IMG/VR virus record: IMGVR_UViG_3300050120_000170
Coordinates: 1-64,000 of that record
Direction: 5' to 3' (one strand)
Length of the DNA: 64,000 nt
From: a virus
The notes beneath the pieces were generated by a model. It saw only the letters and a list, made by a program, of their open reading frames with translations. It did not search any database and was not told the origin of the DNA. The position numbers and the translations under genes were made by a program. This document shows, piece by piece, positions 1-64,000 of the stretch; positions within the stretch are counted from its first letter, which is position 1; each line of letters starts with the position of its first letter.

Positions 1-31
1 AACCCTGGAGAGTGTTCTCCCGATCCAGACG

Positions 32-2320
32 GTGACTCAGACCTCTTACCTGTTTGTGTCGGCGGACCTCTACAAGGAGACCCGGCGGAGTAACAGTGGG
101 GCCGCGATGACGGACACGTTCCCGGGGACCTCGGTGACGGGTCTGGTGAACGGGACCCGGATCACGTATAACAACGTAGACGTGACGGCGACGGCGACGA
201 TCACGGCAGGAACAGGGACGACTATGTCCAACGGCCTCGGCTCCGAGACCGTGGGGCCGGGTCGATCCATCCAGTACGTTTACGATGCTTCAGCGACCGA
301 GTGGAGGCGGACCCTTAACACAGGGACGGCGCTGCTGGGACCTAATAACTTGAGCGACCTCGACAACATTGCGACGGCTCGGGGTACCTTGATTCCCTCT
401 GGAACGATTACGAACGCCCAGTTGGTTAACTCGGCCACGAGCGTCAACGGGCAAAGTTGCTCCTTAGGTGGGACTTGTACGATCACGGCCACAGCGGCCT
501 CTATCACGGTGGGAACAACCACTGTTTCCGGAAGTCCCGGACTTCTTTTTAGTACCACGAGCGGCGGAGTTTTGTCCTCTGTAACGACGGCCAACAACGG
601 GGTTCTAGTAACCTCTGGGGCCGGAGTATTCTCCATTTCGTCCGCACTCCCTAGCGGCTTGTCGGCGACAAACATGATACTGACGACACCAACGCTCGGT
701 GCGGCCATCGGCACGTCGCTGGCCCTGGGTGGTGCGACGCTCGGCAGCAACGCGCTGGCAGTGACAGGAACGACGCTCCTTGGGACCACGAACATCGTTG
801 CTCAGAACGCGAATGCTTTGAATGTGGGGGTTAGCTTCGCTACCCCCGCATTTCAAGTGGACTCATCTGCTACGGCACAAGTCACAGGACTCAAGGTGAC
901 GGGAGCGGCATCAGGTGGTGGTGTGTCACTTTCCGCTATCTCGTCTGCCTCAAACGAAAACTTGACAATCAACGCCAAAGGCACCGGGACTATCGCGATT
1001 GGAAATGTCTCCACCGGCGTAGTAACCATCACCCCGGCCCTGACACTCGGGACGGCTCTCACCGGAGCGAATGGGGGCACCGGGGCCAACAACGGATCGA
1101 ACACGATTACTCTAGCTGCGAACGTAACTCATGCGGGGGCGTTTGCTACCACGATCACGGCGACCGCGATCACGAACAGCACGTTCCCGGCGGGCACTCA
1201 CACCCTCGCCGGGCTCGATGTAGCTCAGACCTATTCCGGGCTTCAAAGTTACAATGATAGTGACTTCGCGCTGAATGGGACAACCTCGGGCAACCTCGTC
1301 CTCCGGGCGGCGGCGGTAGCAGGCTCCAGCATTGTCCGCTTCCCGGCGGGCTCTACGGACTTCTCGGCGACCGGCGGCACAGGACAGTACGTCAAGCAGA
1401 CCTCCTCGGGCGGGGCACTGACTGTAGCGGCTATCGCGGCAGCCGATCTTCCGTTGGCGACCAACGCCGCAATTGGCGGTATGCGGGGTGACGGCACCAC
1501 CATCACCTGCACCTCGGGTGTCTGTACCTCGTCTGGTTCGTCGGCAATCGCGGTCACACTACTCACCACCACAGTTACGGGCGGGACACTCAATAACGCT
1601 CTGATCGTCACCAGCACAGGATGCAGCGGCACGACCCCTTGCATGACTCAGACCCCTCTTGTTGGGTCCGTAGCTGTTACCTTTATAACGTCCACGGCCA
1701 CATATACTCCGTTGACTGGAGAGATGTATGCCGAATTTGAAGCTATTGGTGGCGGTGGTGGTTCGGGAGGCGCGGCTGATACCGCCACCAACCAATCCTA
1801 CAGCGGCAGCGGTGGCGGTAGCGGGGCCTACTGCGCTCTCGTTCTATCCGCGTCAAGCTCCAGTGGAATAACGATCACCATCGGGGGTGGTGGGGCAGCA
1901 GGAACAGCCAGTGCGTCAGGCGGCTCAGGAGGGAATACTACCGTGGGTGCCTGCACTGCGGGGGGTGGAGGTGGAGGCGTCTTCAGTTCAGTAACCTCTC
2001 TGCCGACTGGGGGTGCCTCCGGAACCGCCAGCGGTGGAACCGTTAATATCTCTGGGTCAACTGGTGGTGTCGGTGTCTACCAAAATGCCAGTATATCAGG
2101 AAACTTAAGCGTGGCTGGAGGATACGGAGGAGCGAGCCATTTCTCGGGCAGTGCTGCCTCCTCCCTGATAAACACTGCGGGAAGCGTCAATGGCAACCCT
2201 GGTCTGGCGTGCGGAGGCGGGGCGAGCGGTGGTGTTATCGATGATACGGTGAGTGGTACGGCCCTTGGGGCGACAGGCGCAGCAGGCTGCGTCAAGGTTA
2301 CTCACTACGTGAACCACTAA
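32..2320 (+). CDS. tail fiber protein with glycine-rich C-terminal domain; start uncertain (frame open to window edge)
   Basis: 762-aa ORF. Fiber-type motif NNLSDLDNIATARGTL, a long T/G/A/S-rich repeat body, and a C-terminal GGGGGSGG..SGSGGGSGAYC..GGGGAAGTASASGGSGGN block. No stop between nt 2 and the GTG at 32. Confidence 0.7.
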   Translation: MTQTSYLFVSADLYKETRRSNSGAAMTDTFPGTSVTGLVNGTRITYNNVDVTATATITAGTGTTMSNGLGSETVGPGRSIQYVYDASATEWRRTLNTGTALLGPNNLSDLDNIATARGTLIPSGTITNAQLVNSATSVNGQSCSLGGTCTITATAASITVGTTTVSGSPGLLFSTTSGGVLSSVTTANNGVLVTSGAGVFSISSALPSGLSATNMILTTPTLGAAIGTSLALGGATLGSNALAVTGTTLLGTTNIVAQNANALNVGVSFATPAFQVDSSATAQVTGLKVTGAASGGGVSLSAISSASNENLTINAKGTGTIAIGNVSTGVVTITPALTLGTALTGANGGTGANNGSNTITLAANVTHAGAFATTITATAITNSTFPAGTHTLAGLDVAQTYSGLQSYNDSDFALNGTTSGNLVLRAAAVAGSSIVRFPAGSTDFSATGGTGQYVKQTSSGGALTVAAIAAADLPLATNAAIGGMRGDGTTITCTSGVCTSSGSSAIAVTLLTTTVTGGTLNNALIVTSTGCSGTTPCMTQTPLVGSVAVTFITSTATYTPLTGEMYAEFEAIGGGGGSGGAADTATNQSYSGSGGGSGAYCALVLSASSSSGITITIGGGGAAGTASASGGSGGNTTVGACTAGGGGGGVFSSVTSLPTGGASGTASGGTVNISGSTGGVGVYQNASISGNLSVAGGYGGASHFSGSAASSLINTAGSVNGNPGLACGGGASGGVIDDTVSGTALGATGAAGCVKVTHYVNH

Positions 2321-2337
2321 GAAAGGGGAAGCCAACA

Positions 2338-2805
2338 ATGACCATCCATGTAGTTCGCGCGGGCATCGCCTCCACCGTATTTAATTGGCCGAACGGAGCC
2401 TATGAGACTACCCCGTATAAAACATCATACAACCTTGACGACGTTAGCGGGCTGGATACTGGAGCCGAGTTCAACAACGCGACTGGCGTCTGGACGCCTC
2501 AAGCCGGTCCGATCTCATGGTGCGCACAAATCTGGGCTTCTGCCTTCGGCGGTATCAACCAGAACTTCTGCCTGACGATGTTCAAGAACGGGGTGGATTT
2601 TCAGGCGGCTCTGCCGAGTGCCCCGGCCTCCGGCGACGTTTTCGCCGGGACGTGTAACACCCGCTGCATGGGCTTTGACGTGGCGAACGGGACAGACGTG
2701 TACCAGATGATGATGTACATGACAACCTACGACGGAACTAGCAGCGGAGCACTGGACGGAGACCCCCGCCATTGCTGGTTCAACGGCATCTCGTTCGGGG
2801 GCTGA
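2338..2805 (+). CDS. C1q/TNF-like jelly-roll protein, possible receptor-binding or fiber accessory
   Basis: 155-aa ORF just after the fiber gene with an AAGGGGA SD. FNNATGVWTPQAGPISW..NFCLTMFKNGVDF resembles C1q-type head domains. Motif-level call only. Confidence 0.45.
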   Translation: MTIHVVRAGIASTVFNWPNGAYETTPYKTSYNLDDVSGLDTGAEFNNATGVWTPQAGPISWCAQIWASAFGGINQNFCLTMFKNGVDFQAALPSAPASGDVFAGTCNTRCMGFDVANGTDVYQMMMYMTTYDGTSSGALDGDPRHCWFNGISFGG

Positions 2806-2860
2806 GGGGCCTAGCCTTCCCCCCGGTTATCGTCTATAACCCCATCCAGGAGAACCCCAT

Positions 2861-3511
2861 ATGACTACCCCGGCCTCAATCCGTTATAACAACCCCGGAG
2901 CCATGTGGGGTGGAACCGTCCTCGCCAAGAAGTGGGGTGCGACCGCGAACGTAGCCCTCCAGGACGGCCTGAACCAGAACAACCACATCGCAGTATTCCC
3001 GACGATGGTTCAGGGAGCGGCGGCCCAGTTTGACGAGTGGCATACGTCAGCGCATTACCACAACAAGCCGCTCGCCGAGGCGATACATACCTGGTCAGGC
3101 GGGAACTCGTCCGGGGCCTACGTCACCTTTCTAACGCAGAGAGTTCCCGGACTGACCCCTACTACCCTTATCAACGACGCCTTCCTCAGCAGTCCCTCCG
3201 GGATTGCGATGATGAAGGCCCAGGCCTGGAACGAGGCCGGGCGACCTTACCCGATGACGGACGCCGAGTGGGCACAGGCCCAGGCTCTCGTCTTCGGGGG
3301 TGTCGTTATCGGGGGGAGCGCCTCCTCCTCGGTCCGGATCGGGGACAGTGGCCCCGCCGTCTCGGAGATGCAAAATCTGCTCGGTTGCGCTATGACCGGG
3401 ACCTATCTGGCGGGCTCGGAGACGGAGTACAGCCTCCGGCTGTTCCAGGTTCGGAACGGCCTGACCCCGGACGGTGAGTGTGGCGATCTAACCTGGAGCA
3501 AGCTTAAGTGA
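2861..3511 (+). CDS. peptidoglycan-binding-domain protein with N-terminal NNPG-type domain (candidate muralytic enzyme)
   Basis: AGGAGA SD. C-terminal IGDSGPAVSEMQNLLG..LRLFQVRNGLTPDGECGDLTW matches a PG_binding_1-type repeat. The N-terminal IRYNNPGAMWGG domain is paralogous to the tape-measure C-terminus (61.6 kb). Confidence 0.65.
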   Translation: MTTPASIRYNNPGAMWGGTVLAKKWGATANVALQDGLNQNNHIAVFPTMVQGAAAQFDEWHTSAHYHNKPLAEAIHTWSGGNSSGAYVTFLTQRVPGLTPTTLINDAFLSSPSGIAMMKAQAWNEAGRPYPMTDAEWAQAQALVFGGVVIGGSASSSVRIGDSGPAVSEMQNLLGCAMTGTYLAGSETEYSLRLFQVRNGLTPDGECGDLTWSKLK

Positions 3512-4212
3512 TTACTTTCGTCGTCCCGGCCTTCAACGAGGAGGCCTATATTGGTCGTTGTCTCCGCTCAATAGCAGCGGACAACGCGGACCGTCCCCAC
3601 GAGGTAATTGTGGTGGACAACGGGAGCACGGACCTGACCGTGGAGATTGCTCACCGTCTCGGGGCAACCGTGATCAGCGAGGACCGGAAGGGAGTCACCC
3701 GGGCTCGTCAGACGGGATTTGAGGCGGCCAAGAACGATACGGTGGCCTTCATTGACGCGGACAACGAGGTCCCGGACGGCTGGACCCTAACCGCCTTGGA
3801 GATGCTTGATGACCCGAGGACGGTGGTGGTCAGCGGTCCGCCGGTCTATTTCGAGATGTCGCGATGGAAGCGTGGGGTGGTATTTGCCTTCTACCTCGTA
3901 ACCCGGGCCATGTCACATCTCGTCCCCGTCGTCCAGGGCGGATGCTTTGCGCTCAAGGGCTCGGCTCTCCGACAAATCGGAGGGTTTGATAAAGAAATTG
4001 AGTTCTATGGGGAGGACACGGACACCGCTGTCCGGCTCTCTCACGTAGGCAAGGTGGTATTCTCATTGGACCTCTGTATGTGGTCCTCGGCGCGACGGCT
4101 CACGGAGGAGGGACTGTTCCTCGCCGGAGGCCGTTACGTTCTTAACTTCATCTGGGTTCAGGTTCTAGGGAGGCCCTACAGTGACCAATACCGGGATATC
4201 CGGCCCCAATAA
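3508..4212 (+). CDS. family 2 glycosyltransferase
   Basis: FVVPAFNEEAYIGRCLRSI..VIVVDNGSTDLT..FIDADN, a typical GT-A/GT2 N-terminus with DxD. GTGA start-stop overlap with the upstream gene. Confidence 0.8.
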   Translation: MITFVVPAFNEEAYIGRCLRSIAADNADRPHEVIVVDNGSTDLTVEIAHRLGATVISEDRKGVTRARQTGFEAAKNDTVAFIDADNEVPDGWTLTALEMLDDPRTVVVSGPPVYFEMSRWKRGVVFAFYLVTRAMSHLVPVVQGGCFALKGSALRQIGGFDKEIEFYGEDTDTAVRLSHVGKVVFSLDLCMWSSARRLTEEGLFLAGGRYVLNFIWVQVLGRPYSDQYRDIRPQ

Positions 4213-4855
4213 GTATCGGGCGTTGTTTCTCTCGGATATCCATCTGGGGTCCAACAACTGTAAGGCGGCTCAGCTCCTCGCTTTCCTCGGGGTAGTCAGT
4301 GCTGATGTGGTCTATCTGGTGGGTGATATCCTCGATGGAGACAGGTTCCTGAATTGGCTCCCTATCCACTACGAGGTCCTGCGGGCTCTGCTGCGTCTCT
4401 CGGGCCGCCTCGTCATCGTCCCCGGAAACCATGACAGATGGATGAGAAGCTTTTTAGGGGCCTATGGCAGCGTGGAAATTCACCGCCAGGCTCTCCACCT
4501 TTGCGCCGGGGGCCGGGTCCTCCTCGTCTCTCACGGAGACGAGACGGACGTGATCACCTCCCAAACCGTGATCCGGTTTATCTCCTCCATCGAGCGGGTC
4601 ACCCGAATAAATCTCTGGGAGGTCTTGCGGCGTTGGGCGGGTGTGTGGATCAGGCACCACACTCACCAATATGAGAACCTGATGATAGCTATGGTCCCCA
4701 ACGAGTACGACGGGGTGGTGTGCGGACATATCCATTTTCCCAATCTTCGGGAAGGGTACATCAACTCTGGGGACTGGACCCATCACTGCTCGGCGGCTGT
4801 AGAGCACCACGATGGGACGTTTGAAATCCTTTACGGCCTCAAGGGAGATTTTTGA
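4181..4855 (+). CDS. LpxH-like calcineurin-type metallophosphoesterase
   Basis: Motifs LFLSDIHLG, LVGDILDG, VPGNHD and GHIH in the order seen in UDP-2,3-diacylglucosamine hydrolase-like phosphoesterases. GGGAGG SD before the GTG. Confidence 0.7.
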   Translation: MTNTGISGPNKYRALFLSDIHLGSNNCKAAQLLAFLGVVSADVVYLVGDILDGDRFLNWLPIHYEVLRALLRLSGRLVIVPGNHDRWMRSFLGAYGSVEIHRQALHLCAGGRVLLVSHGDETDVITSQTVIRFISSIERVTRINLWEVLRRWAGVWIRHHTHQYENLMIAMVPNEYDGVVCGHIHFPNLREGYINSGDWTHHCSAAVEHHDGTFEILYGLKGDF

Positions 4856-4856
4856 T

Positions 4857-5390
4857 ATGAGACTGATACTTTGGACCACCTACTATGCGGCGGCCTTCTC
4901 GGCTCACGCCTTTGCGGCTCCGGTGGACTTCTCGCCGATTGTCACCCCGGTCGTGCAGGCCCTCGGGATCGTCGCCTCGGTGACGGCGCTGCCGGCGATG
5001 TGGTACGCGGTTAACTGGATCAGGGCCAAGGTGGGCCTCGCCGCTATTGACAAGGATAACGCCGTGCGGGTGGCCGTCGATGCCGGCCTTCAGAAGTCCG
5101 TGGGCTCGGGTATCTCCCGGGTTCAGGATGCCGTAGCGGGTCTCCCTATGAAGGTAGACACGAAGAACGCCGTGATCAATCAGGCGGCGGCCTACGCTCA
5201 GGACACGATGCTGGAGACCCTCAAGGCGGCAGGTTTGGACGATCCGACGAAGCTGGCCAACGCCATCGAGGCCCGGCTGGGCATCATGGAGATGCAGGCC
5301 TCCACCGGCTCCTCGTCTCCCGGGATCGCGTCCGCTGCTAGCTCGGGGGTCCGCCCCGAGGTTGTCGCCCTCGCACAGTCCGCCAAGTAA
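4857..5390 (+). CDS. secreted or membrane protein, unknown function
   Basis: Start moved to the ATG at 4857 (GGGAGA SD). N-terminus MRLILWTTYYAAAFSAHAFA looks like a signal peptide, followed by a second hydrophobic segment. Confidence 0.55.
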   Translation: MRLILWTTYYAAAFSAHAFAAPVDFSPIVTPVVQALGIVASVTALPAMWYAVNWIRAKVGLAAIDKDNAVRVAVDAGLQKSVGSGISRVQDAVAGLPMKVDTKNAVINQAAAYAQDTMLETLKAAGLDDPTKLANAIEARLGIMEMQASTGSSSPGIASAASSGVRPEVVALAQSAK

Positions 5391-5399
5391 GAGGTCCCC

Positions 5400-6209
5400 A
5401 TGTCGATTATTACTCCCCAGGGCCGATACCTCGGCGGCAAGGTAGACAAGCCCGATCCGGCCGATCATCGGTTTGAACGGGTACACATGGGGGCTCCTCC
5501 CCAACTTCCCATCAGCGTGGACCTTTCCGCAAAGCTTCCTCCGGCCTTTGATCAGGGCCAGGAGGGCTCTTGCGGCGCCAATGCCGGCTCGGGTCTAATG
5601 TGCTACCTGTTCCCGGACAAGGCGGCGGTGGGCTTCTCCCGCCAGCAGATTTACTATGACGTCCGGGCACTAGAGGGTGATCCCGGGGTGGACGGAGGCG
5701 TGGAGACCCGGGACGTGCTGAAGATACTCCAGCAGACCGGGGCCATCACCGAGGACCTCTGGCGCTATATCCCGGCGAACATGTACACCGCTCCGCCGCA
5801 GGAACAGGCAGCAGACTACTCCAAGCTGGGTAGTTACAGCCGCCTGGTCTCGGAGTACGAATACGCGGCTTGCCTTGCCCAGGGCTTTCCGTTCATGCTC
5901 GGGTTCCAGTGCTACGAATCAATTGACTCACCGGACCTCGCCCGGACCGGCGTGATGCCGTTCCCGAACGCGAAGACGGAGCAGCTGGTGGGTGGCCATG
6001 ACGTCCTCATCGTCGGCTACACGACCAGCTTCAAGTCCTCGGAAGTCTTCAAGGCGTCCGGGGTAGACCCGGCCCTGGTCGATGACGAGGCCCTCCTGAT
6101 CCGTAATAACTGGGGCACGGACTGGGGTCTGAAGGGCTACTTCTGGATGCCCATCAGCTACGCTACCAACCCATCAACCGGCGGAGACGCCTGGACAGGA
6201 AGGTTATAA
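5400..6209 (+). CDS. papain-like (C1 family) cysteine peptidase
   Basis: QGQEGSCGANAG (catalytic Cys context), GGHDVLIVGY (His) and NNWGTDWGLKGYFWM (Asn-Trp), in canonical C1 order. Confidence 0.8.
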   Translation: MSIITPQGRYLGGKVDKPDPADHRFERVHMGAPPQLPISVDLSAKLPPAFDQGQEGSCGANAGSGLMCYLFPDKAAVGFSRQQIYYDVRALEGDPGVDGGVETRDVLKILQQTGAITEDLWRYIPANMYTAPPQEQAADYSKLGSYSRLVSEYEYAACLAQGFPFMLGFQCYESIDSPDLARTGVMPFPNAKTEQLVGGHDVLIVGYTTSFKSSEVFKASGVDPALVDDEALLIRNNWGTDWGLKGYFWMPISYATNPSTGGDAWTGRL

Positions 6210-6397
6210 TGACGACACCGAATCAAGCGGCAATTGCCGCCGGAGTGCGGGCCGGGCGGGCCGCCCTTCAGGCCTACTCCGCCTTTGCGAGCATGGGGGT
6301 CCCGGACGAGGCCCTGACGGTCTTCGTTACCGACATCCTGGCCGCCGCGATCCCGGTCCAATTCCCGGCTCCGCCGAACCCGGCGCAGCCCAAGTAA
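6209..6397 (+). CDS. hypothetical protein
   Basis: 62-aa ORF, TAATG overlap with the upstream gene, high third-position GC. Confidence 0.45.
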   Translation: MTTPNQAAIAAGVRAGRAALQAYSAFASMGVPDEALTVFVTDILAAAIPVQFPAPPNPAQPK

Positions 6398-6440
6398 ATC
6401 CGCGCTGGCCGGTAGCCAGTAACAAAAGAGGAGGACAGAA

Positions 6441-6836
6441 ATGTCTTTGAAGAAGATCGTTATGGGGGTGGCCGCACTCGGCATGGCCCTCGCTCTCGCC
6501 AACTGCGGTCAAACTCCGCAGCAGATCGCCACCACCATCTCGGGTATCGAGAGCCAGGTCCAGGCGGATACCAACCTGGCTTGCGGCTTCATTCCCACCG
6601 TCGCGACGATTGCCGGCCTGATCCCGGCAGTCGGTTCCTTCGTGGCGGACGCGGCCACGATTGCCGAGAGCGTCTGCGCTGCGGTGGCGGCTGCCCCCCC
6701 GGTCGTGGTGGCCTCTGTGAGACGTAATACGGTGGGCAACCCAAATGCCACTCCGGCGAAGGTGGCCACGGTTGTGGTTCCTCAGCCGGGGGGCGGGACG
6801 ACCTCGGTGCCGATTGCCGGAACCTTCACCCGTTGA
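6441..6836 (+). CDS. lipoprotein (possible outer-membrane spanin-like component)
   Basis: Strong AGGAGGA SD. MSLKKIVMGVAALGMALALANCGQ gives a signal peptide with lipobox LANC. Confidence 0.7.
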   Translation: MSLKKIVMGVAALGMALALANCGQTPQQIATTISGIESQVQADTNLACGFIPTVATIAGLIPAVGSFVADAATIAESVCAAVAAAPPVVVASVRRNTVGNPNATPAKVATVVVPQPGGGTTSVPIAGTFTR

Positions 6837-7258
6837 AGTTCCTTTCGGCCTTCATAGGGAACAGGCTGAACGAGTGGGTGATGGTCGCCTGCTTGTTCGG
6901 CTTGTCCCTGGAGCTACTGGTCTGGCCTCTAGCGATGGAGGCCAGTTCCTTTCAATACGTGATATTCGCCCGGGAGGCGTTCCCGGTCGCTCTGTTTTAT
7001 CTCCTGGTATCTTGTGGCCGGATAACGGCCCTAGTAATCAACGGGAGGTCTCTGGTTTACGGTCCTCAGGCCCGGGCGCTGGGTGCGCTTGCTGGGGCAC
7101 TAATATGGGGTCTGATGGACCTCGCTTTGTTCAAGCTTCATTTCGAGCGCGCAAATGCGATCCCGTCCCCTGGTATCCCGATCTATCTAGCTCTTACTCT
7201 GGGTGAGCTCTTCACGGCATACCGGGCAATGACCGATGTTTCCAGACGCAGTTCTTAA
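6833..7258 (+). CDS. multi-pass membrane protein (holin candidate)
   Basis: 141 aa with about four hydrophobic helices. TTGA overlap with the lipoprotein gene. Sits in the lysis cassette. Confidence 0.5.
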   Translation: MKFLSAFIGNRLNEWVMVACLFGLSLELLVWPLAMEASSFQYVIFAREAFPVALFYLLVSCGRITALVINGRSLVYGPQARALGALAGALIWGLMDLALFKLHFERANAIPSPGIPIYLALTLGELFTAYRAMTDVSRRSS

Positions 7259-7574
7259 GGCCTTCTCCAGCTACCCGATAATTGAAGGGGCGGTGGCCCT
7301 GCTCATCTTGTACGGAGGCTATAAGGCGATCAACGCAGGGAGGAAGGACGGCCCCCAGCCGCCCTACCCCAGCACCTTCTCCCACGAATATCCCGCCTGG
7401 CTAATGTCGGGTCCCGTCCACGATACCATGGTCCACATTGCCTCGATAAAGCACGAGATGGTACGGTGCCGGGAGCTATTGACCGAAATTGAAAGACACG
7501 GTACAAGGCAAATTCAAATTCTGGAGATGATCCAGAACGAGAATATTATCAACCCAAGGAGACTTCGGGAATGA
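7236..7574 (+). CDS. single-TM protein with coiled-coil tail (i-spanin-like)
   Basis: N-terminal TM (IIEGAVALLILYGGY) then a charged helical C-terminus. Lies directly upstream of the secreted peptidase. Confidence 0.45.
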   Translation: MFPDAVLKAFSSYPIIEGAVALLILYGGYKAINAGRKDGPQPPYPSTFSHEYPAWLMSGPVHDTMVHIASIKHEMVRCRELLTEIERHGTRQIQILEMIQNENIINPRRLRE

Positions 7575-8041
7575 GACTAATTGTAAGTATCGCCCTCACC
7601 CTTCTCGTCTTGAGTTCGGCCCAAGCAACCACCATCTGGTCCTCTAACGGTAAGACAGCGGAGGTCGCGGGAAGCCACGCCTCAAATTTTCAGTGTCTGG
7701 TATCCGGGCTGGAGGCCACCGGGTACCGGATCGACTTCATGGGCGGGTACCGTCGCCACGGCTCCGTTCGGCATTCCAAGCACCCACTGGGACTGGCTCT
7801 GGACGTCAACCAGACTGGCCGTGGACGGGTCACCAGGCCCCTGCCTTCCAGTGCTACCTCGATTGCGGCGAGCTGTGGTTTATTTCACGGAGCATTGTGG
7901 CACAACCAGGATCAGGGACATTTCGAGGTAGGTGGCCGGGTCTACGCAGAGAGGTCGTCTCGGCATCGTTCGCACCGGAGCCGCTCCCGGATAGCGCAGG
8001 CCCCTTCTGCTGGATTGCACTGGCCGTGGGAGGCTCACTAA
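7571..8041 (+). CDS. secreted M15-type zinc peptidase (endolysin candidate)
   Basis: Signal peptide MRLIVSIALTLLVLSSAQA. GGYRRHGSVRHSKHPLGLALDV and DQGHFEV match the H-x-D / H zinc triad of LAS/M15 peptidases. Confidence 0.7.
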   Translation: MRLIVSIALTLLVLSSAQATTIWSSNGKTAEVAGSHASNFQCLVSGLEATGYRIDFMGGYRRHGSVRHSKHPLGLALDVNQTGRGRVTRPLPSSATSIAASCGLFHGALWHNQDQGHFEVGGRVYAERSSRHRSHRSRSRIAQAPSAGLHWPWEAH

Positions 8042-8098
8042 TCGGGCTCTGGGGGCTGTTCAACAGCGACATCCTCTAAAATAATTTATCAAGCCCAC

Positions 8099-8127
8099 TT
8101 GACTTCTCAGTCGGGTGGGCTTACTCT
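8099..8127 (+). promoter_or_regulatory. sigma70-like promoter (TTGACT-N17-TACTCT) with AT-rich upstream element
   Basis: CCCACTTGACTTCT box, identical to the one at 34416-34429, preceded by AAAATAATTT. Followed by a CCTCAGGAGGG leader and the ATG at 8164. Confidence 0.45.
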
Positions 8128-8163
8128 TTTGACCGTTGAACCAACGCGCCTCAGGAGGGCCAC

Positions 8164-8421
8164 ATGTCCAAATTCGTTATCCGCTCGATGTCCACCACCA
8201 ATCTTCCCGAGTGCCGTCCCTATCACATTTATCTCAAGCCGGTCGCAAAGCGGGCGGGCGCGTACTGGGCTTCCATTTACGACGCGGAACGCTTTGATAG
8301 TTTCGAGGCGGCGGTAGAGGCGGCCCGGTCCAAGATCGACGGTTTTGACATCGTCCCCGAGGATCACAAGGACCTCCCGACTTACTGGGAAGCTCGCCGG
8401 GAAAAAGCCCGGGCCTCGTAA
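8164..8421 (+). CDS. hypothetical protein
   Basis: 85-aa ORF behind a CCTCAGGAGGG ribosome-binding motif. Confidence 0.55.
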   Translation: MSKFVIRSMSTTNLPECRPYHIYLKPVAKRAGAYWASIYDAERFDSFEAAVEAARSKIDGFDIVPEDHKDLPTYWEARREKARAS

Positions 8422-8432
8422 GACCCTCCGGC

Positions 8433-8639
8433 CTAAATCAAACGCCGCTCCGATGAAGGAGCGGCGTTTCGCATTTTAAGATCGTAGAGCCGGGTGAGCA
8501 CGTCATCCGTAGACTGGAGCCTCCGCTCAAACTTCGGGCGACAATCGAGACAGACGAAGATGCCGTGGACCCCGTGCTCGTTCACCCGGAGGAGGGCGTC
8601 CCCGTCCTTGTCGCAGAGCCGACAAATTAGATGAGCCAT
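8433..8639 (-). CDS. small zinc-ribbon protein
   Basis: Start moved to MAHLICRLCDKDG..VCLDCRP (two CxxC pairs). Overlaps the helicase stop by 13 nt. Confidence 0.5.
   Translation of the reverse strand: MAHLICRLCDKDGDALLRVNEHGVHGIFVCLDCRPKFERRLQSTDDVLTRLYDLKMRNAAPSSERRLI
8440..8469. terminator. bidirectional hairpin terminator between convergent genes
   Basis: AAACGCCGCTCC-GATGAA-GGAGCGGCGTTT, a perfect 12-bp stem flanked by T-rich tracts on both strands. Confidence 0.7.
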
Positions 8640-10177
8640 TCTTTGTACCCGTCTCCCATAATCGCCGAGGACATATCCAGCTTGTCCCGGAGGGCCTGTA
8701 CCGGCTTCATCTCGTTCGTGCCCCGGGTGATGAAGTCCCCGATGACACAAGTATGCTTCTGGCCTTCTCGGTGAAATCGCTTCTCACTATTCATTCGTAG
8801 TTCCAGATTATAGTCGTTCGCGAAATACCAGGTCAAGGTGGCAACTGTCCAGGTATTCCCGCGCCCACCCGCCGCCGGGGTGGATAGCATGAAACGACAC
8901 TTCGGGTCCTTGAGAAACCTGCGTTCATCCTCGCCTCGGGTCGCCTTATTCTTGCCGTGAAACTGGGCTACCGATCCCGGGCCGTATATCTTCTCCAGGG
9001 CTGCCGCTGTCCGGGCGAGCGGACGATGAAACGGAAACCACACTATAGCTTTGCCGGCGTGCTCCTCTAGCACGCGAAGGAGAGCCGCCCCACGGTTACT
9101 CGGGATGTCGTGCTCGTTGCCGTCCTCGTCCACCGTAAACCCGCAGAGCACCTGCTGAAGCCGCATGTTCCGGGTGATGACCATCGTCGCCGTGACGTGA
9201 GCCTCGGCGCTGAGCTGGGCCGTCGCGAACTCCCGCAGGTCGTCATAGACCTCCCGTTGCTCCTTCGTCAGTTCTACCTCGATAAAGGGTGCGTAGACGA
9301 GGGGCGGGAGGTCCTGGCAGTCCTTGGACAGGACCCGGTAGCTATAGGGGGCGATCTTCTCCTGTAGCTCCTCTACGTTGCGATAGGCCACCTCGATGTT
9401 GACGCCCCGGGTCTTTGGTGAGCCGTCCGGGTTGAACTTACCCGGAATTACTACGTCAATCTTCTTGAGCACTGCATATCGAGCCCGGAAGGCGTAATAG
9501 GAGTTGAGCCCCAGTATCTTCCAGTCCAGAAACTCAAACTGCGGGTACAGGTCCATGGGCGAATTAGGGGAGACGAGGCCGGTGAGGATGCGCCTAGCTC
9601 CCACGCCCCGGGTCTCTCCTGCCAGGCGAATGATGGCCTGGGTCCGCTCGCTATCGTTGGATTTGATGGAGGTGCTCTCGTCCACCACCATCATCGCCCT
9701 GCGCTTTTTCCCGGAAGGAGTCAGGAAGGCCATAGCCAGGTCCCGGGCCTTTTTAGACGCGGACAAGGCCTCCACGTTCATCAGGAGAGCCCGGGGGCGG
9801 GGATCGTCTACCGTATCCAGGAGAGCCTCCAGCCGCCGGGTATGCCGTACTCCGGCTCCCGATACCCAGGCCTCCGCCCGGAGCCGGTCGTTGAGATCGT
9901 CACTCATATGACGGTGAAACTCGGAGGGCTGGCTCTCGTTCTTGTCCTCAATCCAGTTGAGGTACGATCCGGCTCCGGCGAAGATGAGGAGGTCCTGAAG
10001 GTCCTTCGCGTCCTCCCGTATCCCGAACTCGTCGGTGATCACCTTGGACTTTCCGGTGCCATACTCCATGATCCAGGCGTACACATCCTCCGAGGAGGGT
10101 GAGCGGGGTTTATTGAAGACGCGGTGTAACGCCGTCTCCTGGTGCTCGCGGGGGGTCGTCCGGGGGAGGTAGGTCAT
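8627..10177 (-). CDS. SNF2-family (SF2) helicase/translocase
   Basis: REHQ, EYGTGKSKV (Walker A), VVDESTSIK (DExx), LTGLVSPNSPMDLY, and a C-terminal helicase domain. Start placed at MTYLPR because the upstream extension covers a promoter motif. Confidence 0.85.
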   Translation of the reverse strand: MTYLPRTTPREHQETALHRVFNKPRSPSSEDVYAWIMEYGTGKSKVITDEFGIREDAKDLQDLLIFAGAGSYLNWIEDKNESQPSEFHRHMSDDLNDRLRAEAWVSGAGVRHTRRLEALLDTVDDPRPRALLMNVEALSASKKARDLAMAFLTPSGKKRRAMMVVDESTSIKSNDSERTQAIIRLAGETRGVGARRILTGLVSPNSPMDLYPQFEFLDWKILGLNSYYAFRARYAVLKKIDVVIPGKFNPDGSPKTRGVNIEVAYRNVEELQEKIAPYSYRVLSKDCQDLPPLVYAPFIEVELTKEQREVYDDLREFATAQLSAEAHVTATMVITRNMRLQQVLCGFTVDEDGNEHDIPSNRGAALLRVLEEHAGKAIVWFPFHRPLARTAAALEKIYGPGSVAQFHGKNKATRGEDERRFLKDPKCRFMLSTPAAGGRGNTWTVATLTWYFANDYNLELRMNSEKRFHREGQKHTCVIGDFITRGTNEMKPVQALRDKLDMSSAIMGDGYKEWLI

Positions 10178-10200
10178 GATCTCTAAAAAGAACCTCCCAC

Positions 10201-10214
10201 AGGACGAAGTAAAG
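10201..10214 (-). promoter_or_regulatory. CTTTACTTCGTCCT promoter-associated box (minus-strand copy)
   Basis: 13 of 14 match to the CTTTACTTCGTCTC family. Lies 24 nt upstream of the helicase ATG. Confidence 0.4.
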
Positions 10215-10263
10215 ACCCCGGAAACGACCTCGAAAAAGCGGCGCAACGAGAGTGGGCTGGAGG

Positions 10264-10444
10264 AGAATATTATGGAAAATCAATAGATGTGGGTCCGCTG
10301 GGATACATATCAGAAAAAGGATAACGGACCTTTTGTGGAGCTCAATTCCATAATAACAACGGGGGGTTAGTACTCGCAGGTCCGCTATACCCCAACGTAG
10401 GTCTCGCACGCGCGCGTCCGCGCCTAGGCGTATACGCGCGCGAC
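10264..10444 (+). repeat. 181-bp control-region block, copy A (partner at 43810-43991)
   Basis: Collinear with copy B at a constant offset of 33546 nt across at least 10264-10386. The first 65 nt have 6 mismatches. A 20-nt GCAGGTCCGCTATACCCCAA core is identical. Ends in alternating CG tracts. Confidence 0.85.
10287..10370 (+). CDS. 27-codon micro-ORF inside repeat copy A (speculative)
   Basis: MWVRWDTYQKKDNGPFVELNSIITTGG, preceded by a 4-codon ORF (ATG GAA AAT CAA TAG) abutting its ATG. Copy B has a same-length, same-frame ORF. Confidence 0.3.
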   Translation: MWVRWDTYQKKDNGPFVELNSIITTGG

Positions 10445-10470
10445 ACTTTGAGCGGATTTTCAGGTGTGCG

Positions 10471-10500
10471 CTTTACTTCGTCTCACCCCCCGGGTACCCT
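10471..10500 (+). promoter_or_regulatory. CTTTACTTCGTCTC-type promoter (TTTACT-N17-TACCCT)
   Basis: Exact 14-mer box. The -10-like hexamer ends 7 nt before the ATG at 10508, which implies a leaderless transcript. Confidence 0.5.
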
Positions 10501-10507
10501 TCACTTT

Positions 10508-10828
10508 ATGCCTCTTACTCGCCGATCAATCCTGTCCATGTTGGGCCTCGGAGCTGCGACGGCGGCTGTGCCGTCCCTCCTAGCCGGGGGGACGGTCGCG
10601 GCGGAGGTCCCGGTCACGATGACCGTGACGATTGTTCCACCGCCTCCTCCTATTGTCGGTCAGTTTGTCTATCATTTCGCCAACGGAAAATTCGGCCATA
10701 TGCTTTTTGGGGCGGACGACCGCTGGCACCCCTGGGACGAGACCATTGAGAGCTACGAGCGGATCACCGGGGGTTTACTTCGTCTTGGGCCGGGCTTAGG
10801 CTCCGAGGGATCGAACGAGCGAGCATAA
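10508..10828 (+). CDS. small exported protein with twin-arginine-like signal
   Basis: MPLTRRSILSMLGLGAATAAVPSLLAGG matches the Tat pattern (T-R-R-x-I-L plus a hydrophobic stretch). The upstream part of the tracked ORF covers the promoter. Confidence 0.6.
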   Translation: MPLTRRSILSMLGLGAATAAVPSLLAGGTVAAEVPVTMTVTIVPPPPPIVGQFVYHFANGKFGHMLFGADDRWHPWDETIESYERITGGLLRLGPGLGSEGSNERA

Positions 10829-10908
10829 AGGCATACCGCCAAGGTTCCGCAATGGCTGAGGAGGCCGTCATGAAATAGCCCCACCCACCATACCATGGAT
10901 ATCCCCCA

Positions 10909-10951
10909 ACGCCCCTGTTCCAGTCCCCCTGGCAGGGGCGTTTTTCGTTTT
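10909..10951 (+). terminator. rho-independent terminator
   Basis: ACGCCCCTG..CAGGGGCGT, a 9-bp stem, followed by TTTTTCGTTTT. Confidence 0.8.
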
Positions 10952-10958
10952 ATGCGGG

Positions 10959-10972
10959 CTTTACTTCGTCTC
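10959..10972 (+). promoter_or_regulatory. CTTTACTTCGTCTC promoter box
   Basis: Exact 14-mer directly after the terminator. The downstream gene has CAGGAGGA-N4-GTG at 11021. Confidence 0.5.
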
Positions 10973-11020
10973 CGAGGCGGAGCCTACTACGTGAACCATC
11001 GAACCTATCAGGAGGATATC

Positions 11021-11626
11021 GTGGCCAGTAAGCCCAGTGCTGCGCTCGCAGCAAAAATCAAGCAGGACGTCAAGCCCCCCTCCGACGATAGCCTGGAACG
11101 GGTCCGGGTCGTCCTCCGGAAGACCCGGGACCTAGACCGGGAGATTGCGGACCTGGAGGCCCGGGCCAAGGAGGCCAAGGGCCAGGTCCTGGAGCTGAAG
11201 CAGCGGACCCTCCCGGACATTTACGACGAGGTGGGCATTGACAACCTCGGGCTCCCGGCGGAGGGGAACCTCCCGGCCTATGACTGTAAACTGGAGCCGT
11301 ATTACCACGCCAGTATCGGGACGGACTGGGAGAGCGAGCGGCGGGTGAAGGCCTTCAACTATCTGGAGGAGGTCAACGCGGGCGACCTGATCAAGTCCGT
11401 CTACATCGTCGCCGTCCCGAGGGGAAAGCGTAAGGTCGCAATTGCCGTTCAGAAGGCGCTGGAGAAGCTCAACGTGGAGTTCTCTACCGATCTGAGCGTG
11501 CCGTGGAACACGCTCACTGCGTGGGTCAAGGAGCAAATCGAGAAGAAGAACACCACGCCCAATCTCGATGTGCTAGGCGCAACCGTTGGGCGAGTGGTGA
11601 AGCTTAAAGAACGCAAGGAGAAGTGA
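11021..11626 (+). CDS. coiled-coil protein, unknown function (recombination or replication module)
   Basis: Start moved to the GTG at 11021 because 10895-11020 holds a terminator and a promoter. Charged coiled-coil N-terminus. Confidence 0.6.
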   Translation: MASKPSAALAAKIKQDVKPPSDDSLERVRVVLRKTRDLDREIADLEARAKEAKGQVLELKQRTLPDIYDEVGIDNLGLPAEGNLPAYDCKLEPYYHASIGTDWESERRVKAFNYLEEVNAGDLIKSVYIVAVPRGKRKVAIAVQKALEKLNVEFSTDLSVPWNTLTAWVKEQIEKKNTTPNLDVLGATVGRVVKLKERKEK

Positions 11627-11627
11627 A

Positions 11628-12485
11628 TTGGCTAAATCGGCAACAGCTAAGAAGCCCGGGACCGACGTGGCGGTGTCCAGGGGTCATAACGTCCCCGCCC
11701 ACCTCAAGGCAAAGATCGCGGCGGACGCGGGGAAGGGCATCAGTGAGTCAGCGGATGACTCACTTGTACCCCTCCTGGTCGTGCTCCAGGCTCAGTCGCC
11801 CCAGTCAATGAAGCAGAAGCCCGAATATCTGAAGGGAGCCGAGGCGGGCTGTCTCTGGATGAAGAACGCTCCGCAGCCGGTCGTCAAGTCCGAGGTGGGT
11901 GTCCTCGCCCAGCCGGTCTCGTTCTACAAGAACGTGGTGGAGTGGATACCGAAGAACAAGGATGGCTCCGGCGGCGGTTACGTAGGCGAGCACAAGACGA
12001 TGCCGGCGGACGCCAAGGAGGTCGTGGACAGGGACGATCCGGAGCGTAAGCGGATGATGTCGCCCCGGGGCACCGAATACGTGGAGACCCGCAATCACGT
12101 CGTTATCCTTTACACCGAGGACGGTCAGGCCTTCCCGTACCTGATCCCGCTCTCGTCGTCCGGCCACTCGGTCTCCCGCCAGTGGATGTTCATGATGAAG
12201 TCCAAGGTCGTGGAGGGCAACAAGGTCCCGTCCTTCGCGGTCCTCTACCGGCTGAAGACGATCCTGCGCACGAAGGGTGCCCACAATTGGTACGTCATCG
12301 ACCCGCACGAGGGCTCGGACGACGGCACGGTGCTCTGGGCCTCGGATGAGCAATACGAGGCCGGCAAGACCCTCCACGAGGCGTTCGCGACGGGCGCCAA
12401 GTCCGCCGACATGTCCCAGATGCAGGACGACACGGTGCTGGCGGCGGCCAAGGTGGATACCAAGAAGGCCGGTAAGAGCATCTAA
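11628..12485 (+). CDS. hypothetical protein (possible DNA-binding or annealing factor)
   Basis: 285-aa ORF, TTG start with an AAGGAG SD. Function not recognised. Confidence 0.6.
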   Translation: MAKSATAKKPGTDVAVSRGHNVPAHLKAKIAADAGKGISESADDSLVPLLVVLQAQSPQSMKQKPEYLKGAEAGCLWMKNAPQPVVKSEVGVLAQPVSFYKNVVEWIPKNKDGSGGGYVGEHKTMPADAKEVVDRDDPERKRMMSPRGTEYVETRNHVVILYTEDGQAFPYLIPLSSSGHSVSRQWMFMMKSKVVEGNKVPSFAVLYRLKTILRTKGAHNWYVIDPHEGSDDGTVLWASDEQYEAGKTLHEAFATGAKSADMSQMQDDTVLAAAKVDTKKAGKSI

Positions 12486-12490
12486 AAGTG

Positions 12491-12502
12491 AGCGGTAGTC
12501 TG
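12491..12502 (+). promoter_or_regulatory. near-consensus ops-like element AGCGGTAGTCTG
   Basis: 9 of the 10 specified positions of GGCGGTAGnnTG. Intergenic, followed by a 6-bp GC hairpin at 12511-12531. Confidence 0.3.
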
Positions 12503-12637
12503 ATGGGTATCCCTCCTCCCGTAGCGGAGGGGTAGGTGGGCGCGCAGCGTTTATCCTCCTGGCCTGTTTGACTCGATGACAAAGCCCTACGGTTGGGGCC
12601 TTCACTTTTCATTTATAAGAAGAACAACGGGGACGCT

Positions 12638-14227
12638 GTGGCTGAGTCGCTCGCCCAACGACTAATGAAGCTGTTCACTGGGCACGAGGGCGCACACGGT
12701 ACCCACGGCACCCCGGTCCGGGAGGGCCTAAAATGGATTATCAAGGCCACGGCCCGGACGATCCGGGAGCCTGTCACCGAGGATATGTGGGAGAAGCATC
12801 TCGCCGGAAAGCGGCCCCTCGGGGTCGTCCCGATCCGGGAGAATAGCACCTGCTCTTGGGGCTCCATCGACGTAGACGAGTACGACATTGACCTGTTGTC
12901 AATCATCACCCGGGTAGAGCAGGCTAAGCTCCCCCTCGTCCCTTGCCGTTCCAAGTCCGGAGGTCTTCACCTCTGGCTGTTTCTCAAGGAGGCTGTCCCG
13001 GCGGGACAGGTCCAGGCCGTCCTGAAGGATTGGGCCGCCCAGCTCGGGCTCTCGGGGTGCGAGATATTCCCAAAGCAAACTCAGATGCTCACCGATAAGG
13101 GGGACGTAGGCAACTGGATGGTGATGCCGTACTACGGGGACACCTATAACGGGAAGATCAAGGAGCAGGTAGGCCTGAAGAAGACGGGATCGGAGATGGA
13201 GCTCAGCGAGTTCCTCCGGGCCTCCGAGGCCGCCGCCGTCACCGAGGAGGAGATGGCCACACTGGGCCAGCGCCGTTCGCAGCAGGCCAACAAGGCGAGG
13301 CGGATGCTCCCGGGCTCTAAGGAGCCCTCCAACGTCAACGACTTCTCGGACGGCCCGCCATGTCTCCAGAACATGATCCTTGACGGAGGTATCCAGCGTG
13401 GAGGTCAATCCAACACCCTACTACATATGGGCGTCTACTACAAACGGGCCAATCCGGCAGATTGGGAGAAGCGTTTGGAGCGGGCCAATCAGGAGTTTCT
13501 CTCGCCCCCCGGCTCCACTGAGGGTTTGCTATCCGTCTTGCGTTCCCTACGTAAGAAGGACTACGAGTATCTTTGCAAGACCGAGCCTATGTGTTCGCAC
13601 TGTAACTCCTCGGTATGTCGGACCCGCAAGTACGGGGTCGGAGACGGGGGGAACGTCCCGATCATAACCTCATTGTCCAAGCTGGATACGGAGCCGGTGG
13701 TCTGGTTCGTGGACGTAGAAGGGAAGCGGCTGGAGTGTTCCACGGATCAGCTCCAGAATTACATGCTGTTCCAGAAGCTATGTATCGAGCGGCTGGAAAA
13801 GTCCTACGCCCCGATAAAGATGGGGGAGTGGTTCGCGATCCTAAATGCGGCGCTCCAGAACGTCGTCCTGCTACCAGTGCCCTCAGATATTGCCCGGGGC
13901 GGCTGGTTCCACGAACTGATGGAGGAGTTTCTCACCAACCGGGCGAAGGGCAACCAGCGGGAGGATATCCTCTCGGGGCGTCCCTGGGAGTGTGAGGAAG
14001 ATCAGCGCCATTATTTCCGACTGAAGGACTTCCAGAAGTTCCTGAACCGGGAAGGGGTGAAGGAGCTGAACCGGCCCCAAATCAGTAACCGGATACGAGA
14101 CATGGGGGGTGACCGATACCAGATGAGGATCAAGGGCCGCAACGCGGATACCTGGTATGTCCCGGCGGAGGTTATCAAGCCCCTGATCGAACTAGACCCA
14201 CCACCGATCCCAGCACCACCGATCTAA
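12638..14227 (+). CDS. archaeo-eukaryotic-type primase-polymerase with PriCT-like domain
   Basis: LGVVPIRE..WGSIDVDEYD..SKSGGLHLWLF (prim-pol catalytic core). PPCLQNMILDGGIQRGGQSNTLLHMGVYY is a PriCT-like helix. Start set at the GTG at 12638 (GGGGA SD) because the upstream TTG region is AT-rich. Confidence 0.7.
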   Translation: MAESLAQRLMKLFTGHEGAHGTHGTPVREGLKWIIKATARTIREPVTEDMWEKHLAGKRPLGVVPIRENSTCSWGSIDVDEYDIDLLSIITRVEQAKLPLVPCRSKSGGLHLWLFLKEAVPAGQVQAVLKDWAAQLGLSGCEIFPKQTQMLTDKGDVGNWMVMPYYGDTYNGKIKEQVGLKKTGSEMELSEFLRASEAAAVTEEEMATLGQRRSQQANKARRMLPGSKEPSNVNDFSDGPPCLQNMILDGGIQRGGQSNTLLHMGVYYKRANPADWEKRLERANQEFLSPPGSTEGLLSVLRSLRKKDYEYLCKTEPMCSHCNSSVCRTRKYGVGDGGNVPIITSLSKLDTEPVVWFVDVEGKRLECSTDQLQNYMLFQKLCIERLEKSYAPIKMGEWFAILNAALQNVVLLPVPSDIARGGWFHELMEEFLTNRAKGNQREDILSGRPWECEEDQRHYFRLKDFQKFLNREGVKELNRPQISNRIRDMGGDRYQMRIKGRNADTWYVPAEVIKPLIELDPPPIPAPPI

Positions 14228-14241
14228 CCCAGGAGAGACCT

Positions 14242-14685
14242 ATGAGAAAGCTACTGACTGCCGTTCTGTTTCTTTCAGTCGTGAGCACCTCGGCGTTTGC
14301 CGTGGACCTCACGATGACGTACAAGGACCCCGAGACGGGGAAGCTGATCCCGGACGTGCTTGCCCAGGATGCTAAGACCGCTAAGTGCGAGGGGCAGGAG
14401 GGAGGTCCCTGCCTGACGCTCGGGGCCGTCCTCGTCCACTCGCTGCTCCGCCCGCACCCGGACGACGCCAGCAGCACCGATCCCGCGAAGAAGGAGGCCC
14501 CGTACCTCCGGGGAGCAATTGCCTACCGGGTCCTGGGCAAGAAGGCCCTGAACCTCAACCCGGGCGATCTTCCGATGATCAAGGAGGCGGTCAATCGTAT
14601 ATACTCGCCCGCCATCGTCGTGATGACCTTCCGGGCGATTGACCCGAGCCTCAAGGAGCCGGACGAGGTGGAGCCGAAGAAGTGA
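14242..14685 (+). CDS. secreted protein, unknown function
   Basis: AGGAGAGA SD and signal peptide MRKLLTAVLFLSVVSTSAFA. Confidence 0.6.
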   Translation: MRKLLTAVLFLSVVSTSAFAVDLTMTYKDPETGKLIPDVLAQDAKTAKCEGQEGGPCLTLGAVLVHSLLRPHPDDASSTDPAKKEAPYLRGAIAYRVLGKKALNLNPGDLPMIKEAVNRIYSPAIVVMTFRAIDPSLKEPDEVEPKK

Positions 14686-14867
14686 CCAGCGTCTCGGTCC
14701 GGGATCGGCACGAGTTCACCTGCGATAGTTGCGAGGCCGTCCGAGTAGTTCACTCGGACGACTTCAACGATGCTTGGGGAATGCTGAAGCAGGACGGATG
14801 GACGATCTTCAAGCACGAGCAACACTGGCACCACGAGTGCCCGAAATGTTCACAGGAGAGCGCGTGA
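14682..14867 (+). CDS. small zinc-ribbon protein
   Basis: CDSC..HHECPKC. GTGA overlap with the upstream gene. Confidence 0.5.
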   Translation: MTSVSVRDRHEFTCDSCEAVRVVHSDDFNDAWGMLKQDGWTIFKHEQHWHHECPKCSQESA

Positions 14868-15373
14868 TGGACGAGAAAGCCTGGAAAGACCCGAGCCCCT
14901 GGGTCCCGATGAAGGAGCCCATCGACCAAAAGCACCTCGGGAAGCTTCTGGAGGAGCTGGGCGAGTGCGTGGAGGCCGCGTCTTGGTTGATGTATAGTCC
15001 CGGGACCCGGGACTACAAGAAGTTGGAGAATGAGATGGCGGATGTCGTCTGCGGAATTGAGTTGGCGCAGGAACATTTCGGCCTGATCAATCTTCGGTTC
15101 GATGCCCGGACGGACGGGGCGTGTCTAGAGCGACTTCTCAGTGCCCTCGGGAACGCGGTCTCTGCGTCCGCCCGCTGCTTCATCCAGGGTATTGACGAAC
15201 ACGAGCCGGTCACAAAGAGACCTAACCGGGATTGGTTACAGGAGGCTTTCCGGGACCTCCTGGGGGTTATTTCGGCGATGGAGATTATAAATCGTCTGGA
15301 CACGGAGCGTATCATGAAGCGCACCGAGTTCAAGAAGAAGCACCTGCGAGCCTGGCACCATATGCTCGCTTAA
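14867..15373 (+). CDS. MazG-like nucleotide pyrophosphohydrolase-fold protein
   Basis: Start at the ATGA overlap. LLEELGECVEA and ENEMADVV are acidic helix pairs typical of all-alpha NTP-PPases. Confidence 0.5.
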   Translation: MDEKAWKDPSPWVPMKEPIDQKHLGKLLEELGECVEAASWLMYSPGTRDYKKLENEMADVVCGIELAQEHFGLINLRFDARTDGACLERLLSALGNAVSASARCFIQGIDEHEPVTKRPNRDWLQEAFRDLLGVISAMEIINRLDTERIMKRTEFKKKHLRAWHHMLA

Positions 15374-15388
15374 TGGGAGGACACTGCG

Positions 15389-15688
15389 ATGACGATAGAC
15401 GAACTTCAGCGGGCCTCGGAGGCCTGTAGTGACCTACAGGACTACCGGCGTAAGGCCCAGGCTATATCTAACTACCGGATCACCGAGATTGCCCTCTCCC
15501 GGGTAGAGGGTACGTCGGTGTCAGACCCCATCCGGGTCTCCAAGGGACAATGCGGTACGGGCACCATCAACAGCCTCGGCTACCCAGACGCCCTCCGGGA
15601 CGAGCTGACCCGGACGTTCCACGAGTATTACGAGGAGCGGGTACAGGAGTGCCTGGAGACCCTCAAGGAGCTGGGGATAGACGTATGA
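15389..15688 (+). CDS. hypothetical protein
   Basis: 99-aa ORF with a GGGAGGA SD. Confidence 0.55.
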   Translation: MTIDELQRASEACSDLQDYRRKAQAISNYRITEIALSRVEGTSVSDPIRVSKGQCGTGTINSLGYPDALRDELTRTFHEYYEERVQECLETLKELGIDV

Positions 15689-17193
15689 GGCCCCAGATCA
15701 TCCTCGGCCCCCCGGGTACGGGCAAGACAACGCGCGGCATCCGGGAGGTGGAAAACGAGCTGGGCCGGGGGGTGAGTCCGGACCGGATCGGTTACGTGAC
15801 GTTTACGACGCGGGGAGCCGAGGAGGCCAAATCGAGGGCCTGTGAGCGGTTCTCGCTCCAGCGGGATGACCTGCCATACTTCCGGACCATCCACTCCCTC
15901 TGCTTCCGGCAGCTCGGGATGTCGCGGGGCGACGTGCTGGAGGGAAAGCGGCTCAAGGAGTTCGCGAAGTACGCGGGTGTCCGTATCACCGGGAGAGTGT
16001 CCGAGGACGGTGTCTGGACCGGGTACGATACCGGCGACCGGATTATGTTCATCGAGAACCTGGCTCGCATCCGCCAGGTCCCGCTCCGGGCGGCCTATGA
16101 CGTGGACGACGATACCCTGAGCTGGAACGAGGTAGACCGGGTGTCCAAGGCGCTGCGCAAGTTCAAGAAGGCGAACGGCCTGCGGGACTTCACGGACATG
16201 CTCACCGAGTTCGTGGATACGGGGATCACGCTGGACCTAGAGGTACTGATCGTAGACGAGGCGCAGGACCTCTCGGCGCTCCAGTGGAAGGTCATCGGGC
16301 AGCTTGCCCGAGGCGTCCGGCGGCTGATCGTCTGCGGGGACGATGACCAGGCGATCTATCGCTGGGCCGGGGCGGACGCGGATCACCTTATTGATATGGA
16401 GGGTGAGGTGGAGGTTCTCGGGCAGTCCTGGAGGGTGCCGCTCAATATCCAGGTTGTAGCCAACGAGATTATAGGGCAGGTCCACAAGCGTCGTCCGAAA
16501 GAGTGGAGTGCCCGGGAGGGCAGCCCTGGGCTCGTCGCCCGGGCGGCCTCGTTCGGAGAGGTGGATTGTGGCTCCGGGGAGGTCCTCGTCTTGGCTCGCA
16601 ACGGTTACGTGATCAAGGACCAGGTAGAGCCGGAGCTGCGACGGCAGGGGATCGTCTACGAGGTCAACGGCAACCCGAGTGTCAAGGCGTCCACCCTAGA
16701 GGTTATCCAAGACTGGGAGAGCCTGCGGGCCGGTCGCTCGGTGCTCGTCGCCTCGGTTCGCGAAATATATAAGCACATGACCGTGGGCAAAGGGTTCGCC
16801 CGGGGTTTCAAGTCTCTACCAAATCGGCCCGATGACGAGGAGACCACTCTGAGCGATCTAGTCGCTCATGGGGGTCTCCTCACAGGGGCAATTTGGCACG
16901 AGGCCCTAGATAGGCTCCCCGAGGAGGAGGTGGCCTACATCACCGCCGCCCGCCGCCGGGGCGAGAAGCTGTTACAGCGTCCTCGTGTAAGGTTGAGCAC
17001 AATCCACGGCTCTAAGGGAGGCGAGGCGGAGCACGTCGTCCTATTCAAGGAGATGGCCCGGCGAACCTACGGCGAGATGACCCACTCCAACGGTGAGGAC
17101 GAGGCCCGGGTGTGGTACGTTGGGGTGACCCGAGCCAAGGATCGACTCACTATAGTGGAAAGTAACACGCGACAAGAATGTCCCTGGCTCTAG
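15685..17193 (+). CDS. UvrD/Rep-like SF1 helicase (paralog 1)
   Basis: ILGPPGTGKTT, LIVDEAQDLS, CGDDDQAIYRWAGAD, STIHGSKGGEAEHVVLF, YVGVTRAKDRLTIV. Start at the ATGA overlap. Confidence 0.85.
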   Translation: MRPQIILGPPGTGKTTRGIREVENELGRGVSPDRIGYVTFTTRGAEEAKSRACERFSLQRDDLPYFRTIHSLCFRQLGMSRGDVLEGKRLKEFAKYAGVRITGRVSEDGVWTGYDTGDRIMFIENLARIRQVPLRAAYDVDDDTLSWNEVDRVSKALRKFKKANGLRDFTDMLTEFVDTGITLDLEVLIVDEAQDLSALQWKVIGQLARGVRRLIVCGDDDQAIYRWAGADADHLIDMEGEVEVLGQSWRVPLNIQVVANEIIGQVHKRRPKEWSAREGSPGLVARAASFGEVDCGSGEVLVLARNGYVIKDQVEPELRRQGIVYEVNGNPSVKASTLEVIQDWESLRAGRSVLVASVREIYKHMTVGKGFARGFKSLPNRPDDEETTLSDLVAHGGLLTGAIWHEALDRLPEEEVAYITAARRRGEKLLQRPRVRLSTIHGSKGGEAEHVVLFKEMARRTYGEMTHSNGEDEARVWYVGVTRAKDRLTIVESNTRQECPWL

Positions 17194-17223
17194 CTTTACT
17201 TCGTCTCGGACCACGCGCATGAT
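17194..17223 (+). promoter_or_regulatory. CTTTACTTCGTCTC-type promoter (TTTACT-N17-CATGAT)
   Basis: Exact 14-mer immediately after the helicase stop. Followed by a CTCAGGAGGA SD and the ATG at 17250. Confidence 0.5.
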
Positions 17224-17249
17224 ACCGGATTAGACTGTCTCAGGAGGAC

Positions 17250-17717
17250 ATGATGTTCATATGTAGCGGGAGCCTAGACTACGGGGCTGGGAATACAATA
17301 GCCGAGCTGAGTGATCTTCAGTACGGTTTACTGCGTGGGGCGGTGACGTCCGAGTTCGCAAAGAAGCTGCCCGAGAACCGTTCGGAGTTCAAGCCGGACG
17401 ACTTCCACGGCTGGTCCGAGTGCGTCATGGACGACGTGGAGGTGGAGGCGTTTACCAGGTACGGTATGGAGGTCAAGATGAAGACCGTCCGGGGCCTATC
17501 TAGGGGGGACGCAGGCCCGGTGGTACAGCACGTCACTCAGATTAGTCTTGCCAACATCGGTCTGTTGGAGGTGGATGAGGTCACGTACCAGGAGGACTGC
17601 TGTACGGACGAGCTTCAATCTCTACTAGACGGAGGCTGGCGTATCCTGTGCGTGTGTCCACCAAAGGACGCGCGTAGACCCACCTACATACTCGGACGGC
17701 GGAGGGACAAGAAGTGA
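17250..17717 (+). CDS. hypothetical protein (first gene of modification island)
   Basis: 155-aa ORF. C-terminal DELQSLLDGGWRILCVCP..RRPTYILGR. No function recognised. Confidence 0.55.
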   Translation: MMFICSGSLDYGAGNTIAELSDLQYGLLRGAVTSEFAKKLPENRSEFKPDDFHGWSECVMDDVEVEAFTRYGMEVKMKTVRGLSRGDAGPVVQHVTQISLANIGLLEVDEVTYQEDCCTDELQSLLDGGWRILCVCPPKDARRPTYILGRRRDKK

Positions 17718-18616
17718 CGGACGGTGTAGAGCGGCTCAAGACCTGGATCGTGGAGCGAGAGGCCACCCGGTTCCGCAAGGAGAACAATCTCCCCATGGAC
17801 AACGTCCCGGACGGGAAGGGTGGTACCCGTCCGATCTGGACCGAGGACCCGATCATTGGGGCTTACCGTTTCTGTAACGTCCGGCGGGAAGACGACCGAG
17901 TGACGAAGTGGATAGCCAAGAATTGGCGGACCCCGAACCAGGACGACCCGGACCTCTGGTTTGCGATGCTGGTCGCCCGGTTCATCAATTGGCCGGATAC
18001 GCTGGAGCAGTTGGGCTATCCTATCCTACATACCGGAGCCGAGGCCGCCTGGTCCCTGAGCAAGTTCCTCCAGGTGATGGCCGCTCGGAAAGCACGCAAG
18101 TTGAAGTGCTACACCGGAGCCTATATGGTCCGGGCGGACCGGGATCACGCGGACAAGGCGGCCTACCAGGAGGCCGTCGTGTTCACCCCGATGTGGAAGA
18201 ACCGCTATGCACTACGCCCAAAGAAGGGTGATACGCTAAACAGCTATCATATGCTCCTCGGTCAGTTTCACGGCCTCGGCTCGTTTATGGCGGCCCAGAT
18301 CGTCGCTGACTTGAAGTACGTTGCGCCGCTCTCTAGCGCCTCGGACTGGTGGACGTTCGCGGCCTCCGGGCCGGGATCGCGGCGGGGCATGAACCGGGTT
18401 GCGGGTCGTAAGCCTGACGCCCCCTACACCGAGGACGAATGGCGGGCGGACCTCGGACGGCTTTACCAGAAATTGAGGGAGATGCCTCTCAAAAACGAGG
18501 AGCACAACCTGTTGGAGGGCCTCCACGCCCAGGACATCCAGAATTGTCTCTGCGAGTTCGACAAATACGAACGGGTCCGGCTCGGCGAGGGGCGACCCCG
18601 GAGCAAGTATCCATAA
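17714..18616 (+). CDS. aGPT-pyrophosphorylase-like DNA base hypermodification protein (paralog 1, tentative)
   Basis: WTEDPIIGAYRFCNVRREDDRVTKWI..DDPDLWFAMLVARFINWPDTL recalls the conserved N-terminus of alpha-glutamyl/putrescinyl thymine pyrophosphorylase clade proteins. Recalled from memory, not searched. Confidence 0.5.
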   Translation: MTDGVERLKTWIVEREATRFRKENNLPMDNVPDGKGGTRPIWTEDPIIGAYRFCNVRREDDRVTKWIAKNWRTPNQDDPDLWFAMLVARFINWPDTLEQLGYPILHTGAEAAWSLSKFLQVMAARKARKLKCYTGAYMVRADRDHADKAAYQEAVVFTPMWKNRYALRPKKGDTLNSYHMLLGQFHGLGSFMAAQIVADLKYVAPLSSASDWWTFAASGPGSRRGMNRVAGRKPDAPYTEDEWRADLGRLYQKLREMPLKNEEHNLLEGLHAQDIQNCLCEFDKYERVRLGEGRPRSKYP

Positions 18617-18626
18617 CCAAGGGAGA

Positions 18627-18827
18627 ATGATGATGTTACCCACCAACGAGATTAAACCCAAGGTGGACCTCATAATCGGGACATACCTCAAGGGCGTGAA
18701 GACCCGTCCCGAGGATCAAGCCGTTATCGAAGCGGCAACGGCGCTGGTTACTTCCACCCTGGAGGCCTTCCATGATTTGGTCTACTACATCCAGGAGATT
18801 GAAGGTATTGAGAGGCGACGCCGATGA
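18627..18827 (+). CDS. hypothetical protein
   Basis: 66-aa ORF with a GGGAGA SD, coupled to the neighbouring genes. Confidence 0.45.
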   Translation: MMMLPTNEIKPKVDLIIGTYLKGVKTRPEDQAVIEAATALVTSTLEAFHDLVYYIQEIEGIERRRR

Positions 18828-19726
18828 AAAACCCGATGTGCGTGGAGGGCACTCCTCTGGAGCATTACCCAGAGCTAGGGCTCTGGGTAAAGCGCGAAGA
18901 TTTGTGCTGCCCGCCCGGTCCTCATTTCTCCAAGACCCGGGGCGTGTACGCGCACATCAAGAACCGCCCCGAGGCGGTGATTGGGTGCCTCGATACGTCG
19001 CACTCGCAGGGCGGTTGGGCGACGGCGCAAGCGTGTAAGCTCCTCGGCAAAAAGGCCGTGGTCTTCTACCCCGAGACCGTGAAGATGAGGCGGGACGGAT
19101 ACGAGTTCCAGGAGCAACAACTGCGTCCCCGGGCGCTTGGAGCCTCGCTGGCTCCGCTTCAGGCCGGACGTTCCGCCGTCCTATATCACGCGGCCAAGAA
19201 GAAGCTACGCAAAATCGTCCCCAGCCGGGCCTCGGTCTACATGATGCCCAACGCCCTCAAACTCCCAGAGATGATTGACGAGACCGTGGCCGAGGTCCTC
19301 CGGACGCCCCTCCCCCCGGTTGACCTCGTCATCGTGTCCGCGTCCTCGGGGACGATAGCGGCGGGAGTAATCTCCGGCTTAACCCGGCTCGGCTACACCG
19401 GGGGGATCGTCGTCCACCAGGGGTACAGCCGCCCGGCCCACACCATTCGGAACTATATGGCCACGATGGTGGCTGAGTATTCCAACCGGCTCCTAGTCGC
19501 TCAGAAGCATCCGCATCAGCGCGGGGACGTGGATATTCAGCTCTGGCGGGAGGACTTTACGCTCGTGGACGAGGGTTACAGTTATGGGGACTCAGCTCCG
19601 GCGATCCGGGAGGATCAGGTCCCGTTCCCGTCCAACAAGTTCTATGACCGGAAGGCCCTCTGGTGGTGGTTGGATCAGGGCCGGAAGGTCCACAAGGGCG
19701 AGGTTCTCCTCTGGAACATCGGGTGA
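18824..19726 (+). CDS. PLP-dependent enzyme, tryptophan-synthase-beta/ACC-deaminase-like fold
   Basis: LWVKREDL..FSKTRG (putative PLP lysine) and the SASSGTIAAGV glycine-rich phosphate loop. Confidence 0.65.
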   Translation: MKNPMCVEGTPLEHYPELGLWVKREDLCCPPGPHFSKTRGVYAHIKNRPEAVIGCLDTSHSQGGWATAQACKLLGKKAVVFYPETVKMRRDGYEFQEQQLRPRALGASLAPLQAGRSAVLYHAAKKKLRKIVPSRASVYMMPNALKLPEMIDETVAEVLRTPLPPVDLVIVSASSGTIAAGVISGLTRLGYTGGIVVHQGYSRPAHTIRNYMATMVAEYSNRLLVAQKHPHQRGDVDIQLWREDFTLVDEGYSYGDSAPAIREDQVPFPSNKFYDRKALWWWLDQGRKVHKGEVLLWNIG

Positions 19727-19730
19727 CGTG

Positions 19731-19829
19731 ATGTCGTTAGAGGTCCTGGCCTGGATAGGTCTGTTTGGTTTGATTAACCCTCGGTTCGGGTTCTTCGTTC
19801 TTATGGTGTACGCCGCTCGTCATGCTTGA
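19731..19829 (+). CDS. 32-aa hydrophobic peptide (speculative)
   Basis: MSLEVLAWIGLFGLINPRFGFFVLMVYAARHA fills the gap between the PLP gene and the HNH gene. Confidence 0.25.
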   Translation: MSLEVLAWIGLFGLINPRFGFFVLMVYAARHA

Positions 19830-20223
19830 GGAGCCGCCCACCGCCGAGGAGCTGGCCCGGTTCTACAGTTTCGTGGAGAGGCTACCGAATGGCTGTCACT
19901 TCTGGGCGGGAGCGCGATCCCGGGGCAAGGGGAACACCAAGTGGTACGGGTCATTCCGGTATCGCGGGAAGGTTATACGGGCTCATCGCTTTGCTCACGA
20001 TTACATTGGTGGGAAGTCTTGTCCACCTGGGTATCATCGGGACCACACTTGCGTGTTTAGTCTTTGCGTTAATCCGGAGCACCTGGAGGCGATTACCCGA
20101 GAGGAAAACGAGCGGCGGAAACGGGAGCGGGCATTGGCGGCGGCGGTAATCAAGATCACCTTAACGGTGACGAACGTAGTCAAGAAGGTGACACAGCACG
20201 CGGTAGCGGTGCCGGGCTTGTAA
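19822..20223 (+). CDS. free-standing HNH endonuclease (homing-type)
   Basis: CHFWAGARSRGKGNTKWYGSFRYRGKVIRAHRFAH..YHRDHTCVFSLCVNPEHLEAITREEN, the classic phage HNH_3 pattern. Confidence 0.8.
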   Translation: MLEEPPTAEELARFYSFVERLPNGCHFWAGARSRGKGNTKWYGSFRYRGKVIRAHRFAHDYIGGKSCPPGYHRDHTCVFSLCVNPEHLEAITREENERRKRERALAAAVIKITLTVTNVVKKVTQHAVAVPGL

Positions 20224-20361
20224 CGCCGAGGGCTTCATAGAGGGCCACGGCCTCCCGTCCCATATGAAGTGCGAGGCGGGACCGGGTATTCTGGTCCACA
20301 AGCGATACTGCGAGATGAATGAACACCTGCTCTCGGACGGGCGGATCAAGGAAGACAGCCT

Positions 20362-20520
20362 ATGACCTACAGTTGGTTGACCGATGAGCAGTTAGAAGCG
20401 AAATGTGAGGAGTTGCGGGCTCGGGCGCACGACGCCAACAAACAAAACTACGATGCGCGGGCCCATGACTGGGAAGTGGCCAGCAACGAATTGGAACGCC
20501 GGAAGGCTTTGAAGAAGTGA
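20362..20520 (+). CDS. 52-aa helical protein (speculative)
   Basis: Below the ORF track's length cutoff. MTYSWLTDEQLEAKCEELRARAHD.. with a GTGA overlap to the next gene. Confidence 0.3.
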   Translation: MTYSWLTDEQLEAKCEELRARAHDANKQNYDARAHDWEVASNELERRKALKK

Positions 20521-20933
20521 AACGGTTCGACAACATATCAACCGAGGACCTTACCCAACAGGAGCACGACCTGCGGACGGAGGCTTGTCTCATGAAGTTG
20601 GAGGTTCAGAGGCGAATGCTGGCCGATTGCCCCGCGAAGTGCGGTTGGGTCTACCCGATTATTGACGGGCGTTTTAAGGGCCGGTATATAATGGTGTCCC
20701 AAGTTATCGTGGAGTACAAGGATCGCTGGGAGACACAGGGAAAGACGAAGAAGCCCTGCGGGTTCGTCTGTACTATCCACGGGGTCCTGAGGGGGACCTC
20801 TACGAGGAGAGACGGCTTTAACATCAATCACATCGTCCTCTGGAACAGCACTTTAGACTACACGAAGGGAGTCAAGGGACCCCGAGACTATAACCAATAT
20901 CACCATACATCCGGGAACGAGGACGACGAATAA
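20517..20933 (+). CDS. hypothetical protein
   Basis: 138-aa ORF. Visibly lower GC than its neighbours. Confidence 0.5.
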   Translation: MKRFDNISTEDLTQQEHDLRTEACLMKLEVQRRMLADCPAKCGWVYPIIDGRFKGRYIMVSQVIVEYKDRWETQGKTKKPCGFVCTIHGVLRGTSTRRDGFNINHIVLWNSTLDYTKGVKGPRDYNQYHHTSGNEDDE

Positions 20934-22309
20934 TGGATCACGCAGCCTGGTTACGAGACGGCCTCGATGGAGCCGACGAAGAACTGAAGAAATCGTACCA
21001 ATACTTCATGCGGGTAGACCCGGATCAGCGGGACTTCCTCGGACCTATCGTTAAGATTGACGATCCGGTAACGGGACGCCAGATGCGAACCCGAGTTGGG
21101 AAGGTGGGTATGGTTCGGGGTGCCAAACCCGAGAACATGAAGGACGTCACGATCTATATGGACCCGCTGCCGCACGTCCGTATCGAGAAGGGCAAGGACC
21201 TCCAGGGCTGGTATCAGGGCAAGCAGCTCTCGGCTCCGGGATCGCGGGAGCGGCCCTGTATGACAGACGCGATCCTCACCGAGCCCTACGGCGGCTTTTG
21301 CACTGTGGGCTGCTCGTTCTGCTATATCAACTCCGGGTTCCGGGGCTATCGTGGCTCCGGCTTGATTACTGTCCCGATTGGCTATGGTGCGCACGTCCGG
21401 AAGCAGTTAGCCTCAATGCGAACCTCGGCGGCGGGATACTTCTCCAGCTTCACCGATCCGTTCCTCCCGTTGGAGGACTACTATCACAACACCGAGGAGG
21501 GCGTCCGTGCTTTTACAGATAACGGATTACCAGTCTTTTTCCTCAGCAGACTGGCGTACCCCGACTGGGCAATTGATGCCTTGCGGGCCAATCCGTATAG
21601 TTACGCCCAGAAGTCCATTAACACTCCGGACCCGGACGATTGGAAAAAACTTTCTCCTGGTGCCCTTCCACTCATGGACCATCTCGATGAGATCAGGGCA
21701 CTGCGGGCAGCTGGGATTTACGTCAGCATACAAGTCAACCCCATCATCCCCGGGATCGTAACTCACGACGACGTGGAGAAGCTTTTCGGGATGCTCGCCG
21801 AGGCCGGAGCCAACCACGTCATTGTAAAGTTCGTGGAAGCTAACCACCCCTGGGCCGGGGCGATGGTAGAACGGATCAACAAGCGGTTCGGCGACAACCG
21901 AGGCGCGGCCTTCCGGGACCTGTTCACCGAGAATAGCTGCGGAGGCCAGAAGACGGTCACCGAGGAGTATCGCCGGGAGGGCCACACCCGCTATATGAAG
22001 CGGGCGACCGAGCTGGGTATGACCTATTCGCTGTGCTACGAGTACACGAAGAAGTCTGGTGAATGGCACTCTATGGGGCCGGAGTTCATCACCTCGGACC
22101 AGTGCCACGGCCACCGGGTCCCGATGCATACGAGGAGTGGCCCGGGGCAGCCGTTCCGTCCACTCGGAGAATGCCCACCCTCGGGATGCCTGTCATGCTC
22201 GGACGGCAACCGGGGTGTGCCTCGTTGCGGCTCTGCCCTCCTCGGGGAGGCTAAGGCACTGAGGATCGCAGACCTGAGAAAAGACCCATTCAAGGAGGTA
22301 GACGCATGA
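20933..22309 (+). CDS. radical SAM enzyme (SplB/DNA-photolyase-like architecture)
   Basis: GGFCTVGCSFCYINSGFRGY carries the CxxxCxxC cluster motif. 458 aa with a Cys-rich C-terminus. Confidence 0.8.
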   Translation: MDHAAWLRDGLDGADEELKKSYQYFMRVDPDQRDFLGPIVKIDDPVTGRQMRTRVGKVGMVRGAKPENMKDVTIYMDPLPHVRIEKGKDLQGWYQGKQLSAPGSRERPCMTDAILTEPYGGFCTVGCSFCYINSGFRGYRGSGLITVPIGYGAHVRKQLASMRTSAAGYFSSFTDPFLPLEDYYHNTEEGVRAFTDNGLPVFFLSRLAYPDWAIDALRANPYSYAQKSINTPDPDDWKKLSPGALPLMDHLDEIRALRAAGIYVSIQVNPIIPGIVTHDDVEKLFGMLAEAGANHVIVKFVEANHPWAGAMVERINKRFGDNRGAAFRDLFTENSCGGQKTVTEEYRREGHTRYMKRATELGMTYSLCYEYTKKSGEWHSMGPEFITSDQCHGHRVPMHTRSGPGQPFRPLGECPPSGCLSCSDGNRGVPRCGSALLGEAKALRIADLRKDPFKEVDA

Positions 22310-22896
22310 AAATTGATCTTGATGAAGTACGCTACGGGAGCCGCTACGGTAAAGCTCCAATTCCCCGGGTTCACGGCAACGGCTTTATCCAGCTGGATAT
22401 CGGAGCCGGGCGGCGGCTCCACGTTTGGGGGCACCGGGACCTACCGAGACAGAAAGTGGATACCGGCATTCACGACCACATGTTTGACTTTATATCCACT
22501 TGTATCGCAGGGCGGGTCGTCAACGCCCACTACAAGGTTGTCGGCAGGGAACCTACTCACACGGTCTACGGTCCCGAGCCCCGGGACGGCGAGGACACGG
22601 CGCTGAGACCTTTAGACTTGGGGGGACTAACTCCGGGTAAACTCATTGATTGTCGCCCCTACGTCTACCACATGCGCCTCGTCCCCTCGGGCGAGAGCTA
22701 CAGCTTTGAGCACCGAGAGTTCCACGAGACGTTTACGGATCGCCCCTCGGCGACGATCATGCAGAAAGGTGCGAAGTATCCGGGGCGAGCCCGGGTCCTC
22801 GTCCCTATCGGCTTTGAGCCGGATAACAAGTTCAACCGGAACGATTTTCCGCCCGAGCGGCTCTGGGAGATTATCCACGAGGTTCTCCGCTACTAA
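22306..22896 (+). CDS. hypothetical His-rich protein (possible cupin-like metalloenzyme)
   Basis: HVWGH..GIHDHMFDF..FEHREFHETF His clusters. ATGA-coupled to the radical SAM gene. Confidence 0.4.
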   Translation: MKIDLDEVRYGSRYGKAPIPRVHGNGFIQLDIGAGRRLHVWGHRDLPRQKVDTGIHDHMFDFISTCIAGRVVNAHYKVVGREPTHTVYGPEPRDGEDTALRPLDLGGLTPGKLIDCRPYVYHMRLVPSGESYSFEHREFHETFTDRPSATIMQKGAKYPGRARVLVPIGFEPDNKFNRNDFPPERLWEIIHEVLRY

Positions 22897-22901
22897 CCCC
22901 G

Positions 22902-22931
22902 CTTTACTTCGTCTCTGGAGGCGTGCATGAT
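22902..22931 (+). promoter_or_regulatory. CTTTACTTCGTCTC-type promoter (TTTACT-N17-CATGAT)
   Basis: Exact 14-mer 6 nt after the stop at 22896. Same -10-like hexamer as at 17218. Confidence 0.45.
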
Positions 22932-23082
22932 CGTCCTAGAAAGAATGACCATTGAGACAAATGACGCTCACCTGGCTAACTTCTTCACGGGGTTAGAGAA
23001 GGGAAAGCGGCTCGCATTTCTAGGACGAGAATGGGCTCTGGAGAGCTACGGTGGGGGCAACGAGGGTGGGCGGTTCAAGGCT

Positions 23083-23154
23083 ATTATTAGGTTAAACGGC
23101 GCACCAAGGGAAACATGGATTATTAGGTTAAACGGCGCACCGAGGGAAACATGG
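23083..23154 (+). repeat. tandem 36-bp duplication spanning the ribosome-binding site and start codon
   Basis: ATTATTAGGTTAAACGGCGCACC(A/G)AGGGAAACATGG twice, with 1 mismatch. The second copy supplies the ATG at 23151. Confidence 0.9.
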
Positions 23155-23990
23155 CAGCAGACAGTACTAAGATCGGGGTCCGAGAGTTCGGCGACCTCCT
23201 CATTAAGACCCAGGACCTGGATCCAACGTATGTGGGCCTCCATGGTGCGGGTCTGGAAGTGGCTCAGCTCTCCCGCTGGCTCCTAGCTTACTGGTGTTTT
23301 TACCACGTGGGCCTCGCCTCCTGGCTCTCCGAACATACCAACAAGGACTATTGGCGCTGGATGGGGGAGGCGGCGGCTAATATAGCCCGGCCCCCGAATG
23401 CCCGTTACGAGCGTTGGCCCCGGGCTCCGGAACGCCGCCACTTCCGAGGTCAGAAGTGCGTGGACGCCGTTGACTGGCTCTCCAAGAAGGAGCCGGAGCA
23501 TTGGGTGGGAATGTTCCTTGACGCCCCGAACCGGGTCCGGAATGCAGGAGCCTGGACGGATAAGCAGGTTATGAAAAAGGTCCAAGATTGGCCGTTGTTC
23601 GGTCCCTGGATCGCGTTCAAGGTCGCCGATATGCTGGAGCGTTGCGCGGGCGTCCCGGTAAAGTTTGACCCCAACATCGCACTGATGTACGACGAGCCCC
23701 GGGCCGGGCTCGGGCTCTGCCAGCTCCACTCTCCGCCGGAGTACGCCCACCTGTCCCAGACGGATTGGTACAACGCCCTGTCTTTGTACTTCCGGGCGAG
23801 GCTGGCCCCCCCGGCTCGGGATCGGACTTGCGGCCCTCAGGAGGTGGAGACGGTCCTCTGTAAGTGGAAGTCCTATATGGGTGGACATTACCACCTCGGA
23901 AAGGATATCACCGATCACCGCAACGCCCTAGACGGTTGGGGGATTACGGCGGATCGGATCAAGAAGGCAATGCCGGAGGAGGTGAAATGA
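23151..23990 (+). CDS. aGPT-pyrophosphorylase-like or glycosylase-fold hypermodification protein (paralog 2, tentative)
   Basis: 279 aa. WLLAYWCFYHVGLASW..ERRHFRGQK..GPWIAFKVADMLER. Call rests on gene context and recalled family features only. Confidence 0.4.
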   Translation: MAADSTKIGVREFGDLLIKTQDLDPTYVGLHGAGLEVAQLSRWLLAYWCFYHVGLASWLSEHTNKDYWRWMGEAAANIARPPNARYERWPRAPERRHFRGQKCVDAVDWLSKKEPEHWVGMFLDAPNRVRNAGAWTDKQVMKKVQDWPLFGPWIAFKVADMLERCAGVPVKFDPNIALMYDEPRAGLGLCQLHSPPEYAHLSQTDWYNALSLYFRARLAPPARDRTCGPQEVETVLCKWKSYMGGHYHLGKDITDHRNALDGWGITADRIKKAMPEEVK

Positions 23991-24589
23991 TTGCTATCAA
24001 TATCAGGGGAACCGGGGGGAGCGGGAAGTCCACACTGGTCCGCAAGTTGATCGACCTCTACCCGAACCACGCGAATATTCTGGAGGAGAAGCGCAAGCGG
24101 GCGATGGCGACGTGCCACTGGTTCGGAGATAAGCTTAAAGACAGTCCGGCGGTTCGGCCTCCCGGCCTGTTTGTCCCGGGGCACTACGAGACGGATTGCG
24201 GCGGCTGCGACACGGTCAAGACCGTGGATAAGGTCTATGATCTGGTGCGGGCGTCCGCCCTCTGGGACGGCAACAACGTCCTCTACGAGGGGATCATGGT
24301 TATGGACGACGTGACCCGGGCCGTTGCCTTTGACCAGGATTTGAAGAAGGCCGGAGGCCGCCTGGTCGTAGTCAGCTTGACTACGACCATTGACGAATGT
24401 CTCGCAGGCATCCGGCAGAGGCGAGGCGCAGAGAAGGAGGCGGCCAAGCCCCTCAACGAGAAGAACACCCGGGACCGGATGAAGCGGCAGGAGAACAGTC
24501 TCCATCGCCTCAAGCAGGCCGGGGTGGAGCTGCGCAAGTTGTCGCGGGAGGACGCTTTCCTCCAGATCAGGGAATTGTTGGGGGTCTAG
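23987..24589 (+). CDS. P-loop kinase (5-hydroxymethyluracil DNA kinase-like)
   Basis: Start at the ATGA overlap. MIAINIRGTGGSGKSTLVRKL Walker A, about 200 aa, next to the pyrophosphorylase-like gene. Confidence 0.6.
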   Translation: MIAINIRGTGGSGKSTLVRKLIDLYPNHANILEEKRKRAMATCHWFGDKLKDSPAVRPPGLFVPGHYETDCGGCDTVKTVDKVYDLVRASALWDGNNVLYEGIMVMDDVTRAVAFDQDLKKAGGRLVVVSLTTTIDECLAGIRQRRGAEKEAAKPLNEKNTRDRMKRQENSLHRLKQAGVELRKLSREDAFLQIRELLGV

Positions 24590-25053
24590 TGAAGCCAGTT
24601 ATCGTGGGGATGAATAACCCTCTCTCGGGACGTTCGGAGCATGCGCTGTACCCGTTCCCGGAAGGGTGTACCGGACACCGGCTCTGGGTGCTTCTGAATA
24701 AGCGAACGGGGGCCTCCCAGGAGGATTACCTGGAGGCATTCGAGCGGCGGAACCTGCTTAACGAGCGGGTCTGGAATTTGAACAAGGCCCGGGACGCGGC
24801 CTCAAAGCTTATCCTGGAGATGAGGGGGCGCACCGTCCTCGTCCTCGGGGCGGAGGTCCGGACGGTTCTCAAACTGCCGGTGATGCTCGTACACCCGCAG
24901 GAATTGTGGGGCGTGACCTGGAGGCAACTCCCACATCCTTCGGGTCGTAACCCCTGGTACATGAAGGCGGGCAACCGGGAGGTCGCGGAGCTGCTCCTAG
25001 AGGAGCTGTTCCGGCTTCCACAACTAGGCCCAAGGGAGCCGATGATGCTATGA
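24589..25053 (+). CDS. uracil-DNA-glycosylase superfamily protein, SMUG-like motifs
   Basis: The GTG overlaps the TAG. VIVGMNNPLSG versus SMUG motif GMNPGP, and LPHPSGRNPWY versus HPSPRNP. Confidence 0.5.
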   Translation: MKPVIVGMNNPLSGRSEHALYPFPEGCTGHRLWVLLNKRTGASQEDYLEAFERRNLLNERVWNLNKARDAASKLILEMRGRTVLVLGAEVRTVLKLPVMLVHPQELWGVTWRQLPHPSGRNPWYMKAGNREVAELLLEELFRLPQLGPREPMML

Positions 25054-25502
25054 CGGTCCTCAGCGCACAGACGATCCTCCGGCTGGGGATCGTAATCCCC
25101 TGCCACGAGGCCTGGAAGGACGAGCACGGCAATTCCGCCGGGCTCTCGGGGTGTGGCTACGACATCACGCTGGAGAAGGAGATAGCCCTCCATCCGGGGT
25201 GCCACCTGCTCTGTGCCGCGCAGCAACAGTTTTCTCTCCCGAACAACGTCATGGGCGTCGTCCACGACAAGTCCTCGCTCGCCCGGCGGGGCCTCGCCGT
25301 CCAAAACACGGTCCTGGAACCGGGCTGGCGAGGCTTCCTGACCCTGGAGGTCACGAACCACGGCCACTCTTATATGCGCCTCGCCGAGGGAGCCGCCATT
25401 GCCCAGGTGGTGTTTCACTTCCTGGACGAGCCCACCCTCCTCCCCTACGCGGGAAAGTATCAGGACCAGGAACCCGGTCCCCAGAAGGCAAGGAGCAAGT
25501 AG
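25050..25502 (+). CDS. dcd: dCTP deaminase/dUTPase-fold enzyme
   Basis: GYDITL..DKSSLARRGLAVQNTVLEPGWRGFLTLEVTNHG, a typical Dcd/Dut beta-barrel signature. Confidence 0.8.
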   Translation: MTVLSAQTILRLGIVIPCHEAWKDEHGNSAGLSGCGYDITLEKEIALHPGCHLLCAAQQQFSLPNNVMGVVHDKSSLARRGLAVQNTVLEPGWRGFLTLEVTNHGHSYMRLAEGAAIAQVVFHFLDEPTLLPYAGKYQDQEPGPQKARSK

Positions 25503-25503
25503 A

Positions 25504-26694
25504 ATGCACGTCATACACGCCCGGAACGTCAGCGCGGCCCTCCCTCAGGGGTTGGCCTTCCTATCCAGCTGCGGTATTTGGGAGGAAACCCGAGCCGGGC
25601 GAGCCCTCGTCTCCCCCGTCCCCGTCGTCACAGCCTACACCAAGCCCCGGGAGCGGGTCCTACTTTCCCCGATCCGGGACGCCAATCCGTTCTTTCATCT
25701 CGCCGAGGCGCTGTGGATGCTCCAGGGTCGGGCTGATAGCAAGTTCCTGGACAACTTCATTCGCGACTTCGGCAGCCGGTTCGCGGAGCCGGGGGGAGAC
25801 GTTCATGGGGCCTACGGACGGCGCTGGCGGGGTCACTTTCAACAGAGCCAGAAGGGCTTCAGTGGGACCTGGGGGCTCAGGGTTCTAGACCAGCTGGCGT
25901 CCGTCGCTCGGGAGCTGAAGGACAACCCGGGCTCCCGCCAGGTCGTCCTCACGATGTGGGACCCGGGAGCGGACCTCGGGATTGCTGGCCTGAAGGACCG
26001 GCCCTGTAACACCCATATATACTTCCGGCTCCGGGATGAGGCCTACCAGAACCCACCTGTAACGGACCAGAACTCAGCGGAGCATGAGGCCCGGATTGCG
26101 CGCGGGGAGCATATGGTTCTGGATATGACCGTCCTCTGCCGTTCCAACGACATCGTGATGGGGGCCTACGGCGCGAACGCCGTCCACTTCTCCGTCCTTC
26201 AGGAATACCTAGCCTCCAAGATCGGCGTGCGGGTGGGGACTTACTATCAGGTCTCGAACAACTTCCACGCCTACGAGCGGGACCTCAACTTGCTCGCCAA
26301 GCGGAACCATGACAGCGGGTCTCATTACGCGGTGGAGGACGAGCTGAAGGACCTCTCTTATGAGGAGCGGCGGGTGAGCCCCCACCGGCTCGTGGATAAC
26401 CCGGCGACTTTCGATGGTGAGCTGCTTTGGCTGATGGATGCCTACGAGGCGGTGTTGGGGCAGGACACGGCTGACGAGAGTATCCACTCTCACGCCGAGG
26501 ACCTCGGCAACGGGTTCCTCGCCCATACGGTCTGGCCCATGCTGATGGCGCATCGGTTCTACCGGCGGGAGCAATACGACCCGGCTTTCCAGTGGGCGGA
26601 TCGGATTGAGGCTAAGGATTGGGGACGGGCCTCCGTGGAGTGGCTCCGCCGCCGCGAATTCATGTCCCAACATAAGAAGGAGAAGTTAGCTTGA
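25504..26694 (+). CDS. thymidylate-synthase-family pyrimidine hydroxymethylase (divergent ThyA homolog)
   Basis: AEALWMLQGRADSKFL, HGAYGRRWR, NPGSRQVVLTMWDP, DRPCNTHIYF (catalytic Cys), CRSNDIVMGAYGANAVHF. 396 aa with insertions. Confidence 0.8.
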   Translation: MHVIHARNVSAALPQGLAFLSSCGIWEETRAGRALVSPVPVVTAYTKPRERVLLSPIRDANPFFHLAEALWMLQGRADSKFLDNFIRDFGSRFAEPGGDVHGAYGRRWRGHFQQSQKGFSGTWGLRVLDQLASVARELKDNPGSRQVVLTMWDPGADLGIAGLKDRPCNTHIYFRLRDEAYQNPPVTDQNSAEHEARIARGEHMVLDMTVLCRSNDIVMGAYGANAVHFSVLQEYLASKIGVRVGTYYQVSNNFHAYERDLNLLAKRNHDSGSHYAVEDELKDLSYEERRVSPHRLVDNPATFDGELLWLMDAYEAVLGQDTADESIHSHAEDLGNGFLAHTVWPMLMAHRFYRREQYDPAFQWADRIEAKDWGRASVEWLRRREFMSQHKKEKLA

Positions 26695-27245
26695 GACGAG
26701 AACAAATCATGGCGTCCCGGCAGCTCGCCGGGCGCGTAGAGCGGTGGCACACCTGGCCAATGATCCGGCGGCCTACCGTGATGGAACACGCCGGGCGGGT
26801 TGCTTCGCTGTTCTGCGAGCTGTGGGGTATCCCCCGGGGCGAGGTCCTGTATTATTGCCTCCACCACGACCACGGTGAGTTTACGGCGGGCGATGTGCCG
26901 TTCAGCGCCAAGGAGCTGGCTCCCAACCTTCGGGAGAGCATGAACTTTGCCGAGGCTATCGGGCGGGATCGGCTCGGGATTATCCTGCCGGAGATCAACC
27001 AGGAGGAGTTCCTCCGGTTCAAGATTTGCGACCTCCTGGAGATGTTCGAGACGGCCATCGTGGAGTGGAATATGGGGAACCGCTACGCGGGTTGCGTGGT
27101 GGTGGACTGCGCTAATACGGCCCTGGATATGGCGCACAAGGTAGACCTCCTGGTGAGTGGAAACCGGACGGCCTGCCGTGACTATATCGAGGGCTGGGTG
27201 TACAAGAACGGCTACAAGGGAGCAGCAACCTATGACGTCTTCTAA
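26691..27245 (+). CDS. HD-domain 5'-deoxynucleotidase (YfbR-like)
   Basis: RWHTWPMIRRPTVMEHAGRVA..YCLHHDHGEFTAGDVP. TTG start with an AAGGAG SD. Confidence 0.65.
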   Translation: MRREQIMASRQLAGRVERWHTWPMIRRPTVMEHAGRVASLFCELWGIPRGEVLYYCLHHDHGEFTAGDVPFSAKELAPNLRESMNFAEAIGRDRLGIILPEINQEEFLRFKICDLLEMFETAIVEWNMGNRYAGCVVVDCANTALDMAHKVDLLVSGNRTACRDYIEGWVYKNGYKGAATYDVF

Positions 27246-28326
27246 CATGGAACATATGAAGCACATCGACGCGGTGGTGGACAGCGACACCGCCGTGCTC
27301 CGCCAGAAGGAGAGCACCTATCAGGGCTCGTGGAAGGCCGCCGGGGGCCGTTCGGCCTGGTTCATGTTCCGGCGCAACATGGACCGGCTCCTCTCGATGA
27401 TGAAGAAGCCTCCAGAGGTGGACGGCTTCTCGATGGTGGACCTGGACGATTGTATCCAGCAGGCCTGGTCCGAGGCGGACAAGGCCTCCGGCGACTGTAC
27501 CATGGACGTTAGCATCGTCCAGTACCTCCGGGACAGCTACGTCTCCGAAAATATCTTCGCCAAGATACGGGAAAACCCATTGGGGCAGGACGGTACCGTG
27601 CTGGCTTGTCTCCGGGACCTCCGCCGCTACGCGATCCTCATCGAGGCGGAGATGGTGGGCCGGGGCGTCTTGACGCCCGAGGAGCGCGGGGGGGAGTGGG
27701 ACCGGGAGAGCAAGGAACAGCTCCTGGCTCCCGAGAAGGAACGTAAAATCCTGGAGCGGGCTCTCGGGTTCGGAGAAGGCAGCCTGGACCTATACACTTT
27801 CTGCGCTCAACTTATGGGGGTTGATCGCCAGGTGGCCAAGGAGGAGATTATCAAGCTACTCTACGGAGGGCCAAACCCGGAAACCAAGGTAGAACACATT
27901 GAGGTCAAGGTCATAGCCTCGCCCGAGAATGGCTCCCAGCATGCCAGCCTCGTTCCCTGGGCCGTTTCTACCAGCTGGCAGTACAAGCAGGGATACAACG
28001 CTAACTCTACCACACGCTCTATGTTTGATCGTTGGTGGCACCAGCAAGCTCCCGGGGTTTACGTTATGGAGACCGCCGTCCTGGTGAATGATTCCTTGGT
28101 ACCCGAAGAAATCGGCCACCTCTACATCCGCTCAGGAAACTTCTGGGTGGCCCTGATCGAGCGGTGCCCACCCGACGCCCGCGACTGGTTCCCCCGGTTA
28201 CGACGGGAGGTTAACTCCAAGGAACATGACGAGCTGCCGGCCTGGCAGAATAGCATGTACGCTTGGAACCAGAGCGGGAACAAGTGGGTTATCGAGCGGC
28301 AACACGAGGCCTGGGCACGCGACTGA
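27232..28326 (+). CDS. protein with MazG/DUF1599-like N-terminal domain and unknown C-terminal domain
   Basis: KESTYQGSWKAAGGRSAWFMFRRNMDRL..LRDLRRYAILIEAEM resembles phage all-alpha NTP-PPase-like domains. Confidence 0.4.
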   Translation: MTSSNMEHMKHIDAVVDSDTAVLRQKESTYQGSWKAAGGRSAWFMFRRNMDRLLSMMKKPPEVDGFSMVDLDDCIQQAWSEADKASGDCTMDVSIVQYLRDSYVSENIFAKIRENPLGQDGTVLACLRDLRRYAILIEAEMVGRGVLTPEERGGEWDRESKEQLLAPEKERKILERALGFGEGSLDLYTFCAQLMGVDRQVAKEEIIKLLYGGPNPETKVEHIEVKVIASPENGSQHASLVPWAVSTSWQYKQGYNANSTTRSMFDRWWHQQAPGVYVMETAVLVNDSLVPEEIGHLYIRSGNFWVALIERCPPDARDWFPRLRREVNSKEHDELPAWQNSMYAWNQSGNKWVIERQHEAWARD

Positions 28327-30332
28327 TGGCCAAGCCGCGTAACCCGCACATTGGCGGGCAACAGGAGCCGTTGTTCCTCCCGGATAGCTCGTGGGTTGCT
28401 CCTACAAGCCTCCCTGATCTAAGGCGACATAAGAGGGTCGCCTTAGATACGGAGGAACGAGACGACGGCCTGGCTGCCTCCCGTGGTCCGGGCTGGGCCA
28501 TTAAGGCCGGGTACATCTCGGGGTACTCCATGGCCTGGGACGGGGGAGCGATGTACGCCCCGGTCCGCGATCCGGACACGGCGAACCTGGACCCCGAGAC
28601 CGTGGTCCGCTGGATTGAGGATCATCGCAAGGCGGGCGTCCAGTTTATATTCCAGAATAGCAATTACGATATCGGGTGGATGACCACCGAGGGTATTGAC
28701 GTCCGGGCCTGGACCAATATCGAGGATACGATGAACCGGGCCGTCTTAATCGACGAGACCCAGTACACCTACAACCTAGACGACCTCTGTAAGCGCCGAG
28801 GGATACCCGGGAAGGACGAGGCCTCGCTCCTGGAAGTGGGGGCCGCGTTCGGGTACCACACCCGGAAGGAGATCAAGTCAAACCTCTGGCGGTTCCCGGC
28901 CCGGCATAAGGCCCAGTACGCGATTGCGGACGCTGTATCCACTCTCGCCCTGTTCGATGTTCAGCAGGCCGATATTGACGACCAGGAGCTGGGGGACGCC
29001 TACCGGCTGGAGATGGACATTGTCCCGATGGTCGTGGAGATGCGCCGCCGGGGCGTGAAGGTCAACGTAGAGCGAGCGGAGCGGGAGCGGGAATACTGTC
29101 TCGGGGAGCGTGACCGGGTATTCGAGGAACTCCGCCAGAAGACCGGCGAACGGATGGGCATGGAGGAGATTGGAAAGAATACCTTCCTCCAGAGGCTGTT
29201 CCAGGTTCACGCCCCGCAGATAGAGATACCTCGGACGGCCCCCTCAGCCAAGCACCCGGGCGGACAGCCCTCGTTCACCGCCGGGTCTACCGGCTGGATG
29301 CCGAAGGTGAAGCACTGGCTTCCTCAGCTCCTCATCCAGGCAGACAAGTACAATAACGCAGCGGAGAAGTTCCTCAAGGGCTACATCATCGACTTTGCGC
29401 ACCGGGGCCGTCTCCACGCCTCGATTAACCAGCTGCTCGGGGAGGACGACTCAGGGGCTATTAAGGGCACCCGGACGTTCCGCTTTTCATACAGTGAGCC
29501 ACCGCTCCAGCAGATGACGGCGCGTGACGAGGACCTCGCTCCGCGCATCCGGGGTGTGTTCGAGCCCGAGGAGGGGGAGAGCTGGCTCAGCGCGGACTAT
29601 TCTCAGCAGGAATACCGGCTCATTGTTCACTTCGCGTGTCTCCTGGAATGTACCAAGGCGGAGGTCGCGGCCCAGCGTTACATAGACGACCCGAAGACGG
29701 ATTATCACTCCATGGTTGCGGACCTGACCGGCCTGGAGCGCAAGCCCGCGAAGGATACCAACTTTGCGAAGTCCTACGGGGCCGGGATACCGAAGTTTGC
29801 GGCGATGATCAACAAATCCGTGGAGGAAGCCCGGGCGATCATGAAGCAGTACGACACCCAGATGCCCTTCGTCAAGGAGCTGAACGAGATTTGCCAGAAG
29901 CTGGCGGATGAGCGAGGCTACATCCGCCTGCTGGACGGAGCCCGGTCTCATTTCCCGAGGTGGGAGTTGGCCTGGCGACCGAAGGGTGAGCCGCCGGTAT
30001 CGGTGGACAGCCTAGAGAAGGCCCGGGCACTCTGGCCCGGGAAGCGGATCAAGCGAGCCGACACGAAGGACGCCATGAACCGGCTGATTCAGGGATCGGC
30101 AGCCCGGCAGACCAAGGAGGCTATGCGGGCCTGCTGGCGGGAGGGCTACGTCCCGTTGCTTCAGCTTCATGATGAACTCGACTTCTCGATTGCGAAGAAG
30201 AAGGACGGCGACAACATCGTGGTGATCATGCGCGATATCCGGCGGCTCAAGGTCCCGATGCTGGTAGACGCGGAATACGGGCGGACCTGGGGCACCGCGA
30301 AGCACGAGTGGAAAGAGAGGATGGTGGCATGA
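28326..30332 (+). CDS. family A DNA polymerase with 3'-5' exonuclease domain
   Basis: ALDTEE (ExoI), DYSQQEYRL (motif A), KDTNFAKSYGAG (motif B), LLQLHDELDF (motif C). ATGA start overlap. Confidence 0.9.
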   Translation: MAKPRNPHIGGQQEPLFLPDSSWVAPTSLPDLRRHKRVALDTEERDDGLAASRGPGWAIKAGYISGYSMAWDGGAMYAPVRDPDTANLDPETVVRWIEDHRKAGVQFIFQNSNYDIGWMTTEGIDVRAWTNIEDTMNRAVLIDETQYTYNLDDLCKRRGIPGKDEASLLEVGAAFGYHTRKEIKSNLWRFPARHKAQYAIADAVSTLALFDVQQADIDDQELGDAYRLEMDIVPMVVEMRRRGVKVNVERAEREREYCLGERDRVFEELRQKTGERMGMEEIGKNTFLQRLFQVHAPQIEIPRTAPSAKHPGGQPSFTAGSTGWMPKVKHWLPQLLIQADKYNNAAEKFLKGYIIDFAHRGRLHASINQLLGEDDSGAIKGTRTFRFSYSEPPLQQMTARDEDLAPRIRGVFEPEEGESWLSADYSQQEYRLIVHFACLLECTKAEVAAQRYIDDPKTDYHSMVADLTGLERKPAKDTNFAKSYGAGIPKFAAMINKSVEEARAIMKQYDTQMPFVKELNEICQKLADERGYIRLLDGARSHFPRWELAWRPKGEPPVSVDSLEKARALWPGKRIKRADTKDAMNRLIQGSAARQTKEAMRACWREGYVPLLQLHDELDFSIAKKKDGDNIVVIMRDIRRLKVPMLVDAEYGRTWGTAKHEWKERMVA

Positions 30333-30583
30333 TTGATGAGGATGCCCAAGAGTTCTACGCCCGGCTTCAGAAGATAGCTGACAGGTTCACCGGGTCCATC
30401 ATCAATTCTACGACCGTGGGTGCCTTCCGAATGGCCGTGGAGGCCGAGGTCCACCAGTGGTACTCCGAGGGTGGATCGTTCCGGGACCTCCATGGAGACC
30501 GCATAGCTACCTTTGAGGAGGCAGAATTACATGTCTCTCAGAGCGGACACAGCCTCAACGCGAGTTTGGTGAGGAAAAGTTAA
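30329..30583 (+). CDS. hypothetical protein
   Basis: 84-aa ORF starting at the ATGA overlap with the polymerase stop. Confidence 0.5.
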   Translation: MIDEDAQEFYARLQKIADRFTGSIINSTTVGAFRMAVEAEVHQWYSEGGSFRDLHGDRIATFEEAELHVSQSGHSLNASLVRKS

Positions 30584-30598
30584 GTGACCAAGGAGGAC

Positions 30599-30847
30599 AT
30601 GGAGCGGTGGCATTCTGCTCTCGCAAAGGGCTCGGCCATCCTGGCAGCGACCTTGGCCAAGCGAAAACGAAATCCACGAATGGTAATGGACATCCTGGCT
30701 CTTATCGAGCCAACAATCAGGGAGATGCAAGATGCTGCTGGCAGTGATGGACACGGAGACGACCGGGATAGACGAACAGGACCAGGTGGTGGAGATAGCC
30801 GGGATCGCGGTGCGCCAAAGCGAGTCAGGGCCTCTGACATCATTTGA
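30599..30847 (+). CDS. hypothetical small protein (doubtful 3' part)
   Basis: AAGGAGGA SD before the ATG at 30599. The last third or so overlaps the exonuclease gene out of frame and looks non-coding. Confidence 0.3.
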   Translation: MERWHSALAKGSAILAATLAKRKRNPRMVMDILALIEPTIREMQDAAGSDGHGDDRDRRTGPGGGDSRDRGAPKRVRASDII

Positions 30848-31523
30848 GGCCGGGCACTGGGAGACCCTTATCCAACCTACGGTCCCGATCACCATCGGAG
30901 CCCGAGCGACCCACCACATCACTGACGAGGAGCTGAAGACGGCACCCGGTCCGAAGGAAACCATGGAGACCCTCGGGGAGATGCTCCGGGATGAAGAGGG
31001 AGACGAGACGGTGACGGTGTTTCACAATGCCGAGTTTGACCTCCGGCTTCTTCGGCAGACCTGCTGGGCCGTGGACCTCGTGTATCACACGATCATCCCG
31101 GCTCGGTATATCTGTACCTGGGTCTGTGCCAAGCACATCTACCCGGATAGCCCGGGGCACTCCAATCAGGTCCTGCGCTACTACCTCGGGTTGGACGAGC
31201 TGTACGGCTCACTCACGATCCCGGGCGTACCGCCGCACCGGGCCATGCCGGATGCGCTCGTGACCTCCCGGCTCCTTATGCACATGCTCCGGACGAAGAC
31301 ACCGGAGGAGCTGATTCTGCTGACGCAAACCCCGGTCCTTCAAACCTATTGCCGGATGCCGAAGCATGCAGGCAAGACCTGGGAGGAGGTCGCCCGGATC
31401 GACCCGAGTTATTGTCACTGGATGCTCGCCCAGGGTCCCGAGGTAAAGCTACCCGCAGGGGGCAAGACTGGATTTGACGCCGATACGATCCACACCTTGA
31501 AGTTCCATCTCGGCTTGTTGTAA
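30732..31523 (+). CDS. DnaQ-like DEDDh 3'-5' exonuclease
   Basis: AVMDTETTG, FHNAEFDLRLL, PHRAMPDA. Has a C-terminal extension. Confidence 0.85.
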   Translation: MLLAVMDTETTGIDEQDQVVEIAGIAVRQSESGPLTSFEAGHWETLIQPTVPITIGARATHHITDEELKTAPGPKETMETLGEMLRDEEGDETVTVFHNAEFDLRLLRQTCWAVDLVYHTIIPARYICTWVCAKHIYPDSPGHSNQVLRYYLGLDELYGSLTIPGVPPHRAMPDALVTSRLLMHMLRTKTPEELILLTQTPVLQTYCRMPKHAGKTWEEVARIDPSYCHWMLAQGPEVKLPAGGKTGFDADTIHTLKFHLGLL

Positions 31524-31534
31524 GGGAGAAGTCA

Positions 31535-31750
31535 ATGAAGGTAGAGCCCACCAATATCGCGTTCACGTACACGAACCACAAGGGGGAGACCGAGGATCGC
31601 CACGTGGAGGTTCGGGGGCTGCGTTTTGGGACCCTGGACGAATACTTTCCAGGCTCCGCAGCGCAATGGTACCTGGAATGTATCGACACGGACCGGAACG
31701 CACCTCGCTCGTTCCGCTTGGCCGCGATGGTCAACGTCAAGGCCCCCTAG
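31535..31750 (+). CDS. hypothetical protein
   Basis: 71-aa ORF with a GGGAGAAG SD. Confidence 0.5.
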   Translation: MKVEPTNIAFTYTNHKGETEDRHVEVRGLRFGTLDEYFPGSAAQWYLECIDTDRNAPRSFRLAAMVNVKAP

Positions 31751-31992
31751 TGATCGTATGTCCCCACTGTAAGCCCGGGCGCAAGGTCGCCCGGGCTTCT
31801 CTCCCCCGGTCACGCGTTGTTGAGACCCGGGAGATTCACTGTATGGTCGTCCACCGGGGGGCGAAGCGGCGGACCTCTACCGTGATGCGGCTCCGGGAGT
31901 GTGTGCGCTGCCGCTATCGCTGGAAGACCTCGGAGACGATCTATCGTGGTATTGGTAAAAAGGTTCACCGGCCTAAAATAGTTCTTGACTAA
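31750..31992 (+). CDS. stand-alone NrdR-like zinc-ribbon protein
   Basis: VIVCPHCKPG..VVETRE..RLRECVRCRYRWKTSE parallels the NrdR N-terminal ribbon, but there is no ATP-cone. Confidence 0.5.
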   Translation: MIVCPHCKPGRKVARASLPRSRVVETREIHCMVVHRGAKRRTSTVMRLRECVRCRYRWKTSETIYRGIGKKVHRPKIVLD

Positions 31993-32013
31993 ATGAGAGG
32001 GTGCTGTTAAGAA
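31985..32013 (+). promoter_or_regulatory. sigma70-like promoter TTGACT-N17-TAAGAA
   Basis: AAATAGTTCTTGACT 15-mer, identical to 35920-35934. Followed by a CCTCAGGAGGG leader. Confidence 0.5.
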
Positions 32014-32047
32014 GGGGGTCATTGCAACGCAGCCTCAGGAGGGCTAC

Positions 32048-32164
32048 ATGAACGAGAAGCGCCGCAAAGACCTCAACCGAGCACTCAATCTTCTCGCGAC
32101 CGAGGAGGCCGCCCGGGCGGACTACATTACCATTGCGAATGCGGTGCGCTACACGGCGGCTTGA
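32048..32164 (+). CDS. 38-aa protein (below ORF-track cutoff)
   Basis: MNEKRRKDLNRALNLLATEEAARADYITIANAVRYTAA, behind CCTCAGGAGGGCTAC. Confidence 0.4.
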   Translation: MNEKRRKDLNRALNLLATEEAARADYITIANAVRYTAA

Positions 32165-32184
32165 TCCTTTTTATCCCCACCCCC

Positions 32185-32213
32185 TTTACTTGTCCAATCA
32201 ATCAGATTAAATC
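32185..32213 (+). promoter_or_regulatory. sigma70-like promoter TTTACT-N17-TAAATC
   Basis: Located between the small ORF and the helicase gene. The leader ends in CCTCAGGAGGG. Confidence 0.4.
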
Positions 32214-32246
32214 GTTCGGGTCAACAACGCCTCAGGAGGGCATCCT

Positions 32247-33725
32247 ATGACCGAGTTTGTTCCATCACTCCAGCAACAGGCCGTTTTCGATTGGATCCAG
32301 ACCGGACGGGGGTCCGCGTTCGTGGAGGCCGTCGCCGGGGCCGGCAAGACCACCACCCTTATCAACGCTTCCCGGTTTATGACCGGCTCCGTCTCCTCGG
32401 CGATGTACAACAAGAAGAACGCCACCGACTTCCAGAACAAACTCCAGGACTCAGGGATTGCGTCCAGCCAGCACAAGGCCGGGACGTTTCATGCTTTCGG
32501 GTTCTCCGCCTGGAGGAACTCCCACCGGAAGGTCGTGGTGGACGACAAGATCAAGAAGGACCGGATCATCAACACGCTTATGATCCCGACGCAGTTCCAG
32601 ACGTTCGCCCTCAATCTCTGTTCGCTGGCGAAGCAGGCCGCCCTTGGCGCGGTCCACGACGCGGGCAACGAGCGGCACTGGTGGGATATCGTAGAGCACC
32701 ACGACCTAGACCTGGAGCTAGAGGACCCGGAGACGGCCAAGGAAGGCATCCGCTGGGCCTACAAGGCCCTCGTCCAGTCCCGGAAGATCGCCCACGAGGT
32801 CATCGACTATGACGACATGATCTACATGCCGATTGCCACCAACTGCCGGGTCTGGCAGAACGACTGGGTGCTCGTTGACGAGGCCCAGGACACGAACCCG
32901 GCCCGGCTCGCTCTCACCCGCAAGATGCTCCGCCCCGGCGGGCGGGCGATCTTCGTCGGTGACCGGCACCAGGCCATCTACGGGTTCACCGGAGCCGACA
33001 ACGACGCGGTGGCTAACATCATTCGGGACTTCGGCTGCACCAGCCTCCCGCTCACAATCACCTACCGCTGCCCCAAGTCCGTCGTGGCCGAGGCCCGGAC
33101 GATTGTCTCCCACATCACGGCTCACGAGACGGCTCCGGAGGGGACCGTGAGGACGATTGAAGCCGGGGACATCCAGAAGGAGAGCCTCAAGCCCGAGGAC
33201 GCGATCCTCTGCCGCAACACCGCCCCGCTCGTCAAAATGGCCTTCTCCTTCATCAAGGCCGGGATCGCCTGCCACGTGGAAGGTAAGTCCATCGGCGAGG
33301 GTCTCCTGAAACTGGCAGGTCGCTGGAAGACGACTAGCGTCACGGTTCTAAAGGACGCCCTGATCAACTACCGGGAAAAGCAGGTGGCTAAGCTGCTTAT
33401 GCAGGGCAAAGAGAGCCTCGCCGAGGGCCTATCGGATCGGGTGGACACGCTCCTCGTCATTGCGGAGGGCTGCCCGGACGTGGCCTGCGTCCACAAGAAG
33501 ATCAAGGACCTATTCCAGGACGATACCCCCACGCTCACCCTCTCTACGGTCCACAAGAGCAAGGGCCGGGAGTGGCACCGGGTGTTCCTCCTCGGGCGCA
33601 ACGCCTATATGCCATCCAAGTACGCCCGGCAGGCCTGGCAGTTGGAACAGGAGGCCAACCTGGAATACGTCGCGATGACCCGAGCCCAGAAGGAATTGAT
33701 CTACGCCAAGGTAACATTGGATTAA
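32247..33725 (+). CDS. UvrD/Rep-like SF1 helicase (paralog 2)
   Basis: AVAGAGKTTTL, LVDEAQDTNP, VGDRHQAIYGFTGAD, STVHKSKGREWHRVFLL, YVAMTRAQKELIY. Confidence 0.85.
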   Translation: MTEFVPSLQQQAVFDWIQTGRGSAFVEAVAGAGKTTTLINASRFMTGSVSSAMYNKKNATDFQNKLQDSGIASSQHKAGTFHAFGFSAWRNSHRKVVVDDKIKKDRIINTLMIPTQFQTFALNLCSLAKQAALGAVHDAGNERHWWDIVEHHDLDLELEDPETAKEGIRWAYKALVQSRKIAHEVIDYDDMIYMPIATNCRVWQNDWVLVDEAQDTNPARLALTRKMLRPGGRAIFVGDRHQAIYGFTGADNDAVANIIRDFGCTSLPLTITYRCPKSVVAEARTIVSHITAHETAPEGTVRTIEAGDIQKESLKPEDAILCRNTAPLVKMAFSFIKAGIACHVEGKSIGEGLLKLAGRWKTTSVTVLKDALINYREKQVAKLLMQGKESLAEGLSDRVDTLLVIAEGCPDVACVHKKIKDLFQDDTPTLTLSTVHKSKGREWHRVFLLGRNAYMPSKYARQAWQLEQEANLEYVAMTRAQKELIYAKVTLD

Positions 33726-33741
33726 CTCTTTAGGAGTACCC

Positions 33742-33771
33742 CTCCAGGGGTCTATTATTAGAACCCTGGAG
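33742..33771 (+). terminator. hairpin after helicase gene (no clear U-tract)
   Basis: CTCCAGGGGTC-TATTATTA-GAACCCTGGAG, 10 of 11 bp paired. Confidence 0.35.
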
Positions 33772-33874
33772 AGCCTAGAATGCGTGCCCTGGATATTGAC
33801 GACGAGACCCTGGAATTATCCAGAATGTATCGGGCGGTGGTCGCCCGAGTCAGAGCCCAACAGGAGGGGCTATT

Positions 33875-34060
33875 ATGGGAACAGAACAATTGGGGACACA
33901 CGAATACGCTGGATTCAAGTACGCCGTCTCCCGGGTGACGGGCGACAAGGGAGACAAGCATATCTTCCTCCAGGCCCTCCCGGGGCAGCACCCGGCGGCC
34001 TCCAAGGAGAAGCACCTCCAGGCGGCCCTGAAGACCTACCTGGAGAAGAACTCCCCATGA
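33875..34060 (+). CDS. hypothetical protein
   Basis: 61-aa ORF with a GGAGGGG SD. Confidence 0.45.
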   Translation: MGTEQLGTHEYAGFKYAVSRVTGDKGDKHIFLQALPGQHPAASKEKHLQAALKTYLEKNSP

Positions 34061-34230
34061 CCCCGAAGCAAGCGGAGCTGATGCGGTGCCTGACGGCCTG
34101 TCAGGCGGCTCTCTGGGAAGTAGTAGAGGAAACCCCGGGGACGGGACCGGGACTGGTCACCTCGTCAAAGATGCTCAAAATCTGCGTGGAGCGGGTCCAG
34201 GAGCTGACTGAGGAGATTACGAATGGCTAA
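34057..34230 (+). CDS. hypothetical protein
   Basis: 57 aa starting at the ATGA overlap. It is the plausible part of the tracked ORF 33784..34230. Confidence 0.4.
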   Translation: MTPKQAELMRCLTACQAALWEVVEETPGTGPGLVTSSKMLKICVERVQELTEEITNG

Positions 34231-34405
34231 ACACTGGTCCGAGGAGCTGGGTTGCCGCTGCGGAGCCCGGTTCCGGTCCTACGAGGCGGAGGCCCGGCAC
34301 CGCCACAACTTCCCGGCTCTCTGTAAGCGGCCCAAGCCCAAGAAGGCGCGGACCCGTAGAGAGCCGGACCCACTCAAGAAAATAATTGTCCAAATGGACA
34401 AATAA
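34223..34405 (+). CDS. hypothetical basic protein
   Basis: 60-aa ORF with a CRCG..H..H pattern and a Lys/Arg-rich tail. Confidence 0.4.
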   Translation: MAKHWSEELGCRCGARFRSYEAEARHRHNFPALCKRPKPKKARTRREPDPLKKIIVQMDK

Positions 34406-34420
34406 TTTCGGAAGACCCAC

Positions 34421-34450
34421 TTGACTTCTGTAATCAACCAGGCGTAGGGT
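34421..34450 (+). promoter_or_regulatory. sigma70-like promoter TTGACT-N18-TAGGGT
   Basis: CCCACTTGACTTCT plus an AAATAATTT upstream element, as at 8080-8107. About 60-nt leader ending in CCTCAGGAGGG. Confidence 0.45.
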
Positions 34451-34511
34451 CCCAATTGTCGGTTGGACACGGTGTCCAGCCCACCTTCGGCCTCAGGAGG
34501 GCCTCTTTAAG

Positions 34512-35138
34512 ATGACCAAGACCCAAACCCCCGATCTCACCCTCTCTGGTTCGCTCCTCGTCGTCCAGTTCAACGAGATGGTAGCAACCGCCACGGACCT
34601 CGGGCTCACCGCCAAGGAAGTCAACCGATTTGCCGATACCGCGACCGGCGTCAAACGCACCGAGGCTCTCCACAAGGCGATCCAGGAGCGCGTCACCGCT
34701 CTTAAGATCGCCAACGAGGAGGCCGCCGAGCTGGCGAAGCACACCGGACGCCCGGCCAACACAGACACCTCAACGGAATCAGTTGTTGAGGCGAGTACTT
34801 CGGAGGGCAATTCCGCCCCTGAAGATCAGAGCGAGGAGGCTACAGAGCGCCTTCCCGACGAAACTGAGGAGGCTTTTATGGCTCGTAAGGCCGCGAAAAA
34901 GACGTCAGCGCGGGGCAAGACCCGCACCAAGACCGCCGGGCGTGCGCTCGGTGGAAAGCGGGTCAAGTCCACAGGAGGGACCACGATCCGCGAGAAGACC
35001 GAGCAGTACAACTCGCTCGTCCCGGCGGCCCACAAGAAGGGGGTCACCTGGGCAAAGCGTCACACGTCCAATTTCGAGAGCCAGGAAAAGGCGGACATCG
35101 CCTTGAAGAAGCTCCAGGACGCGATGAAGAAGGCCTAA
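34512..35138 (+). CDS. hypothetical protein with basic C-terminal tail
   Basis: 208-aa ORF. C-terminus KAAKKTSARGKTRTKTAGR suggests nucleic-acid binding. Confidence 0.6.
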   Translation: MTKTQTPDLTLSGSLLVVQFNEMVATATDLGLTAKEVNRFADTATGVKRTEALHKAIQERVTALKIANEEAAELAKHTGRPANTDTSTESVVEASTSEGNSAPEDQSEEATERLPDETEEAFMARKAAKKTSARGKTRTKTAGRALGGKRVKSTGGTTIREKTEQYNSLVPAAHKKGVTWAKRHTSNFESQEKADIALKKLQDAMKKA

Positions 35139-35169
35139 CCAGACCCCATTAGGGCCTGAGGCGACCTAA

Positions 35170-35198
35170 GCCCCCCGGCTCAGCCGGGGGCTTTCGTT
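35170..35198 (+). terminator. rho-independent terminator
   Basis: CCCCCGG-CTCAG-CCGGGGG followed by CTTTCGTT. Overlaps the next promoter box. Confidence 0.65.
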
Positions 35199-35220
35199 CG
35201 TCTCGGTGGGGGCGTAGAAT
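35191..35220 (+). promoter_or_regulatory. variant CTTTCGTTCGTCTC box with TAGAAT -10
   Basis: TTTCGT-N17-TAGAAT. The ATG at 35227 starts 7 nt after the -10, which implies a leaderless transcript. Confidence 0.5.
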
Positions 35221-35226
35221 ACCGGG

Positions 35227-35550
35227 ATGGTGCAACAGCGGGAGGAGTTGGTGGCTAGGTTCTACATTGGGCAGCCGGTACGCTGTATCAAGGGCTGGCC
35301 TTCAGGCCCGGAATGGCTGGTGCTCCCGAAACTGGGAGAACGGTACACAGTCAAAGAGTACGACACTCTCCGCCCGGAGTTCCTCGGGCTCAACGAGGTC
35401 CCCTCTAACCAGACACGAGGGGCGGGCCACCCGGTCTACCTGCTCTGGGCAGAGAGCCATTTTGCCCCGATCACTGATGAGAAGGTACTGGAAATAATGC
35501 GCGTGGCTCTCGGGTGGCCGCTGCGGGTCCGGGAGCGGGAAGATGCGTGA
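35227..35550 (+). CDS. hypothetical protein
   Basis: 107-aa ORF with no SD, consistent with leaderless initiation. Confidence 0.55.
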   Translation: MVQQREELVARFYIGQPVRCIKGWPSGPEWLVLPKLGERYTVKEYDTLRPEFLGLNEVPSNQTRGAGHPVYLLWAESHFAPITDEKVLEIMRVALGWPLRVREREDA

Positions 35551-35755
35551 GCCAACAGCCCGGGGCGACGAGGTAGCAGCCCGGGTCCGCGAATGGTATG
35601 AGGCGAACCGGGAGAGCTGGTGGACGAGGTACAAGTATTTGTTCTGGGGACCGGCTCCGGATCGCTCGGGCGCGCACGCGGACGAGTTCATGCTCCGGCT
35701 TATCAACCAGGTGGAATACGAGCAGGCCCGGGCGGACGGCGGAGACTGTAAGTGA
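35543..35755 (+). CDS. hypothetical protein
   Basis: 70-aa ORF overlapping the upstream stop. Confidence 0.45.
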   Translation: MREPTARGDEVAARVREWYEANRESWWTRYKYLFWGPAPDRSGAHADEFMLRLINQVEYEQARADGGDCK

Positions 35756-35925
35756 AGATCAAGACGATCACGCTATCCAAAGACGTTTCCGAGGAGGAGT
35801 ACCGGGTGGAGAAGATCACGGACTCAATTGATTACACGCCCGGGAGCTGTCTCCCGGAGTTGACGGTCCGGGGATTGTGCGACGCGGAAGATTGGAAGGT
35901 GATAACCACCAAGCCGCCGAAATAG
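35752..35925 (+). CDS. 57-aa protein (below ORF-track cutoff)
   Basis: GTGA overlap. VKIKTITLSKDVSEEEYRVEKITDS.. Confidence 0.35.
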   Translation: MKIKTITLSKDVSEEEYRVEKITDSIDYTPGSCLPELTVRGLCDAEDWKVITTKPPK

Positions 35926-35928
35926 TTC

Positions 35929-35957
35929 TTGACTTTGGGAAATACGTTTGGTAAGAA
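35929..35957 (+). promoter_or_regulatory. sigma70-like promoter TTGACT-N17-TAAGAA
   Basis: Same 15-mer and the same -10 as the promoter at 31985. Confidence 0.5.
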
Positions 35958-35988
35958 CGGGAACGTCAACCGCTTCAGGAGAGCAGAG

Positions 35989-36180
35989 ATGACCAACCTA
36001 GCTACCCTCACCAAGAAGATCGTAGCCGCCCACATTGCGAAGGTGGATGGTATGACCGGAGAGGAACTCCTTGACTACGTCAACCAGCCGGTTATGCCCT
36101 GGGAAGAACGGAACGTCAACGGACCTCTCATGACGGTTCGCCGTCACGCCTTCGCTCGTCTCGAATCACTCACCAAGTAA
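35989..36180 (+). CDS. hypothetical protein
   Basis: Start moved to the ATG at 35989 (CAGGAGAG SD). The tracked TTG start is the -35 box itself. Confidence 0.5.
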   Translation: MTNLATLTKKIVAAHIAKVDGMTGEELLDYVNQPVMPWEERNVNGPLMTVRRHAFARLESLTK

Positions 36181-36199
36181 CCGACCTCAGGAGGGTCAC

Positions 36200-36328
36200 A
36201 TGTCTTTCCATCTCAAATCCGAACGCCTTGCGGGCGTTATTCAGACCTACGTCGTGGACATCTTCCTCGCCCTCGGCACCCTCGCTTCCCTCATCGTCAT
36301 CGCCCTCGTTACCACCGGGGTGCTGTGA
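36200..36328 (+). CDS. 42-aa membrane peptide (below ORF-track cutoff)
   Basis: MSFHLKSERLAGVIQTYVVDIFLALGTLASLIVIALVTTGVL, behind CCTCAGGAGGG. Confidence 0.4.
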   Translation: MSFHLKSERLAGVIQTYVVDIFLALGTLASLIVIALVTTGVL

Positions 36329-36939
36329 TGGGTAAGCGCATCGAGTTTGACCGAGCCGCCGCGATCAAGGCCGCCTGGGACCTCTGCTGGAAAGACAACC
36401 TCAAGCAGCGCAAGGAGGATGTAGCCTACGAGAAGAAGGTGGGCAAGAAACCTTTTAATTCGGCCCGGACCTTCTACCTAACCGCCTCGGATATTGAGGC
36501 GTAGGTTCGCCAGTTCGCGAACGAGACCGCCGCCGGTCAGGTATGGGGTACCCGGGGCCGCACCTGCGGGCGTCCCTGGGAAACTCTCCGCTTCTCGGGG
36601 GACCTCCTCGGGGATTGCCGCCGCTGGCTCCGCAACAATCCCAAGCTCACCTCCCATAACTTCGGCAAGGGCCACATCTCCGGCGAGCGGTACCGCCCGG
36701 TGGGCGAGCCGATCAGCGAGGCCGAGAAGGGCACGCTAGAGGAGAAGGCCAAGCGGGAAGCCACTCCGCCTCCGATCCACATGCATAAGAAGCTGGGAGA
36801 GTACAGCTCCACCTTCCTGTGCGCTCCAGTCAAGAAAAAGGTCTCCTGGAGCCGATCCCGGTCCCAGGCCCACGTCGTCCGGGACGCGACCCGCGTCACC
36901 TGCCCGCGCTGCCTCAAATTGATGAAGGAAGTCAAGTGA
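36328..36939 (+). CDS. 203-codon reading frame interrupted by a single in-frame TAG (36502-36504)
   Basis: The frame is open and GC3-rich on both sides of the TAG. There is no ATG, GTG or TTG between 36505 and 36699. C-terminal CPRC motif. Confidence 0.45.
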
Positions 36940-37994
36940 TGTCGGAGAAGACCAAAGACCAGGTAGACCTGGAGAAGGTAACGGCGACGGTCCAGAAGCT
37001 TCTCAACCTGGCGGCCAAGAACCCGAACGAGCACGAGGCCGCCTCGGCGACGGCCCGGGCGATGGAGATGTTGGCCGCCTACAACCTAGACCTCTCCACC
37101 CTCGAACAGGGCGGGGAGACCTCCGGGAAGCGGGAGGACAGCCGGGTTCGGGGAGGCATGTACACCTACGAGCGAGAGCTGTGGGACCAGATCGCCTCGA
37201 TCAACTTCTGTATGTACTTCTCCACCCGGACGATTACCCATGTCAAAGGTACCGTGGGCTGGTCGTCTCAGCCCCAGTACACCGGCAAGCGTAAGATATC
37301 CTTCCAGCACCGGATTATCGGTCGCACGGTCAACGCGACCTCTACCCGGGTGATGGCACAGTACATCCAGGGCACTATCGAGCGGCTCGTGCAGGAGCGG
37401 TTCCCGGTCAACTCGCAGCGGTTTACCTCGGAGGCCGTCGCCTACCGGGAAGGTATGGCCGAGGCCGTGTCCGAGAAGCTGCGGAAACGGCGCAGGGCGC
37501 AGCAGCGGGAGCAGGACGAGAAGGCCGAGCGGGATCGGGCTGCCGCCGAGCGGGCGGCACGAGCGGGTGTCTCTACTGCCACGGCTCTCACGATCCGGGA
37601 CGTGCTGAAGTCCGAGGCGGAGGCCAACTATGACTTCCTGCACGGCGAGGGGTCCTGGGCTGAAAAAGAAAAGAGAGAACGGGAGTGGAGCGAGGGCTGG
37701 GAGAAACGGAGAGCCGCCCGGGCCGCCGCCGAGGCCGCCGCTGAGGCCGCGCAAGCCGAGTGGGCCGCTGCCCACCCCGAGGAGGCCGCGAAGGAGGAGA
37801 AGAAGCGCCTGGCCAAGGAGCGGGCGGCGGAGCGAGCGGCTTCCCGGCGGACCGGGCGCTGGCGTGGGCGATCCGAGACGCCCGCCGAACGCCGCCAGGG
37901 CTCCAACTACTACTACGAGGGGAAGGACAAGGGGGCGTCCATCTCGATTGATCCACAAGCCGGAACCTCCACTAAGCCGAGGGCGTTGCGATGA
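36939..37994 (+). CDS. DUF2786-like protein with highly charged C-terminal region
   Basis: VQKLLNLAAKNPNEHEAASATARAMEMLAAYNL is the characteristic N-terminal helix pair. Start at the TGATG overlap. Confidence 0.55.
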   Translation: MSEKTKDQVDLEKVTATVQKLLNLAAKNPNEHEAASATARAMEMLAAYNLDLSTLEQGGETSGKREDSRVRGGMYTYERELWDQIASINFCMYFSTRTITHVKGTVGWSSQPQYTGKRKISFQHRIIGRTVNATSTRVMAQYIQGTIERLVQERFPVNSQRFTSEAVAYREGMAEAVSEKLRKRRRAQQREQDEKAERDRAAAERAARAGVSTATALTIRDVLKSEAEANYDFLHGEGSWAEKEKREREWSEGWEKRRAARAAAEAAAEAAQAEWAAAHPEEAAKEEKKRLAKERAAERAASRRTGRWRGRSETPAERRQGSNYYYEGKDKGASISIDPQAGTSTKPRALR

Positions 37995-38905
37995 GCGAAC
38001 ATCTTCGCTGTTACATTCCCAGGAAATTCGGCCCGGCGGCCCTGGACGCCATCGTCAAGGCCAACCAGATCATCGAGGAGTACGATCGCAAGGGCTTCCA
38101 GCTCACGCTCCGCCAGCTCTACTACCAGCACGTGGCCCGGGGCCTGATCGAGAATTCACAGGCGTCTTATAATCGCCTGGGAAATCTCATTTCGGATGCT
38201 CGCTTGGCCGGGCTCACGTCCTGGACAGCTATCGAGGACCGGACCCGGAACCTGATGGGCTTGACTACCTATCACAGCCCCCAGGCCCTGATCCAGACGC
38301 TCCGGGGACAGTCCTATCGCCGGGACCTATGGGAAGATCAGCCGATCCGGCCCGAGGTCTGGGTAGAGAAGGACGCCCTCAGCGACGTAGTGGGACAAAT
38401 CTGTAACCGGCTCCGGGTGGACTTCTTTGCCTGCCGGGGCTACGTCTCGCAATCGGAACAGTGGCGAGCCGGGCAGCGTCTCCGGGGCTACATCCAGAAG
38501 GGCCAGCGCCCCATCATCTTCCACTTCGGGGATCACGATCCCTCGGGCCTAGATGTGACCCGGGACAACACGGCCCGGCTCTCGATGTTCGCCGGGACGC
38601 CTGTCCAGGTCGTCCGGCTCGCATTGAACATGAACCAGGTGCAGCAGTACAATCCGCCGCCCAATCCTGCAAAGATCACAGATAGTCGCTTCGCAGACTA
38701 TCAGAGATTGTACGGCGATGCGAGCTGGGAGCTGGACGCCCTGGAGCCCTCGGTGATCCAGGACCTGATTGAGAACAACATCCTGCGGGTCCGGGACGGG
38801 CGGCTTTGGGACGAGGCGCTGCGGCAGGAGAGCCTGGAGCGTCAGGAGCTAAACGACATCCTGGACGAGATTGGGGGACCAGAAGATGGGGAGCTATCGA
38901 GTTAG
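37991..38905 (+). CDS. Spo11/Topo VI-A-like protein (5Y-CAP plus Toprim)
   Basis: LTLRQLYYQHV (CAP tyrosine context) and IIFHFGDHDPSGLDV (Toprim DxD). Confidence 0.5.
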   Translation: MSEHLRCYIPRKFGPAALDAIVKANQIIEEYDRKGFQLTLRQLYYQHVARGLIENSQASYNRLGNLISDARLAGLTSWTAIEDRTRNLMGLTTYHSPQALIQTLRGQSYRRDLWEDQPIRPEVWVEKDALSDVVGQICNRLRVDFFACRGYVSQSEQWRAGQRLRGYIQKGQRPIIFHFGDHDPSGLDVTRDNTARLSMFAGTPVQVVRLALNMNQVQQYNPPPNPAKITDSRFADYQRLYGDASWELDALEPSVIQDLIENNILRVRDGRLWDEALRQESLERQELNDILDEIGGPEDGELSS

Positions 38906-38970
38906 GCCCGGGACCCGGGACAAAGTGCTCCAGAGCCCCTATTCCAACATTGGAGGCCCGGGTCCCGGGC
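38906..38970. repeat. 14-bp perfect inverted repeat built from four CCCGGG hexamers
   Basis: GCCCGGGACCCGGG at 38906-38919 and its reverse complement at 38957-38970, with a 37-nt spacer. Confidence 0.85.
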
Positions 38971-39096
38971 TCTCCCTGAAGCGGACGCGGATGACGGATA
39001 GCACCGAGCCGGACAAGGACCGAGTAGCCTTAAAGGCTACTCAAACCCGAGCCGCCCGGAAGGCTAAGAAGCCAACAGTGCCCAGGATGCCATGGT

Positions 39097-39327
39097 ATGA
39101 CTAAACGAAACGTAAAACTGGATCCACGCATCGAGGCTCTCCTGAAGGGCGTGACGTACACCGTAGAGCACGGCGCGAAGCATAAGCAGCTCCGGATCGG
39201 AGGGCGGCTCGTCGCCGTCCTCCCGGAGGACTACAACGCAGGCGGGAGCCGCCAGAGCCTCAACGCCCTGGCGAGTGTCCGCCGGTTCCTGAAACAACTA
39301 AAAGGAGGAGAAGATGTCAGAACCTGA
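39097..39327 (+). CDS. hypothetical protein
   Basis: 76-aa ORF. Confidence 0.45.
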   Translation: MTKRNVKLDPRIEALLKGVTYTVEHGAKHKQLRIGGRLVAVLPEDYNAGGSRQSLNALASVRRFLKQLKGGEDVRT

Positions 39328-39529
39328 ACTAGCAATTCTGTACGACAAAGTGGACTCAATCGGCGGACGGGCGTTTATGGCGGGAGGAGAGGTCCGGGAC
39401 CGAGTTGGGAAAAAGGTAGAACAGGTCAAATCCCTGTACACAACAGACCCGGTACAATTCAAAAAGGAAGCCGAGGAACTTATCAACTGGGCCGAGAGTG
39501 ACAACAACCCGATCCCGGATAGTTGGTAA
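39314..39529 (+). CDS. hypothetical protein
   Basis: 71-aa ORF with an AGGAGGAGA SD. Last gene of the rightward arm. Confidence 0.5.
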   Translation: MSEPELAILYDKVDSIGGRAFMAGGEVRDRVGKKVEQVKSLYTTDPVQFKKEAEELINWAESDNNPIPDSW

Positions 39530-39532
39530 AAA

Positions 39533-39979
39533 CTAGGTGGGTGATACTAGGAGATGCTTCCTGACGCTCACCCAATCCCAAACGCTCGGCCCCCCGGCAT
39601 AGACGCCTAGCACGGCAGCCGGGGGGCAGCCCCGGAGGCCCTCGCGCTTCAGCTCCTTGGCAAAGCTACCCCGCAGCAGCCATAGCTCGTCGGCAGCCAC
39701 TCTCCGCTTGCCGGCGGTGCATCTCCGGCGGACTGCGACGAAGACCCGGCCCCCGTAGCGAATACGTCGTAGCACCCAACCTACCTGCTCCACCTCTAGC
39801 GTGACGGCCCACTCTTTGGTCTGCTTCATCTCTACCCAGACCTCGGGGGCTCCCTTCGGCTTGCCGTTGAGATCGGGGATGCCGCCGCCGGTGAGCGCGG
39901 ACTCAACGGACTGCCAGTCAAACCCAACGATGAGCCGCTCCCGGAATAGGCCCCGGAGGCCGCCGTCCTTCTCTACCAC
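39533..39979 (-). CDS. VRR-NUC domain nuclease
   Basis: Start moved to the GTG at 39979 (GAGGA SD). GGGIPDLNG..VWVEMKQTK matches the PD-(D/E)xK VRR-NUC core. Confidence 0.65.
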   Translation of the reverse strand: MVEKDGGLRGLFRERLIVGFDWQSVESALTGGGIPDLNGKPKGAPEVWVEMKQTKEWAVTLEVEQVGWVLRRIRYGGRVFVAVRRRCTAGKRRVAADELWLLRGSFAKELKREGLRGCPPAAVLGVYAGGPSVWDWVSVRKHLLVSPT

Positions 39980-39995
39980 TTGACAGTCCTCGGAG

Positions 39996-40259
39996 TTAGA
40001 ACCTCTGGAGGCGATGCGGGGACATACCGCCGTCGTTCCACTGTATGACTTGGCGGAGGAGGACCGTGGCCAGGTTGTGTAGCTCGTCCTTATGTCGCTG
40101 GCTCGGGGGCTCCGGGAACTTCGTGCCCGGGATCGGGAGCTGGGTCCCGTCCTCCTCGCCGAGGTGGTCAATGACCTTCCCGATATCGTTGATTAAGGTA
40201 CAGATCAGGTACCGGCGGCCCCGGTAGTTCTTGAGCATCTCGCCGTCACGGTCATCCAT
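39996..40259 (-). CDS. hypothetical protein
   Basis: 87-aa ORF overlapping the upstream stop. Confidence 0.45.
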   Translation of the reverse strand: MDDRDGEMLKNYRGRRYLICTLINDIGKVIDHLGEEDGTQLPIPGTKFPEPPSQRHKDELHNLATVLLRQVIQWNDGGMSPHRLQRF

Positions 40260-40575
40260 GGACGAGTTCCCAATTGTGTATCTCCCTCAGGAGCATCTTG
40301 TGGTAAACGGCCTGATCCTTATTACCCAGCTCTCCGGGGTGCTTGTCCTGGAGCATCGCCAGGGCGTCCCGGGCGGAGCATCCGCCCCGGTTAGCCAGGC
40401 CCCGGAGCGACAGGCCGTGATTGGTGACGCATCGGTCGTTGTGACCGTCCATCATCTCCATCGGAACCGCGATGACAAAGGCGCAGAGCCCCACCCTCCG
40501 GAGGCGCTGGACCTCCTCCGCGAACCGATAGGAGCCGGGATAGACGATGGGCATCATAGTCAAATCATCGTTCAT
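40252..40575 (-). CDS. hypothetical protein
   Basis: Start moved to MNDDLTMMPIVYPG (GGAGGAGA SD). Confidence 0.45.
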   Translation of the reverse strand: MNDDLTMMPIVYPGSYRFAEEVQRLRRVGLCAFVIAVPMEMMDGHNDRCVTNHGLSLRGLANRGGCSARDALAMLQDKHPGELGNKDQAVYHKMLLREIHNWELVHG

Positions 40576-40999
40576 GTGGGGTTCTCCTCCGTAGTGAATA
40601 CATGGGGCTGTCTGCCCTGGCACTTGCGGACCCGGATACAGCTCCGGGTAATCCGCCGGGTGTCTGTAACCCGGCTGGGGGCTCCGCACTGGGGGCAGGG
40701 GACAGAGGCCCCACCCCGGGGTCGCTTCTTGGCGGTCGTCTTAGTAGTGGCCATGGAGAAAAGCTTTTCCAATTAACACCCCCGCCGCCCCGAACAGGAC
40801 GAACAATGAGGACACAGAGGAGCGTGACGAACGACCGAGCCCCGCGATTGCGTACATGTGTGAGCGGCTCGCAGGCCTCGTAACAGGCGTCACGCTCCCG
40901 GGTCGTGTTACAGGTACAACCCGGAGGTCCCTTGAAGGGGATCGGGTAGGGTGGATAGTTGAAGCCCCGGGAGCAGGGCTCGTAATCCTCATCCGACAC
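40565..40999 (-). CDS. Cys-rich protein; only the first ~50 codons look coding
   Basis: MSDEDYEPCSRGFNYPPYPIPFKGPPGCTCNTTRERDACYEACEP. Downstream, this frame overlaps the zinc-ribbon gene with poor GC3. Confidence 0.3.
   Translation of the reverse strand: MSDEDYEPCSRGFNYPPYPIPFKGPPGCTCNTTRERDACYEACEPLTHVRNRGARSFVTLLCVLIVRPVRGGGGVNWKSFSPWPLLRRPPRSDPGVGPLSPAPSAEPPAGLQTPGGLPGAVSGSASARADSPMYSLRRRTPHER
40572..40772 (-). CDS. stand-alone NrdR-like zinc-ribbon protein (second copy of the type)
   Basis: VPCPQCGAPSRVTDTRR..IRVRKC..HVFTTEE, with high GC3 in this frame. Start could be 40772 (TTG) or 40754 (ATG). Confidence 0.5.
   Translation of the reverse strand: MEKLFSMATTKTTAKKRPRGGASVPCPQCGAPSRVTDTRRITRSCIRVRKCQGRQPHVFTTEENPT
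40741..40857 (-). CDS. 38-aa hydrophobic peptide (speculative)
   Basis: MYAIAGLGRSSRSSVSSLFVLFGAAGVLIGKAFLHGHY. This frame looks better for coding than the overlapping long ORF. Confidence 0.25.
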   Translation of the reverse strand: MYAIAGLGRSSRSSVSSLFVLFGAAGVLIGKAFLHGHY

Positions 41000-41210
41000 T
41001 TTTCAATCTCCGCTTCAGCTCACCAAAGGCTCGCTCTACCTTGAGCGTGGACGTAGCCAGCTGAGCCGCCAGCGTCTGTACGTTCGTCGGCTCGGGCCGT
41101 CCTATCTCCCAGCACTTATAGTGCCAGTGCTCCTCGGGCTCCCGGCCTGTATAGCGCGGCTCCTTGAGCGGGACGATCAGCTGGAGACAGCCGTTACAGA
41201 TAATACTCAA
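40989..41210 (-). CDS. small zinc-binding protein
   Basis: CNGC..HWHYKC. Confidence 0.45.
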   Translation of the reverse strand: MSIICNGCLQLIVPLKEPRYTGREPEEHWHYKCWEIGRPEPTNVQTLAAQLATSTLKVERAFGELKRRLKSVG

Positions 41211-41461
41211 CGCTTCCTCCTGTGTCCCACGTGGATGCCGGGGCCTCCGCCGCCGCTAAACTCGATGGTGACGCGGACCCGGCCCTCCGGGATATTGAGC
41301 GTGCGGACGACCTGACCACCCTCGCTGTAGGAAAGGATCGCACCCGGGGGGACAATCCGCTCTACTACCATGGTCTCCGCCCGGGCAGCGGTGACGGCGA
41401 GGAAGGTCAGAGCGAGGGCGGCTCCCCAGAGGAGGCCGCGTGCGAGATGGGTCAAAGCCAT
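41207..41461 (-). CDS. small secreted protein
   Basis: Signal-like LLWGAALALTFLAVTAARAE. Confidence 0.5.
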   Translation of the reverse strand: MALTHLARGLLWGAALALTFLAVTAARAETMVVERIVPPGAILSYSEGGQVVRTLNIPEGRVRVTIEFSGGGGPGIHVGHRRKR

Positions 41462-41766
41462 AGGTCAAGTCCTTTCAGAATACTGGAGACGGAGAGGTGG
41501 TGGGTGAGATAGTGGACGAGGTACCCGTTGAGGGAGGCGAGGGGGATGGAAAGCCAGGTGAACCAGAACGTGATTAGGTTCTCGGTGTCCGGACCGTAGA
41601 GGGGACGCCGCTTTGGTTGTAGTGTCTGGAGGTCCCAAATGGTGTAGGAGCCGGTGACGATCTGCTCCGGCCACGTCCAGCGCGTGCCGTAGCGGCTAAG
41701 CCCCACGATCATCGAGCCCTGGATGAGGATCGTGGTCCAAAATAAGAGGGCGAGGGCGAGGGTCAT
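41452..41766 (-). CDS. membrane protein
   Basis: Start moved to MTLALALLFWTTILIQG. Two to three hydrophobic helices. Confidence 0.45.
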   Translation of the reverse strand: MTLALALLFWTTILIQGSMIVGLSRYGTRWTWPEQIVTGSYTIWDLQTLQPKRRPLYGPDTENLITFWFTWLSIPLASLNGYLVHYLTHHLSVSSILKGLDLWL

Positions 41767-42032
41767 GGCTGAACTCCCTTGATGCGGTAGGTCTTGTGAG
41801 GGCGAGCGTTGACCGGACGAGGGTGGGACCTGCCGTACATTCGCTCGTCCTGATAACGTAGCTTGGGGATAATAGGAGGAGGAGGAAAGTGCGTCACACC
41901 CAGCTCGTGGAGTATGATCCGGGCCTCCAGGGGTCCGTAATCCATTGTGGCAACAACTAACTCGGCGGCTGCCGCCAGACCGATCCCGCCCGCTCCACCG
42001 GAGCCGGTGACTAGTACGATATGGTGCTTCAT
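41763..42032 (-). CDS. hypothetical protein
   Basis: 89-aa ORF with an N-terminal glycine-rich loop, IVLVTGSGGAGGIG. Confidence 0.45.
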   Translation of the reverse strand: MKHHIVLVTGSGGAGGIGLAAAAELVVATMDYGPLEARIILHELGVTHFPPPPIIPKLRYQDERMYGRSHPRPVNARPHKTYRIKGVQP

Positions 42033-42310
42033 GTTTGCCTCGCAAATCGCCGCTTAGGCTCCGCGTTGCTACGCTGGATCCAGCCGTCCCGGGCGTCGTA
42101 GTCGCAGTGTCCGAACATGACCGCCATTTCTACGCAGGCCGGCATGCGCTCCCCGGGGCAGCAGGTGGGGAGCGAGCCCTCGGCTCCGTGGCATACGTCG
42201 CAGAAGGCGAGGCCACCGGAGCAGATCACGCATTCCGAGGCCCAGCAGTTGCAATTGACGTCCCGGCCTACGAGGCGATGGCGTGGGAATTGATAGATGA
42301 GGGCCATCAC
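42029..42310 (-). CDS. Cys-rich hypothetical protein
   Basis: 93 aa with more than 12 Cys (CNCW..CVICSGG..CDVCHG..CCPG). Confidence 0.45.
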   Translation of the reverse strand: MMALIYQFPRHRLVGRDVNCNCWASECVICSGGLAFCDVCHGAEGSLPTCCPGERMPACVEMAVMFGHCDYDARDGWIQRSNAEPKRRFARQT

Positions 42311-42519
42311 TCGTCCTCCAGCTTCGTGTACTCGCCTGCGGGGATCGTGCGGACCTCGCCCGAGGCCTCCCAGGCTACAGCGGTGAGGCCGTCCTTCGGG
42401 TCCATGTAGACGAACCGGAGCCGCTTGAGCGGGAGGCCACCCACGAGGTCAAAGGCCGCCCGCATGCGGGTCGTCTTCCCGGCTCGGCGGCCCGACATGA
42501 ACGCGCTGAAGCTACCCAC
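42307..42519 (-). CDS. hypothetical protein
   Basis: 70-aa ORF with a GRRAGKTT motif, but too short for an NTPase. Confidence 0.4.
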   Translation of the reverse strand: MGSFSAFMSGRRAGKTTRMRAAFDLVGGLPLKRLRFVYMDPKDGLTAVAWEASGEVRTIPAGEYTKLEDE

Positions 42520-42865
42520 TGAGGTCTTCCTTCTGTTGGGCCAGGACGGCCTCCGCCTTCAGCCGGGCCTTCTTACCCTGCGTCGTCCAGCGCGGTATCG
42601 TATCGGTGGACCTCCAGACCAGGATGTCCTTCAGGACCGGGGCGAGCCGCCGCCCGAAGGGGGTGTCCACCTCCTCCATTTTGCCCGAGGGATCGGGGAC
42701 CTTATTGGAGAGCTGAACGTCCACCGTGAACGGGTCGTTGTCCCACCGATGGAGGGCCTTGAGTGCCTCGTCCCCCCGGCGGAAGTGGTAGACGTGCTGG
42801 AGGCACATGGTCCGGACGATGAGCGTGAGGTTCATTTCCGGTAGCTTCGGTGTGGCAGTGTTCAT
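42512..42865 (-). CDS. hypothetical protein
   Basis: 117-aa ORF in the leftward operon. Confidence 0.45.
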   Translation of the reverse strand: MNTATPKLPEMNLTLIVRTMCLQHVYHFRRGDEALKALHRWDNDPFTVDVQLSNKVPDPSGKMEEVDTPFGRRLAPVLKDILVWRSTDTIPRWTTQGKKARLKAEAVLAQQKEDLSG

Positions 42866-43131
42866 TGGGTCTCTCCTGGGAGCGAGCCGAACGCTTTCAT
42901 GAACAGCTGTTCGGGGGTCTCCTCGATGTCGATACAGAGGGGCAGGGGGATGAACGCGCGTTCCGGGTCCTTCGGGGTGGGGCCAATGGACTGGTCTCCC
43001 GACCAGACCCGGGTGTATGAGGGGTGGTGTTGTTGCGAGATAACCATCATCGAGAAGACGGAGTTGAGGTTGATCCAGATCGGGTCCTTACTCGGGAGGC
43101 AGATGGCCTTAACCCAGTTACAGCCGTTCAT
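42862..43131 (-). CDS. hypothetical protein
   Basis: 89-aa ORF, coupled to its neighbours. Confidence 0.45.
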   Translation of the reverse strand: MNGCNWVKAICLPSKDPIWINLNSVFSMMVISQQHHPSYTRVWSGDQSIGPTPKDPERAFIPLPLCIDIEETPEQLFMKAFGSLPGETQ

Positions 43132-43577
43132 ATTCTCATCTCCGCGACGGTGACCCAGTTGTTCTTGAATGCCTCCCGGATATCCCGGCGAGTGGCTCCG
43201 CGTCGCAGAGCCGAGCCGAGGGTCTGCCCCGGGATGAAGTACTGATAGCGGTAGAAGGAGGGTGTTGTGGGGAGCCTCGGGTTCTGAACCACCGAGATAA
43301 TCCGCCGGTCGTCCGGCGAGGGCTTGCGCCTCGGGAGGAGCGGGTAGGGCTTAGGAGGCCGGGGCGGCAGCTTCTGGATCGGGTGCCCGATCAGGGCCTC
43401 TACCTCGGGGAGGAGGCTGAGGTGGAGCAGTTCTAGGACCACATCGGCCTGACCGAGATGCTTAAGGACGAGAGCATCCCAGAGTGGGAGGTTCGCGTCT
43501 AGGTTTAGCTTGATTTGGAGGGCTCGGGCGACCCCGGGCGAGAAGGATTGTATGACTGGAAGATATTTTGGTAGCAA
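43128..43577 (-). CDS. hypothetical protein (first gene of leftward operon)
   Basis: 149-aa ORF. TTG start with an AAGGGGGA SD. Confidence 0.45.
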   Translation of the reverse strand: MLPKYLPVIQSFSPGVARALQIKLNLDANLPLWDALVLKHLGQADVVLELLHLSLLPEVEALIGHPIQKLPPRPPKPYPLLPRRKPSPDDRRIISVVQNPRLPTTPSFYRYQYFIPGQTLGSALRRGATRRDIREAFKNNWVTVAEMRI

Positions 43578-43809
43578 AGTTGTTCCCCCTTGAGTTAGGC
43601 ATTTTCTACGAACGGTTAACTACGGGTAGAGTGCATATACCTGGGCCATGACCCAAGTCTAGGGGGTCCACAAAATAAATTTAGGTCCGTTATTCCCGTT
43701 TCGTTCTCGTGAAAAGGTCCGCTTAATCCGCTTACCAGGGTGGTTTTTTGCGGAACGATTAGGGAACGTGGTCCAGGAACCGAGGGGTGCCGCGAGAGTG
43801 GCTTGGTAA

Positions 43810-43991
43810 AGAATATCGTGGAAAATCAATAGATGTGGGTCCGCTCTCCTACATATCAGAAAAAGGATAACGGATTTTTGATGGAGGTGAAAAGTGTATT
43901 TATACCGGGGGGTTAAGGTATGCAGGTCCGCTATACCCCAAAGTAGGCCTAGCGCGCGCGTATCCGTACCTCCGCGTAAGGCGCGGGCGAC
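43810..43991 (+). repeat. 182-bp control-region block, copy B (partner at 10264-10444)
   Basis: See copy A. Same orientation, between the leftward operon and the NusG-like gene. Confidence 0.85.
43833..43916 (+). CDS. 27-codon micro-ORF inside repeat copy B (speculative)
   Basis: MWVRSPTYQKKDNGFLMEVKSVFIPGG, preceded by GTG GAA AAT CAA TAG. Same length and frame as copy A despite a diverged middle. Confidence 0.3.
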   Translation: MWVRSPTYQKKDNGFLMEVKSVFIPGG

Positions 43992-44089
43992 AATTGCTGG
44001 GGTACCTGACTGATGGGGCCGGGGGCTTGCCTTTGTTTTTGAGATCGGTTAGGAATTGCCCCTCATCAACCGAGGGAGCTGAACTGGGA

Positions 44090-44572
44090 ATGTGGATGGT
44101 CACGACCTTACAACCTGGAGGTTTGACCAAGGCGCAGGACAACCTGAAGGCTCAGTCATTTGAGCCCTACGCCCCCCGGTTCTTTGGAGACTTCGGAAAA
44201 CCAGAATTTCTATTTCCAGGCTATCTGCTAGTCAAGTTCCAGGCCGAATGGGGTCCAATCCGGAGCACGCGTGGGATCGCGAATGTGCTCATGGAGGGGC
44301 TCCGGCCTGGCTTGATTAAGGATGAAGAAGTTGACCGTTGGAAGGACGCCGAGGCCCCGGACGGGCTGATCAGGCTCCCCCGCGTGCTGACCCAGCCGCG
44401 TTTCCGGAACGGGCAGCGCCTACGTTTAGTCAACGGCTCCCTCGCCGGGAACCGAGGCTCCACAGTCATATACCAGAATCAAGAACCCCAGGAGCGGTGC
44501 GCAGTGCTCATGCGCCTTCTTGGGAAGCAGCTGAGCGTCGTGGTGCGTGAGGAGGACCTGGTAGCCCTCTAA
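44090..44572 (+). CDS. NusG/RfaH-family transcription antitermination factor
   Basis: Start moved to MWMVTT. NGN-like W-V..A...L..FEPYAP..LFPGYLLVKF..IRSTRGI, plus a KOW-like FRNGQRLRLVNGSLAG segment. Confidence 0.65.
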   Translation: MWMVTTLQPGGLTKAQDNLKAQSFEPYAPRFFGDFGKPEFLFPGYLLVKFQAEWGPIRSTRGIANVLMEGLRPGLIKDEEVDRWKDAEAPDGLIRLPRVLTQPRFRNGQRLRLVNGSLAGNRGSTVIYQNQEPQERCAVLMRLLGKQLSVVVREEDLVAL

Positions 44573-44637
44573 CAACGGCCAAGGCCGGGCTACCCGTTCC
44601 CTCACTGTCATCGGTATAACCCCCAGTCCAGGGGTCC

Positions 44638-44649
44638 GGCGGTAGCTTG
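44638..44649 (+). promoter_or_regulatory. ops-type element GGCGGTAGCTTG
   Basis: Matches all 10 specified positions of the RfaH recruitment consensus GGCGGTAGnnTG on the non-template strand. Sits in the 99-nt gap after the NusG-like gene. Confidence 0.55.
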
Positions 44650-44671
44650 CCCAAACCAGAGAGAGGATGTC

Positions 44672-45055
44672 GTGGGTCACCAGCTTAACACCGAGATATC
44701 ATTCAAGGCCCGGGAGACCCTGAAGGCGGAGGCCGTCAAGCGGGGTCTCTCAGGGCGTACCCTGCTCGGCCTAATCCTGGAGAGGGTCATCCTGGTGGTG
44801 GGGGTGGATACCTTCATGGAGGATGAGGGCAAGGTGTACGAGGTCGCGAAGCGAGCCCCCCGGGGCAGCCGGACGCGGACCCGCAGCGATATCCGACACG
44901 TGACCCAGAGCCACGATCCGGATCGGCGGCTGCCGAGTGGCAGTGTGGTTCAGATGAGGCGGCGCAACTACGACAAGCCTATGCGCCACGCACCCAAGAC
45001 CAAGGCTGAGATGTACGAGGACCTCCGCCAGGCCGTCCTAAACACCACAGGCTGA
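44672..45055 (+). CDS. possible ribbon-helix-helix DNA-binding protein
   Basis: EISFKARETLKAEAVKRGLSGRTLLGLILERV has a strand-helix-helix pattern. GTG start. Lies directly before the small terminase. Confidence 0.4.
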   Translation: MGHQLNTEISFKARETLKAEAVKRGLSGRTLLGLILERVILVVGVDTFMEDEGKVYEVAKRAPRGSRTRTRSDIRHVTQSHDPDRRLPSGSVVQMRRRNYDKPMRHAPKTKAEMYEDLRQAVLNTTG

Positions 45056-45056
45056 T

Positions 45057-45701
45057 GTGATGGCCCGGAAGGGTGAACCCCGGGCACCTGGAGCGGGGGT
45101 CAAGAAGCGAGCCCCCGAGGATAGGCCCCTATCAAAGAAGATGAAGGCCCTAGCGGACTTCTACCTGGTGCCGGGGACCTCGGGACAGGACGCTGCGATC
45201 AAGGCCGGATATCCGGCTCCGTCAGCCTCCTCCCAGGCCAACTGGGTCCTGAGCCGCCCGAACGTCGCCCGGTATGTCGCCGAGCGCCAGGTCAAGCTAC
45301 AGGCTAAGCACGACGTCACGCTGGATCGGGTCATCCAGGAGTTCGCGAAGATCGGCTTTGCGAACATGGATGACTACCTCGTGGACGACGGCTCTGGCCC
45401 TCGGTTCCGGCTCCTCGGCGATATCGGGCGGGACAAGCTGGCGGTGGTCACCGAGGTTACGGTGGATGTCAGGAAGGAATTTGAGGGATACGGTAAGGAC
45501 CGCGAACACGTGGCCAACACCGAGCGCGTTCGGTTCAAGCTGGCCTCCAAGGTGGAGGCCCTGAACCTCCTCGGCAAGCACCTCGGGATGTTCCCGAAGG
45601 AGAGCTCAGGAGGCGGCTCGGGCGATTGGGACCCGGATCAGCCGCGCAAGATCGTGGTGGAGGTTGTCGGTGGCATGTCTAGGTCACCGCCCAAGAAATG
45701 A
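45057..45701 (+). CDS. terminase small subunit
   Basis: KALADFYLVPGTSGQDAAIKAGYPAPSASSQANWVLSRPNVARYVAER is a typical Terminase_2-type HTH region. Confidence 0.7.
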   Translation: MMARKGEPRAPGAGVKKRAPEDRPLSKKMKALADFYLVPGTSGQDAAIKAGYPAPSASSQANWVLSRPNVARYVAERQVKLQAKHDVTLDRVIQEFAKIGFANMDDYLVDDGSGPRFRLLGDIGRDKLAVVTEVTVDVRKEFEGYGKDREHVANTERVRFKLASKVEALNLLGKHLGMFPKESSGGGSGDWDPDQPRKIVVEVVGGMSRSPPKK

Positions 45702-47077
45702 GTACCGCTGCGGGCCGTAGGCTGAAGAGTGAGCGAGGCCCCGAGGTTCATTTCAAGATGGAGCTGCCGGACCTCTACCCGGACCAGCTCCAGGCGTTTG
45801 AGACGCTGGCTGACGAGCAATACGCGATCCTGCGCTGTGGCCGCCGGTACGGCAAGACGACCTACGGCGGTGAGTGGGCGATAGGCGGTGCCAACTACGG
45901 CGGCCTCGCCTCGGGACAGAATGTTGGTTGGTTCGCTCCCTCCTACAAGATCATGGCGGAGGTCTACTACGAGCTGAGCCAGATGCTGGAGCCGATCAAG
46001 CTTCACGCATCCAAGACAGACGGCGTGATACGGACGGTCACCGGCGGGCGGATCGACTTCTGGACGTTGGAAAACCTAGACGCAGGCCGGTCGCGCAAGT
46101 ACCACCGGATCGTGATTGACGAGGGAGCCTTCACGAACGACGAGACGATGATGGACCAATGGGAGAAGGCTATTGAGCCCACCCTGGCGGACTACAACGG
46201 ATCGGTTCTGGTCTGCTCCAACACGAACGGAGTGAACCCGAACAACTTCCTTTACCGCATCTCCCCCGGTGGTGCCGACACCCCGGGGCCGGACGGACGA
46301 GGAAGCAAGTTCCACTTTCGTGAGTACCACGCACCCTCGTCGCGTAACCCGTTCCTCTCCAAGCAGTTCTTGGAGAACAAGAAGGCGAACAGCCACCCAC
46401 TGGTCTGGCGGCAGGAATACCTCGCCGAGTTCGTGGACTGGTCTGGTGTGGCGTTCTTCAGTCTGGACAAGCTGCTGGTCAACAACAAGCCGGTCCCGAG
46501 GCCGCCCCGGGTTGATGGGGTGTTCGCGGTCATCGACACGGCGGTGAAGACCGGCAAGGACAACAACGGGACGGCGGTGACGTTCTGGGGCCTAATTAAC
46601 AACGTGCCCGCCCCGCTCGTCATTCTGGATTGGGACATTCTACAGATTGAGGGCAGCCTGCTAGAGACCTGGCTCCCTACCGTGTTTCAGAGGCTAGAGG
46701 AGCTGGCCCGGGTCTGTAAGGCCCGCAACGGCTCCCTCGGGGTGCACATCGAGGATAAGTCAACGGGCATGGTTCTCCTCCAGCAGGCGTTGAAGCGAGG
46801 ATGGCCCGCTCACCCGATCAACGGCAAGCTGACCGGGATGGGCAAGGACGAGCGGTGTATCAACGTCTCCGGCGACGTATACAACGGGAAGATCAAGTTG
46901 AGCCAGGAGGCCTACGACAAGGTGATGGTATACAAGGACGTTAGCCAGAACCACCTCGTCAGCCAGGTCACCGGGTTCCGGGTGGGAGATAAGAAGGCCG
47001 CGACCCGGGCGGACGATTTATTGGACACGTTCTGCTATGGGATCGCCATAGCGATAGGGAACCCTGATCTATGGTAA
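45698..47077 (+). CDS. terminase large subunit
   Basis: CGRRYGKTT (Walker A), RIVIDEGAF (Walker B), and a C-terminal RNaseH-like VIDTA region. Confidence 0.85.
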   Translation: MSTAAGRRLKSERGPEVHFKMELPDLYPDQLQAFETLADEQYAILRCGRRYGKTTYGGEWAIGGANYGGLASGQNVGWFAPSYKIMAEVYYELSQMLEPIKLHASKTDGVIRTVTGGRIDFWTLENLDAGRSRKYHRIVIDEGAFTNDETMMDQWEKAIEPTLADYNGSVLVCSNTNGVNPNNFLYRISPGGADTPGPDGRGSKFHFREYHAPSSRNPFLSKQFLENKKANSHPLVWRQEYLAEFVDWSGVAFFSLDKLLVNNKPVPRPPRVDGVFAVIDTAVKTGKDNNGTAVTFWGLINNVPAPLVILDWDILQIEGSLLETWLPTVFQRLEELARVCKARNGSLGVHIEDKSTGMVLLQQALKRGWPAHPINGKLTGMGKDERCINVSGDVYNGKIKLSQEAYDKVMVYKDVSQNHLVSQVTGFRVGDKKAATRADDLLDTFCYGIAIAIGNPDLW

Positions 47078-47295
47078 AAACAACCTTAGCTCTCCTTATT
47101 TTGTCCGCGTCAGCGGCTCATGCGGAGAAGCCTTGTGCGCCGTGTGCCACCTATGTGGGATCGTCCTATGGGTGGATACTGCCCTCTGGTTACCACGACA
47201 AGGACGGTCACTACGTCGCCTGCCCTCTTAGGGTCGCCGAGCCGTTCTGTGTAACTCCAGCGGATCGTGCCCTGCTGCGAGGCTTGTTACGTTGA
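47071..47295 (+). CDS. small secreted Cys-containing protein
   Basis: Signal peptide MVKTTLALLILSASAAHA. Confidence 0.45.
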   Translation: MVKTTLALLILSASAAHAEKPCAPCATYVGSSYGWILPSGYHDKDGHYVACPLRVAEPFCVTPADRALLRGLLR

Positions 47296-48875
47296 GCGTC
47301 CTCGGCACCAACCAATCCACGCTGAACGGCTCCCTCTCCGAGCTGCTGCGGGCGGACGAGATTGAGCCGGGCACCGAGCCCGGCTATCAGACCTGTAAGA
47401 CGATCTACACGCAGCACCCGCTCGGGGCCAAGATGGCCGAGAGCCCGATCAACCTGGCTCAGAGCCAGCAGCGTGAGATCACGATCCCGAACAGCCCCGA
47501 GGACCGCATCCGGGCGGCCTTCCTGGACGAGTGGGAGGCCATCGGCGCAGATGGTCATATCTTCAACACGATGCGCCTGGCTCGGGCCTACGGGATCGCG
47601 ACGATTGGTCTGCTGGCCGAGGGCGTCCCGGCGGACCGGCCCATTGACTACAAGAACCTGTCCAAGCTGACCATTGGGTTCAACAGCTGGGACCCGCTGA
47701 ACACTTCGGGTTCTCAGGTCCGGAACCAGGACCCCAACGCGATAGACTTCCAGAAGTCTCAGGGGGTCACGGTCCAGGGGACGACGTACCACCGCTCCCG
47801 CACCGTCGTCATGTTGAATGAGAGCCCGATCTATATCAGCTACACCGTGTCCGCGTTCGGGTACTTGGGCCGCTCGGTCTATCAGAGAGCCCTGTTCCCG
47901 CTGAAGTCCTTCGTTCAGTCCATGATCACGGACGACATGGTAACGAAAAAGGCCGGTGTACTGATCGCCTCGCTGAAGCAGGCCGGGTCCGTGATCAACA
48001 ACCTGATGGCTTCCATCTCCGGGGTGAAGCGAGCCCTCCTCAAGGAGGCGGAGACCAACAACGTCATCTCGATCAGCGCGACCGACAACGAGAAGATCGA
48101 AACGCTGAACATGCAGAACCTTGACGGCGCTTATAGCCTAGCGCGCAAGAACATTCTGGAGAATATCGCCGTCTCGGCGGACATGCCCGCGATGCTGCTC
48201 AACTCGGAGACCTTCGCGGAAGGGTTCGCGGACGGCTCCGAGGACGCCAAGGCCGTCGCCCGCTACATCGACCGGGTGCGGGTCCAGATGTCCCCGCTGT
48301 ACAAGTTCTTTGATAAGATCGTCATGTACCGGGCCTGGAACCCGGAGTTCTACAAGACGATCCAGAAGGAGTTCCCGGACACCTACGGCAGTGTGCCCTA
48401 CACCAAGGCGTTCTTTGACTGGACCAACTCCTTCTCCGCCCAGTGGCCGAACCTGCTCACCGAGCCGGACAGCGAGAAGGTTAAGGTGGACGACGTGAAG
48501 CTGAAGGCGGCCATCGCCATCGTGGAGAGCCTCCTCCCCGCGATGGACCCGGAGAACAAGGCCGTAGTCATCGAGTGGTTGGCGGACAACCTCAATGATA
48601 TGAAGTTCCTGTTCACCTCGCCGCTCACGCTGGACTACAAGGCCCTCGCTGAATACGTCCCCCCGGTTATGGCCATGGGCGGTGACAACGCCGAGGGCGG
48701 AGAGCCCAAGCCGAGGAACGAGGGGGAGAGCGAGGCCAAGGCGGATCGGGTCAGCCCGGCGATGTCCGCCTACAACGACGCGGTGGAGCGGCTCCAGAAG
48801 AAGCCTCGCCTGCGGTTGCTCCGGGGCGGCGGCTCTACGACGGTGCGTGGGATGCTGGAGCATCGAGCTAACTGA
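47292..48875 (+). CDS. portal protein
   Basis: 527 aa, directly downstream of the large terminase with an acidic C-terminus. Called from position and size. Confidence 0.75.
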   Translation: MSVLGTNQSTLNGSLSELLRADEIEPGTEPGYQTCKTIYTQHPLGAKMAESPINLAQSQQREITIPNSPEDRIRAAFLDEWEAIGADGHIFNTMRLARAYGIATIGLLAEGVPADRPIDYKNLSKLTIGFNSWDPLNTSGSQVRNQDPNAIDFQKSQGVTVQGTTYHRSRTVVMLNESPIYISYTVSAFGYLGRSVYQRALFPLKSFVQSMITDDMVTKKAGVLIASLKQAGSVINNLMASISGVKRALLKEAETNNVISISATDNEKIETLNMQNLDGAYSLARKNILENIAVSADMPAMLLNSETFAEGFADGSEDAKAVARYIDRVRVQMSPLYKFFDKIVMYRAWNPEFYKTIQKEFPDTYGSVPYTKAFFDWTNSFSAQWPNLLTEPDSEKVKVDDVKLKAAIAIVESLLPAMDPENKAVVIEWLADNLNDMKFLFTSPLTLDYKALAEYVPPVMAMGGDNAEGGEPKPRNEGESEAKADRVSPAMSAYNDAVERLQKKPRLRLLRGGGSTTVRGMLEHRAN

Positions 48876-49708
48876 TGGCGGGTCCGCAGCGCGAATACTT
48901 TGACACGATCACGGCGGCGGTCAACGACCTCGTAGAGCATGGTTTTGATTCGATGGATCGGGTCAACTACTGGACCGAGGAAGTGCGCAAGGCCGCCGTG
49001 CGGGCGTCCGCCTCTCCGGAGCGGCTCCAGCAGATGCTTTCGAACTACCTGACGCTGATCTACACGCGGCTGGTGGACCAGGGACAGATCGCGCGGTACC
49101 ATCCCGGGGTTGCGATGTTTACGGTGGATCGGGTTAGGCCGGAGCTGCGGGCGGAGTTGAACCGCCGCATACTGGCCTCGGCTGAACTGATCAAGCTGAA
49201 AAAGGCCGCCACCATAGAGAAGACCCTCCAGCGGTTCCAGGGCTGGTCTACCTCGTTGCCCAAGGGTCCGTCCCGAACCACGGACAAGCCCGAGGTGAAG
49301 GCTGATATTACCAAGGCCCTGAAGCAGCACACTTTCGAGGAGCGCCGGGTGCTCATCGACCAGGGCCACAAGCTGACCGCCTCGATCAACGAGGTAGTGG
49401 CGGCGGGCGGGGGGGCTATCGCTCTGGTGTGGCACTCGCACTGGCGTCAGGCCGGGTACAACTACCGTGAGGACCACAAGGAGCGGGATGGCGAGGTCTA
49501 CCTCCTCCGGAATAGCTGGGCCACTGAGCGAGGCCTCGTCAAGCCGGGTCCGGCTGGATGGTACGACAACGTGACCGCCGTGGCTGAAGAACCCTATTGC
49601 CGCTGCTATGCGCAGTACCTGTACAACCCTCGGGACCTCCCGGCGGAGATGTTAACCAAGAAGGGCGAGGAGCAACTTGCCCTCGCCCGCCGGGCTTTGG
49701 CGTCATGA
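48875..49708 (+). CDS. head morphogenesis protein (Mu F / SPP1 gp7-like)
   Basis: Follows the portal gene. WHSHWRQAGYNYREDHKERDGEVY resembles the conserved R..H...DG motif. Confidence 0.6.
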   Translation: MAGPQREYFDTITAAVNDLVEHGFDSMDRVNYWTEEVRKAAVRASASPERLQQMLSNYLTLIYTRLVDQGQIARYHPGVAMFTVDRVRPELRAELNRRILASAELIKLKKAATIEKTLQRFQGWSTSLPKGPSRTTDKPEVKADITKALKQHTFEERRVLIDQGHKLTASINEVVAAGGGAIALVWHSHWRQAGYNYREDHKERDGEVYLLRNSWATERGLVKPGPAGWYDNVTAVAEEPYCRCYAQYLYNPRDLPAEMLTKKGEEQLALARRALAS

Positions 49709-49908
49709 GCGTCTCTGAGCTGTGGGCGAGGTCCGAGCCCGAGGTCCGCAAGCCGGTGAAGGCGGTAGCGGACCCGGTGGAGAAGGCCAAGCTGATCCGG
49801 GAGTTCCAGGAACGGCTCGGGCTTCCGGTGGATAACAAAAAGTTCAACGAGTGGCTCACCCTGTGCGTGGGCTCCCAACAGATACAGAAGGGAATAGCGG
49901 ATGGCTGA
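49705..49908 (+). CDS. hypothetical protein
   Basis: 67 aa starting at the ATGA overlap. Confidence 0.45.
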   Translation: MSVSELWARSEPEVRKPVKAVADPVEKAKLIREFQERLGLPVDNKKFNEWLTLCVGSQQIQKGIADG

Positions 49909-50752
49909 TGAAAAGGACACCGATCCCCGCAAGGTGACCAAGTACAAGGTCTCCGGGACCTTTTACAATCCTTCCGCCAAGGAGAAGACGGACAAGTTTG
50001 AGGAAATGGTAGAAGGCGAGGAGATGTCCGAGGGAGCGGCCAACTCGGCGTTCTACCAGCAGCACTCCAAGAAGTACCCACACTACAAGATCAGCTCCAT
50101 CGAGAAGCAGGAAGCTGCGAAGGCGGACGCTCATGCGGACGTCACCCGCTACCGAGATTTTGTGATTGTCGAGAACAAGGGTTCTTTTGACTTGTATTAC
50201 GACAATATGACGTTCATCAAGAGGTTCAAGACTATGGCCGAGGCCAAGGCTAAGGCGGATCATATCCTTGGTGGTTCTCGGAAGGACGGCGACACCGATA
50301 CCCAGCGAAGGGCTGATGGTGCCGGCACGAGAGACGAAGGGGCCTCGGCGCAGAAGGCCGGGAAGTCTCGTTCAGATAATCCGTATCCCGTGGGATCAGT
50401 CTCGGCTCGTTCTTGGAACAACGGGTACAGTGAAGCTGAGAACTCGAAGAAGGACGGTGACAAGGGCGTCCCGCAGACCGACACCCAGCGCGCGGGCAAG
50501 CGGATGGACGCCGAGGTGCTGGACAAGGTCGCCGACACCGTCGCCCGGATCGCGGACCGCTTCGGAGCCTACGTGGACCGGGAGATGTGCCGGATGGATG
50601 CTGAGGTGGAGAAGACCTTCAAGGTGTTCATAAAGATCAAGGATAAGGAGCGTGAGGTGTACCAAAAGGCGGCCTCCGCCGAAGAAGCTATCAAGAAGGT
50701 GAAGGAAACACTTTCTGGTGAAGAGAAGCGTTGGGCCTCGGTGTTCGTTTGA
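49901..50752 (+). CDS. Lys/Asp-rich protein with Rmf/CrpP-like motif
   Basis: GASAQKAGKSRSDNPYPVGSVSARSWNNGY resembles the G..A..G....NPY.......W..G(W/Y) motif. Lower GC than its surroundings. Confidence 0.4.
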   Translation: MADEKDTDPRKVTKYKVSGTFYNPSAKEKTDKFEEMVEGEEMSEGAANSAFYQQHSKKYPHYKISSIEKQEAAKADAHADVTRYRDFVIVENKGSFDLYYDNMTFIKRFKTMAEAKAKADHILGGSRKDGDTDTQRRADGAGTRDEGASAQKAGKSRSDNPYPVGSVSARSWNNGYSEAENSKKDGDKGVPQTDTQRAGKRMDAEVLDKVADTVARIADRFGAYVDREMCRMDAEVEKTFKVFIKIKDKEREVYQKAASAEEAIKKVKETLSGEEKRWASVFV

Positions 50753-52641
50753 GCGGCCCCCTCTCTCCCATCATCACGGCAGCCGGCATCGCGTTTATCG
50801 CCGGCAAGTCCGGGGTCCCAATCCAGGACCGGCTGGTGCTGTTCCTCCAGCGATCAGGTGAGGGTGACCACGCGGGCGAATGGTGTTTGCCCGGCGGCAA
50901 GCTGGAGGATGGAGAGACCGCGAAGGAGGCCGCCCGCCGCGAATGTCGTGAGGAGACGGGCGTGGCTCCGAAGGGCGAGTTGTTCCTGCTCACCCGTACC
51001 AAAAAGGTTTACGAGGTCGCCGTCCCCACGGCGCCAGATGGCACGGCGGCGGCTGCGCCTCCTCCCTTGAGTCCCGCCGTGCCGCTGGGCCCCGTCATCG
51101 ACTTCACGACCTACGCCCAGAAGATTGAAGCCCCATTCGAGGTCAAGCTGGACGGCGAGCATACGGCCTACACCTGGGCTCCGGCTAACCGGCCTCCCCA
51201 GCCGCTCCACCCGGGCGTTGCCATCTCGCTCGCCCGGCTCTCGATGAATGAACTGGATATCGCCGAGGCGATGGTCCGGGGTGATCTTCTCTCGCCACAG
51301 TACCACCACAATATGGCGATGTTCGATATGCGCATCACCGGGACCGGGATGGCCTACCGCCGGGGCATCAAGGAGTACGTGTTCCGCAAGCCGGAGATTT
51401 ACCTCAACGACACGTTCCTGAAGCGGTGTAACGGGCTCAACGTGATCCTGGAGCACCCCGAGAAGGCCACCTTGGACAGCAAGGAGTTCGGCGACCGGAT
51501 CGTGGGCAACATATTCGTCCCCTACATCAAGGGTGACGAGGTATGGGGCATCGCAAAAGTTTACGACGACACAACTATCAGGATGCTGGAGACAGGTCAA
51601 CTCTCCACCTCCCCGTCAGTTGTGTTTCGAGACCCCAAGACCACGAACAGCAAGATCACCTTAGACGGTGGGGAGACTGTTCTGATCGAGGGTGATCCTA
51701 ACCTTTTGGACCATCTCGCCATCTGTCCAAAGGGAGTTTGGGATAAGGGCGGGGAGCCGAGAGGCATTGAGTTTGAAACCAGAAAGGACGACGACATGAC
51801 CCCCGAAGAACAGGCTGCTGCCGACAAGGCCAAGAAGGACGCCGAGATTGCAGCGGCGGACAAGGCCCGGAAGGACGCCGAGGAGAAGGAAGCCAAGGAG
51901 AAGGCTGACGCAGAACGCGCCAAGGCGGACGCCGAGGCCGGTCAGAAGCTGGACAAGCTTCTGACCTGCGTTGACTCGCTGGCTGGGCGTATGGACGCCT
52001 GGGACGCGAAGGAGAAGGCCAAGGCCGATGCCGAGGCGGAGGAGAAGCGCAAGGCGGGTGATCCGGATCAGGTCGCTGCCGACAAGGCCAAGAAGGACGC
52101 CGAGGCGGAGAAGGCGGACAAGGCCCGGAAGGACGCCGAGGAGAAGGAGAAGGCGGACCGCGCTAGGGCGGACGCTGAGACCCGGGACAGCATCCAGAAG
52201 CTGGCCGATGCAATCCCCAAGCCGATGTCGGATGACGAGCTGAACGCCATGGCTGACGCTCAGTCGCGTGCGGACAGCATCTGGTCCACCTTCGGCAAGT
52301 CCGCCCCCCGGCCCCTGCCCGGTGAGAACCTTCTCCAGTACCGTCGCCGCAATGCGTCGGCACTCAAGGTCCACAGCCCGGCCTACAAGGACGTGGACCT
52401 CTCGGCGATTGCGGACGATGACAACGGCCTCAAGATGTTCGAGGCGGTGGAGAAGGTCATCTATGCCGACGCGGAGCGCGCAGGCAATTCTCCGGCGGAT
52501 GTGCCGGTGGATACCCTCATGGAGACACGTAGGCCGGACGTTACTGGCCGCCAGGTCTCTACCTTCCGTGGTCAGCCGAGGGCCTGGATGGATGGTTTCT
52601 CGGGTCACCGCCGCCGCCTCACCGGCATCCGTAACCGCTAA
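50731..52641 (+). CDS. Nudix hydrolase fused to prohead scaffold/protease-like (DUF2213-like) and coiled-coil domains
   Basis: Complete Nudix box GGKLEDGETAKEAARRECREETGV. The central domain is LNVILEHPEK..IVGNIFVPYIKGDEVWGIAKVYD. There is a long KAKKDAE-type coiled coil. The start could instead be the TTG at 50749. Confidence 0.6.
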   Translation: MGLGVRLSGPLSPIITAAGIAFIAGKSGVPIQDRLVLFLQRSGEGDHAGEWCLPGGKLEDGETAKEAARRECREETGVAPKGELFLLTRTKKVYEVAVPTAPDGTAAAAPPPLSPAVPLGPVIDFTTYAQKIEAPFEVKLDGEHTAYTWAPANRPPQPLHPGVAISLARLSMNELDIAEAMVRGDLLSPQYHHNMAMFDMRITGTGMAYRRGIKEYVFRKPEIYLNDTFLKRCNGLNVILEHPEKATLDSKEFGDRIVGNIFVPYIKGDEVWGIAKVYDDTTIRMLETGQLSTSPSVVFRDPKTTNSKITLDGGETVLIEGDPNLLDHLAICPKGVWDKGGEPRGIEFETRKDDDMTPEEQAAADKAKKDAEIAAADKARKDAEEKEAKEKADAERAKADAEAGQKLDKLLTCVDSLAGRMDAWDAKEKAKADAEAEEKRKAGDPDQVAADKAKKDAEAEKADKARKDAEEKEKADRARADAETRDSIQKLADAIPKPMSDDELNAMADAQSRADSIWSTFGKSAPRPLPGENLLQYRRRNASALKVHSPAYKDVDLSAIADDDNGLKMFEAVEKVIYADAERAGNSPADVPVDTLMETRRPDVTGRQVSTFRGQPRAWMDGFSGHRRRLTGIRNR

Positions 52642-52699
52642 CCACAGCCACCCACCCGGGGCTTAATCGCCTCAGCGGCCTGTAGCAAGGAAAGACCAA

Positions 52700-53578
52700 A
52701 TGTCCATCGCTTTCAATCCGTCCGTTACGACCAATGCGGGCGGTACCTTCAATGTTACCACCGAGGGCTACATCCAGGGCACCGCCCTGAATGATCCCGC
52801 GATCCGGAACCAGCTGGCCGGGGGCATTCTCGCCTCCAGCGAGACCCTCCCCATGTGGGGTGGTGTTGGTATCTCGGAGAACGTCCCCACCCCGGGCACG
52901 AACGGTTCGCCGCTCGCTTCCCTGGGTCCCACGCTCGTTCGTGCCAGCCAGATTGCCGTGTCCGGTTCTCCGGCGGCGGGCGACCTCACCGGCTTCTCGG
53001 TGTTTGACCAGGATCACTCCATGGTCACGACCCCGCAGAGCCCGGTACCATCAGCCGGCAACGGCATGGGTGTCAACTTCTACCGGCTCGGATCGGGTGC
53101 CCGCATCGCGGTCGCTATTGACCCGGCCCTGGTGGACCTGGAGGGTAACATCATTACCCAATTGGTCTCCTGGGACTTCGTCAACCAGCGTCTCGTTCCC
53201 TACGAGGCGGCAGAGGCTCAGATTGCGATTACGTCGCAGACCTGGGCTGGCGGCGTGGTTACGGTCGTTACCACCACGGCTCATAACCTGGCGGTGGGTG
53301 ACGACGCCAACATCTCGGGTGCGGTTCCGGCGGGTTACAACGGTTCAGTGACCGTCGTATCCACGGCGGACAATACCCACTTCACCTACGCCCTGGCGGC
53401 GGAGCCGGGCGGTGTTTCTCCGGCGACGACCCCGGGTGTCATCCTCAAGGGCGGCGGAGCCCTCCCCGTCCGCATTATGGACGTCAACATCGGTGGCTCG
53501 ATGACAGTTGTCTACAGTGCCACCACCGGCTTTGTAACGTGGAACCGTTCGGGCTCCACGGCCATCATCCTGATCTGA
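52700..53578 (+). CDS. virion structural protein carrying the shared 61-aa domain (head-associated)
   Basis: AAGGAAAGA SD. Lies between the scaffold and major capsid genes. Domain at 53228-53410. Confidence 0.55.
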   Translation: MSIAFNPSVTTNAGGTFNVTTEGYIQGTALNDPAIRNQLAGGILASSETLPMWGGVGISENVPTPGTNGSPLASLGPTLVRASQIAVSGSPAAGDLTGFSVFDQDHSMVTTPQSPVPSAGNGMGVNFYRLGSGARIAVAIDPALVDLEGNIITQLVSWDFVNQRLVPYEAAEAQIAITSQTWAGGVVTVVTTTAHNLAVGDDANISGAVPAGYNGSVTVVSTADNTHFTYALAAEPGGVSPATTPGVILKGGGALPVRIMDVNIGGSMTVVYSATTGFVTWNRSGSTAIILI

Positions 53579-53627
53579 TCGCCCTAGTCTGGCGTCACGA
53601 CAAAACCTGATAAGGAGAAACTAGACT

Positions 53628-54650
53628 ATGGCAAACCTTGCCGCCTCGTTTGTGACGGTCAATCCGTCCTATATCGCTCCGGACATCATCCTGCCCTACT
53701 CGCAGGCGTCCGGGGCGTTTGAAACCGTTGCCGATGGGCAGCCGCTTGCGCGGCTCTCCGAGGGCGACCTCTATGCTTACATCAAGCGCATGGACGTGCG
53801 CACGAAGGTCGCGGCAGGGCAGTCAGCCTACAACCTGCTCCCGTCGATCAGCACCACGATGTCCATGATCAGCACCCCCTCCTATCTCCTCCGCGTCCGT
53901 GGCGAATACGACCACCACGACACGGCGGCGATGGGACGTTGGGGCGTGTCGATTGTCGAGGCCCAGCGCCTCGGCATGCGCCAGGGACACTTCCAGCTCG
54001 CCCGAGCGGCGCTGCTGTACGGGTTCCAGCCGGCAAACGGCGAGGGCCTCCTGAATACCCAGGGTGCCACCGCCGTCAATCTCCCGCCGGACAGCAACGC
54101 GCACGACACGGTGGTAACCTACGATCCGGGCCAGATGGGCGTGTTCCTTCTGACCCAGTTCTCGGCGCTGAAGACCCGGACCAACCAGCTCGGGATCGGC
54201 CACAAGTTCGTCATCCTCGGACCGCAGCGCGTTCTCGGGGCGTTTGAATACCAGAACATTGTTCAGGTCACCTCGTTCCAGCGCGCAGGTGCCGGTTCAA
54301 CCTCCACCGCCGGTATGGTGAAGGACGTTCTGGAAATGAACGACGACGAGATTGTCTGGGCCTACGACGACACCCTGATCGGCAAGGGTGCCGGCGGGAA
54401 CGACGCGGTGATCATCGTGATGCCCGAGGTGAAGAAGCCCAACGGCGGAAAGATCAACACCAACGAGTTCGCCAAGTTGGCGCCGGGCATGGAAGCCTGC
54501 ACGCTGATGTACTGCGATATGGCTGCCCCTCGGGAAATCCCGACACCGCTGCCGGGTGGTGCCATTGACGTTCTGTCCGAATGGCGTATCACCTCGGGTT
54601 GGGGCGTTCGCCCCGAGGCGATCACCATTATCTCGATGCAATACCAGTAA
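53628..54650 (+). CDS. major capsid protein
   Basis: 340 aa, strong AAGGAGA SD, downstream of the scaffold, followed by a hairpin. Called from position and size, compatible with an HK97 fold. Confidence 0.7.
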   Translation: MANLAASFVTVNPSYIAPDIILPYSQASGAFETVADGQPLARLSEGDLYAYIKRMDVRTKVAAGQSAYNLLPSISTTMSMISTPSYLLRVRGEYDHHDTAAMGRWGVSIVEAQRLGMRQGHFQLARAALLYGFQPANGEGLLNTQGATAVNLPPDSNAHDTVVTYDPGQMGVFLLTQFSALKTRTNQLGIGHKFVILGPQRVLGAFEYQNIVQVTSFQRAGAGSTSTAGMVKDVLEMNDDEIVWAYDDTLIGKGAGGNDAVIIVMPEVKKPNGGKINTNEFAKLAPGMEACTLMYCDMAAPREIPTPLPGGAIDVLSEWRITSGWGVRPEAITIISMQYQ

Positions 54651-54667
54651 GCACCGAGAGAACTCTA

Positions 54668-54697
54668 CGGCCCGGGGGAGACCTCCTCGGGCCGGTT
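54668..54697 (+). terminator. GC-rich hairpin after capsid gene (attenuator or terminator)
   Basis: CGGCCCG..CGGGCCG core stem with extended pairing. Only a weak T-tract. Confidence 0.45.
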
Positions 54698-54726
54698 CCT
54701 CTGAAAATCAAGGGAGACTACCCTCT

Positions 54727-55281
54727 ATGACTAAGATGTACGTTGCCAACTGTACGAACCAGGTTCAGCAGTTCGTCTACCGGCTGCCGGAAATCCCGGC
54801 CCCTCGTTCGCAGACCATTGATATCGGTCGCCAGGTTCTCCTCTCGGGAGAACTCACCACCAAGGATATCGAGGCGATCATCAAGCAGCATTCCAAGTAC
54901 GGCTTCAAGTCCGTCCAAGAGGTGGAGCAGAAGTCCAACGCGGGCGAGCGTCCGTTTGTCGGGCTCGTCTACTCGCTGGACAAGTATATCAATGTCGAGA
55001 AGATCAAGCGGGTTCTCCTGCTTAACCACAACGTGTTGATCCTCCGGGGTAGTCAACAGCGGAAGGCCGCCGCCGTCGCCGCCAGCGATGCGATCAACCA
55101 GCAGACCGAGGGCACACCCCTCGCCCTGAAGGCTCTGGAACTCCAGGCCGAAGAAATGGCCGACAACAAGAACCCGAACCCCGAGTTCAACGAGGGTGTG
55201 CGGGTCTCTTCAGAGGAGACGCCCACCGAGACAACGGGACGCAATCGTAAGTCCCGCGCCTCCCGCGCCTCCGAGGCATAG
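54727..55281 (+). CDS. virion-associated protein, unknown function
   Basis: Start moved to MTKMYVANC (GGGAGA SD). Confidence 0.5.
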   Translation: MTKMYVANCTNQVQQFVYRLPEIPAPRSQTIDIGRQVLLSGELTTKDIEAIIKQHSKYGFKSVQEVEQKSNAGERPFVGLVYSLDKYINVEKIKRVLLLNHNVLILRGSQQRKAAAVAASDAINQQTEGTPLALKALELQAEEMADNKNPNPEFNEGVRVSSEETPTETTGRNRKSRASRASEA

Positions 55282-55286
55282 CGACG

Positions 55287-55763
55287 ATGGGCCAGGGACC
55301 AACTCAGGCGGGCTTCAATAGCTTTGTTCAGCAGCAGATGGGGATCGCAACGGCGGTGTTGCCCGTTGACTCCATCTACCTCGTCTGGGCTTACCAGCAG
55401 TCCCTGGCCCTCGTTAATCAAATGATAGCTACGGCTTCCTCGGTGATGTACCTGGTTGCCGTGTACAACCTCGCCGGGGCGATCCTCCTCGATATCGCCC
55501 AGGATGTTGCTAACGCACCTCCGGTGACCGGCTCCAAGCCCCCTCAGCCCTTCTTCGCGTACACCCGAACGCGGCTAAACCTCAATTCATTCGTGACCGG
55601 GGTTATCTCGTCCACTTCGGACGAGGGCACCTCTGAGTCCCTGGTCGTCCCTGACCAGCTGAAGAACCTCACTATTGCGGACCTCCAGCTGGCCAAGACG
55701 CCCTGGGGTCAGCGATATCTCGGCATTGCCCAGTCCGTAGGTTCGGATTGGGGCATGAGCTAG
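55287..55763 (+). CDS. head-tail connector-region protein
   Basis: 158-aa ORF, called from its position in the module. Confidence 0.45.
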   Translation: MGQGPTQAGFNSFVQQQMGIATAVLPVDSIYLVWAYQQSLALVNQMIATASSVMYLVAVYNLAGAILLDIAQDVANAPPVTGSKPPQPFFAYTRTRLNLNSFVTGVISSTSDEGTSESLVVPDQLKNLTIADLQLAKTPWGQRYLGIAQSVGSDWGMS

Positions 55764-55776
55764 AAGGATAAAACCC

Positions 55777-56154
55777 ATGTCCCCCTTTCCCGGTCCCCCG
55801 GTTGTTTCCCCCGATGCCTCGGGTAACGTCCCAGTAGTTGTTCAAGGTAACGCTTCGGTAGTCATCCAAGGTCCCGGTGGGATTAACGGGTCTCCGCTCG
55901 GGTTTCAGAGCGAGGCCCTGACCAACGCGGCAGCGGTAGCGTTGCCCGCTATCCCGGCGGGCACGATCTACGCGACCGTGACCCCGAGCGTGGCCGCGAC
56001 CTACCGGGACGACGGGGTGGCCCCTACGTCCACGGTTGGTGTGCCGATGAACGCTGGGCAGTCCTATACGTTCTCGGGTCCCCAACTGGCTACGATCAAG
56101 TTCATTGCCGTGGGGGTCACGGCGGGGACCCTCAACGCCTCTTACTACAACTAA
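55777..56154 (+). CDS. head-tail connector-region protein
   Basis: 125-aa ORF. Confidence 0.45.
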   Translation: MSPFPGPPVVSPDASGNVPVVVQGNASVVIQGPGGINGSPLGFQSEALTNAAAVALPAIPAGTIYATVTPSVAATYRDDGVAPTSTVGVPMNAGQSYTFSGPQLATIKFIAVGVTAGTLNASYYN

Positions 56155-56567
56155 TGAAGCTTCACCTCGGGGTCATTGACTTCCCGTACACTTACGGGGA
56201 CAAGGCAATGACCACAGGCGACGTGGCCGTGATCCTAGAGGACAAATACGAGATCATGGGGACCTACTGGGAGAAGCATGGCCAGGAGGGGGCGGACGCC
56301 CTCGCCGAGGGCATGGCCGGGACCCTGGAGAGCCTCCTGATGGGGGCTCCCCCTACCCAGGACCCGTTCGGGACGGGAACGAGCAAGATTGAGGACGGCT
56401 TCAGGAAGTTCCTGGACGCCAGGGAGATGGACGGGATTGAGGGTATCCCGACGCAGGCCTCCCTAGACGGCGTGAACTCCCGGCTCAAGAAGCAGAGCGG
56501 GGATCAGCGTCCCTCGTTCATCGACGGCGGCCTGTACCAATCCAGCTTCAAGGCGTGGGTGAAGTAA
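56154..56567 (+). CDS. head-tail connector-region protein
   Basis: 137-aa ORF with a TAATG overlap. Confidence 0.45.
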   Translation: MKLHLGVIDFPYTYGDKAMTTGDVAVILEDKYEIMGTYWEKHGQEGADALAEGMAGTLESLLMGAPPTQDPFGTGTSKIEDGFRKFLDAREMDGIEGIPTQASLDGVNSRLKKQSGDQRPSFIDGGLYQSSFKAWVK

Positions 56568-56568
56568 A

Positions 56569-57765
56569 ATGCCCACCCTAGACGAGGTGATGGGGGCCAA
56601 GACTAGCTTCGCAGCGGACGCGGCCACCGGGGTCCAGGTTCTGTCCGACATGGGCAATGTCGTTTTTGACCTCTACCACCGGACCGTCCTCCCGCTGGAC
56701 GGTTACGTGTTTTGGGTTCAGGACGCGGACGCCGAGACTTCAATCACGGTCTCCGGGTCCCTTCACTATGACACGGACTTCCGGCAGGACGAGAGCAACA
56801 ACTATGCGGCCTCCCGCTGCGTCTTCACGTCCCTAACCGAGGTCAACGACCTCCGCGACGTGGGACCGAATGAGTGTTACATCGCCACACAGGGCAACCT
56901 CGTGTTCGCGTTCTCGTCTCGGGGCTACTTCTACAAGAAGGTTGACCTGTACCACTATCGGGGGTTCGCGACATACAACGACGTTCTGACCCAGGTCGTC
57001 CCGGCGGGAACGAACCTGCACGCGGACGAGGTTATTGTCTCCAACAGCCTCCCTATCTGGCTCTCCTTCAACAGTTACGTGGCAGGCTACGGGTTCACGA
57101 CCTCGGGCGTGGCCTCCTATCCATCCTTCCTCGTTCCGGACAACGAGGAGCCACCGTATGCTGCGGTGCACATCCTCCCGGAAACAACTCAGGCCCTCGG
57201 CGGTGCCCCCCGGCTAACGACTGCCCCGGCGGCCCTTGTCCTGACATCCCTGGCATGGGCCGGGGGGATCGTGACGGCGACCACGGCAGCGCCGCACGGA
57301 ATTACTACTCCGGCGGCCTTGATCACGATAGCAGGAGCGGTTCCGGCGGGTTACAACGGCACGGTGGCCGCGAAGATTACGGGGGCCTCCACGTTCACCT
57401 ACCCGCTGGCAGCTAACCCGGGGGCGGAGACGGCTCCGGGAACCTACAAGGCAGCCGGGACGACGGCGGGAACGAGCCATGATCAACTCGTCCAGGAGCG
57501 GGTTCGGGTCACGCTGACTGGACTCAACAACGAACAGGCCCTGAACTTTATTGACTTCGTCAATCAGTTCACGCTGGATAACCCGGGTGTGCTCGGGGTT
57601 ATGAACCAGCCGGTTCCTCGGGACGAGAAGCGGACCCAGAACGAGCTGCGTGTCATTGGTCAGAAGAAGACCATAGAGTTTCAAGTTAATTACTATCAAA
57701 GCGCCGTCTTCGATATAGCCCAGAGGCTGATTGAGACGGTGAATATCAGCTTCACCCCTCAATAG
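56569..57765 (+). CDS. virion structural protein carrying the shared 61-aa domain
   Basis: 398 aa. Domain at 57241-57423. Confidence 0.5.
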   Translation: MPTLDEVMGAKTSFAADAATGVQVLSDMGNVVFDLYHRTVLPLDGYVFWVQDADAETSITVSGSLHYDTDFRQDESNNYAASRCVFTSLTEVNDLRDVGPNECYIATQGNLVFAFSSRGYFYKKVDLYHYRGFATYNDVLTQVVPAGTNLHADEVIVSNSLPIWLSFNSYVAGYGFTTSGVASYPSFLVPDNEEPPYAAVHILPETTQALGGAPRLTTAPAALVLTSLAWAGGIVTATTAAPHGITTPAALITIAGAVPAGYNGTVAAKITGASTFTYPLAANPGAETAPGTYKAAGTTAGTSHDQLVQERVRVTLTGLNNEQALNFIDFVNQFTLDNPGVLGVMNQPVPRDEKRTQNELRVIGQKKTIEFQVNYYQSAVFDIAQRLIETVNISFTPQ

Positions 57766-57779
57766 GAGCGCGGGACACC

Positions 57780-59162
57780 ATGGCTAACCCGATTGTTAAT
57801 GTAACTGTGAACGTCATCGCGGCTCCGGCACCGAACAATCTTCAGAAGAAGGGAGCCATCATCTCTCAGGGGGCCACGACCTTGGGGAATGGTAATACCA
57901 GTCTCATCACTCAGGTCGCGGACCTGACGGCGATTGCGGCGACCCCGAAGGCCCTCGCCTCGATTGCCTGGGCTGGAAATCTGGCGACGGCAACCACGAC
58001 GGCTCCGCACGGTCTCACGAATGGGGACGTTATTCCGCTAACGATTGCGGGAGCGGTGCCCTCCGGGTATGACGGCTCGTTTCAGTGCACTATCACCGGG
58101 GCCTCCACGTTCACCTATCCGCTGGCGGTTAACCCGGGGACGACCCCCGCAAGCACCCCCGGGACCTATATCCCCACCGATAGCCTGGAGCTCAATACTC
58201 AGGTGGCTACGTTCTTTGCTCAAGGTTCCCAGCAGTCCGTCTACGTTCTGGAGCTGGGGGCCGGGACGGCGGTGGAGGGTATCGCGGCTCTGTCCGCCTA
58301 TATCACCGCAAACCCGGGTTGCTTCTATCGCTACCTGCTCCCGCGCGAATGGGACGCTGCGCAGACGCAGCTACTTCCGTTTATCTCGTTGTTCGAGAGC
58401 ACCACGGCTAAGACGTATTTTCATATTACGTCAACGCTGGCTACCTATACCGGCTACACCAACACGATGAAGTCTGCGGTCGTCTTTATCGAGAGCCCGA
58501 ACGCGAACCCCGCTGCCGAGTTCGGGGCGGCCTGGCCGTTCTGGAGAATGCTCAGCCAGAACCCGTCCGCGACGAATAAGGCTCAGCCGCTCGCTTTTGC
58601 CTACGGGTTCGGGGTCACGCCCTACCCGACAAAGGGCAACGCGGCTCTGTTCTCCACACTCAAGGCGGCTTACGTCAACTGGGCGGGCACCGGAGCCGAG
58701 GGCGGGATCAGCGACGTTATCCTGTTCTGGGGCACGACGATGGACGGGCGAGATGGCCTGTATTGGTACGCCATCGACTGGGCTCAGATCAATATTGATC
58801 TCAACATCTCGAATGCGGTCATCAACGGCTCAAACTCTCAGCCGCCGCTCGATTACAACCAGGACGGCATCAACTCTCTCCAGGCCGTGGCTGCGGCCAC
58901 TCTGGCGAGTGGCGTCTCGTTCGGCCTCCTTGTCGGAACCGTCAAGCAGACCGAGTTAAGCGGAGCAGCGTTTGACGTCAATTTCGCAAACGGGGTCTAT
59001 GCGGGTATGGCGGTGATCAATGCAATCCCGTTTGCTACCTATGTGGCTTCCAACCCGTCTGACTACCCGGACGGCATCTATGACGGCTTCTCAGCCGTGA
59101 TTACGACTGCCCGGGGCTTCGTGACCATCGGGTTCGTGATCAACGTCACCGACTTCGTTTAA
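57780..59162 (+). CDS. tail sheath-like protein carrying the shared 61-aa domain
   Basis: 460 aa, immediately upstream of the tube, chaperone and tape-measure genes. Domain at 57957-58139. Confidence 0.55.
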   Translation: MANPIVNVTVNVIAAPAPNNLQKKGAIISQGATTLGNGNTSLITQVADLTAIAATPKALASIAWAGNLATATTTAPHGLTNGDVIPLTIAGAVPSGYDGSFQCTITGASTFTYPLAVNPGTTPASTPGTYIPTDSLELNTQVATFFAQGSQQSVYVLELGAGTAVEGIAALSAYITANPGCFYRYLLPREWDAAQTQLLPFISLFESTTAKTYFHITSTLATYTGYTNTMKSAVVFIESPNANPAAEFGAAWPFWRMLSQNPSATNKAQPLAFAYGFGVTPYPTKGNAALFSTLKAAYVNWAGTGAEGGISDVILFWGTTMDGRDGLYWYAIDWAQINIDLNISNAVINGSNSQPPLDYNQDGINSLQAVAAATLASGVSFGLLVGTVKQTELSGAAFDVNFANGVYAGMAVINAIPFATYVASNPSDYPDGIYDGFSAVITTARGFVTIGFVINVTDFV

Positions 59163-59177
59163 CAAGGAGACTGATCT

Positions 59178-59618
59178 ATGGCTGGCAATCCGCTTGTTGC
59201 CCAGGGCGTCCTCAATCGTATCCGGGGATCGGTCACCTGGGATAGCTTTAACGCCCTCAACGTCACGGCGGCCTATTTGGGCCGGGAGGGCATCCGCCTC
59301 GCTATCGAGGGGGCGGCCTCCAAGCCCATCCCGACGATGACGGGCGTGGTACAGTCACCGGAGGCCTACCTCATGGTGTCTCTAACCCTGAACCTTCTGA
59401 AGTCTCAGGCCCTCGCCGATGCCTACAAGTCCCAGATTGAGCTCAGCTCTCTCCTGGGAGATTGTACCGTTCGCCCGGACTCCACGACGCTGTCCCCGTA
59501 CTCCCTGCTCAATTGCTCGATCAATCCGCCGAGCGATCAGGACTTCAGCGGCGAGAACGCGGGCTATGTAGTCAAGGCCACCGGGTATTACCTGGTCAAC
59601 GCAAACCTCTGGAACTAA
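59178..59618 (+). CDS. tail tube-like protein
   Basis: 146 aa with an AAGGAGA SD. Called from its position between the sheath-like and chaperone genes. Confidence 0.55.
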   Translation: MAGNPLVAQGVLNRIRGSVTWDSFNALNVTAAYLGREGIRLAIEGAASKPIPTMTGVVQSPEAYLMVSLTLNLLKSQALADAYKSQIELSSLLGDCTVRPDSTTLSPYSLLNCSINPPSDQDFSGENAGYVVKATGYYLVNANLWN

Positions 59619-59625
59619 AATCGTC

Positions 59626-60282
59626 ATGAAGATTGACCAGCAACTCAAGATCGTCCTCCCGCTCGATGTCGAGGGGACGCCCAAGGCGGAGGTCCCCGTC
59701 CTGGGGCCTGACGGGGCTCCGCTTGTCGTGGACGGTAAACCTGTAACCCAGTTGGTCCCGCAGCCGTATTACGTCTATTCGGCTCCGCTCTCCCGGAAAG
59801 TGTTCGAGCGTTACTGGCTAGTGTTCAGTAAAACCTTCGCGCAGATATACAACGAGGGCCTCCATGTCACCGCCGGTCCCCGGATCGCGGCGATGGCTAT
59901 GCGGGAGATTGCGGGCTCCCTCGGGCGGCTGGAGGGCATCGACGGGGTGGAGCACGGCGTATTTGACGAGATACGACGAACCACCACGATTGCTATGCCT
60001 ACCGATAAGGGCTGGCAGCAAGTCATCCTGGACGACGCAGTAAAGGGAGGCCTCATCAGTGACGAGGACTTCTCGGAGGTGGAAAACATCCTTGCTTTTT
60101 TTACTGTGATCTCAGCCATGCATCGCGCGGATCAACGCCGTCCGATCCTGGAGGGGGCTGCGAGACTTTGGGATGCGCAAATTATATCGTCAAGCTTTTC
60201 GGCGTTTATCGCTTCCTTGCCGAAGTTGACCGTGATCGCCAATTCTGGCGTGAGGATGGTGGGGTCGTCAGCACCATCCTAG
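59626..60282 (+). CDS. tail assembly chaperone (G-like)
   Basis: 218 aa directly before the tape measure gene. Contains the T TTT TTT heptamer in frame. Confidence 0.5.
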   Translation: MKIDQQLKIVLPLDVEGTPKAEVPVLGPDGAPLVVDGKPVTQLVPQPYYVYSAPLSRKVFERYWLVFSKTFAQIYNEGLHVTAGPRIAAMAMREIAGSLGRLEGIDGVEHGVFDEIRRTTTIAMPTDKGWQQVILDDAVKGGLISDEDFSEVENILAFFTVISAMHRADQRRPILEGAARLWDAQIISSSFSAFIASLPKLTVIANSGVRMVGSSAPS

Positions 60283-60407
60283 ACTGGGCTACCAATGAGG
60301 GCTTCCCGGCCTTCATGTCCCAGGTGGACGAGTTCAAGTACAGCTCCGCCCACCAGTATCGCCAACGCGATCTAATAACCCTCCTCCTCGCACTTAAAGG
60401 ACGCTAG
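60168..60407 (+). CDS. -1 frame extension ORF (GT-like frameshift product tail)
   Basis: Overlaps the chaperone gene in the -1 frame, which is open from 60063. Ends 1 nt before the tape-measure GTG. Confidence 0.4.
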   Translation: MGCANYIVKLFGVYRFLAEVDRDRQFWREDGGVVSTILDWATNEGFPAFMSQVDEFKYSSAHQYRQRDLITLLLALKGR

Positions 60408-62006
60408 GTGCCCGTCAGGTCTGTCATTGACATCGACGTTAACGACGCGAAGTTCAAGGCCTTCCAGGCTGACTTCGCGAAGTATGACGCTATGCTCAAA
60501 AAGATGCCGGGAGCCTGGGCCTCCGCCGCGACCTCTCAGGACAGCATGAAAGAGGGCTTTGTAGGTATGGCGGCAGCCATGATGGCCCAGCTGGACTTCC
60601 TACGCAAGAAGGAGAAGGCGGAGGCGGAGGCCGCCCGGGCGGCCCGGGAGCAGGTCACGCTCTGGGATAGCCTCTCGCGCAGCACCAAGTCCGTCGCCGG
60701 CAACATCGCCTCGGCGACCTCTCAACTGCTAAAGTGGACGGCGCTCACGAGCGTCGTCTCCGGGCTCCTCGGGGTCGGGGGCCTGTTCGGCATCGAGCGG
60801 CTGGCAGGCGGGGTGGCCTCTGGGAGGCGATCCTCCCTCGGTGTCGGGTCTTCCTTCGGTGAACAGGCCGCTTTCGGGGTTAACTTCTCCCGGCTCGTAG
60901 ACCCGGACAGCTTCCTCGGGTCCGTAAACGAGGCGCAGCACGACGTGACAAAACGCTCAGCGTTCTACGGCGCAGGGTTGCGGGAAGGGGATATTGCTGG
61001 CCGGTCTAGTGCGCAAGTCGGGACACAGCTCCTCGGTGCATTAAAACGCATCGTAGATGCCACCCCCGAGGCTCAGCTTCAGCAAACCCTGACGGCCCGG
61101 CACCTAGACCAGTTCCTGAGCCTTCAGGACGCCCAGCGGCTGCGTAGCATGAGCCCGGCGGAACTCGCTGAGCTTCAGGGTGGGTTCCGAACGGATCAAC
61201 GCTCGCTCGGGCTATCCGCTGACAACCAGAAGATTTGGACGGACTTCTCCACCCAGATGTCCCGGGCGGGCGGGACGATTGAGAACGTATTCGTGAAGGG
61301 TCTCACGCCCCTCATCCCCTCCCTCAATTCCCTGTCCAAGTCCGTCACCCAAGCGGTGGAGACCTTCCTCTCAACTCCCAAGCTAGGGGAGTGGATTAGG
61401 GACCTCGGGACCGGCCTGGAGAAGGCTGCCACCTATCTCGGCTCGGACGACTTCCAGGAGAAGGTCAAGAAGTTCGTGGAGGCCTTCGGGGACATCGTAG
61501 ACACGGTGGTGAAGGTGGCCCCCTACGTCCAGCACCCCACAAAAGTTTTTAGCAGCAACCTTCTCGGGAACCCGTTTCAGCCGGGCACCTTTGATGGAGG
61601 AGGCAACAACCCAGGCAACCTCCGCCCTCCCGGGTCCAAGACCGGCTTCCAGACCTTCGCAACCCCGGAGGAGGGTTACAAGGCGATGGCCCGCCAGCTT
61701 AAGCTGTACGCGGACCGGGACCACCTGGACACGGTGAACGATATTGTCTCCAAGTGGGCTCCACCGAGTGAGAACGACACCGCCGCCTATATCGGTGACG
61801 TGTCCAAGCGGTCCGGCCTCGGGGCGACCGACAAGCTTAACCTCAACGATCCGGACCAGATGGCGCGGCTCATCGCGGCCATGGCCCACCACGAGAACTC
61901 CCGAAACAACATCACCCCGCAGCAGGTCAAGATCACCCTGTACGGGGCTCCCGGCGGAAACGCCGTTGCGAACGCCCAACAGGCGGCAACCCCAGGTCAG
62001 AATTGA
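60408..62006 (+). CDS. tape measure protein with C-terminal NNPG-type domain
   Basis: 532 aa with a helical, Ala-rich N-terminus. C-terminus reads GGGNNPGNLRPPGSKTGFQTFATPEEGYKAMARQLKLY..SKWAPPSENDTAAY. Confidence 0.65.
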   Translation: MPVRSVIDIDVNDAKFKAFQADFAKYDAMLKKMPGAWASAATSQDSMKEGFVGMAAAMMAQLDFLRKKEKAEAEAARAAREQVTLWDSLSRSTKSVAGNIASATSQLLKWTALTSVVSGLLGVGGLFGIERLAGGVASGRRSSLGVGSSFGEQAAFGVNFSRLVDPDSFLGSVNEAQHDVTKRSAFYGAGLREGDIAGRSSAQVGTQLLGALKRIVDATPEAQLQQTLTARHLDQFLSLQDAQRLRSMSPAELAELQGGFRTDQRSLGLSADNQKIWTDFSTQMSRAGGTIENVFVKGLTPLIPSLNSLSKSVTQAVETFLSTPKLGEWIRDLGTGLEKAATYLGSDDFQEKVKKFVEAFGDIVDTVVKVAPYVQHPTKVFSSNLLGNPFQPGTFDGGGNNPGNLRPPGSKTGFQTFATPEEGYKAMARQLKLYADRDHLDTVNDIVSKWAPPSENDTAAYIGDVSKRSGLGATDKLNLNDPDQMARLIAAMAHHENSRNNITPQQVKITLYGAPGGNAVANAQQAATPGQN

Positions 62007-62743
62007 GCCCTCCCCCCGGCCTCCTCGCATTCAAGCTATCGTTTGAGCTCTCCCCGATCATCCTGACCGGGGGGGCGGCCTCGTTTATCCCGGGTGGTAT
62101 GCTCCCGATTATTGCTCTGACCGAGGCGGCGGACTTCGTGACGGGTCTGCTCAGCGGGAACGTCAACGATGATCTGGATAGTTACTTCGCGCACTTCTAC
62201 CCGATGCCGGGCGGGAAGCTGGCGAATAACTCCATTGGCGAATACCCGTTTGCTAACCAGCAGGTCGCGGCAAACGCAATTATAGCCAATCCGCTGAATA
62301 TTTCAATGCGTATGGTTTGTCCTGCGAAGGGGGATGGGGGGTACGCCCTGAAGCTGGCGACGATGGTAGCCCTACAGGCGGTCATTGCGAACCATACCAA
62401 CTCGGGTGGGACGTTCACGGTGGCCACGCCATCGTACTACTACACGGACCTAATTCTGACCGGCCTAACGGACGTCACCAGCTCGGGCGCGAAGCAGCCC
62501 CAATCCGAGTGGCAGTGGGACTTCACCCAGCCTCTCTTGACCCAGGCGGCGGCGGACGCGGCCATGAACTCGATGATGAATAAGTTGAGTCAGGGGCTCC
62601 CGTCTACGGGGGCGACTTCAGGATTGGATACCACGGTGGGGGCTCCGAATACCCTGGCAACCTCTCAGGTGGCTCCCGTCGCCTCGAATACGGCGGGAAC
62701 CTCGGTGGCGTCTCAGTTGGCGGGCGGGGTGATCCCGGTATGA
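62003..62743 (+). CDS. tail/baseplate protein
   Basis: 246-aa ORF coupled to the tape measure gene. Confidence 0.5.
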   Translation: MSPPPGLLAFKLSFELSPIILTGGAASFIPGGMLPIIALTEAADFVTGLLSGNVNDDLDSYFAHFYPMPGGKLANNSIGEYPFANQQVAANAIIANPLNISMRMVCPAKGDGGYALKLATMVALQAVIANHTNSGGTFTVATPSYYYTDLILTGLTDVTSSGAKQPQSEWQWDFTQPLLTQAAADAAMNSMMNKLSQGLPSTGATSGLDTTVGAPNTLATSQVAPVASNTAGTSVASQLAGGVIPV

Positions 62744-63231
62744 CTACATACACGGACTTTCAGCCGTCCACTCAGCAGGTCTCCACGTTCCAGCCGACGT
62801 TGGATGGGGAGGTGTACGTCTGCACCCTTACCTGGAACCTATTTGGACAACGGTACTATATCAACTGCTCAGACCTCTCGGGCAACCTCATATTCTCACT
62901 CCCCCTAATCGGCTCCCCGGACGGCCTTGCCGTGGAAGCTATTACCTGGGATCAGAGCGTGGTTACCGTAAAGACGGCGGTGCCCCATGGGTACCGGGCG
63001 GGAGTCACAGTAAACCTGACGCTGGCCCAGACGGAACCCTCCGGGTATAGCGGTAACTTCAACATGCTCGTGATCAACGATACCGAGCTGACGTTCTCTC
63101 TCAGTAGTAATCCGGGCATTTGTACGGCTCCGGGGCTCCTGTTCGATAATATCAATATCGCAGGGGGTTATTTTACCACCAGCACTTTGGTATTCCGGAC
63201 TTCATCCTCCCAGTTTGAGGTGACGCCGTGA
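62740..63231 (+). CDS. baseplate-region protein carrying the shared 61-aa domain
   Basis: 163 aa. Domain at 62935-63117. Confidence 0.5.
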   Translation: MTTYTDFQPSTQQVSTFQPTLDGEVYVCTLTWNLFGQRYYINCSDLSGNLIFSLPLIGSPDGLAVEAITWDQSVVTVKTAVPHGYRAGVTVNLTLAQTEPSGYSGNFNMLVINDTELTFSLSSNPGICTAPGLLFDNINIAGGYFTTSTLVFRTSSSQFEVTP

Positions 63232-64000
63232 GGCGGTACAGCATCCAGATTGAGGGAGGTACGGGAGGTCCTACCCGAAACGGCATCTATGATAGTCAGA
63301 TCAACGGCGCGAATAACCCCGGGGCGTTGAACGTAGAGCTGGACATATCAGTGATTAGCTACGATCTTCCGAGCGGGGCGGCTCTCGTCCGCATATGGGG
63401 GATATCCCTGGCGGACATCAGCCAGGCCGCGAATAATAATAACAAGAACATAAAGGTGTTCGCCGGGTTCGGTCCTGGGCTCCCGCTTGCCAACCCAGCG
63501 CAGTACGGCTTGATCCTTCAGGGCTACGTGTTTCAGGCCTATGGTAACTGGATTATGAATAGCCAGACACTGGACCTCATCGTGTTGGCCGGATCGGCTC
63601 CGGCCTCCGGGACGGCGCAGGGGGCTCCAGTCAACCTTTCGCTCAACTGGCCCTCGGGGACCTCGCTCTCGGACGCGATTAAGCAGACCCTGACCACGGC
63701 CTATCCGGGGTACACGGCGAATATTAACATTAGCCCCAACCTTAAGTTCTCGGGGGACCTGCCGGGCTCGTATCAGAACCTAAAACAGTTCTCCACCTAC
63801 ATTCGTCAGGTATCCAAGTCTATCCTGAACAACCCGAGCTACCCGGGGGTGTCGCTGACCCTTCAGGGAAAGACCTTCACTGTGTTTGACGGGACACAGG
63901 CCGCGTCCTCCTCGCCCCGGGCGATAGCTTTTCAGGACCTGGTCAGCCAGCCTACCTGGATCAATGCTCCCTCTATCCAGTTCCGGACGGCTATGCGGGC
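63228..64000 (+). CDS. baseplate/tail protein, 3'-truncated by window end
   Basis: GTGA overlap, and the frame stays open to nt 64000 (not in the ORF track). MRRYSIQIEGGTGGPTRNGIYDSQ.. Confidence 0.55.
   Translation, partial: MRRYSIQIEGGTGGPTRNGIYDSQINGANNPGALNVELDISVISYDLPSGAALVRIWGISLADISQAANNNNKNIKVFAGFGPGLPLANPAQYGLILQGYVFQAYGNWIMNSQTLDLIVLAGSAPASGTAQGAPVNLSLNWPSGTSLSDAIKQTLTTAYPGYTANINISPNLKFSGDLPGSYQNLKQFSTYIRQVSKSILNNPSYPGVSLTLQGKTFTVFDGTQAASSSPRAIAFQDLVSQPTWINAPSIQFRTAMR

Follow-up and report, generated by a model that had tools for sequence, protein, structure and literature searches.

Two blocks of about 200 bp, one in each of two divergent intergenic regions of an uncultured phage genome, co-evolve: within a genome the two copies resemble each other, and between related phages their sequence changes. 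In our preferred reading, to which we give a probability of roughly 0.45, the blocks form a pair of upstream operator arrays, and a fast-evolving phage DNA-binding protein co-regulates the replication and late arms through them. That the short motifs in the blocks are protein-binding sites, that their binder is phage-encoded and that the outcome is regulatory is what we infer from sequence. An earlier note on the same DNA had proposed a shared regulatory hub, an origin-like element or a non-coding RNA. The hub is the best supported of the three, given the location between back-to-back promoters, the recurrence of the pairing in relatives and the genome-specific motifs.

Results

A direct repeat in two divergent intergenic regions

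The window, that is, the whole stretch of 64,000 nt analysed here, is part of a 70.5-kb contig from an uncultured phage. The repeat finder returned an ungapped direct repeat of 196 nt with 77% identity (family D2; 10237–10432 versus 43783–43978, offset 33546), and a BLAST search of the window against itself gave the same pair as its top non-self match (10247–10440 versus 43793–43985, 79%, E=2.3e-30). We define copy A as 10237–10444 and copy B as 43783–43991; both lie on the plus strand in the same orientation, are separated by the offset of 33546 and are 77–79% identical. A sequence identical to copy B is also present in an independent sample (locus L002). The true start of the block lies about 27 nt to the left of 10264, where the earlier note had placed it, and its other observations on the alignment were reproduced: the copies align in the same orientation, there are exactly 6 mismatches in the first 65 nt counted from its start (10264–10328; TA/CG and GGGA/CTCC), and a 20-nt core, GCAGGTCCGCTATACCCCAA, is identical at 10376–10395 and 43922–43941. 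The self-alignment that it had suggested as a check returns the block pair as the best non-self match.

Identity is patchy: runs of 27, 25 and 20 nt match perfectly, and near-random stretches of about 45% identity lie between them (permutation p=5e-5). Since the mismatches are so strongly clustered, the pair is not a uniformly decaying duplication; specific segments have been kept alike, and each of the three perfect runs includes a copy of the motif described below.

A profile built from five block sequences found only the two copies and no third in the window, and had no match among about 160 unrelated loci. No close DNA relatives were found in GenBank phages, IMG/VR or JGI metagenomes. A 17-mer match in locus L001 lies inside a gene and was rejected as a chance match. 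We also rejected a mobile, MITE-like repeat: there are only two copies, at equivalent positions, inverted repeats are missing from their ends (GCxxCGAGAGTGG ... GCGACA), and phage, IMG/VR and metagenome collections yielded no further copy.

As the earlier note had described, both copies sit between a leftward and a rightward transcription unit. Copy A separates the SNF2 helicase gene (8627–10177, minus strand) from a long rightward replication arm that encodes DUF7307, a Pam3 gp34-like protein, an AEP primase, UvrD-type helicases, PolA and a thymidine-hypermodification gene set. Copy B separates a leftward gene for a 149-aa protein (43128–43577) from the gene of a NusG/RfaH-like protein (44090–44572), which is the first of a rightward arm continuing with terminase, portal and structural genes. 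The leftward operon beside copy B (39.5–43.6 kb) encodes small proteins without annotation, and searches of these early-left proteins against Pfam, PHROG and NCBIfam gave no match. No protein of a GenBank phage is more than 35% identical to the SNF2 helicase, and the NusG-like protein has no match in GenBank phages.

The two copies co-evolve within each genome

We reached contigs of sibling phages through homologues of three proteins, namely TerL, the SNF2 helicase and the NusG-like protein. Both control regions were recovered from R1 (SRR29078253_10236, 42 kb; loci L003 and L009) and from R2 (SRR29078110_72917 and _4976; loci L010 and L164), region A only from R3 (SRR13312996_86588; locus L094) and region B only from loci L006 and L011. 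Comparisons of both regions are thus confined to three genomes (the window, R1 and R2), R2 being two contigs from one sample that we assume to be one phage. Loci L095 and L165 (start too late) and L166 (cut off) yielded no further control region, and a metagenome protein scan found further relatives only at 26–34% identity. Several sibling phages co-occur in one sample series.

The flanking proteins of the window are well conserved in these relatives (SNF2 81–86%, TerL 79% and UvrD 83% identity). Despite this, the block of the window barely aligns with the blocks of the relatives. In R1, where both control regions lie on a single contig of 42 kb, they are 86% identical over 73 nt and 74% over 65 nt; within R2, regions A and B are 70% identical over 138 nt (E=2e-16), which is the sole similarity between the two loci. 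In three of three genomes the block is therefore common to both regions yet peculiar in sequence to that genome, which is the signature of concerted evolution. The earlier note had proposed conservation and covariance analysis in related phages: there, the paired block recurs with another sequence, and a supported conserved fold was not obtained.

Phage genomes recombine intensely, and patchy conversion tracts can give perfect runs beside scrambled stretches. The similarity could accordingly be a by-product of recombination, that is, a duplicated intergenic segment homogenised by gene conversion, without a function of its own beyond that of promoter-upstream DNA. We consider this very unlikely, because the pairing, the architecture and the positions of the motifs are kept in three diverged phages despite the turnover of sequence, because the motif enrichment is genome-specific, and because neutral duplicates would not retain matching motif arrays at two loci amid divergence.

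Predicted promoters frame both blocks

A 15-nt motif, D3 (GCTTTACTTCGTCTC), occurs on the plus strand at 10472, 10774, 10960, 17195 and 22903 and on the minus strand at 10213, with a variant at 35190; the exact 11-mer TTTACTTCG within it is found six times in the window against 0.4 expected. Taking the window and three relatives together, 13 of 17 D3 instances have an nAnnnT hexamer exactly 17 nt past TTTACT, and we therefore interpret D3 as a sigma-70-type promoter with an extended −35 region.

In region A, the predicted rightward promoter (10470–10500, plus strand; D3, GCTTTACTTCGTCTC) combines the −35 hexamer TTTACT (10472–10477), a 17-nt spacer and the −10 hexamer TACCCT (10495–10500); an ATG follows at 10508, 7 nt past the −10 hexamer. 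The leftward D3 motif of the SNF2 gene (10185–10215, minus strand) has TTTACT at 10213–10208, with the ATG (10178) 30 nt past this −35 hexamer. The SNF2 gene of R2 and R3 has an nAnnnT −10 hexamer with the ATG exactly 7 nt later; the window keeps the same spacing between ATG and −35, but its hexamer at 17 nt (CTTTTT) is not −10-like. The gene at 10508 shares with SNF2 of R2 and R3 a distance of exactly 7 nt from the −10 hexamer to the ATG, which suggests leaderless mRNAs.

In region B, the predicted rightward promoter (44024–44055, plus strand) consists of the −35 hexamer TTGCCT (44027–44032), a 17-nt spacer and the −10 hexamer TAGGAA (44050–44055). It is found in four phages, TTGMCN-17-TAGnnn being kept in R1, R2 and L006. 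A leftward promoter (43634–43661, minus strand; −35 TAGACT at 43661–43656, −10 TATATG) is predicted from conservation only, its CTAGAC box (43656–43661) being kept in relatives.

The blocks fill the space between these back-to-back divergent promoters and end 27–35 nt before the rightward −35 hexamer. Inside the block there is no promoter that is kept between phages. A leftward internal promoter (TTGAGC/TTCACC-16-TATCCT) present in both copies of the window has no counterpart in R2 or R3 and was rejected, as was a sigma-54 promoter with enhancer sites at copy B, for which the GG-N10-GC spacing occurs in the window and not in R1, R2 or L006.

Each genome has its own motif at the same positions

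Although the blocks differ in sequence from phage to phage, each genome carries a 7–8-nt motif at the same positions: GGTCCGCT in the window, GGGACGG in R1, CGTATCA in R2 and CTGTCGCA in R3. Unbiased counts of 7-mers in the control regions single out GTCCGCT, GGGACGG, CGTATCA and TGTCGCA, respectively, together with the shared D3 words and CGCGCGC. The motifs are concentrated in the control regions of their own genomes (7 of 27 occurrences in the window, p=5e-8; 8 of 22 in R1, p=5e-5; 13 of 17 in R2, p=1e-16; 6 of 8 in R3, p=1e-7), these p-values being optimistic since the motifs were picked after inspection of the regions. The matrix of genomes by motifs is almost diagonal. Of the 34 loose matches to RRTCCGYT in the window, 10 fall within the pair of intergenic regions, which cover 1.3% of it, and the others are at background level.

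The motifs share columns when window A, window B, R3A, R2A and R2B are aligned. A direct motif (O1) is followed 25–31 nt on by an inverted one (O2), a variable AT-rich stretch, CGGGGGGTTA, a second direct motif (O3), a CG-rich palindrome and usually another inverted motif (O4). O1 and O3 are tandem in R2 and R3, and the inverted motif past the palindrome is present in window A (10451), R3, R2A, R2B and R1A. Tandem pairs spaced 8–11 nt apart occur in R1, R2 and R3 and, in the window, at 43716/43725. Motifs that are direct, inverted and tandem, and that also lie outside the block, suit DNA-binding sites and not a single RNA stem.

Copy A consists of an AT-rich left half (about 10264–10359) followed by CGGGGGGTTA, a motif copy and the CG palindrome. 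O1 (GGTCCGCT, 10292–10299, plus strand) lies within the 27-nt stretch that is identical between the copies, and O2 (10323–10330, minus strand; AACGGACC on the plus strand) is 31 nt away across AT-rich DNA. The element CGGGGGGTTA (10360–10369, plus strand) is the sole island conserved between phages; it is found in both window copies, R3 and R2, and its G-run alone also in R1 and L006. O3 (GGTCCGCT, 10379–10386, plus strand) falls within the identical 20-mer. The nested CG-rich palindrome (10409–10442) is composed of CGCGCGCGT (10409–10417), CGCCTAGGCG (10421–10430) and ACGCGCGCG (10434–10442), and O4 (10451–10458, minus strand; AGCGGATT on the plus strand) lies just beyond the homology with copy B, about 54 nt upstream of the predicted rightward start.

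Copy B repeats this arrangement with O1 at 43838–43845 (plus strand), O2 at 43869–43876 (minus strand; AACGGATT on the plus strand), CGGGGGGTTA at 43906–43915 (plus strand) and O3 at 43925–43932 (plus strand). Its CG-rich palindrome (GCGCGCGCG ... CGCGGGCG, 43952–43989) is imperfect and weaker than that of copy A; the CG-rich ends and the nested palindromes of copy A that had been described are indeed present. The word CGCGCGC occurs nine times in the window, seven of them in the control regions, a near-confinement that may have a bearing on what the CG palindrome and CGGGGGGTTA do. Three extra direct motif copies lie to the left of block B (43684–43732, plus strand), GGTCCGTT at 43684, GGTCCGCT at 43716 and AATCCGCT at 43725, with spacings of 32 and 9 nt, and R2 carries its own motif at the orthologous place (L164 6166, 6184 and 6197).

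The window motif is an asymmetric 7–8-mer (GGTCCGYT) whose single sites have no dyad, and its inverted copies are 31–72 nt apart. The sites precede the predicted starts by 50–220 bp and stay clear of the core promoters; the nearest ones lie 14–95 nt outside the predicted −35 hexamers (10472, 10213, 44027 and 43661), and in copy B the nearest is at about −133. Some features speak against an operator function: sites away from core promoters are unusual for a repressor, and those of copy B are far for a simple activator; also, the perfect runs (20–27 nt) are much longer than the 7–8-nt motif. By eye, only partial matches to IHF and DnaA boxes were seen.

An origin of replication would account for part of the anatomy

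The same layout could mark replication origins, or one origin and an origin-like copy, with the motifs as initiator sites and the palindrome as a priming or loading site for the AEP primase. In a ranking of 80-mers by AT content, the left halves of the blocks take first (in a tie) and fourth place in a window with 60% GC; a GC-rich palindrome follows them, and about 23 bp of AT-rich DNA separate O1 from the inverted O2. Copy A is located directly upstream of the replication module and at the minimum of the cumulative GC skew, and genome-specific repeated motifs are reminiscent of iterons and their initiators. Origins at both divergence points would further make all four transcription units co-directional with the forks.

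Copy B, however, adjoins packaging and structural genes and is not at a skew extreme, the maximum lying near 52 kb, and two equivalent origins are uncommon in a phage genome. The motifs are short (7–8 nt), few (4–6 sites) and of mixed orientation, and form no regular iteron array; no initiator was found. Control of transcription is the simpler explanation for the strict placement and orientation that the blocks show relative to the promoter pairs, at both loci and in three phages. We therefore regard an origin function as unlikely.

Viral and plasmid origins such as HSV oriS/oriL, RK2 and RSF1010 oriV have initiator sites that flank AT-rich DNA and a GC-rich or palindromic segment. HSV oriS and oriL lie between divergent genes in more than one copy per genome, and RSF1010 oriV has ssi hairpins. 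The phage blocks share with HSV oriS/oriL and RK2/RSF1010 oriV the inverted sites around an AT-rich stretch, the adjacent GC-rich palindrome and the divergent promoters; they differ in that their motifs are short and few and lack regular iteron spacing, and in having no full DnaA box.

The block as a possible transcribed RNA or coding element

The blocks might alternatively be transcribed and act as RNA, either as a small RNA or as a cis leader for antitermination or processing, with O1:O2 and O3:O4 as covarying stems. The inverted motif copies are complementary in each phage (GGUCCG/CGGACC in the window, ACUGUCG/CGACAGU in R3, CCGUAUCAU/GUGAUACGG in R2), and two C-to-T changes in O2 of copy B retain G–U pairing on the plus strand. 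The foot of the palindrome hairpin consists of different pairing partners in the two copies (UACCCCA/UGGGGUA in copy B versus UCCGCU/AGCGGA in copy A), and the plus strand folds about 12 kcal/mol more stably than the minus strand.

These observations are countered by several others. Rfam 15 gave no match over the window at gathering thresholds, and at permissive thresholds (E up to 5) the only matches were to eukaryotic families, far below the gathering score; no tRNA or tmRNA was found. Compared with shuffled sequences, the plus strand of copy A folds with z=−3.0, but copy B with z=+0.5, and module-wise z-scores for eight sequences on both strands lie between −2.9 and +1.3, neither strand being consistently favoured. 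Alifold gave a weak consensus (−12 kcal/mol, covariation term +0.6), and neither folding nor alifold found a consensus structure common to the copies or the relatives. Tandem direct motifs and motifs outside the block cannot be stem arms. Moreover, the block has no conserved promoter of its own and lies upstream of the conserved, predicted promoters, which would therefore not transcribe it. The non-coding RNA put forward in the earlier note is thus poorly supported, and we consider it improbable.

In both copies of the window a single minus-strand frame is open, but every one of the six frames is interrupted by stops in the blocks of R1 and R2, and a protein-coding gene was therefore rejected. 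A leader peptide was rejected as well: window A, window B and R3 share a mini-ORF of 11 codons that ends in GGGGGGTTAG, but R1, R2 and L006 lack it.

The RfaH-like protein has its own conserved site

The NusG-like protein encoded next to copy B resembles RfaH along its entire length (TIGR01955, 7.6e-19, a match below the curated cutoff), and its best PDB match is RfaH. A perfect canonical ops element, GGCGGTAGCTTG, is located at 44638–44649, between the RfaH-like gene and the next late gene, and is the single perfect match in the window. The sequence GGCGGTAGCnTGC is invariant in all eight relative loci that span the gap after the RfaH-like gene, and L006 has the exact E. coli ops. In either block, a search for the 12-nt ops GGCGGTAGnnTG with up to two mismatches found no match; in distant SNF2-bearing IMG/VR phages, the ops pattern was not found.

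Some NusG paralogs are locus-specific and read leader DNA (PMC11685472). The block might be the recruitment site of the NusG/RfaH-like protein (ops-like or UpxY-type) and so provide termination-resistant polymerase on both rightward operons. Downstream of copy B the RfaH-like gene comes first, and its product is the most divergent of the conserved proteins nearby (40–48% identity versus 79% for TerL and 84% for SNF2). Against this stand the perfect ops at 44638–44649, invariant in relatives, the absence of ops-like sequence from the blocks, their position upstream of the promoters and the occurrence of the motifs in both orientations. Since a conserved ops lies elsewhere, the site of the RfaH-like factor is accounted for and does not vary between phages. 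This explanation is highly improbable, and the link between the block and the NusG-like gene that the earlier note had implied is not supported.

Candidate binding proteins

A protein that reads the motifs would be expected to vary with them. Among the candidates examined, we found no DNA-binding protein whose variability matches that of the motifs, and a scan of 60 proteins returned no HTH, repressor or integrase family member, although remote homologues could be missed. The 149-aa neighbour of copy B was rejected as binder: it is conserved, including its helix-turn-helix-like C-terminus, and therefore cannot explain genome-specific motifs. Also rejected were an 89-aa protein, which is absent from R2, and the Zn-ribbon protein encoded after SNF2, which seems to be absent from R3.

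Discussion

A model for the paired blocks

The fixed position, the private motif arrays, the copies outside the block, the identity concentrated on motif segments and the co-evolution lead us to read the blocks as matched upstream control modules. In our model, each block would be such a module between two back-to-back sigma-70-type promoters and would carry an array of sites to which a sequence-specific DNA-binding protein encoded by the phage binds, one that differs in specificity between phages. The array runs from O1 over about 23 bp of AT-rich, probably bendable DNA to inverted O2, then over the variable AT-rich spacer and CGGGGGGTTA to O3 and the CG-only palindrome, after which copy A has an inverted O4; the rightward −35 hexamer follows 27–35 bp on. 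The protein might bind its sites cooperatively at both loci. The same input, for instance a timing switch, could thereby reach the head of the replication/nucleotide-modification arm (promoter at 10472) and that of the RfaH–terminase–structural arm (promoter at 44027); it might extend to both leftward units.

Because both copies would have to fit one protein, they would be kept alike. Intragenomic gene conversion could spread changes between the copies while the pair of protein and site drifts between lineages.

Comparison with known systems

The block resembles dual control regions such as lambda OL/OR but fails their defining features, and it matches no described family; in the literature on the regulation of related phages we found nothing specific. 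As in lambda OL/PL and OR/PR with CI and Cro, two distant intergenic control regions carry several copies of the same short sequence. In both systems the sequence is phage-specific, co-evolving with its binder (presumed here), and the regions head the main early units. The lambda operators, however, are dyads of about 17 bp that overlap the −35 and −10 hexamers, whereas the phage motifs are asymmetric 7–8-mers located 50–220 bp upstream of the starts. OL and OR are in opposite orientation around an immunity region beside cI/cro, whereas the 200-bp block is a direct repeat with copies 33.5 kb apart. Unlike in lambda, no repressor, integrase or other lysogeny gene was found here among the 60 proteins scanned.

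Upstream sites are also a feature of the P2 Ogr/P4 Delta sites (at −55) and of T4 MotA boxes, and O4 of copy A lies near −54. In those phages, a phage protein binds upstream of the −35 region, or replaces it, and switches on a temporal class. Their activator sites accompany every promoter of the class, in contrast to the array described here, which occurs at two places while the D3 motif recurs seven times without a block; moreover, copy B has its sites 130 bp or more upstream.

HK022 putL/putR and lambda nutL/nutR likewise are two similar elements, one at the head of each long operon, in phages with antitermination. The put and nut sites lie downstream of promoters and act as RNA with defined stem-loops, whereas the blocks lie upstream of conserved, predicted promoters and have no supported structure. 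Antitermination in this phage is already explained by the RfaH-like protein and ops. The stoperators of cluster A mycobacteriophages are repressor sites and, like the motifs described here, are short, asymmetric and different in sequence between related phages. They, however, number 20–30, are spread genome-wide and are oriented with transcription, whereas the sites of the present phage are confined to two regions.

Implications

Gene regulation in uncultured, non-lambdoid phages is almost unknown, and the group studied here has no cultured relative. For this group we have now mapped conserved, predicted sigma-70-type promoters, putative leaderless first genes, a probable RfaH/ops switch for the late operon and two matched upstream modules with phage-specific motifs. 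The pair-wise co-evolution is a clean natural experiment, in which swaps of the 8-mers between siblings should re-wire specificity, and the block can be used as bait to fish out its binder.

A more far-reaching idea, which we think has little chance of being correct, is that the blocks and their private motifs form the cis half of an "identity" system in a virulent, DNA-hypermodifying lineage, in which a fast-evolving protein identifies the genome as its own at two nearly opposite points, where it licenses replication and late transcription. If this were true, the blocks would be dual origin-promoter hubs, and co-infecting siblings would be unable to cross-activate or parasitise each other. 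For the operator array that we favour, a binder that controls replication and late genes would amount to a compact master switch, one that could help in host-independent annotation and in engineering of such phages.

An RfaH-like protein and a canonical ops element in the late arm

The window encodes a NusG paralog at 44090–44572, at the start of the rightward late arm beyond block B of the paired non-coding repeat. It matches the RfaH family model TIGR01955 over its full length (7.6e-19, below the curated cutoff), and its best PDB match is RfaH. Directly after this gene, in a gap of 100 nt, we found a perfect canonical ops element, GGCGGTAGCTTG (44638–44649, + strand), which heads the terminase and structural operon and has a small CCCC..GGGG hairpin on its 5' side. 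The sequence GGCGGTAGCnTGC is invariant across all relative loci that contain the gap after the RfaH-like gene, with ops at position 10570 in L003 (sibling phage R1), 3115 in L004, 755 in L005, 1721 in L006, 736 in L007, 568 in L008, 3155 in L011 and 403 in L095. The L006 element is identical to the ops of E. coli, GGCGGTAGCGTG. A scan of IMG/VR with the ops pattern revealed no further members of this phage group.

An independent copy of this part of the genome comes from another sequencing run: in contig L002 (SRR35930614_11537), compared with window 41.1–47.6 kb, the 512 nt of intergenic region B (window 43578–44089) are 100% identical, and the RfaH-like protein is identical to that of the window. 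Further along the late arm, the 636-aa ORF at 50731–52641 contains internal repeats (51808–52171) rich in Lys, Ala, Asp and Glu, composed of 83-nt units that are 88% identical and of shorter copies.

Promoters and transcripts around region A

The sigma-70-type promoter family D3 has the consensus GCTTTACTTCG(T/C)CTC, which contains the −35 hexamer TTTACT; 13 of its 17 instances in four phages show a −10 of the form nAnnnT after a 17-nt spacer. D3 occurs in the window at 10472, 10774, 10960, 17195 and 22903 (+) and at 10213 (−), with a variant at 35190 (+). Because the family is restricted to the unit of the leftward helicase gene SNF2 and to the replication arm, it probably marks one temporal class; its conserved sequence continues past the −35 hexamer, which is suggestive of a dedicated factor.

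Directly 3' of the first D3 promoter lies an ORF of 106 aa whose product carries a signal peptide of the twin-arginine type (MPLTRRSILSML...; 10508–10828). Since the ORF is absent from the sibling phages R1, R2 and R3, which carry ∼170 nt of non-coding sequence in its place, it has the look of an accessory gene acquired by insertion ('moron'). A hairpin with a trailing T-run (GTCCCCCTGGCAGGGGCGTTTTTCG, window 10923–10949) is situated just 5' of the D3 promoter that comes next, an arrangement shared with R1 (L009), R2 (L010) and R3 (L094). From this placement, transcription from the first rightward promoter appears to end after a short distance unless the termination signal is overridden.

The start codons of the gene at 10508 (+) and of SNF2 in R2 (L010) and R3 (L094) lie exactly 7 nt past the predicted −10 hexamer, a distance at which mRNAs from these predicted promoters look leaderless. 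The ATG of the window SNF2 (10178, −) is 30 nt from the −35, the same spacing as for those genes, but the hexamer at 17 nt is CTTTTT, which is not −10-like.

In the control region of R3, whose own private motif is CTGTCGCA, the window-type motif GTCCGYT occurs twice ('AAGGTCCGTTTCGG', L094 about 5930–5945, −); one occurrence adjoins the R3 SNF2 promoter. These copies may survive from an earlier switch of motif.

Probable thymidine hypermodification and alternating CG runs

The window carries a thymidine hypermodification gene set (17714–18616, 18824–19726, 20933–22309, 23151–23990, 23864–24589, 25050–25502 and 25399–26694) that includes two 5-hmdU DNA kinase-like proteins, an amino acid:DNA transferase, a PLP enzyme, a ThyA-like protein and a dCTP deaminase/dUTPase; the radical-SAM match in the set is weak, scoring under the curated cutoff (E=0.0017). 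Close to the start of the transferase gene, a 36-nt unit, ATTATTAGGTTAAACGGCGCACCRAGGGAAACATGG, is duplicated in tandem and in perfect register (23083–23154, 97% identical).

CGCGCGC occurs nine times in the 64 kb, seven of them within the two control regions, which hold the CG-rich palindromes at 10409–10442 and 43952–43989, and four of the seven occurrences in the R3 locus are likewise in its control region. The rest of the genome seems to avoid alternating CG runs. The gene content makes it probable that T in the phage DNA is hypermodified; if so, the CG-only palindromes of blocks A and B would escape modification.

Follow-up and report, generated by a model that had tools for sequence, protein, structure and literature searches.

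A predicted M6/YuA/Pam3-type thymidine hypermodification operon with a cupin-fold gene in an uncultured phage

The gene cluster described here raises the question of whether a phage with two pyrophosphorylase-like (Pplase) paralogs and a His-rich protein beside its DNA kinase makes a known hypermodified thymidine or a new one. A first-pass annotation of the 64-kb stretch of DNA analysed (the window) had considered this enzyme set unusual and suggested a different or doubly decorated side chain. Judged by homology, the region is, with a probability of roughly 80%, a thymidine hypermodification operon of the M6/YuA/Pam3 type with 5-(2-aminoethyl)-2'-deoxyuridine (5-NedU) as its predicted product. 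The cluster represents a known system in a further phage, and its sole non-standard part is a metal-binding cupin.

Gene content and relation to known clusters

All ORFs named in the first-pass annotation were present on the plus strand of the window where it had placed them, and independent gene calling on an identical Logan contig gave matching calls (Table 1). Most cluster genes are joined by 4-nt overlaps (ATGA/GTGA), which argues for a single operon. Profile matches of the cluster genes were far beyond chance, and the assignment to post-replicative thymidine hypermodification held. Because both Pplase-like genes matched hypermodification families strongly, the annotation's caveat that profile searches might give no significant hits falls away.

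Table 1. Features of the cluster and its downstream genes (window coordinates).
Feature	Position	Strand	Evidence
HMUDK_hel protein (formerly aGPT-Pplase1)	17714..18616	+	PF18723 E 3.9e-42
Small conserved ORF, 66 aa	18627..18827	+	homologs 5' of PLP gene in relatives
PLP-dependent enzyme, M6 gp52 homolog	18824..19726	+	PF00291 PALP E 2.9e-14
HNH endonuclease	19822..20223	+	HNH_3 E 8e-6
52-aa ORF	20362..20520	+	without family match
138-aa ORF	20517..20933	+	without family match
Radical-SAM enzyme, M6 gp53 homolog	20933..22309	+	phrog_9252 E 1.5e-204
His-rich cupin-fold protein, 196 aa, putative 3-His metalloenzyme	22306..22896	+	AF2 and Foldseek
Tandem duplication, 36 bp, 2 copies	23083..23154	+	TRF score 137, 97% match
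ADDT (formerly aGPT-Pplase2), M6 gp51 / YuA gp10 homolog	23151..23990	+	PF18724 E 4e-17
P-loop 5-hmdU DNA kinase, M6 gp54 / YuA gp13 homolog	23987..24589	+	Walker A, hhalign
Mini UDG-superfamily protein, 154 aa	24589..25053	+	AF2, Foldseek, motifs
dCTP deaminase / dUTPase-fold enzyme (dUMP supply)	25050..25502	+	PF22769 E 6.6e-19; PF00692 E 7e-12
Thymidylate-synthase-fold (TS-like) enzyme, predicted dUMP hydroxymethylase	25504..26694	+	PF00303 E 9e-20
HD-domain 5'-deoxynucleotidase (YfbR-like)	26691..27245	+	PF12917 E 7e-7

The M6/YuA 5-NedU cluster comprises M6 gp51–gp55, or YuA gp10–gp14 together with the hydroxymethylase gp17 (Lee et al. 2018 PNAS, 2021 NAR); the YuA cluster was matched to the M6 set by Pfam and synteny. 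The window shares with it the transferase, PLP decarboxylase, radical-SAM isomerase, kinase, HMUDK_hel and TS-like hydroxymethylase, and the M6/YuA-type catalytic and glycine-pocket residues are conserved, although identities to the characterised enzymes are only 25–64%. The window differs in that HMUDK_hel is shifted ~5 kb upstream of the kinase, the PLP gene precedes the radical-SAM and transferase genes, HNH, cupin, mini-UDG and dCTP-deaminase-fold genes are inserted, and Nmad5 is absent. Its tail-sheath gene points to a contractile tail in this uncultured phage, unlike M6 and YuA, which are siphoviruses.

Compared to M6 and YuA, the Pseudanabaena phage Pam3 (ON014755) is closer in layout. 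Its gp43–gp53 matched the core of the window one to one, and both share the order PLP, small ORF, HNH, radical SAM, transferase, (small ORF), kinase, TS-like, HD nucleotidase, so that the gene order is already known, and the five-gene enzyme set is not the unusual one first suggested. Both are myophages, and Pam3_Gp34 and DUF7307 genes are likewise present on the window contig. Pam3, unlike the window, has HMUDK_hel and Nmad5 directly 3' of the kinase and lacks the cupin and mini-UDG genes. The 5-NmdU/5-AcNmdU cluster of Pseudomonas phage PaMx11 (gp46–gp49) has the kinase and glycine:DNA transferase steps in common with the window (PMC8989533), but a FAD lyase and an acetyltransferase take the place of the radical-SAM and PLP enzymes. 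Neither of these, nor a TAGT glycosyltransferase, was found in the window; two related uncultured contigs (L026, L060) carry the FAD type.

Predicted pathway to 5-NedU

By homology, the dCTP-deaminase/dUTPase-fold enzyme, dUMP hydroxymethylase and HD nucleotidase would swap the dTTP pool for 5-hydroxymethyl-dUTP before replication, and the phage PolA would then incorporate it. The TS-like enzyme is 37% identical to YuA gp17 (annotated as deoxyuridylate hydroxymethyltransferase) and to Pam3 gp52, and homology and context together predict a dUMP hydroxymethylase rather than a thymidylate synthase. A homolog of the HD nucleotidase comes after the TS-like gene not only in RHph_I65 and Pam3 but also in 22 of 38 viral contigs, and the enzyme likely serves dTMP/dTTP exclusion.

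The post-replicative steps would follow the biochemistry of the M6/YuA orthologs, the functions of M6 gp51–54 having been shown biochemically (PMC8989533). The P-loop kinase would convert 5-hmdU in DNA to 5-phosphomethyl-dU; the catalytic Cys of the transferase would displace the phosphate and join glycine via its amino group, giving N-alpha-glycinylthymidine; the radical-SAM enzyme would move the linkage from N to C-alpha; and the PLP enzyme would decarboxylate the C-alpha product to 5-NedU, a base that shields phage DNA against host restriction enzymes. The exchange of pyrophosphate for an amine in the first-pass annotation is outdated, since the 2021 work describes monophosphorylation followed by amino-acid transfer, with no such swap (Lee et al. 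2021 NAR).

The kinase has a GTGGSGKST Walker A motif. Its match to Pfam HMUDK_HMUD1 (E 1e-3, 18.8 bits) was under the family cut-off and its tblastn identity was 25–29%; hhalign against YuA gp13, Pam3 gp49 and RHph_I65 006 gave 99.0% probability (E 3.7e-18). The radical-SAM enzyme, weakly matched in Pfam (1.7e-3), is 63–64% identical to YuA gp12 and 60% to Pam3 gp46. Its M6 homolog, gp53, is the N-alpha to C-alpha glycinylthymine isomerase. The window enzyme contains CTVGCSFCY (CxxxCxxC) and seven other invariant Cys, which are consistent with an auxiliary cluster. The PLP enzyme (phrog_7093, E 6e-59) is 45–49% identical to YuA gp11 and 52% to Pam3 gp43, and its M6 homolog, gp52, is the C-alpha-glycinylthymine decarboxylase; the lysine of the FSKxRG motif that forms the Schiff base (K36 in M6/YuA) is invariant. 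The transferase is 38–44% identical to YuA gp10 and the RHph_I65 and Pam3 gp47 homologs and 37.5% to PaMx11 gp46, with a catalytic Cys (ETVLCKWKS) invariant across aligned relatives; the 36-bp duplication spans its ribosome-binding site and ATG. Because the glycine pocket, the PLP lysine, CxxxCxxC and the auxiliary Cys are conserved, 5-(2-aminoethyl)-dU is the predicted product.

Alternatives to 5-NedU as the mature base

A different side chain would result after isomerisation and decarboxylation if the transferase used another amino acid or an amine. Its modest identity to characterised glycine transferases leaves some room for this, and other ADDT clades accept serine, putrescine or diaminopropane, with two residues able to switch specificity (PMC13458397). 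However, the six glycine-contacting residues defined by the crystal structure of the YuA transferase with DNA and glycine (D24, E96, K159, K248, Y257 and D262, YuA numbering; PMC13458397) are all invariant in the window transferase and its relatives. These include the two positions shown to switch donor preference, 248 and 257 in YuA numbering (PMC13458397), which are K and Y in the window as well. The radical-SAM and PLP enzymes, which make chemical sense only after an N-linked amino acid (PMC8989533), are closest to the M6-type glycinyl-specific pair, and their presence therefore points to glycine. A donor other than glycine thus seems very unlikely; the predicted donor is glycine, as in M6, contrary to the side chain first suggested.

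Even less weight, close to none, can be given to the proposal that HMUDK_hel is a second active transferase adding a different group, i.e. a doubly decorated base. HMUDK_hel is 36% identical to YuA gp14 and 35% to Pam3 gp50 and homologous to M6 gp55, with invariant RFCNVxRExD, GAY, GPGxxRG and LCEFDKY motifs. YuA gp14 itself matches HMUDK_hel (E 8e-59), and YuA gp10 is the transferase. The C-terminal LCEFDKY holds an invariant Cys-Glu pair and aligns with the catalytic ETVLCKWKS segment of the transferase, and HMUDK_hel is kept in related clusters without ADDT. Against this, a profile-profile comparison with ADDT, on shallow alignments, gave a match below significance, and SP10 carries the domain as a fusion with the kinase, which is why Pfam names it as a helical domain of that enzyme. 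Two Pplase paralogs, taken to be atypical, are canonical, since M6 (gp51 and gp55), ViI (gp160 and gp247) and PhiW-14 (gp72 and gp109) each carry a pair (Table 3 of Lee et al. 2018, PMC5889632). The paralog also occurs in YuA and in Pam3, whose annotation lists both aGPT-Pplase1 and aGPT-Pplase2, and the bases reported for M6 are 5-NedU and thymidine only (PMC8989533, PMC5889632). The 64-kb window has a single ADDT (and a single HMUDK_hel), and in M6 the transfer of glycine in vitro did not require gp55 (PMC8989533); the evidence therefore does not point to a doubly decorated base. HMUDK_hel is the usual companion of the kinase, not a transferase known to attach a second group.

The His-rich protein and genes between the core enzymes

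The extra His-rich protein (11 His in 196 aa, 5.6%) does lie outside the M6 set, as first noted, and is the only such element conserved within the cluster. Its AF2 model (pLDDT 93.9) confidently suggests a 3-His cupin. The best Foldseek matches were thiol, hydroquinone and quercetin dioxygenases (probability 1.0, TM ~0.38); those compared included hydroquinone dioxygenase, quercetinase and the cysteine / 3-mercaptopropionate dioxygenases 4tlf, 3uss and 6xb9. The beta-barrel is shared, as are HxH followed by a distal His and a motif 1 without the conserved Glu, but identity was only 10–19% and the window protein has an additional conserved N-terminal PRVHGNGFIQLD / RLHVWGH segment. No sequence match was found in Pfam, NCBIfam or PDB, or to any characterised cupin.

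Such a protein could be a fifth, O2-dependent tailoring enzyme that oxidises the side chain at its glycinyl or aminoethyl stage, for instance by hydroxylating it or through oxidative deamination/decarboxylation, making the mature base new rather than 5-NedU. Its fold resembles O2-activating cupins, and H23, H56, H58 and H140 are invariant across 43 homologs. In each of the four related contigs (the window, L004, L005 and L008) the cupin gene is flanked by those for the radical-SAM enzyme and the transferase, a slot kept despite 50–68% divergence, and in the window and L005 the radical-SAM stop codon and the cupin start codon overlap (ATGA), indicating translational coupling. A homolog also occurs in L021, within a different putative hypermodification cluster (TAGT glycosyltransferase, rSAM-SPASM, cupin, HMUDK_hel, TS-like). 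Given this coupling, slot and occurrence, the final base could be a further-processed derivative. However, the resemblance to dioxygenases is at the level of fold, the cupin is absent from M6, YuA and Pam3, no cupin match came from the 95 cultured phages that encode an ADDT homolog, and none of 38 mini-UDG/kinase loci carried the gene. The family (4,763 representatives at 50% identity) occurs with identical invariant residues in ~300 cultured phages without a kinase, ADDT or radical-SAM cluster, mainly PB1-like Pseudomonas phages but also Brevundimonas and Caulobacter phages. The gene sits between DnaB and DUF1643/PolA in Bradyrhizobium-type loci, and among replication and repair genes in 11 further viral contigs; fusion proteins of the family were uninformative on its role. 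Most members of the family come from phages that lack hypermodification genes, so the cupin could act in tailoring but probably does not. Most likely, the cupin is a general metalloenzyme of phage replication modules that is in this operon by chance.

Translational coupling links the 66-aa ORF to the PLP gene, and homologs of this ORF (38–48% identity) lie directly 5' of the PLP gene in L004, L005 and L008; family-profile searches gave no match. The HNH gene (E-values reaching 1e-20 against several HNH families of PHROG) is bordered by gaps of 95 and 138 nt, unlike neighbouring genes. It occurs between the PLP and radical-SAM genes in Pam3 (50% identity), L004 (87%, truncated) and L008 (82%) and is missing from this slot in L005, YuA and RHph_I65; it is a long-resident homing-type endonuclease. 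The 52-aa and 138-aa ORFs had no match in Pfam, PHROG or NCBIfam and no homolog in the syntenic L004, L005 and L008. Their stretch (20362..20933) has the lowest GC of the window (0.57), and they are contig-specific and probably outside the pathway.

Directly 3' of the kinase gene, in the position of Nmad5 (present in YuA and Pam3 and not found in the window), lies the mini-UDG gene. The AF2 model of its product (pLDDT 94.8) matched TDG, Thermus UDG, SMUG1, UdgX and UNG in Foldseek (TM ~0.6), with invariant GMNNP and HPSG motifs, and the gene adjoins kinase and TS-like genes in 22–25 of 38 viral contigs. The product is an undescribed protein of the uracil-DNA-glycosylase fold, a conserved and closely linked companion of kinase/hydroxymethylase genes in many uncultured phages.

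Layout and gene content of the operon

The window represents part of a phage genome, and its sequence is identical to that of two assembled contigs, one of 70.5 kb from a JGI metagenome and one of 37.8 kb from Logan. Apart from the operon described here, it encodes PolA, an AEP primase and several helicases, along with terminase, portal, tail sheath and a capsid-like protein. A single compact operon on the + strand spans 17.7–27.2 kb, its genes joined mostly by 4-nt start/stop overlaps. Gene calls and family profiles recovered the genes listed in the first-pass annotation, from two pyrophosphorylase-like genes to a His-rich protein and a P-loop kinase, and thus confirmed its description of the sequence (see the table). 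A scan of 17000–25600 detected no promoters or terminators exceeding shuffled expectation. When the region was compared by megablast with 50,697 phage records, no close cultured relatives emerged; the sole match was the radical-SAM gene, at 73% identity, in two Rhizobium phages.

Features of the operon and other features of the window, with counterparts in Pseudomonas phage YuA. Protein identities were obtained by tblastn against the loci of YuA, Rhizobium phage RHph_I65 and the cyanomyophage Pam3.
Feature	Coordinates	Strand	Family match	YuA counterpart	Identity to YuA	Identity to Pam3
HMUDK_hel (formerly aGPT-Pplase1)	17714–18616	+	PF18723, E 3.9e-42	gp14	36%	35%
66-aa ORF	18627–18827	+	none
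Fold-II PLP enzyme	18824–19726	+	PF00291, E 2.9e-14	gp11	45%	52%
HNH endonuclease	19822–20223	+	HNH_3
Two contig-specific ORFs (52 and 138 aa)	20362–20933	+	none
Radical-SAM enzyme	20933–22309	+	phrog_9252, E 1.5e-204	gp12	63–64%	60%
196-aa protein, 5.6% His (cupin)	22306–22896	+	phrog_4784 only (function-unknown family)
Other-frame ORF	22927–23286
36-bp tandem duplication	23083–23154
Transferase ADDT (formerly aGPT-Pplase2)	23151–23990	+	PF18724, E 4e-17	gp10	38%	40%
P-loop kinase	23987–24589	+	profile match	gp13	25%	28%
154-aa ORF (mini-UDG)	24589–25053	+	none
dCTP-deaminase/dUTPase-fold protein	25050–25502	+	PF22769
Thymidylate-synthase-fold protein (TS-like)	25504–26694	+	PF00303	gp17	37%	37%
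HD 5'-deoxynucleotidase	26691–27245	+	PF12917
364–389-aa ORF	27157–28326		no Pfam match
636-aa protein	50731–52641		phrog_6216 (function-unknown family), E 8e-150

The pair of Pplase-like genes had been singled out as unusual, which is not the case. Two aG/PT-PPlase paralogs are encoded by each of M6 (gp51, gp55), ViI (gp160, gp247) and PhiW-14 (gp72, gp109) (PMC5889632 Table 3, PNAS 2018), so that paired divergent Pplase-like genes are the rule; SP10 carries a kinase-PPlase fusion (PMC5889632 Table 3). Because hhalign of HMUDK_hel against ADDT gave an E of only 0.24 on shallow alignments, with correspondence visible at motif level only, the paralogy of these two families rests on the literature. 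The cultured cyanomyophage Pam3 shares the local gene order of the window (PLP enzyme, small ORF, HNH endonuclease, radical SAM, transferase, kinase). The earlier reading of the region as a hypermodification cluster therefore stands, and its view of the enzyme set as unusual does not: the core is the gene set already known from M6 and Pam3, with a predicted base of 5-(2-aminoethyl)-2'-deoxyuridine (5-NedU), to which one accessory cupin of uncertain relevance has been added.

The HNH gene, which had been described as an insertion, also belongs to this shared arrangement. An HNH_3 gene separates the PLP gene from the radical-SAM gene in Pam3 (L023 7021–7380, 50% identity) and in two syntenic metagenomic relatives of the cluster (L004 5445–5717, where it is truncated, and L008 5644–5919), and is missing from a third (L005). 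A recent insertion was rejected, as the slot is also filled in Pam3 and the HNH gene has diverged to a similar extent as the flanking genes; with 50% identity to the Pam3 gene in the same slot, it is an old resident. Its distribution suggests either site-specific homing or long vertical retention.

Several smaller features of the operon were also recorded. For the two ORFs 5' of the radical-SAM gene, no homolog exists in the syntenic relatives; they occupy the part of the window with the lowest GC (0.57) and may be a recently acquired moron. Upstream of the transferase gene, a 36-bp tandem duplication (97% identity, perfect register) repeats the ribosome-binding site and ATG of that gene; within its first copy, a mini-ORF of three codons (ATG GAT TAT TAG) is created immediately 5' of the true start. 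The duplication could act as a regulatory leader or stem from a recent slip in replication. Another ORF overlaps the transferase start in a different frame; it is only weakly conserved in L004 (37%, E 4e-6) and was therefore not accepted as a gene.

Active-site conservation and the predicted base

YuA gp10–gp14 are, by gene order and Pfam family, the counterparts of M6 gp51–gp55, and the Pplase2 proteins of the two phages are 97% identical (PMC13458397). In M6, biochemistry identified gp51 as a glycine:DNA transferase, gp52 as a PLP decarboxylase, gp53 as a glycinyl-thymine radical-SAM isomerase and gp54 as a 5-hmdU DNA kinase, which jointly produce 5-NedU (PMC8989533). The most divergent of the corresponding window proteins, the kinase, has a Walker A motif and was matched by hhalign to YuA gp13, Pam3 gp49 and the RHph_I65 protein with 99.0% probability (E 3.7e-18), while scoring 18.8 bits, under the cut-off, with the Pfam HMUDK_HMUD1 model. 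YuA gp14 also matches HMUDK_hel strongly (E 7.8e-59). The TS-like gene, whose product would supply 5-hm-dUMP before replication if it is a hydroxymethylase, is in the syntenic position relative to YuA gp17; its sequence alone fits either a hydroxymethylase or a thymidylate synthase.

We compared the residues on which activity and donor choice depend. In 2026, crystallography of YuA Pplase2 together with glycine and 5-hmdU DNA defined a donor pocket of D24, E96, K159, K248, Y257 and D262, and swapping the equivalents of K248 and Y257 re-programmed donor choice (PMC13458397). All six residues (YuA numbering) were invariant in an alignment of the proteins from the window, L004, L008, RHph_I65 and YuA, and the segment QEVETVLCKWKS was invariant relative to YuA gp10. 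The catalytic Cys in ETVLCKWKS was likewise invariant in the window transferase and its relatives; this Cys and a neighbouring Glu are essential in clade-2 aGPT-Pplase (ADDT) enzymes (PMC8989533). The PLP enzyme retained an invariant Schiff-base lysine, K36 of the FSKxRG motif. In the radical-SAM enzyme, the CxxxCxxC cysteines (C125, C129 and C132) and seven further cysteines (C111, C370, C398, C421, C426, C429 and C439; all YuA numbering) were invariant, a pattern that fits the two [4Fe-4S] clusters measured in M6 gp53 (PMC8989533).

The window contains one ADDT and one HMUDK_hel, and searches within it for Nmad5, a TAGT glycosyltransferase, rSAM-SPASM, an FAD lyase and a second transferase found none. 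Since the donor pocket and active-site residues are kept, ADDT and HMUDK_hel are each single and alternative tailoring enzymes are lacking, 5-NedU made by the M6 route is the best-supported prediction from sequence for the product, with the individual steps assigned to the window proteins by orthology. On this prediction, the M6/Pam3-type pathway would now extend to an uncultured myophage lineage of ~60% GC whose proteins share 25–64% identity with the characterised enzymes. That the glycine pocket is kept at such a distance supports the recently proposed transferase specificity code.

Fold, contexts and possible role of the cupin

The His-rich protein matched no described family in Pfam (even at E ≤ 1), NCBIfam or the PDB, whether searched as a single sequence or as a profile; its sole family match has no assigned function, and fold comparison alone was informative. 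An AlphaFold2 model built from a 43-sequence alignment was all-beta (pLDDT 93.9) and is predicted to form a double-stranded beta-helix (cupin) barrel. Nearly all of the top 40 Foldseek matches in the PDB were cupins, among them thiol dioxygenases, a hydroquinone dioxygenase and a quercetinase, with probability 1.0 at TM scores of only 0.3–0.4 (about 0.38), and the matches in the viral library BFVD were phage cupins. H23, H56, H58 and H140 were invariant across the alignment; in the model, H56-x-H58 and H140 are located on strands in the expected order as putative metal ligands, and this HxH...H arrangement, which lacks a conserved motif-1 Glu, resembles that of 3-His cupins.

Two roles were weighed for this protein. 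Its gene is translationally coupled to that of the radical-SAM isomerase, and the same slot, flanked by the radical-SAM and transferase genes, holds a cupin in all three of the closest metagenomic relatives (50–68% identity), so it might act as an O2-dependent fifth tailoring enzyme that converts C-alpha-glycinylthymidine or 5-NedU to a new thymidine derivative. We give this a probability of roughly one in eight. Most members of the family are found in other settings: it has 4,763 representatives after clustering at 50% identity (E ≤ 1e-3), has no Pfam model and usually resides in early or replication modules. It occurs among the early genes of ~300 cultured phages, mainly PB1-like Pseudomonas phages (~290; e.g. 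F8 ORF011) together with Brevundimonas and Caulobacter phages, with no hypermodification cluster nearby, and the 95 ADDT-bearing cultured phages had no overlap with the cupin matches. In Bradyrhizobium-type elements the cupin gene lies between DnaB and DUF1643/PolA, and its neighbours in 11 other viral contigs include SNF2 and UvrD helicases, nucleases, ligases, SSB and ThyX. A Rosetta-stone scan of ten longer cupin-containing proteins yielded no informative partner domains. We conclude that the cupin is a widespread putative metalloprotein of the phage replication module that the window lineage carries within its operon. If it did act on the base, a new DNA modification would result, and a tailoring function would make the wider family (~4,800 clusters) a general phage enzyme on DNA bases or nucleotides.

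A cupin homolog of 38% identity was also observed in a different putative base-modification cluster (L021 5573–13757; IMGVR_UViG_3300045934_000076), in the order TAGT glycosyltransferase, rSAM-SPASM, two uncharacterised proteins of ~300 aa, cupin, an uncharacterised protein, HMUDK_hel, an uncharacterised protein, TS-like and DUF3310.

The mini-UDG, cassette exchange and further genes

The previously undescribed 154-aa protein (mini-UDG), whose gene follows that of the kinase and precedes the dCTP-deaminase-fold gene, has more than 350 homologs, all of them unannotated, and gave no match in Pfam or NCBIfam. Its AlphaFold2 model (pLDDT 94.8) predicts a miniature version of the alpha/beta fold of the uracil-DNA-glycosylase superfamily, with Foldseek matches to TDG, Thermus UDG, SMUG1, UdgX and UNG at TM scores of 0.5–0.66 (about 0.6). 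The motifs G6-M7-N8-N9-P10 and H115-P116-S117-G118, which correspond to the N-terminal G-x-N-P-type and C-terminal HPS motifs, are invariant or nearly so. DUF1643 lies next to the cupin in Bradyrhizobium-type loci, and a relationship between it and the mini-UDG was rejected (hhalign probability 0.3%). Across 38 IMG/VR loci (L024–L061), a TS-like gene was directly downstream of the mini-UDG gene in 25, a homologous P-loop kinase gene was directly upstream in 22, and HMUDK_hel was within a few kb in 21. In YuA and Pam3, by contrast, this position is filled by Nmad5. In SP-15 and YerA41, phages with T hypermodification, UDG domains joined to PolA excise dU (bioRxiv 10.1101/2025.03.26.645540); by analogy, it is plausible that the mini-UDG does the same, and recognition of 5-hmU on behalf of the kinase ranks level with this. 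Two uncharacterised families thus present themselves as specific targets for biochemical work: the cupin, and the mini-UDG with its tight linkage to 5-hmdU kinase genes.

A common frame runs through the 38 mini-UDG loci: UvrD helicase, HMUDK_hel, a variable cassette, kinase, mini-UDG, TS-like and HD nucleotidase. The M6-type cassette (PLP enzyme, radical SAM and ADDT) is present in the window, L004, L005, L008 and L025, and a PaMx11-type cassette (FAD oxidoreductase and ADDT) in L026 and L060. Six loci (L027, L028, L038, L039, L042 and L043) carry a TAGT glycosyltransferase, rSAM-SPASM and uncharacterised genes without ADDT, and HMUDK_hel is retained even where ADDT is lacking. This uncultured lineage thus swaps tailoring cassettes inside a fixed frame, which, together with the mini-UDG association, is among the more original by-products of the analysis.

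Two further genes of the window merit mention. Over its first ~90 residues, the ORF that separates the HD nucleotidase gene from PolA resembles Pam3 gp54 (28% identity, E 3e-7 to 6e-13), which is annotated as 'nucleotide modification', and a homolog of this ORF follows the HD gene in half of the related loci (19/38). In the head-morphogenesis region, the 636-aa protein encoded between the portal and capsid-like genes has a short segment at its N terminus that resembles NUDIX (phrog_1198, E 7.5e-17), an unusual place for a NUDIX motif.

Follow-up and report, generated by a model that had tools for sequence, protein, structure and literature searches.

The 64,000-nucleotide stretch of viral DNA analysed here (the window) encodes, on its forward strand at positions 24589–25053, a compact 154-aa protein of the uracil-DNA glycosylase (UDG) superfamily. 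This protein belongs to a virus-restricted branch of the superfamily that is not yet recognised by domain databases. With moderate confidence, we regard it as a stand-alone, catalytically competent DNA glycosylase whose likeliest substrate is uracil in DNA. Here we document its fold, the conservation of its motifs, its operon position and its distribution.

The translation of the open reading frame is free of stops, and the opposite strand contains many. Read from the sequence, the GTG start (24589–24591) shares one base with the TAG stop of the upstream kinase gene (24587–24589), and a GGGGG ribosome-binding run is found just ahead of it at 24580–24584, so that the whole start region spans 24580–24591 on the forward strand. 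The GTG start agrees with the M-K-P N-termini of the homologues. At the 3′ end, the stop codon and the ATG with which the next gene begins (25050) overlap within an ATGA. The 154-aa reading frame is confirmed as real and as coupled to both flanking genes via overlapping start and stop codons, the one-base overlap with the kinase gene being a case of translational coupling. A longer version from an ATG at 24397 (218 aa) was dropped; it would share 190 nt with the kinase gene, and every homologue begins at the M-K-P that matches GTG 24589.

Sequence searches did not assign the protein to any described domain family. Pfam returned no family at E ≤ 10, NCBIfam gave no match, and PDB searches, whether with the sequence alone or with a profile of 60 sequences, yielded chance matches only (E > 0.3). 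Neither the 154-aa protein nor any other product of the 70.5-kb phage genome matched PF03167. Searches for relatives retrieved 285 homologues, and the family comprises 3014 clusters at 50% identity, with a length of about 150 aa and an almost exclusively viral distribution. A scan of one genome each of 185,579 prokaryote species gave three matches, each on a MAG contig of possibly viral origin. These counts suggest a large branch of stand-alone UDG-fold proteins that are about 150 aa long and restricted to viruses. Literature searches uncovered no description of a compact UDG from phages, of the Yuavirus UDG or of a novel UDG family, and no biochemical data for family members.

Among the members are M6 gp48 (LKO4 gp09), phiM9 gp040 and the UDG of Bordetella phage MW2. 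All three are full-length homologues, although their identity to the 154-aa protein is just ~30%; some of the records are labelled 'uracil-DNA glycosylase', which is a computational annotation. Profile comparison by hhalign linked the protein to phiM9 gp040 and M6 gp48 with probabilities of 99.6 and 99.4, respectively. The predicted models agree as well, with TM scores of 0.83–0.87 for phiM9 and of 0.80–0.87 for phiM9 and MW2 together. M6 gp48 aligned with PF03167 over its whole length at E 0.002, its 18.7 bits falling below the cut-off of 24.3, and the phiM9 gp040 record bears a pfam03167 note. PDB searches with M6 gp48 and phiM9 gp040 as queries gave no UDG match.

The AlphaFold (AF2) model of the 154-aa protein was obtained with a pLDDT of 95.1 and a pTM of 0.89. 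In an exhaustive VIA structure search against 48,161 representatives, the 16 best matches were all UDG-superfamily chains (Z 5.8–10.7), covering residues 1–150 and thus the whole domain, and the next-best fold outside the superfamily scored Z 5.5. Among them were the family 4 enzyme 1l9g (Z 10.7, rmsd 3.4, 137 residues aligned), the UDG domain of the phiLo DNA polymerase, 9qhs (Z 10.3, rmsd 4.0, 136 aligned), UdgX (Z 10.2), MUG (Z 9.8 and 9.4), and family 5 and TDG (both Z 9.2). Foldseek likewise gave UDG matches. A preliminary description of this DNA had proposed a glycosylase fold from two short motifs, and structure prediction and comparison uphold that proposal. The model clearly has a UDG fold, and we regard the protein as a very divergent member of the superfamily.

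The two motifs of the preliminary description, VGMNNPLSG (residues 6–14) and HPSGRNPWY (residues 116–124), are present in the reading frame and occupy the positions of UDG motifs A and B. Motif A (G7-M8-N9-N10-P11; 24607–24621, forward strand) directly follows strand 1 of the AF2 model (residues 4–7) and has the expected N/D followed by Pro, with one extra residue. Motif B (H116-P117-S118-G119-R120-N121; 24934–24951, forward strand) follows the last strand, residues 109–114, and matches the H/N-P-S signature of the superfamily. All 60 aligned homologues keep N9, N10, P11, H116, P117, S118 and G119 unchanged, which puts the motifs far beyond chance. In a wider set of 266 members, motif A reads G-x-x-[N/D]-P, with position 9 variable and position 10 N or D in nearly all; the canonical motif, G-x-[D/N]-P, is one residue shorter. 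N10-P11 probably corresponds to the [D/N]-P pair that is catalytic in UDG families 1–3, and either N9 or N10 may be the water-activating residue. HPSG is found in ~240 of the 266 members, and the R and N of HPSGRN vary (HPSGLN, HPSGRC).

A third conserved segment, F51-E52-R53-R54-N55 (24739–24753, forward strand), closes strand 2, which the AF2 model places at residues 52–55. F51, R53 and N55 are invariant, and the pattern F[DE]RxN is retained in nearly all family members. From its position in the predicted fold, N55 is a candidate counterpart of the Asn with which UNG, SMUG1 and TDG read the N3/O4 edge of uracil. The only conserved Cys (≥90%) among 60 sequences is C27. The pairing of G-x-x-N-P with H-P-S-G, without Fe–S cysteines, is unusual.

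The best structural matches, the family 4 and 5 UDGs and UdgX from Thermotoga maritima (1l9g), Thermus thermophilus (1ui0 and 2d3y) and Mycobacterium smegmatis (6ail), reach Z 9.2–11.1 over ~135–143 aligned residues and have the motif B His in common with the 154-aa protein. However, their motif A is GE[AG]PG, GLAPG or GEQPG where the protein has GMNNP, they carry four Cys ligands of a 4Fe–4S cluster where it has C27 only, and they are ~40–50 aa longer. The family 2 enzymes MUG and TDG (Z 9.2–10.8) share the Asn-Pro of motif A, although their GINPG is one residue shorter, and their motif B (NPSGLS, MPSSSAR) lacks the His that is invariant in the 154-aa family. An hhalign comparison of the family profile with E. 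coli Mug aligned the motif A region alone, setting G-x-N-P-G-L-S...aromatic-P...R-F-W of Mug against G-M-N-N-P-L-S...L-Y-P...R-L-W of the protein; at a probability of 2.2% this match is weak and was used as a register hint only.

SMUG1 is the classical 5-hydroxymethyluracil (5-hmU) DNA glycosylase, and the preliminary description had called the protein SMUG-like. As a SMUG-like 5-hmU glycosylase, it would perform quality control by removing 5-hmU left untailored by the modification enzymes of the phage, the 5-hmU DNA kinase and AADT. Like the 154-aa protein, SMUG1 does combine a motif A of the Asn type with a motif B of the His type, and HPSGRN equals HPSPRN of SMUG1 at five of six positions, HPS being found in families 1 and 4 as well. 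Furthermore, solved TDG–hmU complexes are among the structural matches to our model, and TDG, SMUG1 and MUG accept 5-hmU. Yet motif A of SMUG1 is GMNPGP, whereas in GMNNPL one more residue precedes N-P and no G-P follows. SMUG1 is also ~100 aa longer (~230–270 aa; solved chains 215–247 aa) and is not the nearest solved relative: the Geobacter metallireducens SMUG1 (5h93) reached Z 7.0 and SMUG2 Z 7.4, against 9.2–10.7 for families 4, 5, 2 and UdgX, and SMUG1 gave a Foldseek TM by query of 0.46–0.53. The name SMUG-like was therefore not sustained by the structural comparison.

In this phage, the gene lies in a hypermodification island, as the preliminary description had stated, with genes for AADT (PF18724), HMUDK_hel (PF18723), a PLP enzyme and a ThyA-like enzyme; it also encodes a radical SAM protein that shares 62% identity with M6 gp53. 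When the island was compared with cultured phages by megablast, the only match, at 72.8%, was that of the radical SAM gene to two Rhizobium phages, so no close relative is in culture. The gene does lie between those for a kinase and a dCTP deaminase/dUTPase. The upstream neighbour (23987–24589, forward strand) encodes a P-loop kinase, a 5-hmU DNA kinase, assigned by PHROG 800 (the family into which M6 gp54 falls by its 'terminase small subunit' label), by a weak match to PF18748 and by 25% identity to M6 gp54. Its true start is likely, from the sequence, the ATG at 23987, which overlaps the AADT stop in an ATGA; homologues of the kinase start near the P-loop. Downstream on the same strand follow a DCD/dUTPase-fold enzyme (25050–25502; PF22769, E 6.6e-19; PHROG 1663, E 2e-39) and a ThyA-family enzyme, presumably a dUMP hydroxymethylase (25399–26694; PF00303, E 1e-19; PHROG 5131, E 5e-93).

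Related viral loci show a similar arrangement. The gene is often placed between those for the 5-hmU DNA kinase and the presumed dUMP hydroxymethylase; ThyA-like and HD genes adjoin it in 25 of 38 loci, the ThyA-like gene lying downstream and being the most constant neighbour of the family. In about a dozen loci the kinase gene ends within ~15 bases of its start. Generic repair would not require so close and so frequently repeated a coupling to the genes for the 5-hmU kinase and the hydroxymethylase. The distribution of the family is nevertheless wider. Two phages of 94–100% completeness carry a member with the same motifs next to ThyX and ribonucleotide reductase genes and have neither a ThyA-family gene nor a kinase, and phiM9 has a member, with GMNNP and HPSG, together with a canonical ThyA. 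In M6, gp48 has a family 4/5-like motif A (GQAPG) and HTSGRN, unlike the 154-aa protein, and its gene, also adjoining a thymidine hypermodification cluster, comes after a ribonucleotide reductase gene and lies five genes upstream of that for the kinase.

These loci bear on the readings that tie the protein to 5-hmU. The coupling to the 5-hmU kinase, and the presence of the kinase or a ThyA-like neighbour in most related loci, would suit a glycosylase acting on 5-hmU. However, because members occur in phages with neither a ThyA-family gene nor a kinase, a 5-hmU role does not fit the distribution, and excision of 5-hmU where the thymidine positions come as 5-hmdU would leave a genome full of abasic sites. 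Recognition of 5-hmU, as put forward in the preliminary description, is not borne out, and we consider a SMUG-like quality-control enzyme quite unlikely. A dedicated component of hypermodification, in which a UDG-fold enzyme would recognise 5-hmU, 5-phosphomethyl-U or another intermediate and either edit incompletely tailored sites or present the base to the kinase or transferase, is an unlikely though somewhat better prospect.

The protein might also have no glycosylase role. It could flip bases or bind DNA as a subunit that hands 5-hmU or 5-phosphomethyl-U over to the kinase or AADT, or it could be an inactive binder. The one-base overlap with the kinase gene and the short kinase distances in related loci agree with such a partnership, and the same pathway offers a precedent for glycosylase folds taking on transfer chemistry, in that an HhH glycosylase-like fold is predicted for AADT (PMC8989533). 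On the other hand, M6 gp54 and gp51 carry out phosphorylation and glycine transfer in vitro in reaction mixes from which gp48 was absent (PMC8989533), the M6 gene lies apart from that of the kinase, and some members belong to phages without a kinase. The kinase thus probably does not depend on the 154-aa protein as an obligatory accessory subunit. An inactive binder is also unlikely, because the catalytic-type positions, for which such a protein would have no need, are the most conserved columns. Both roles had been raised in the preliminary description; taken together, we find them highly improbable. A complex prediction from the kinase and UDG-like alignments gave a score of 0.01 against a mark of 0.32, which bears on binding neither way.

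Our preferred substrate is uracil. The phage would make 5-hmdUTP from dCTP by way of dUTP and dUMP, using the DCD/dUTPase and then the ThyA-like hydroxymethylase. Because this route runs through dUTP and dUMP, some dUMP would be incorporated into DNA. Such uracil would be neither phosphorylated nor tailored by the kinase/AADT pathway and would make the genome vulnerable to Ung of the host. The 154-aa enzyme could flip out and excise uracil while leaving 5-hmU and hypermodified thymine in place, and a family A DNA polymerase, together with host or phage repair functions, would restore the excised site. We infer an active enzyme that acts on uracil and spares 5-substituted uracils. The hosts presumably possess Ung already, which, like the tight gene coupling, speaks against this reading.

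Phages that replace thymidine with 5-hmdU must exclude uracil, which has so far been shown only for UDG domains fused to a polymerase. The PolA-fused UDG domains of thymidine-modified phages excise dU and bypass modified thymidine, and the same authors remark that metagenomic phages commonly have a UDG in trans (PMC13697223). The PolA-UDGs of SPO1, SP10, SP15, YerA41 and phiLo have the same fold as the 154-aa protein (PMC13697223; 9qhs) and a like setting, in which 5-hmdUTP is made via dCTP deaminase, dUTPase and a ThyA homologue before the thymidine is tailored. The two differ in architecture: the known domains are fused, whereas here the protein stands alone and the family A polymerase (28263–30332, forward strand) is encoded 3.2 kb downstream, with matches to PF00476 (E 4e-34) and an exonuclease domain only. 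Apart from the 154-aa protein, no UDG was found in the 70.5-kb genome, whether free or fused to PolA. The motifs also differ, YerA41 having VLIGY and MYSL (PMC13697223) where the 154-aa protein has GMNNP and HPSGRN. Activity has been demonstrated for the fused domains; for the 154-aa protein, known from sequence and model, we propose the same activity, which would make it the in-trans equivalent of the PolA-UDGs of these phages.

Uracil removal from modified phage DNA is an expected job, here most likely performed by a branch that the databases have yet to register. If active and uracil-specific, the protein would be among the smallest UDGs known and a natural enzyme that separates U from 5-hmU and hypermodified T, which would be useful for base mapping. 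Since M6 gp48 is a family member in the best-studied hypermodification system, the prediction is directly checkable.

The fold itself leaves the substrate unfixed, because UDG-fold enzymes can recognise hypermodified T, as does the host protein Brig2 (bioRxiv 10.1101/2025.10.29.685425). If the protein were a dedicated hypermodification component, it would be a phage-side counterpart of Brig2, which targets M6-type modified T. Brig1 and Brig2 show that UDG-fold enzymes are recruited against differently modified DNA (bioRxiv 10.1101/2025.10.29.685425), and the protein could by analogy be a weapon or a mirror of the Brig type, acting on thymine or another base in host or competing-phage DNA and sparing the hmU-derived genome. 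The near-complete restriction of the family to viruses and the structural proximity to TDG and MUG are consistent with this possibility. However, members are found in phages with ThyX or canonical ThyA, which presumably have ordinary T-DNA and in which a thymine glycosylase would be suicidal, and members with and without linkage to a ThyA-like gene show no difference in their motifs. To our knowledge, the UDG superfamily contains no enzyme that excises T from a normal A:T pair, and we consider such a weapon very unlikely. Uracil is the pyrimidine whose excision would be harmless to T-genomes and hmU-genomes alike.

Translation of the window gives an open frame of 154 aa at 24589–25053 (+), opposite a strand with many stops. 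A GGGGG run precedes the GTG start of this frame, which shares 1 base with the TAG stop of the gene before it; the frame's own stop overlaps the ATG of the downstream gene at 25050. In an alignment of 60 homologues (A1), the N-termini read M-K-P and are equivalent to this GTG start; a longer 218-aa ORF from 24397 was therefore rejected as the gene. The motifs quoted in the preliminary description are present, GMNNP as residues 7–11 and HPSGRN as residues 116–121. That observation is confirmed, and its interpretation is partly supported: the uracil-DNA glycosylase (UDG) fold holds, while SMUG-like identity and 5-hmU recognition are not supported.

Gene assignments from Pfam and PHROG searches and comparison with phage M6, whose thymidine hypermodification is characterised, show the UDG-like gene to sit within a predicted M6-type hypermodification operon. 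The gene order begins with HMUDK_hel (PF18723; 17714–18616), followed by a PLP enzyme (18824–19726), an HNH gene, a radical SAM protein 62% identical to M6 gp53 (20933–22309), AADT (PF18724; 23151–23990), a P-loop kinase of the M6 gp54 type and the UDG-like gene. Directly after it come a DCD/dUTPase-fold enzyme (25050–25502), a ThyA-like enzyme, an HD nucleotidase, a 389-aa ORF (27157–28326) and, last, a family A polymerase (PolA; 28263–30332). As listed, the kinase ORF (23864–24589, 241 aa, starting with the GTG at 23864) shares 127 nt with the AADT gene; its start is most likely the ATG at 23987, which follows GGAGGAGG, overlaps the AADT stop as ATGA and gives a 200-aa kinase beginning a few residues ahead of the P-loop, as in homologues. 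Through these overlapping stops and starts, the AADT, kinase, UDG-like and DCD genes form one chain. The 389-aa ORF had no match in Pfam or PHROG, yet about 20 related loci keep a homologue (E down to 5e-62) on the downstream side of the HD gene.

The UDG-like protein had no match in Pfam, even at E ≤ 10, or in NCBIfam, PDB sequence searches returned noise only, and its sole library match was PHROG 12275, a family of unknown function. A word-indexed search found 285 homologues, and the 60-sequence A1 profile matched 3014 clusters (50% identity) at E ≤ 1e-3, 1282 of them at E ≤ 1e-10; nearly all are 140–180 aa long. Two sequence bridges agree with a UDG fold. Phage phiM9 gp040, which also has GMNNP and HPSG and carries a pfam03167 note on its record, aligned to the UDG-like family profile with a probability of 99.6, and its BFVD model matched the UDG-like model at TM 0.83–0.87. 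M6 gp48 aligned to the same profile with a probability of 99.4 and matched PF03167 across its whole length at E 0.002, under the cut-off. The homologue is labelled ‘uracil-DNA glycosylase’ in several M6-like phage records (LKO4, AN14 and others) and in Bordetella phage MW2, and the ESM Atlas neighbours were viral ‘hypothetical protein’ clusters, one with PF03167 on 12% of its members. Among 185,579 prokaryote species (one genome each), the GMNNP clade occurred on only three MAG contigs. The UDG-like branch is large, virus-restricted, uncharacterised and missed by domain databases.

An AlphaFold2 model built from A1 had a mean pLDDT of 95.1 and a pTM of 0.89, and Foldseek against the PDB retrieved TDG, MUG, family 4 UDG, SMUG1, UNG and UdgX. 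When 48,161 representatives were searched exhaustively with VIA-align, the first 16 places were all UDG-superfamily chains and unrelated folds began at Z 5.5, so that the UDG fold of the model is secure. The top match was family 4 (1l9g; Z 10.7, rmsd 3.4, 137 aligned), followed by the phiLo polymerase UDG domain (9qhs; Z 10.3), UdgX (Z 10.2), MUG (Z 9.8 and 9.4), family 5 and TDG (Z 9.2), SMUG2 (Z 7.4), SMUG1 (Z 7.0) and family 1 enzymes (Z 5.8–6.5). Of the SMUG-like glycosylase fold proposed earlier, the fold therefore stands and the SMUG identity does not: judged from the model, the nearest solved structures are compact family 4/5/2 types, not SMUG1.

The invariant columns of A1 include N9, N10, P11, L20, P22, P24, F51, R53, N55, H116, P117, S118 and G119. 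Across 266 family members, position 9 is variable (N, D, H, S, V, L, I, C) and position 10 is N or, in occasional members, D, with P after it, which generalises the family motif to G-x-x-[N/D]-P. The catalytic dipeptide in UDG families 1–3 is [D/N]-P, relative to which this motif A has one additional residue after Gly. N55 lies at the end of strand 2 in the model, where an Asn reads the N3/O4 edge of uracil in UNG, SMUG1 and TDG, and its position suggests equivalence. H116 is the counterpart of the motif B His in families 1, 3 and 4, and just one Cys is conserved in A1, so there is no Fe-S site of the family 4/5 type. At the sequence level, the signature is a mosaic of an Asn-type motif A (families 2 and 3) and a His-type motif B (families 1, 3 and 4), beside a modelled structure closest to families 4, 5 and 2; by the usual motif criteria, the branch would rank as a separate UDG family. 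M6 gp48 (L040:6995–7501) has the family-4/5-like motif A GQAPG with HTSGRN, not GMNNP/HPSGRN.

That exactly the catalytic-type positions are conserved favours an active enzyme over the repurposed inactive binder previously suggested. The same invariance weighs against a base-flipping accessory subunit of the kinase or transferase, for which the stop/start coupling speaks. Also against such a subunit, M6 gp54 and gp51 function in vitro without gp48, which was absent from the proteins tested in the reconstitution papers (PMC8989533), and gp48 is not adjacent to them. We consider a subunit or inactive binder very unlikely. The gp48 gene comes after a ribonucleotide reductase gene, three genes upstream of the characterised hypermodification genes gp51–gp54.

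Among 38 related IMG/VR loci, a ThyA-like gene lies 0.4–3.5 kb downstream of the UDG-like gene in 25, 24 of which also have the HD gene. The kinase gene precedes the UDG-like gene in 22 loci, and in about a dozen its end and the UDG-like start are about 15 bases apart or less. The block of kinase, UDG-like, ThyA-like, HD nucleotidase and 389-aa ORF homologue recurs in uncultured phages (L002–L021, L024–L026, L036 and L038). An AADT homologue was detectable within 6 kb in only 4 of the 38 loci, and many of the phages with the block may add a different group to 5-phosphomethyl-U or carry the transferase elsewhere. Five records with members 38–42% identical, two of them 100% and 94% complete, had no ThyA-family gene and no kinase homologue; here the neighbour is ThyX, a class II ribonucleotide reductase, an SbcC-like ATPase, a DNA methylase or a helicase. 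phiM9 has a canonical ThyA besides gp040 (L047, L049; NC_028676.1 119523–120422, 147896–148246: full-length canonical ThyA, 323 bits, and a divergent 260-aa ThyA-family ORF, 47 bits). On a maximum-likelihood tree, whose backbone is unresolved, the ‘next to ThyA-like’ label has to change three times or more, and motifs were alike in ThyA-like-linked and other contexts.

One activity must be tolerated whether the phage DNA contains ordinary T or is hmU-derived; excision of uracil would be, and excision of 5-hmU or thymine would not. The 5-hmU glycosylase or quality-control enzyme first envisaged is unlikely, since members occur in phages without an hmU pathway, the enzyme would damage the phage's own DNA and the structure is distant from SMUG1, despite the SMUG-type motif combination and synteny. 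A glycosylase directed at foreign DNA, conceivable in view of Brig1 and Brig2, host defence enzymes with a UDG fold (bioRxiv 10.1101/2025.10.29.685425), is incompatible with members in phages presumably having T-DNA, and we regard it as very unlikely.

A phage UDG serving a T-modified genome is of a known kind. The SP15/YerA41/phiLo group of T-modified phages has a PolA with a fused UDG domain, which is active, excising dU while bypassing modified T. Removal of dU is necessary, since it is no substrate for the tailoring pathway and would be open to attack by host UDG; in many metagenomic phages a UDG is encoded in trans (Missoury et al., PMC13697223). The window phage, which would follow a dCTP → dUTP/dUMP → hmdUMP route, has no other UDG, and its PolA is without a UDG domain. 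Together with those findings, this leads us to read the ORF, with some confidence, as the in-trans UDG of a T-modified phage, a counterpart of the PolA-fused domain that would excise uracil and spare 5-substituted uracils; we infer activity, substrate and sparing alike.

Two related loci depart from the usual arrangement. At L019:5998–7395 the UDG-like frame continues in frame into ThyA-like sequence as a single 465-aa ORF, with the usual C-terminal LLEELY helix replaced, which could be a real fusion, a frameshift or an assembly error. At L031:6007–7457, the gene immediately after the UDG-like one encodes a radical SAM domain protein, in a phage that has neither ThyA-like nor kinase genes; this arrangement recalls bacteria in which family 4 UDG is paired with radical SAM proteins.
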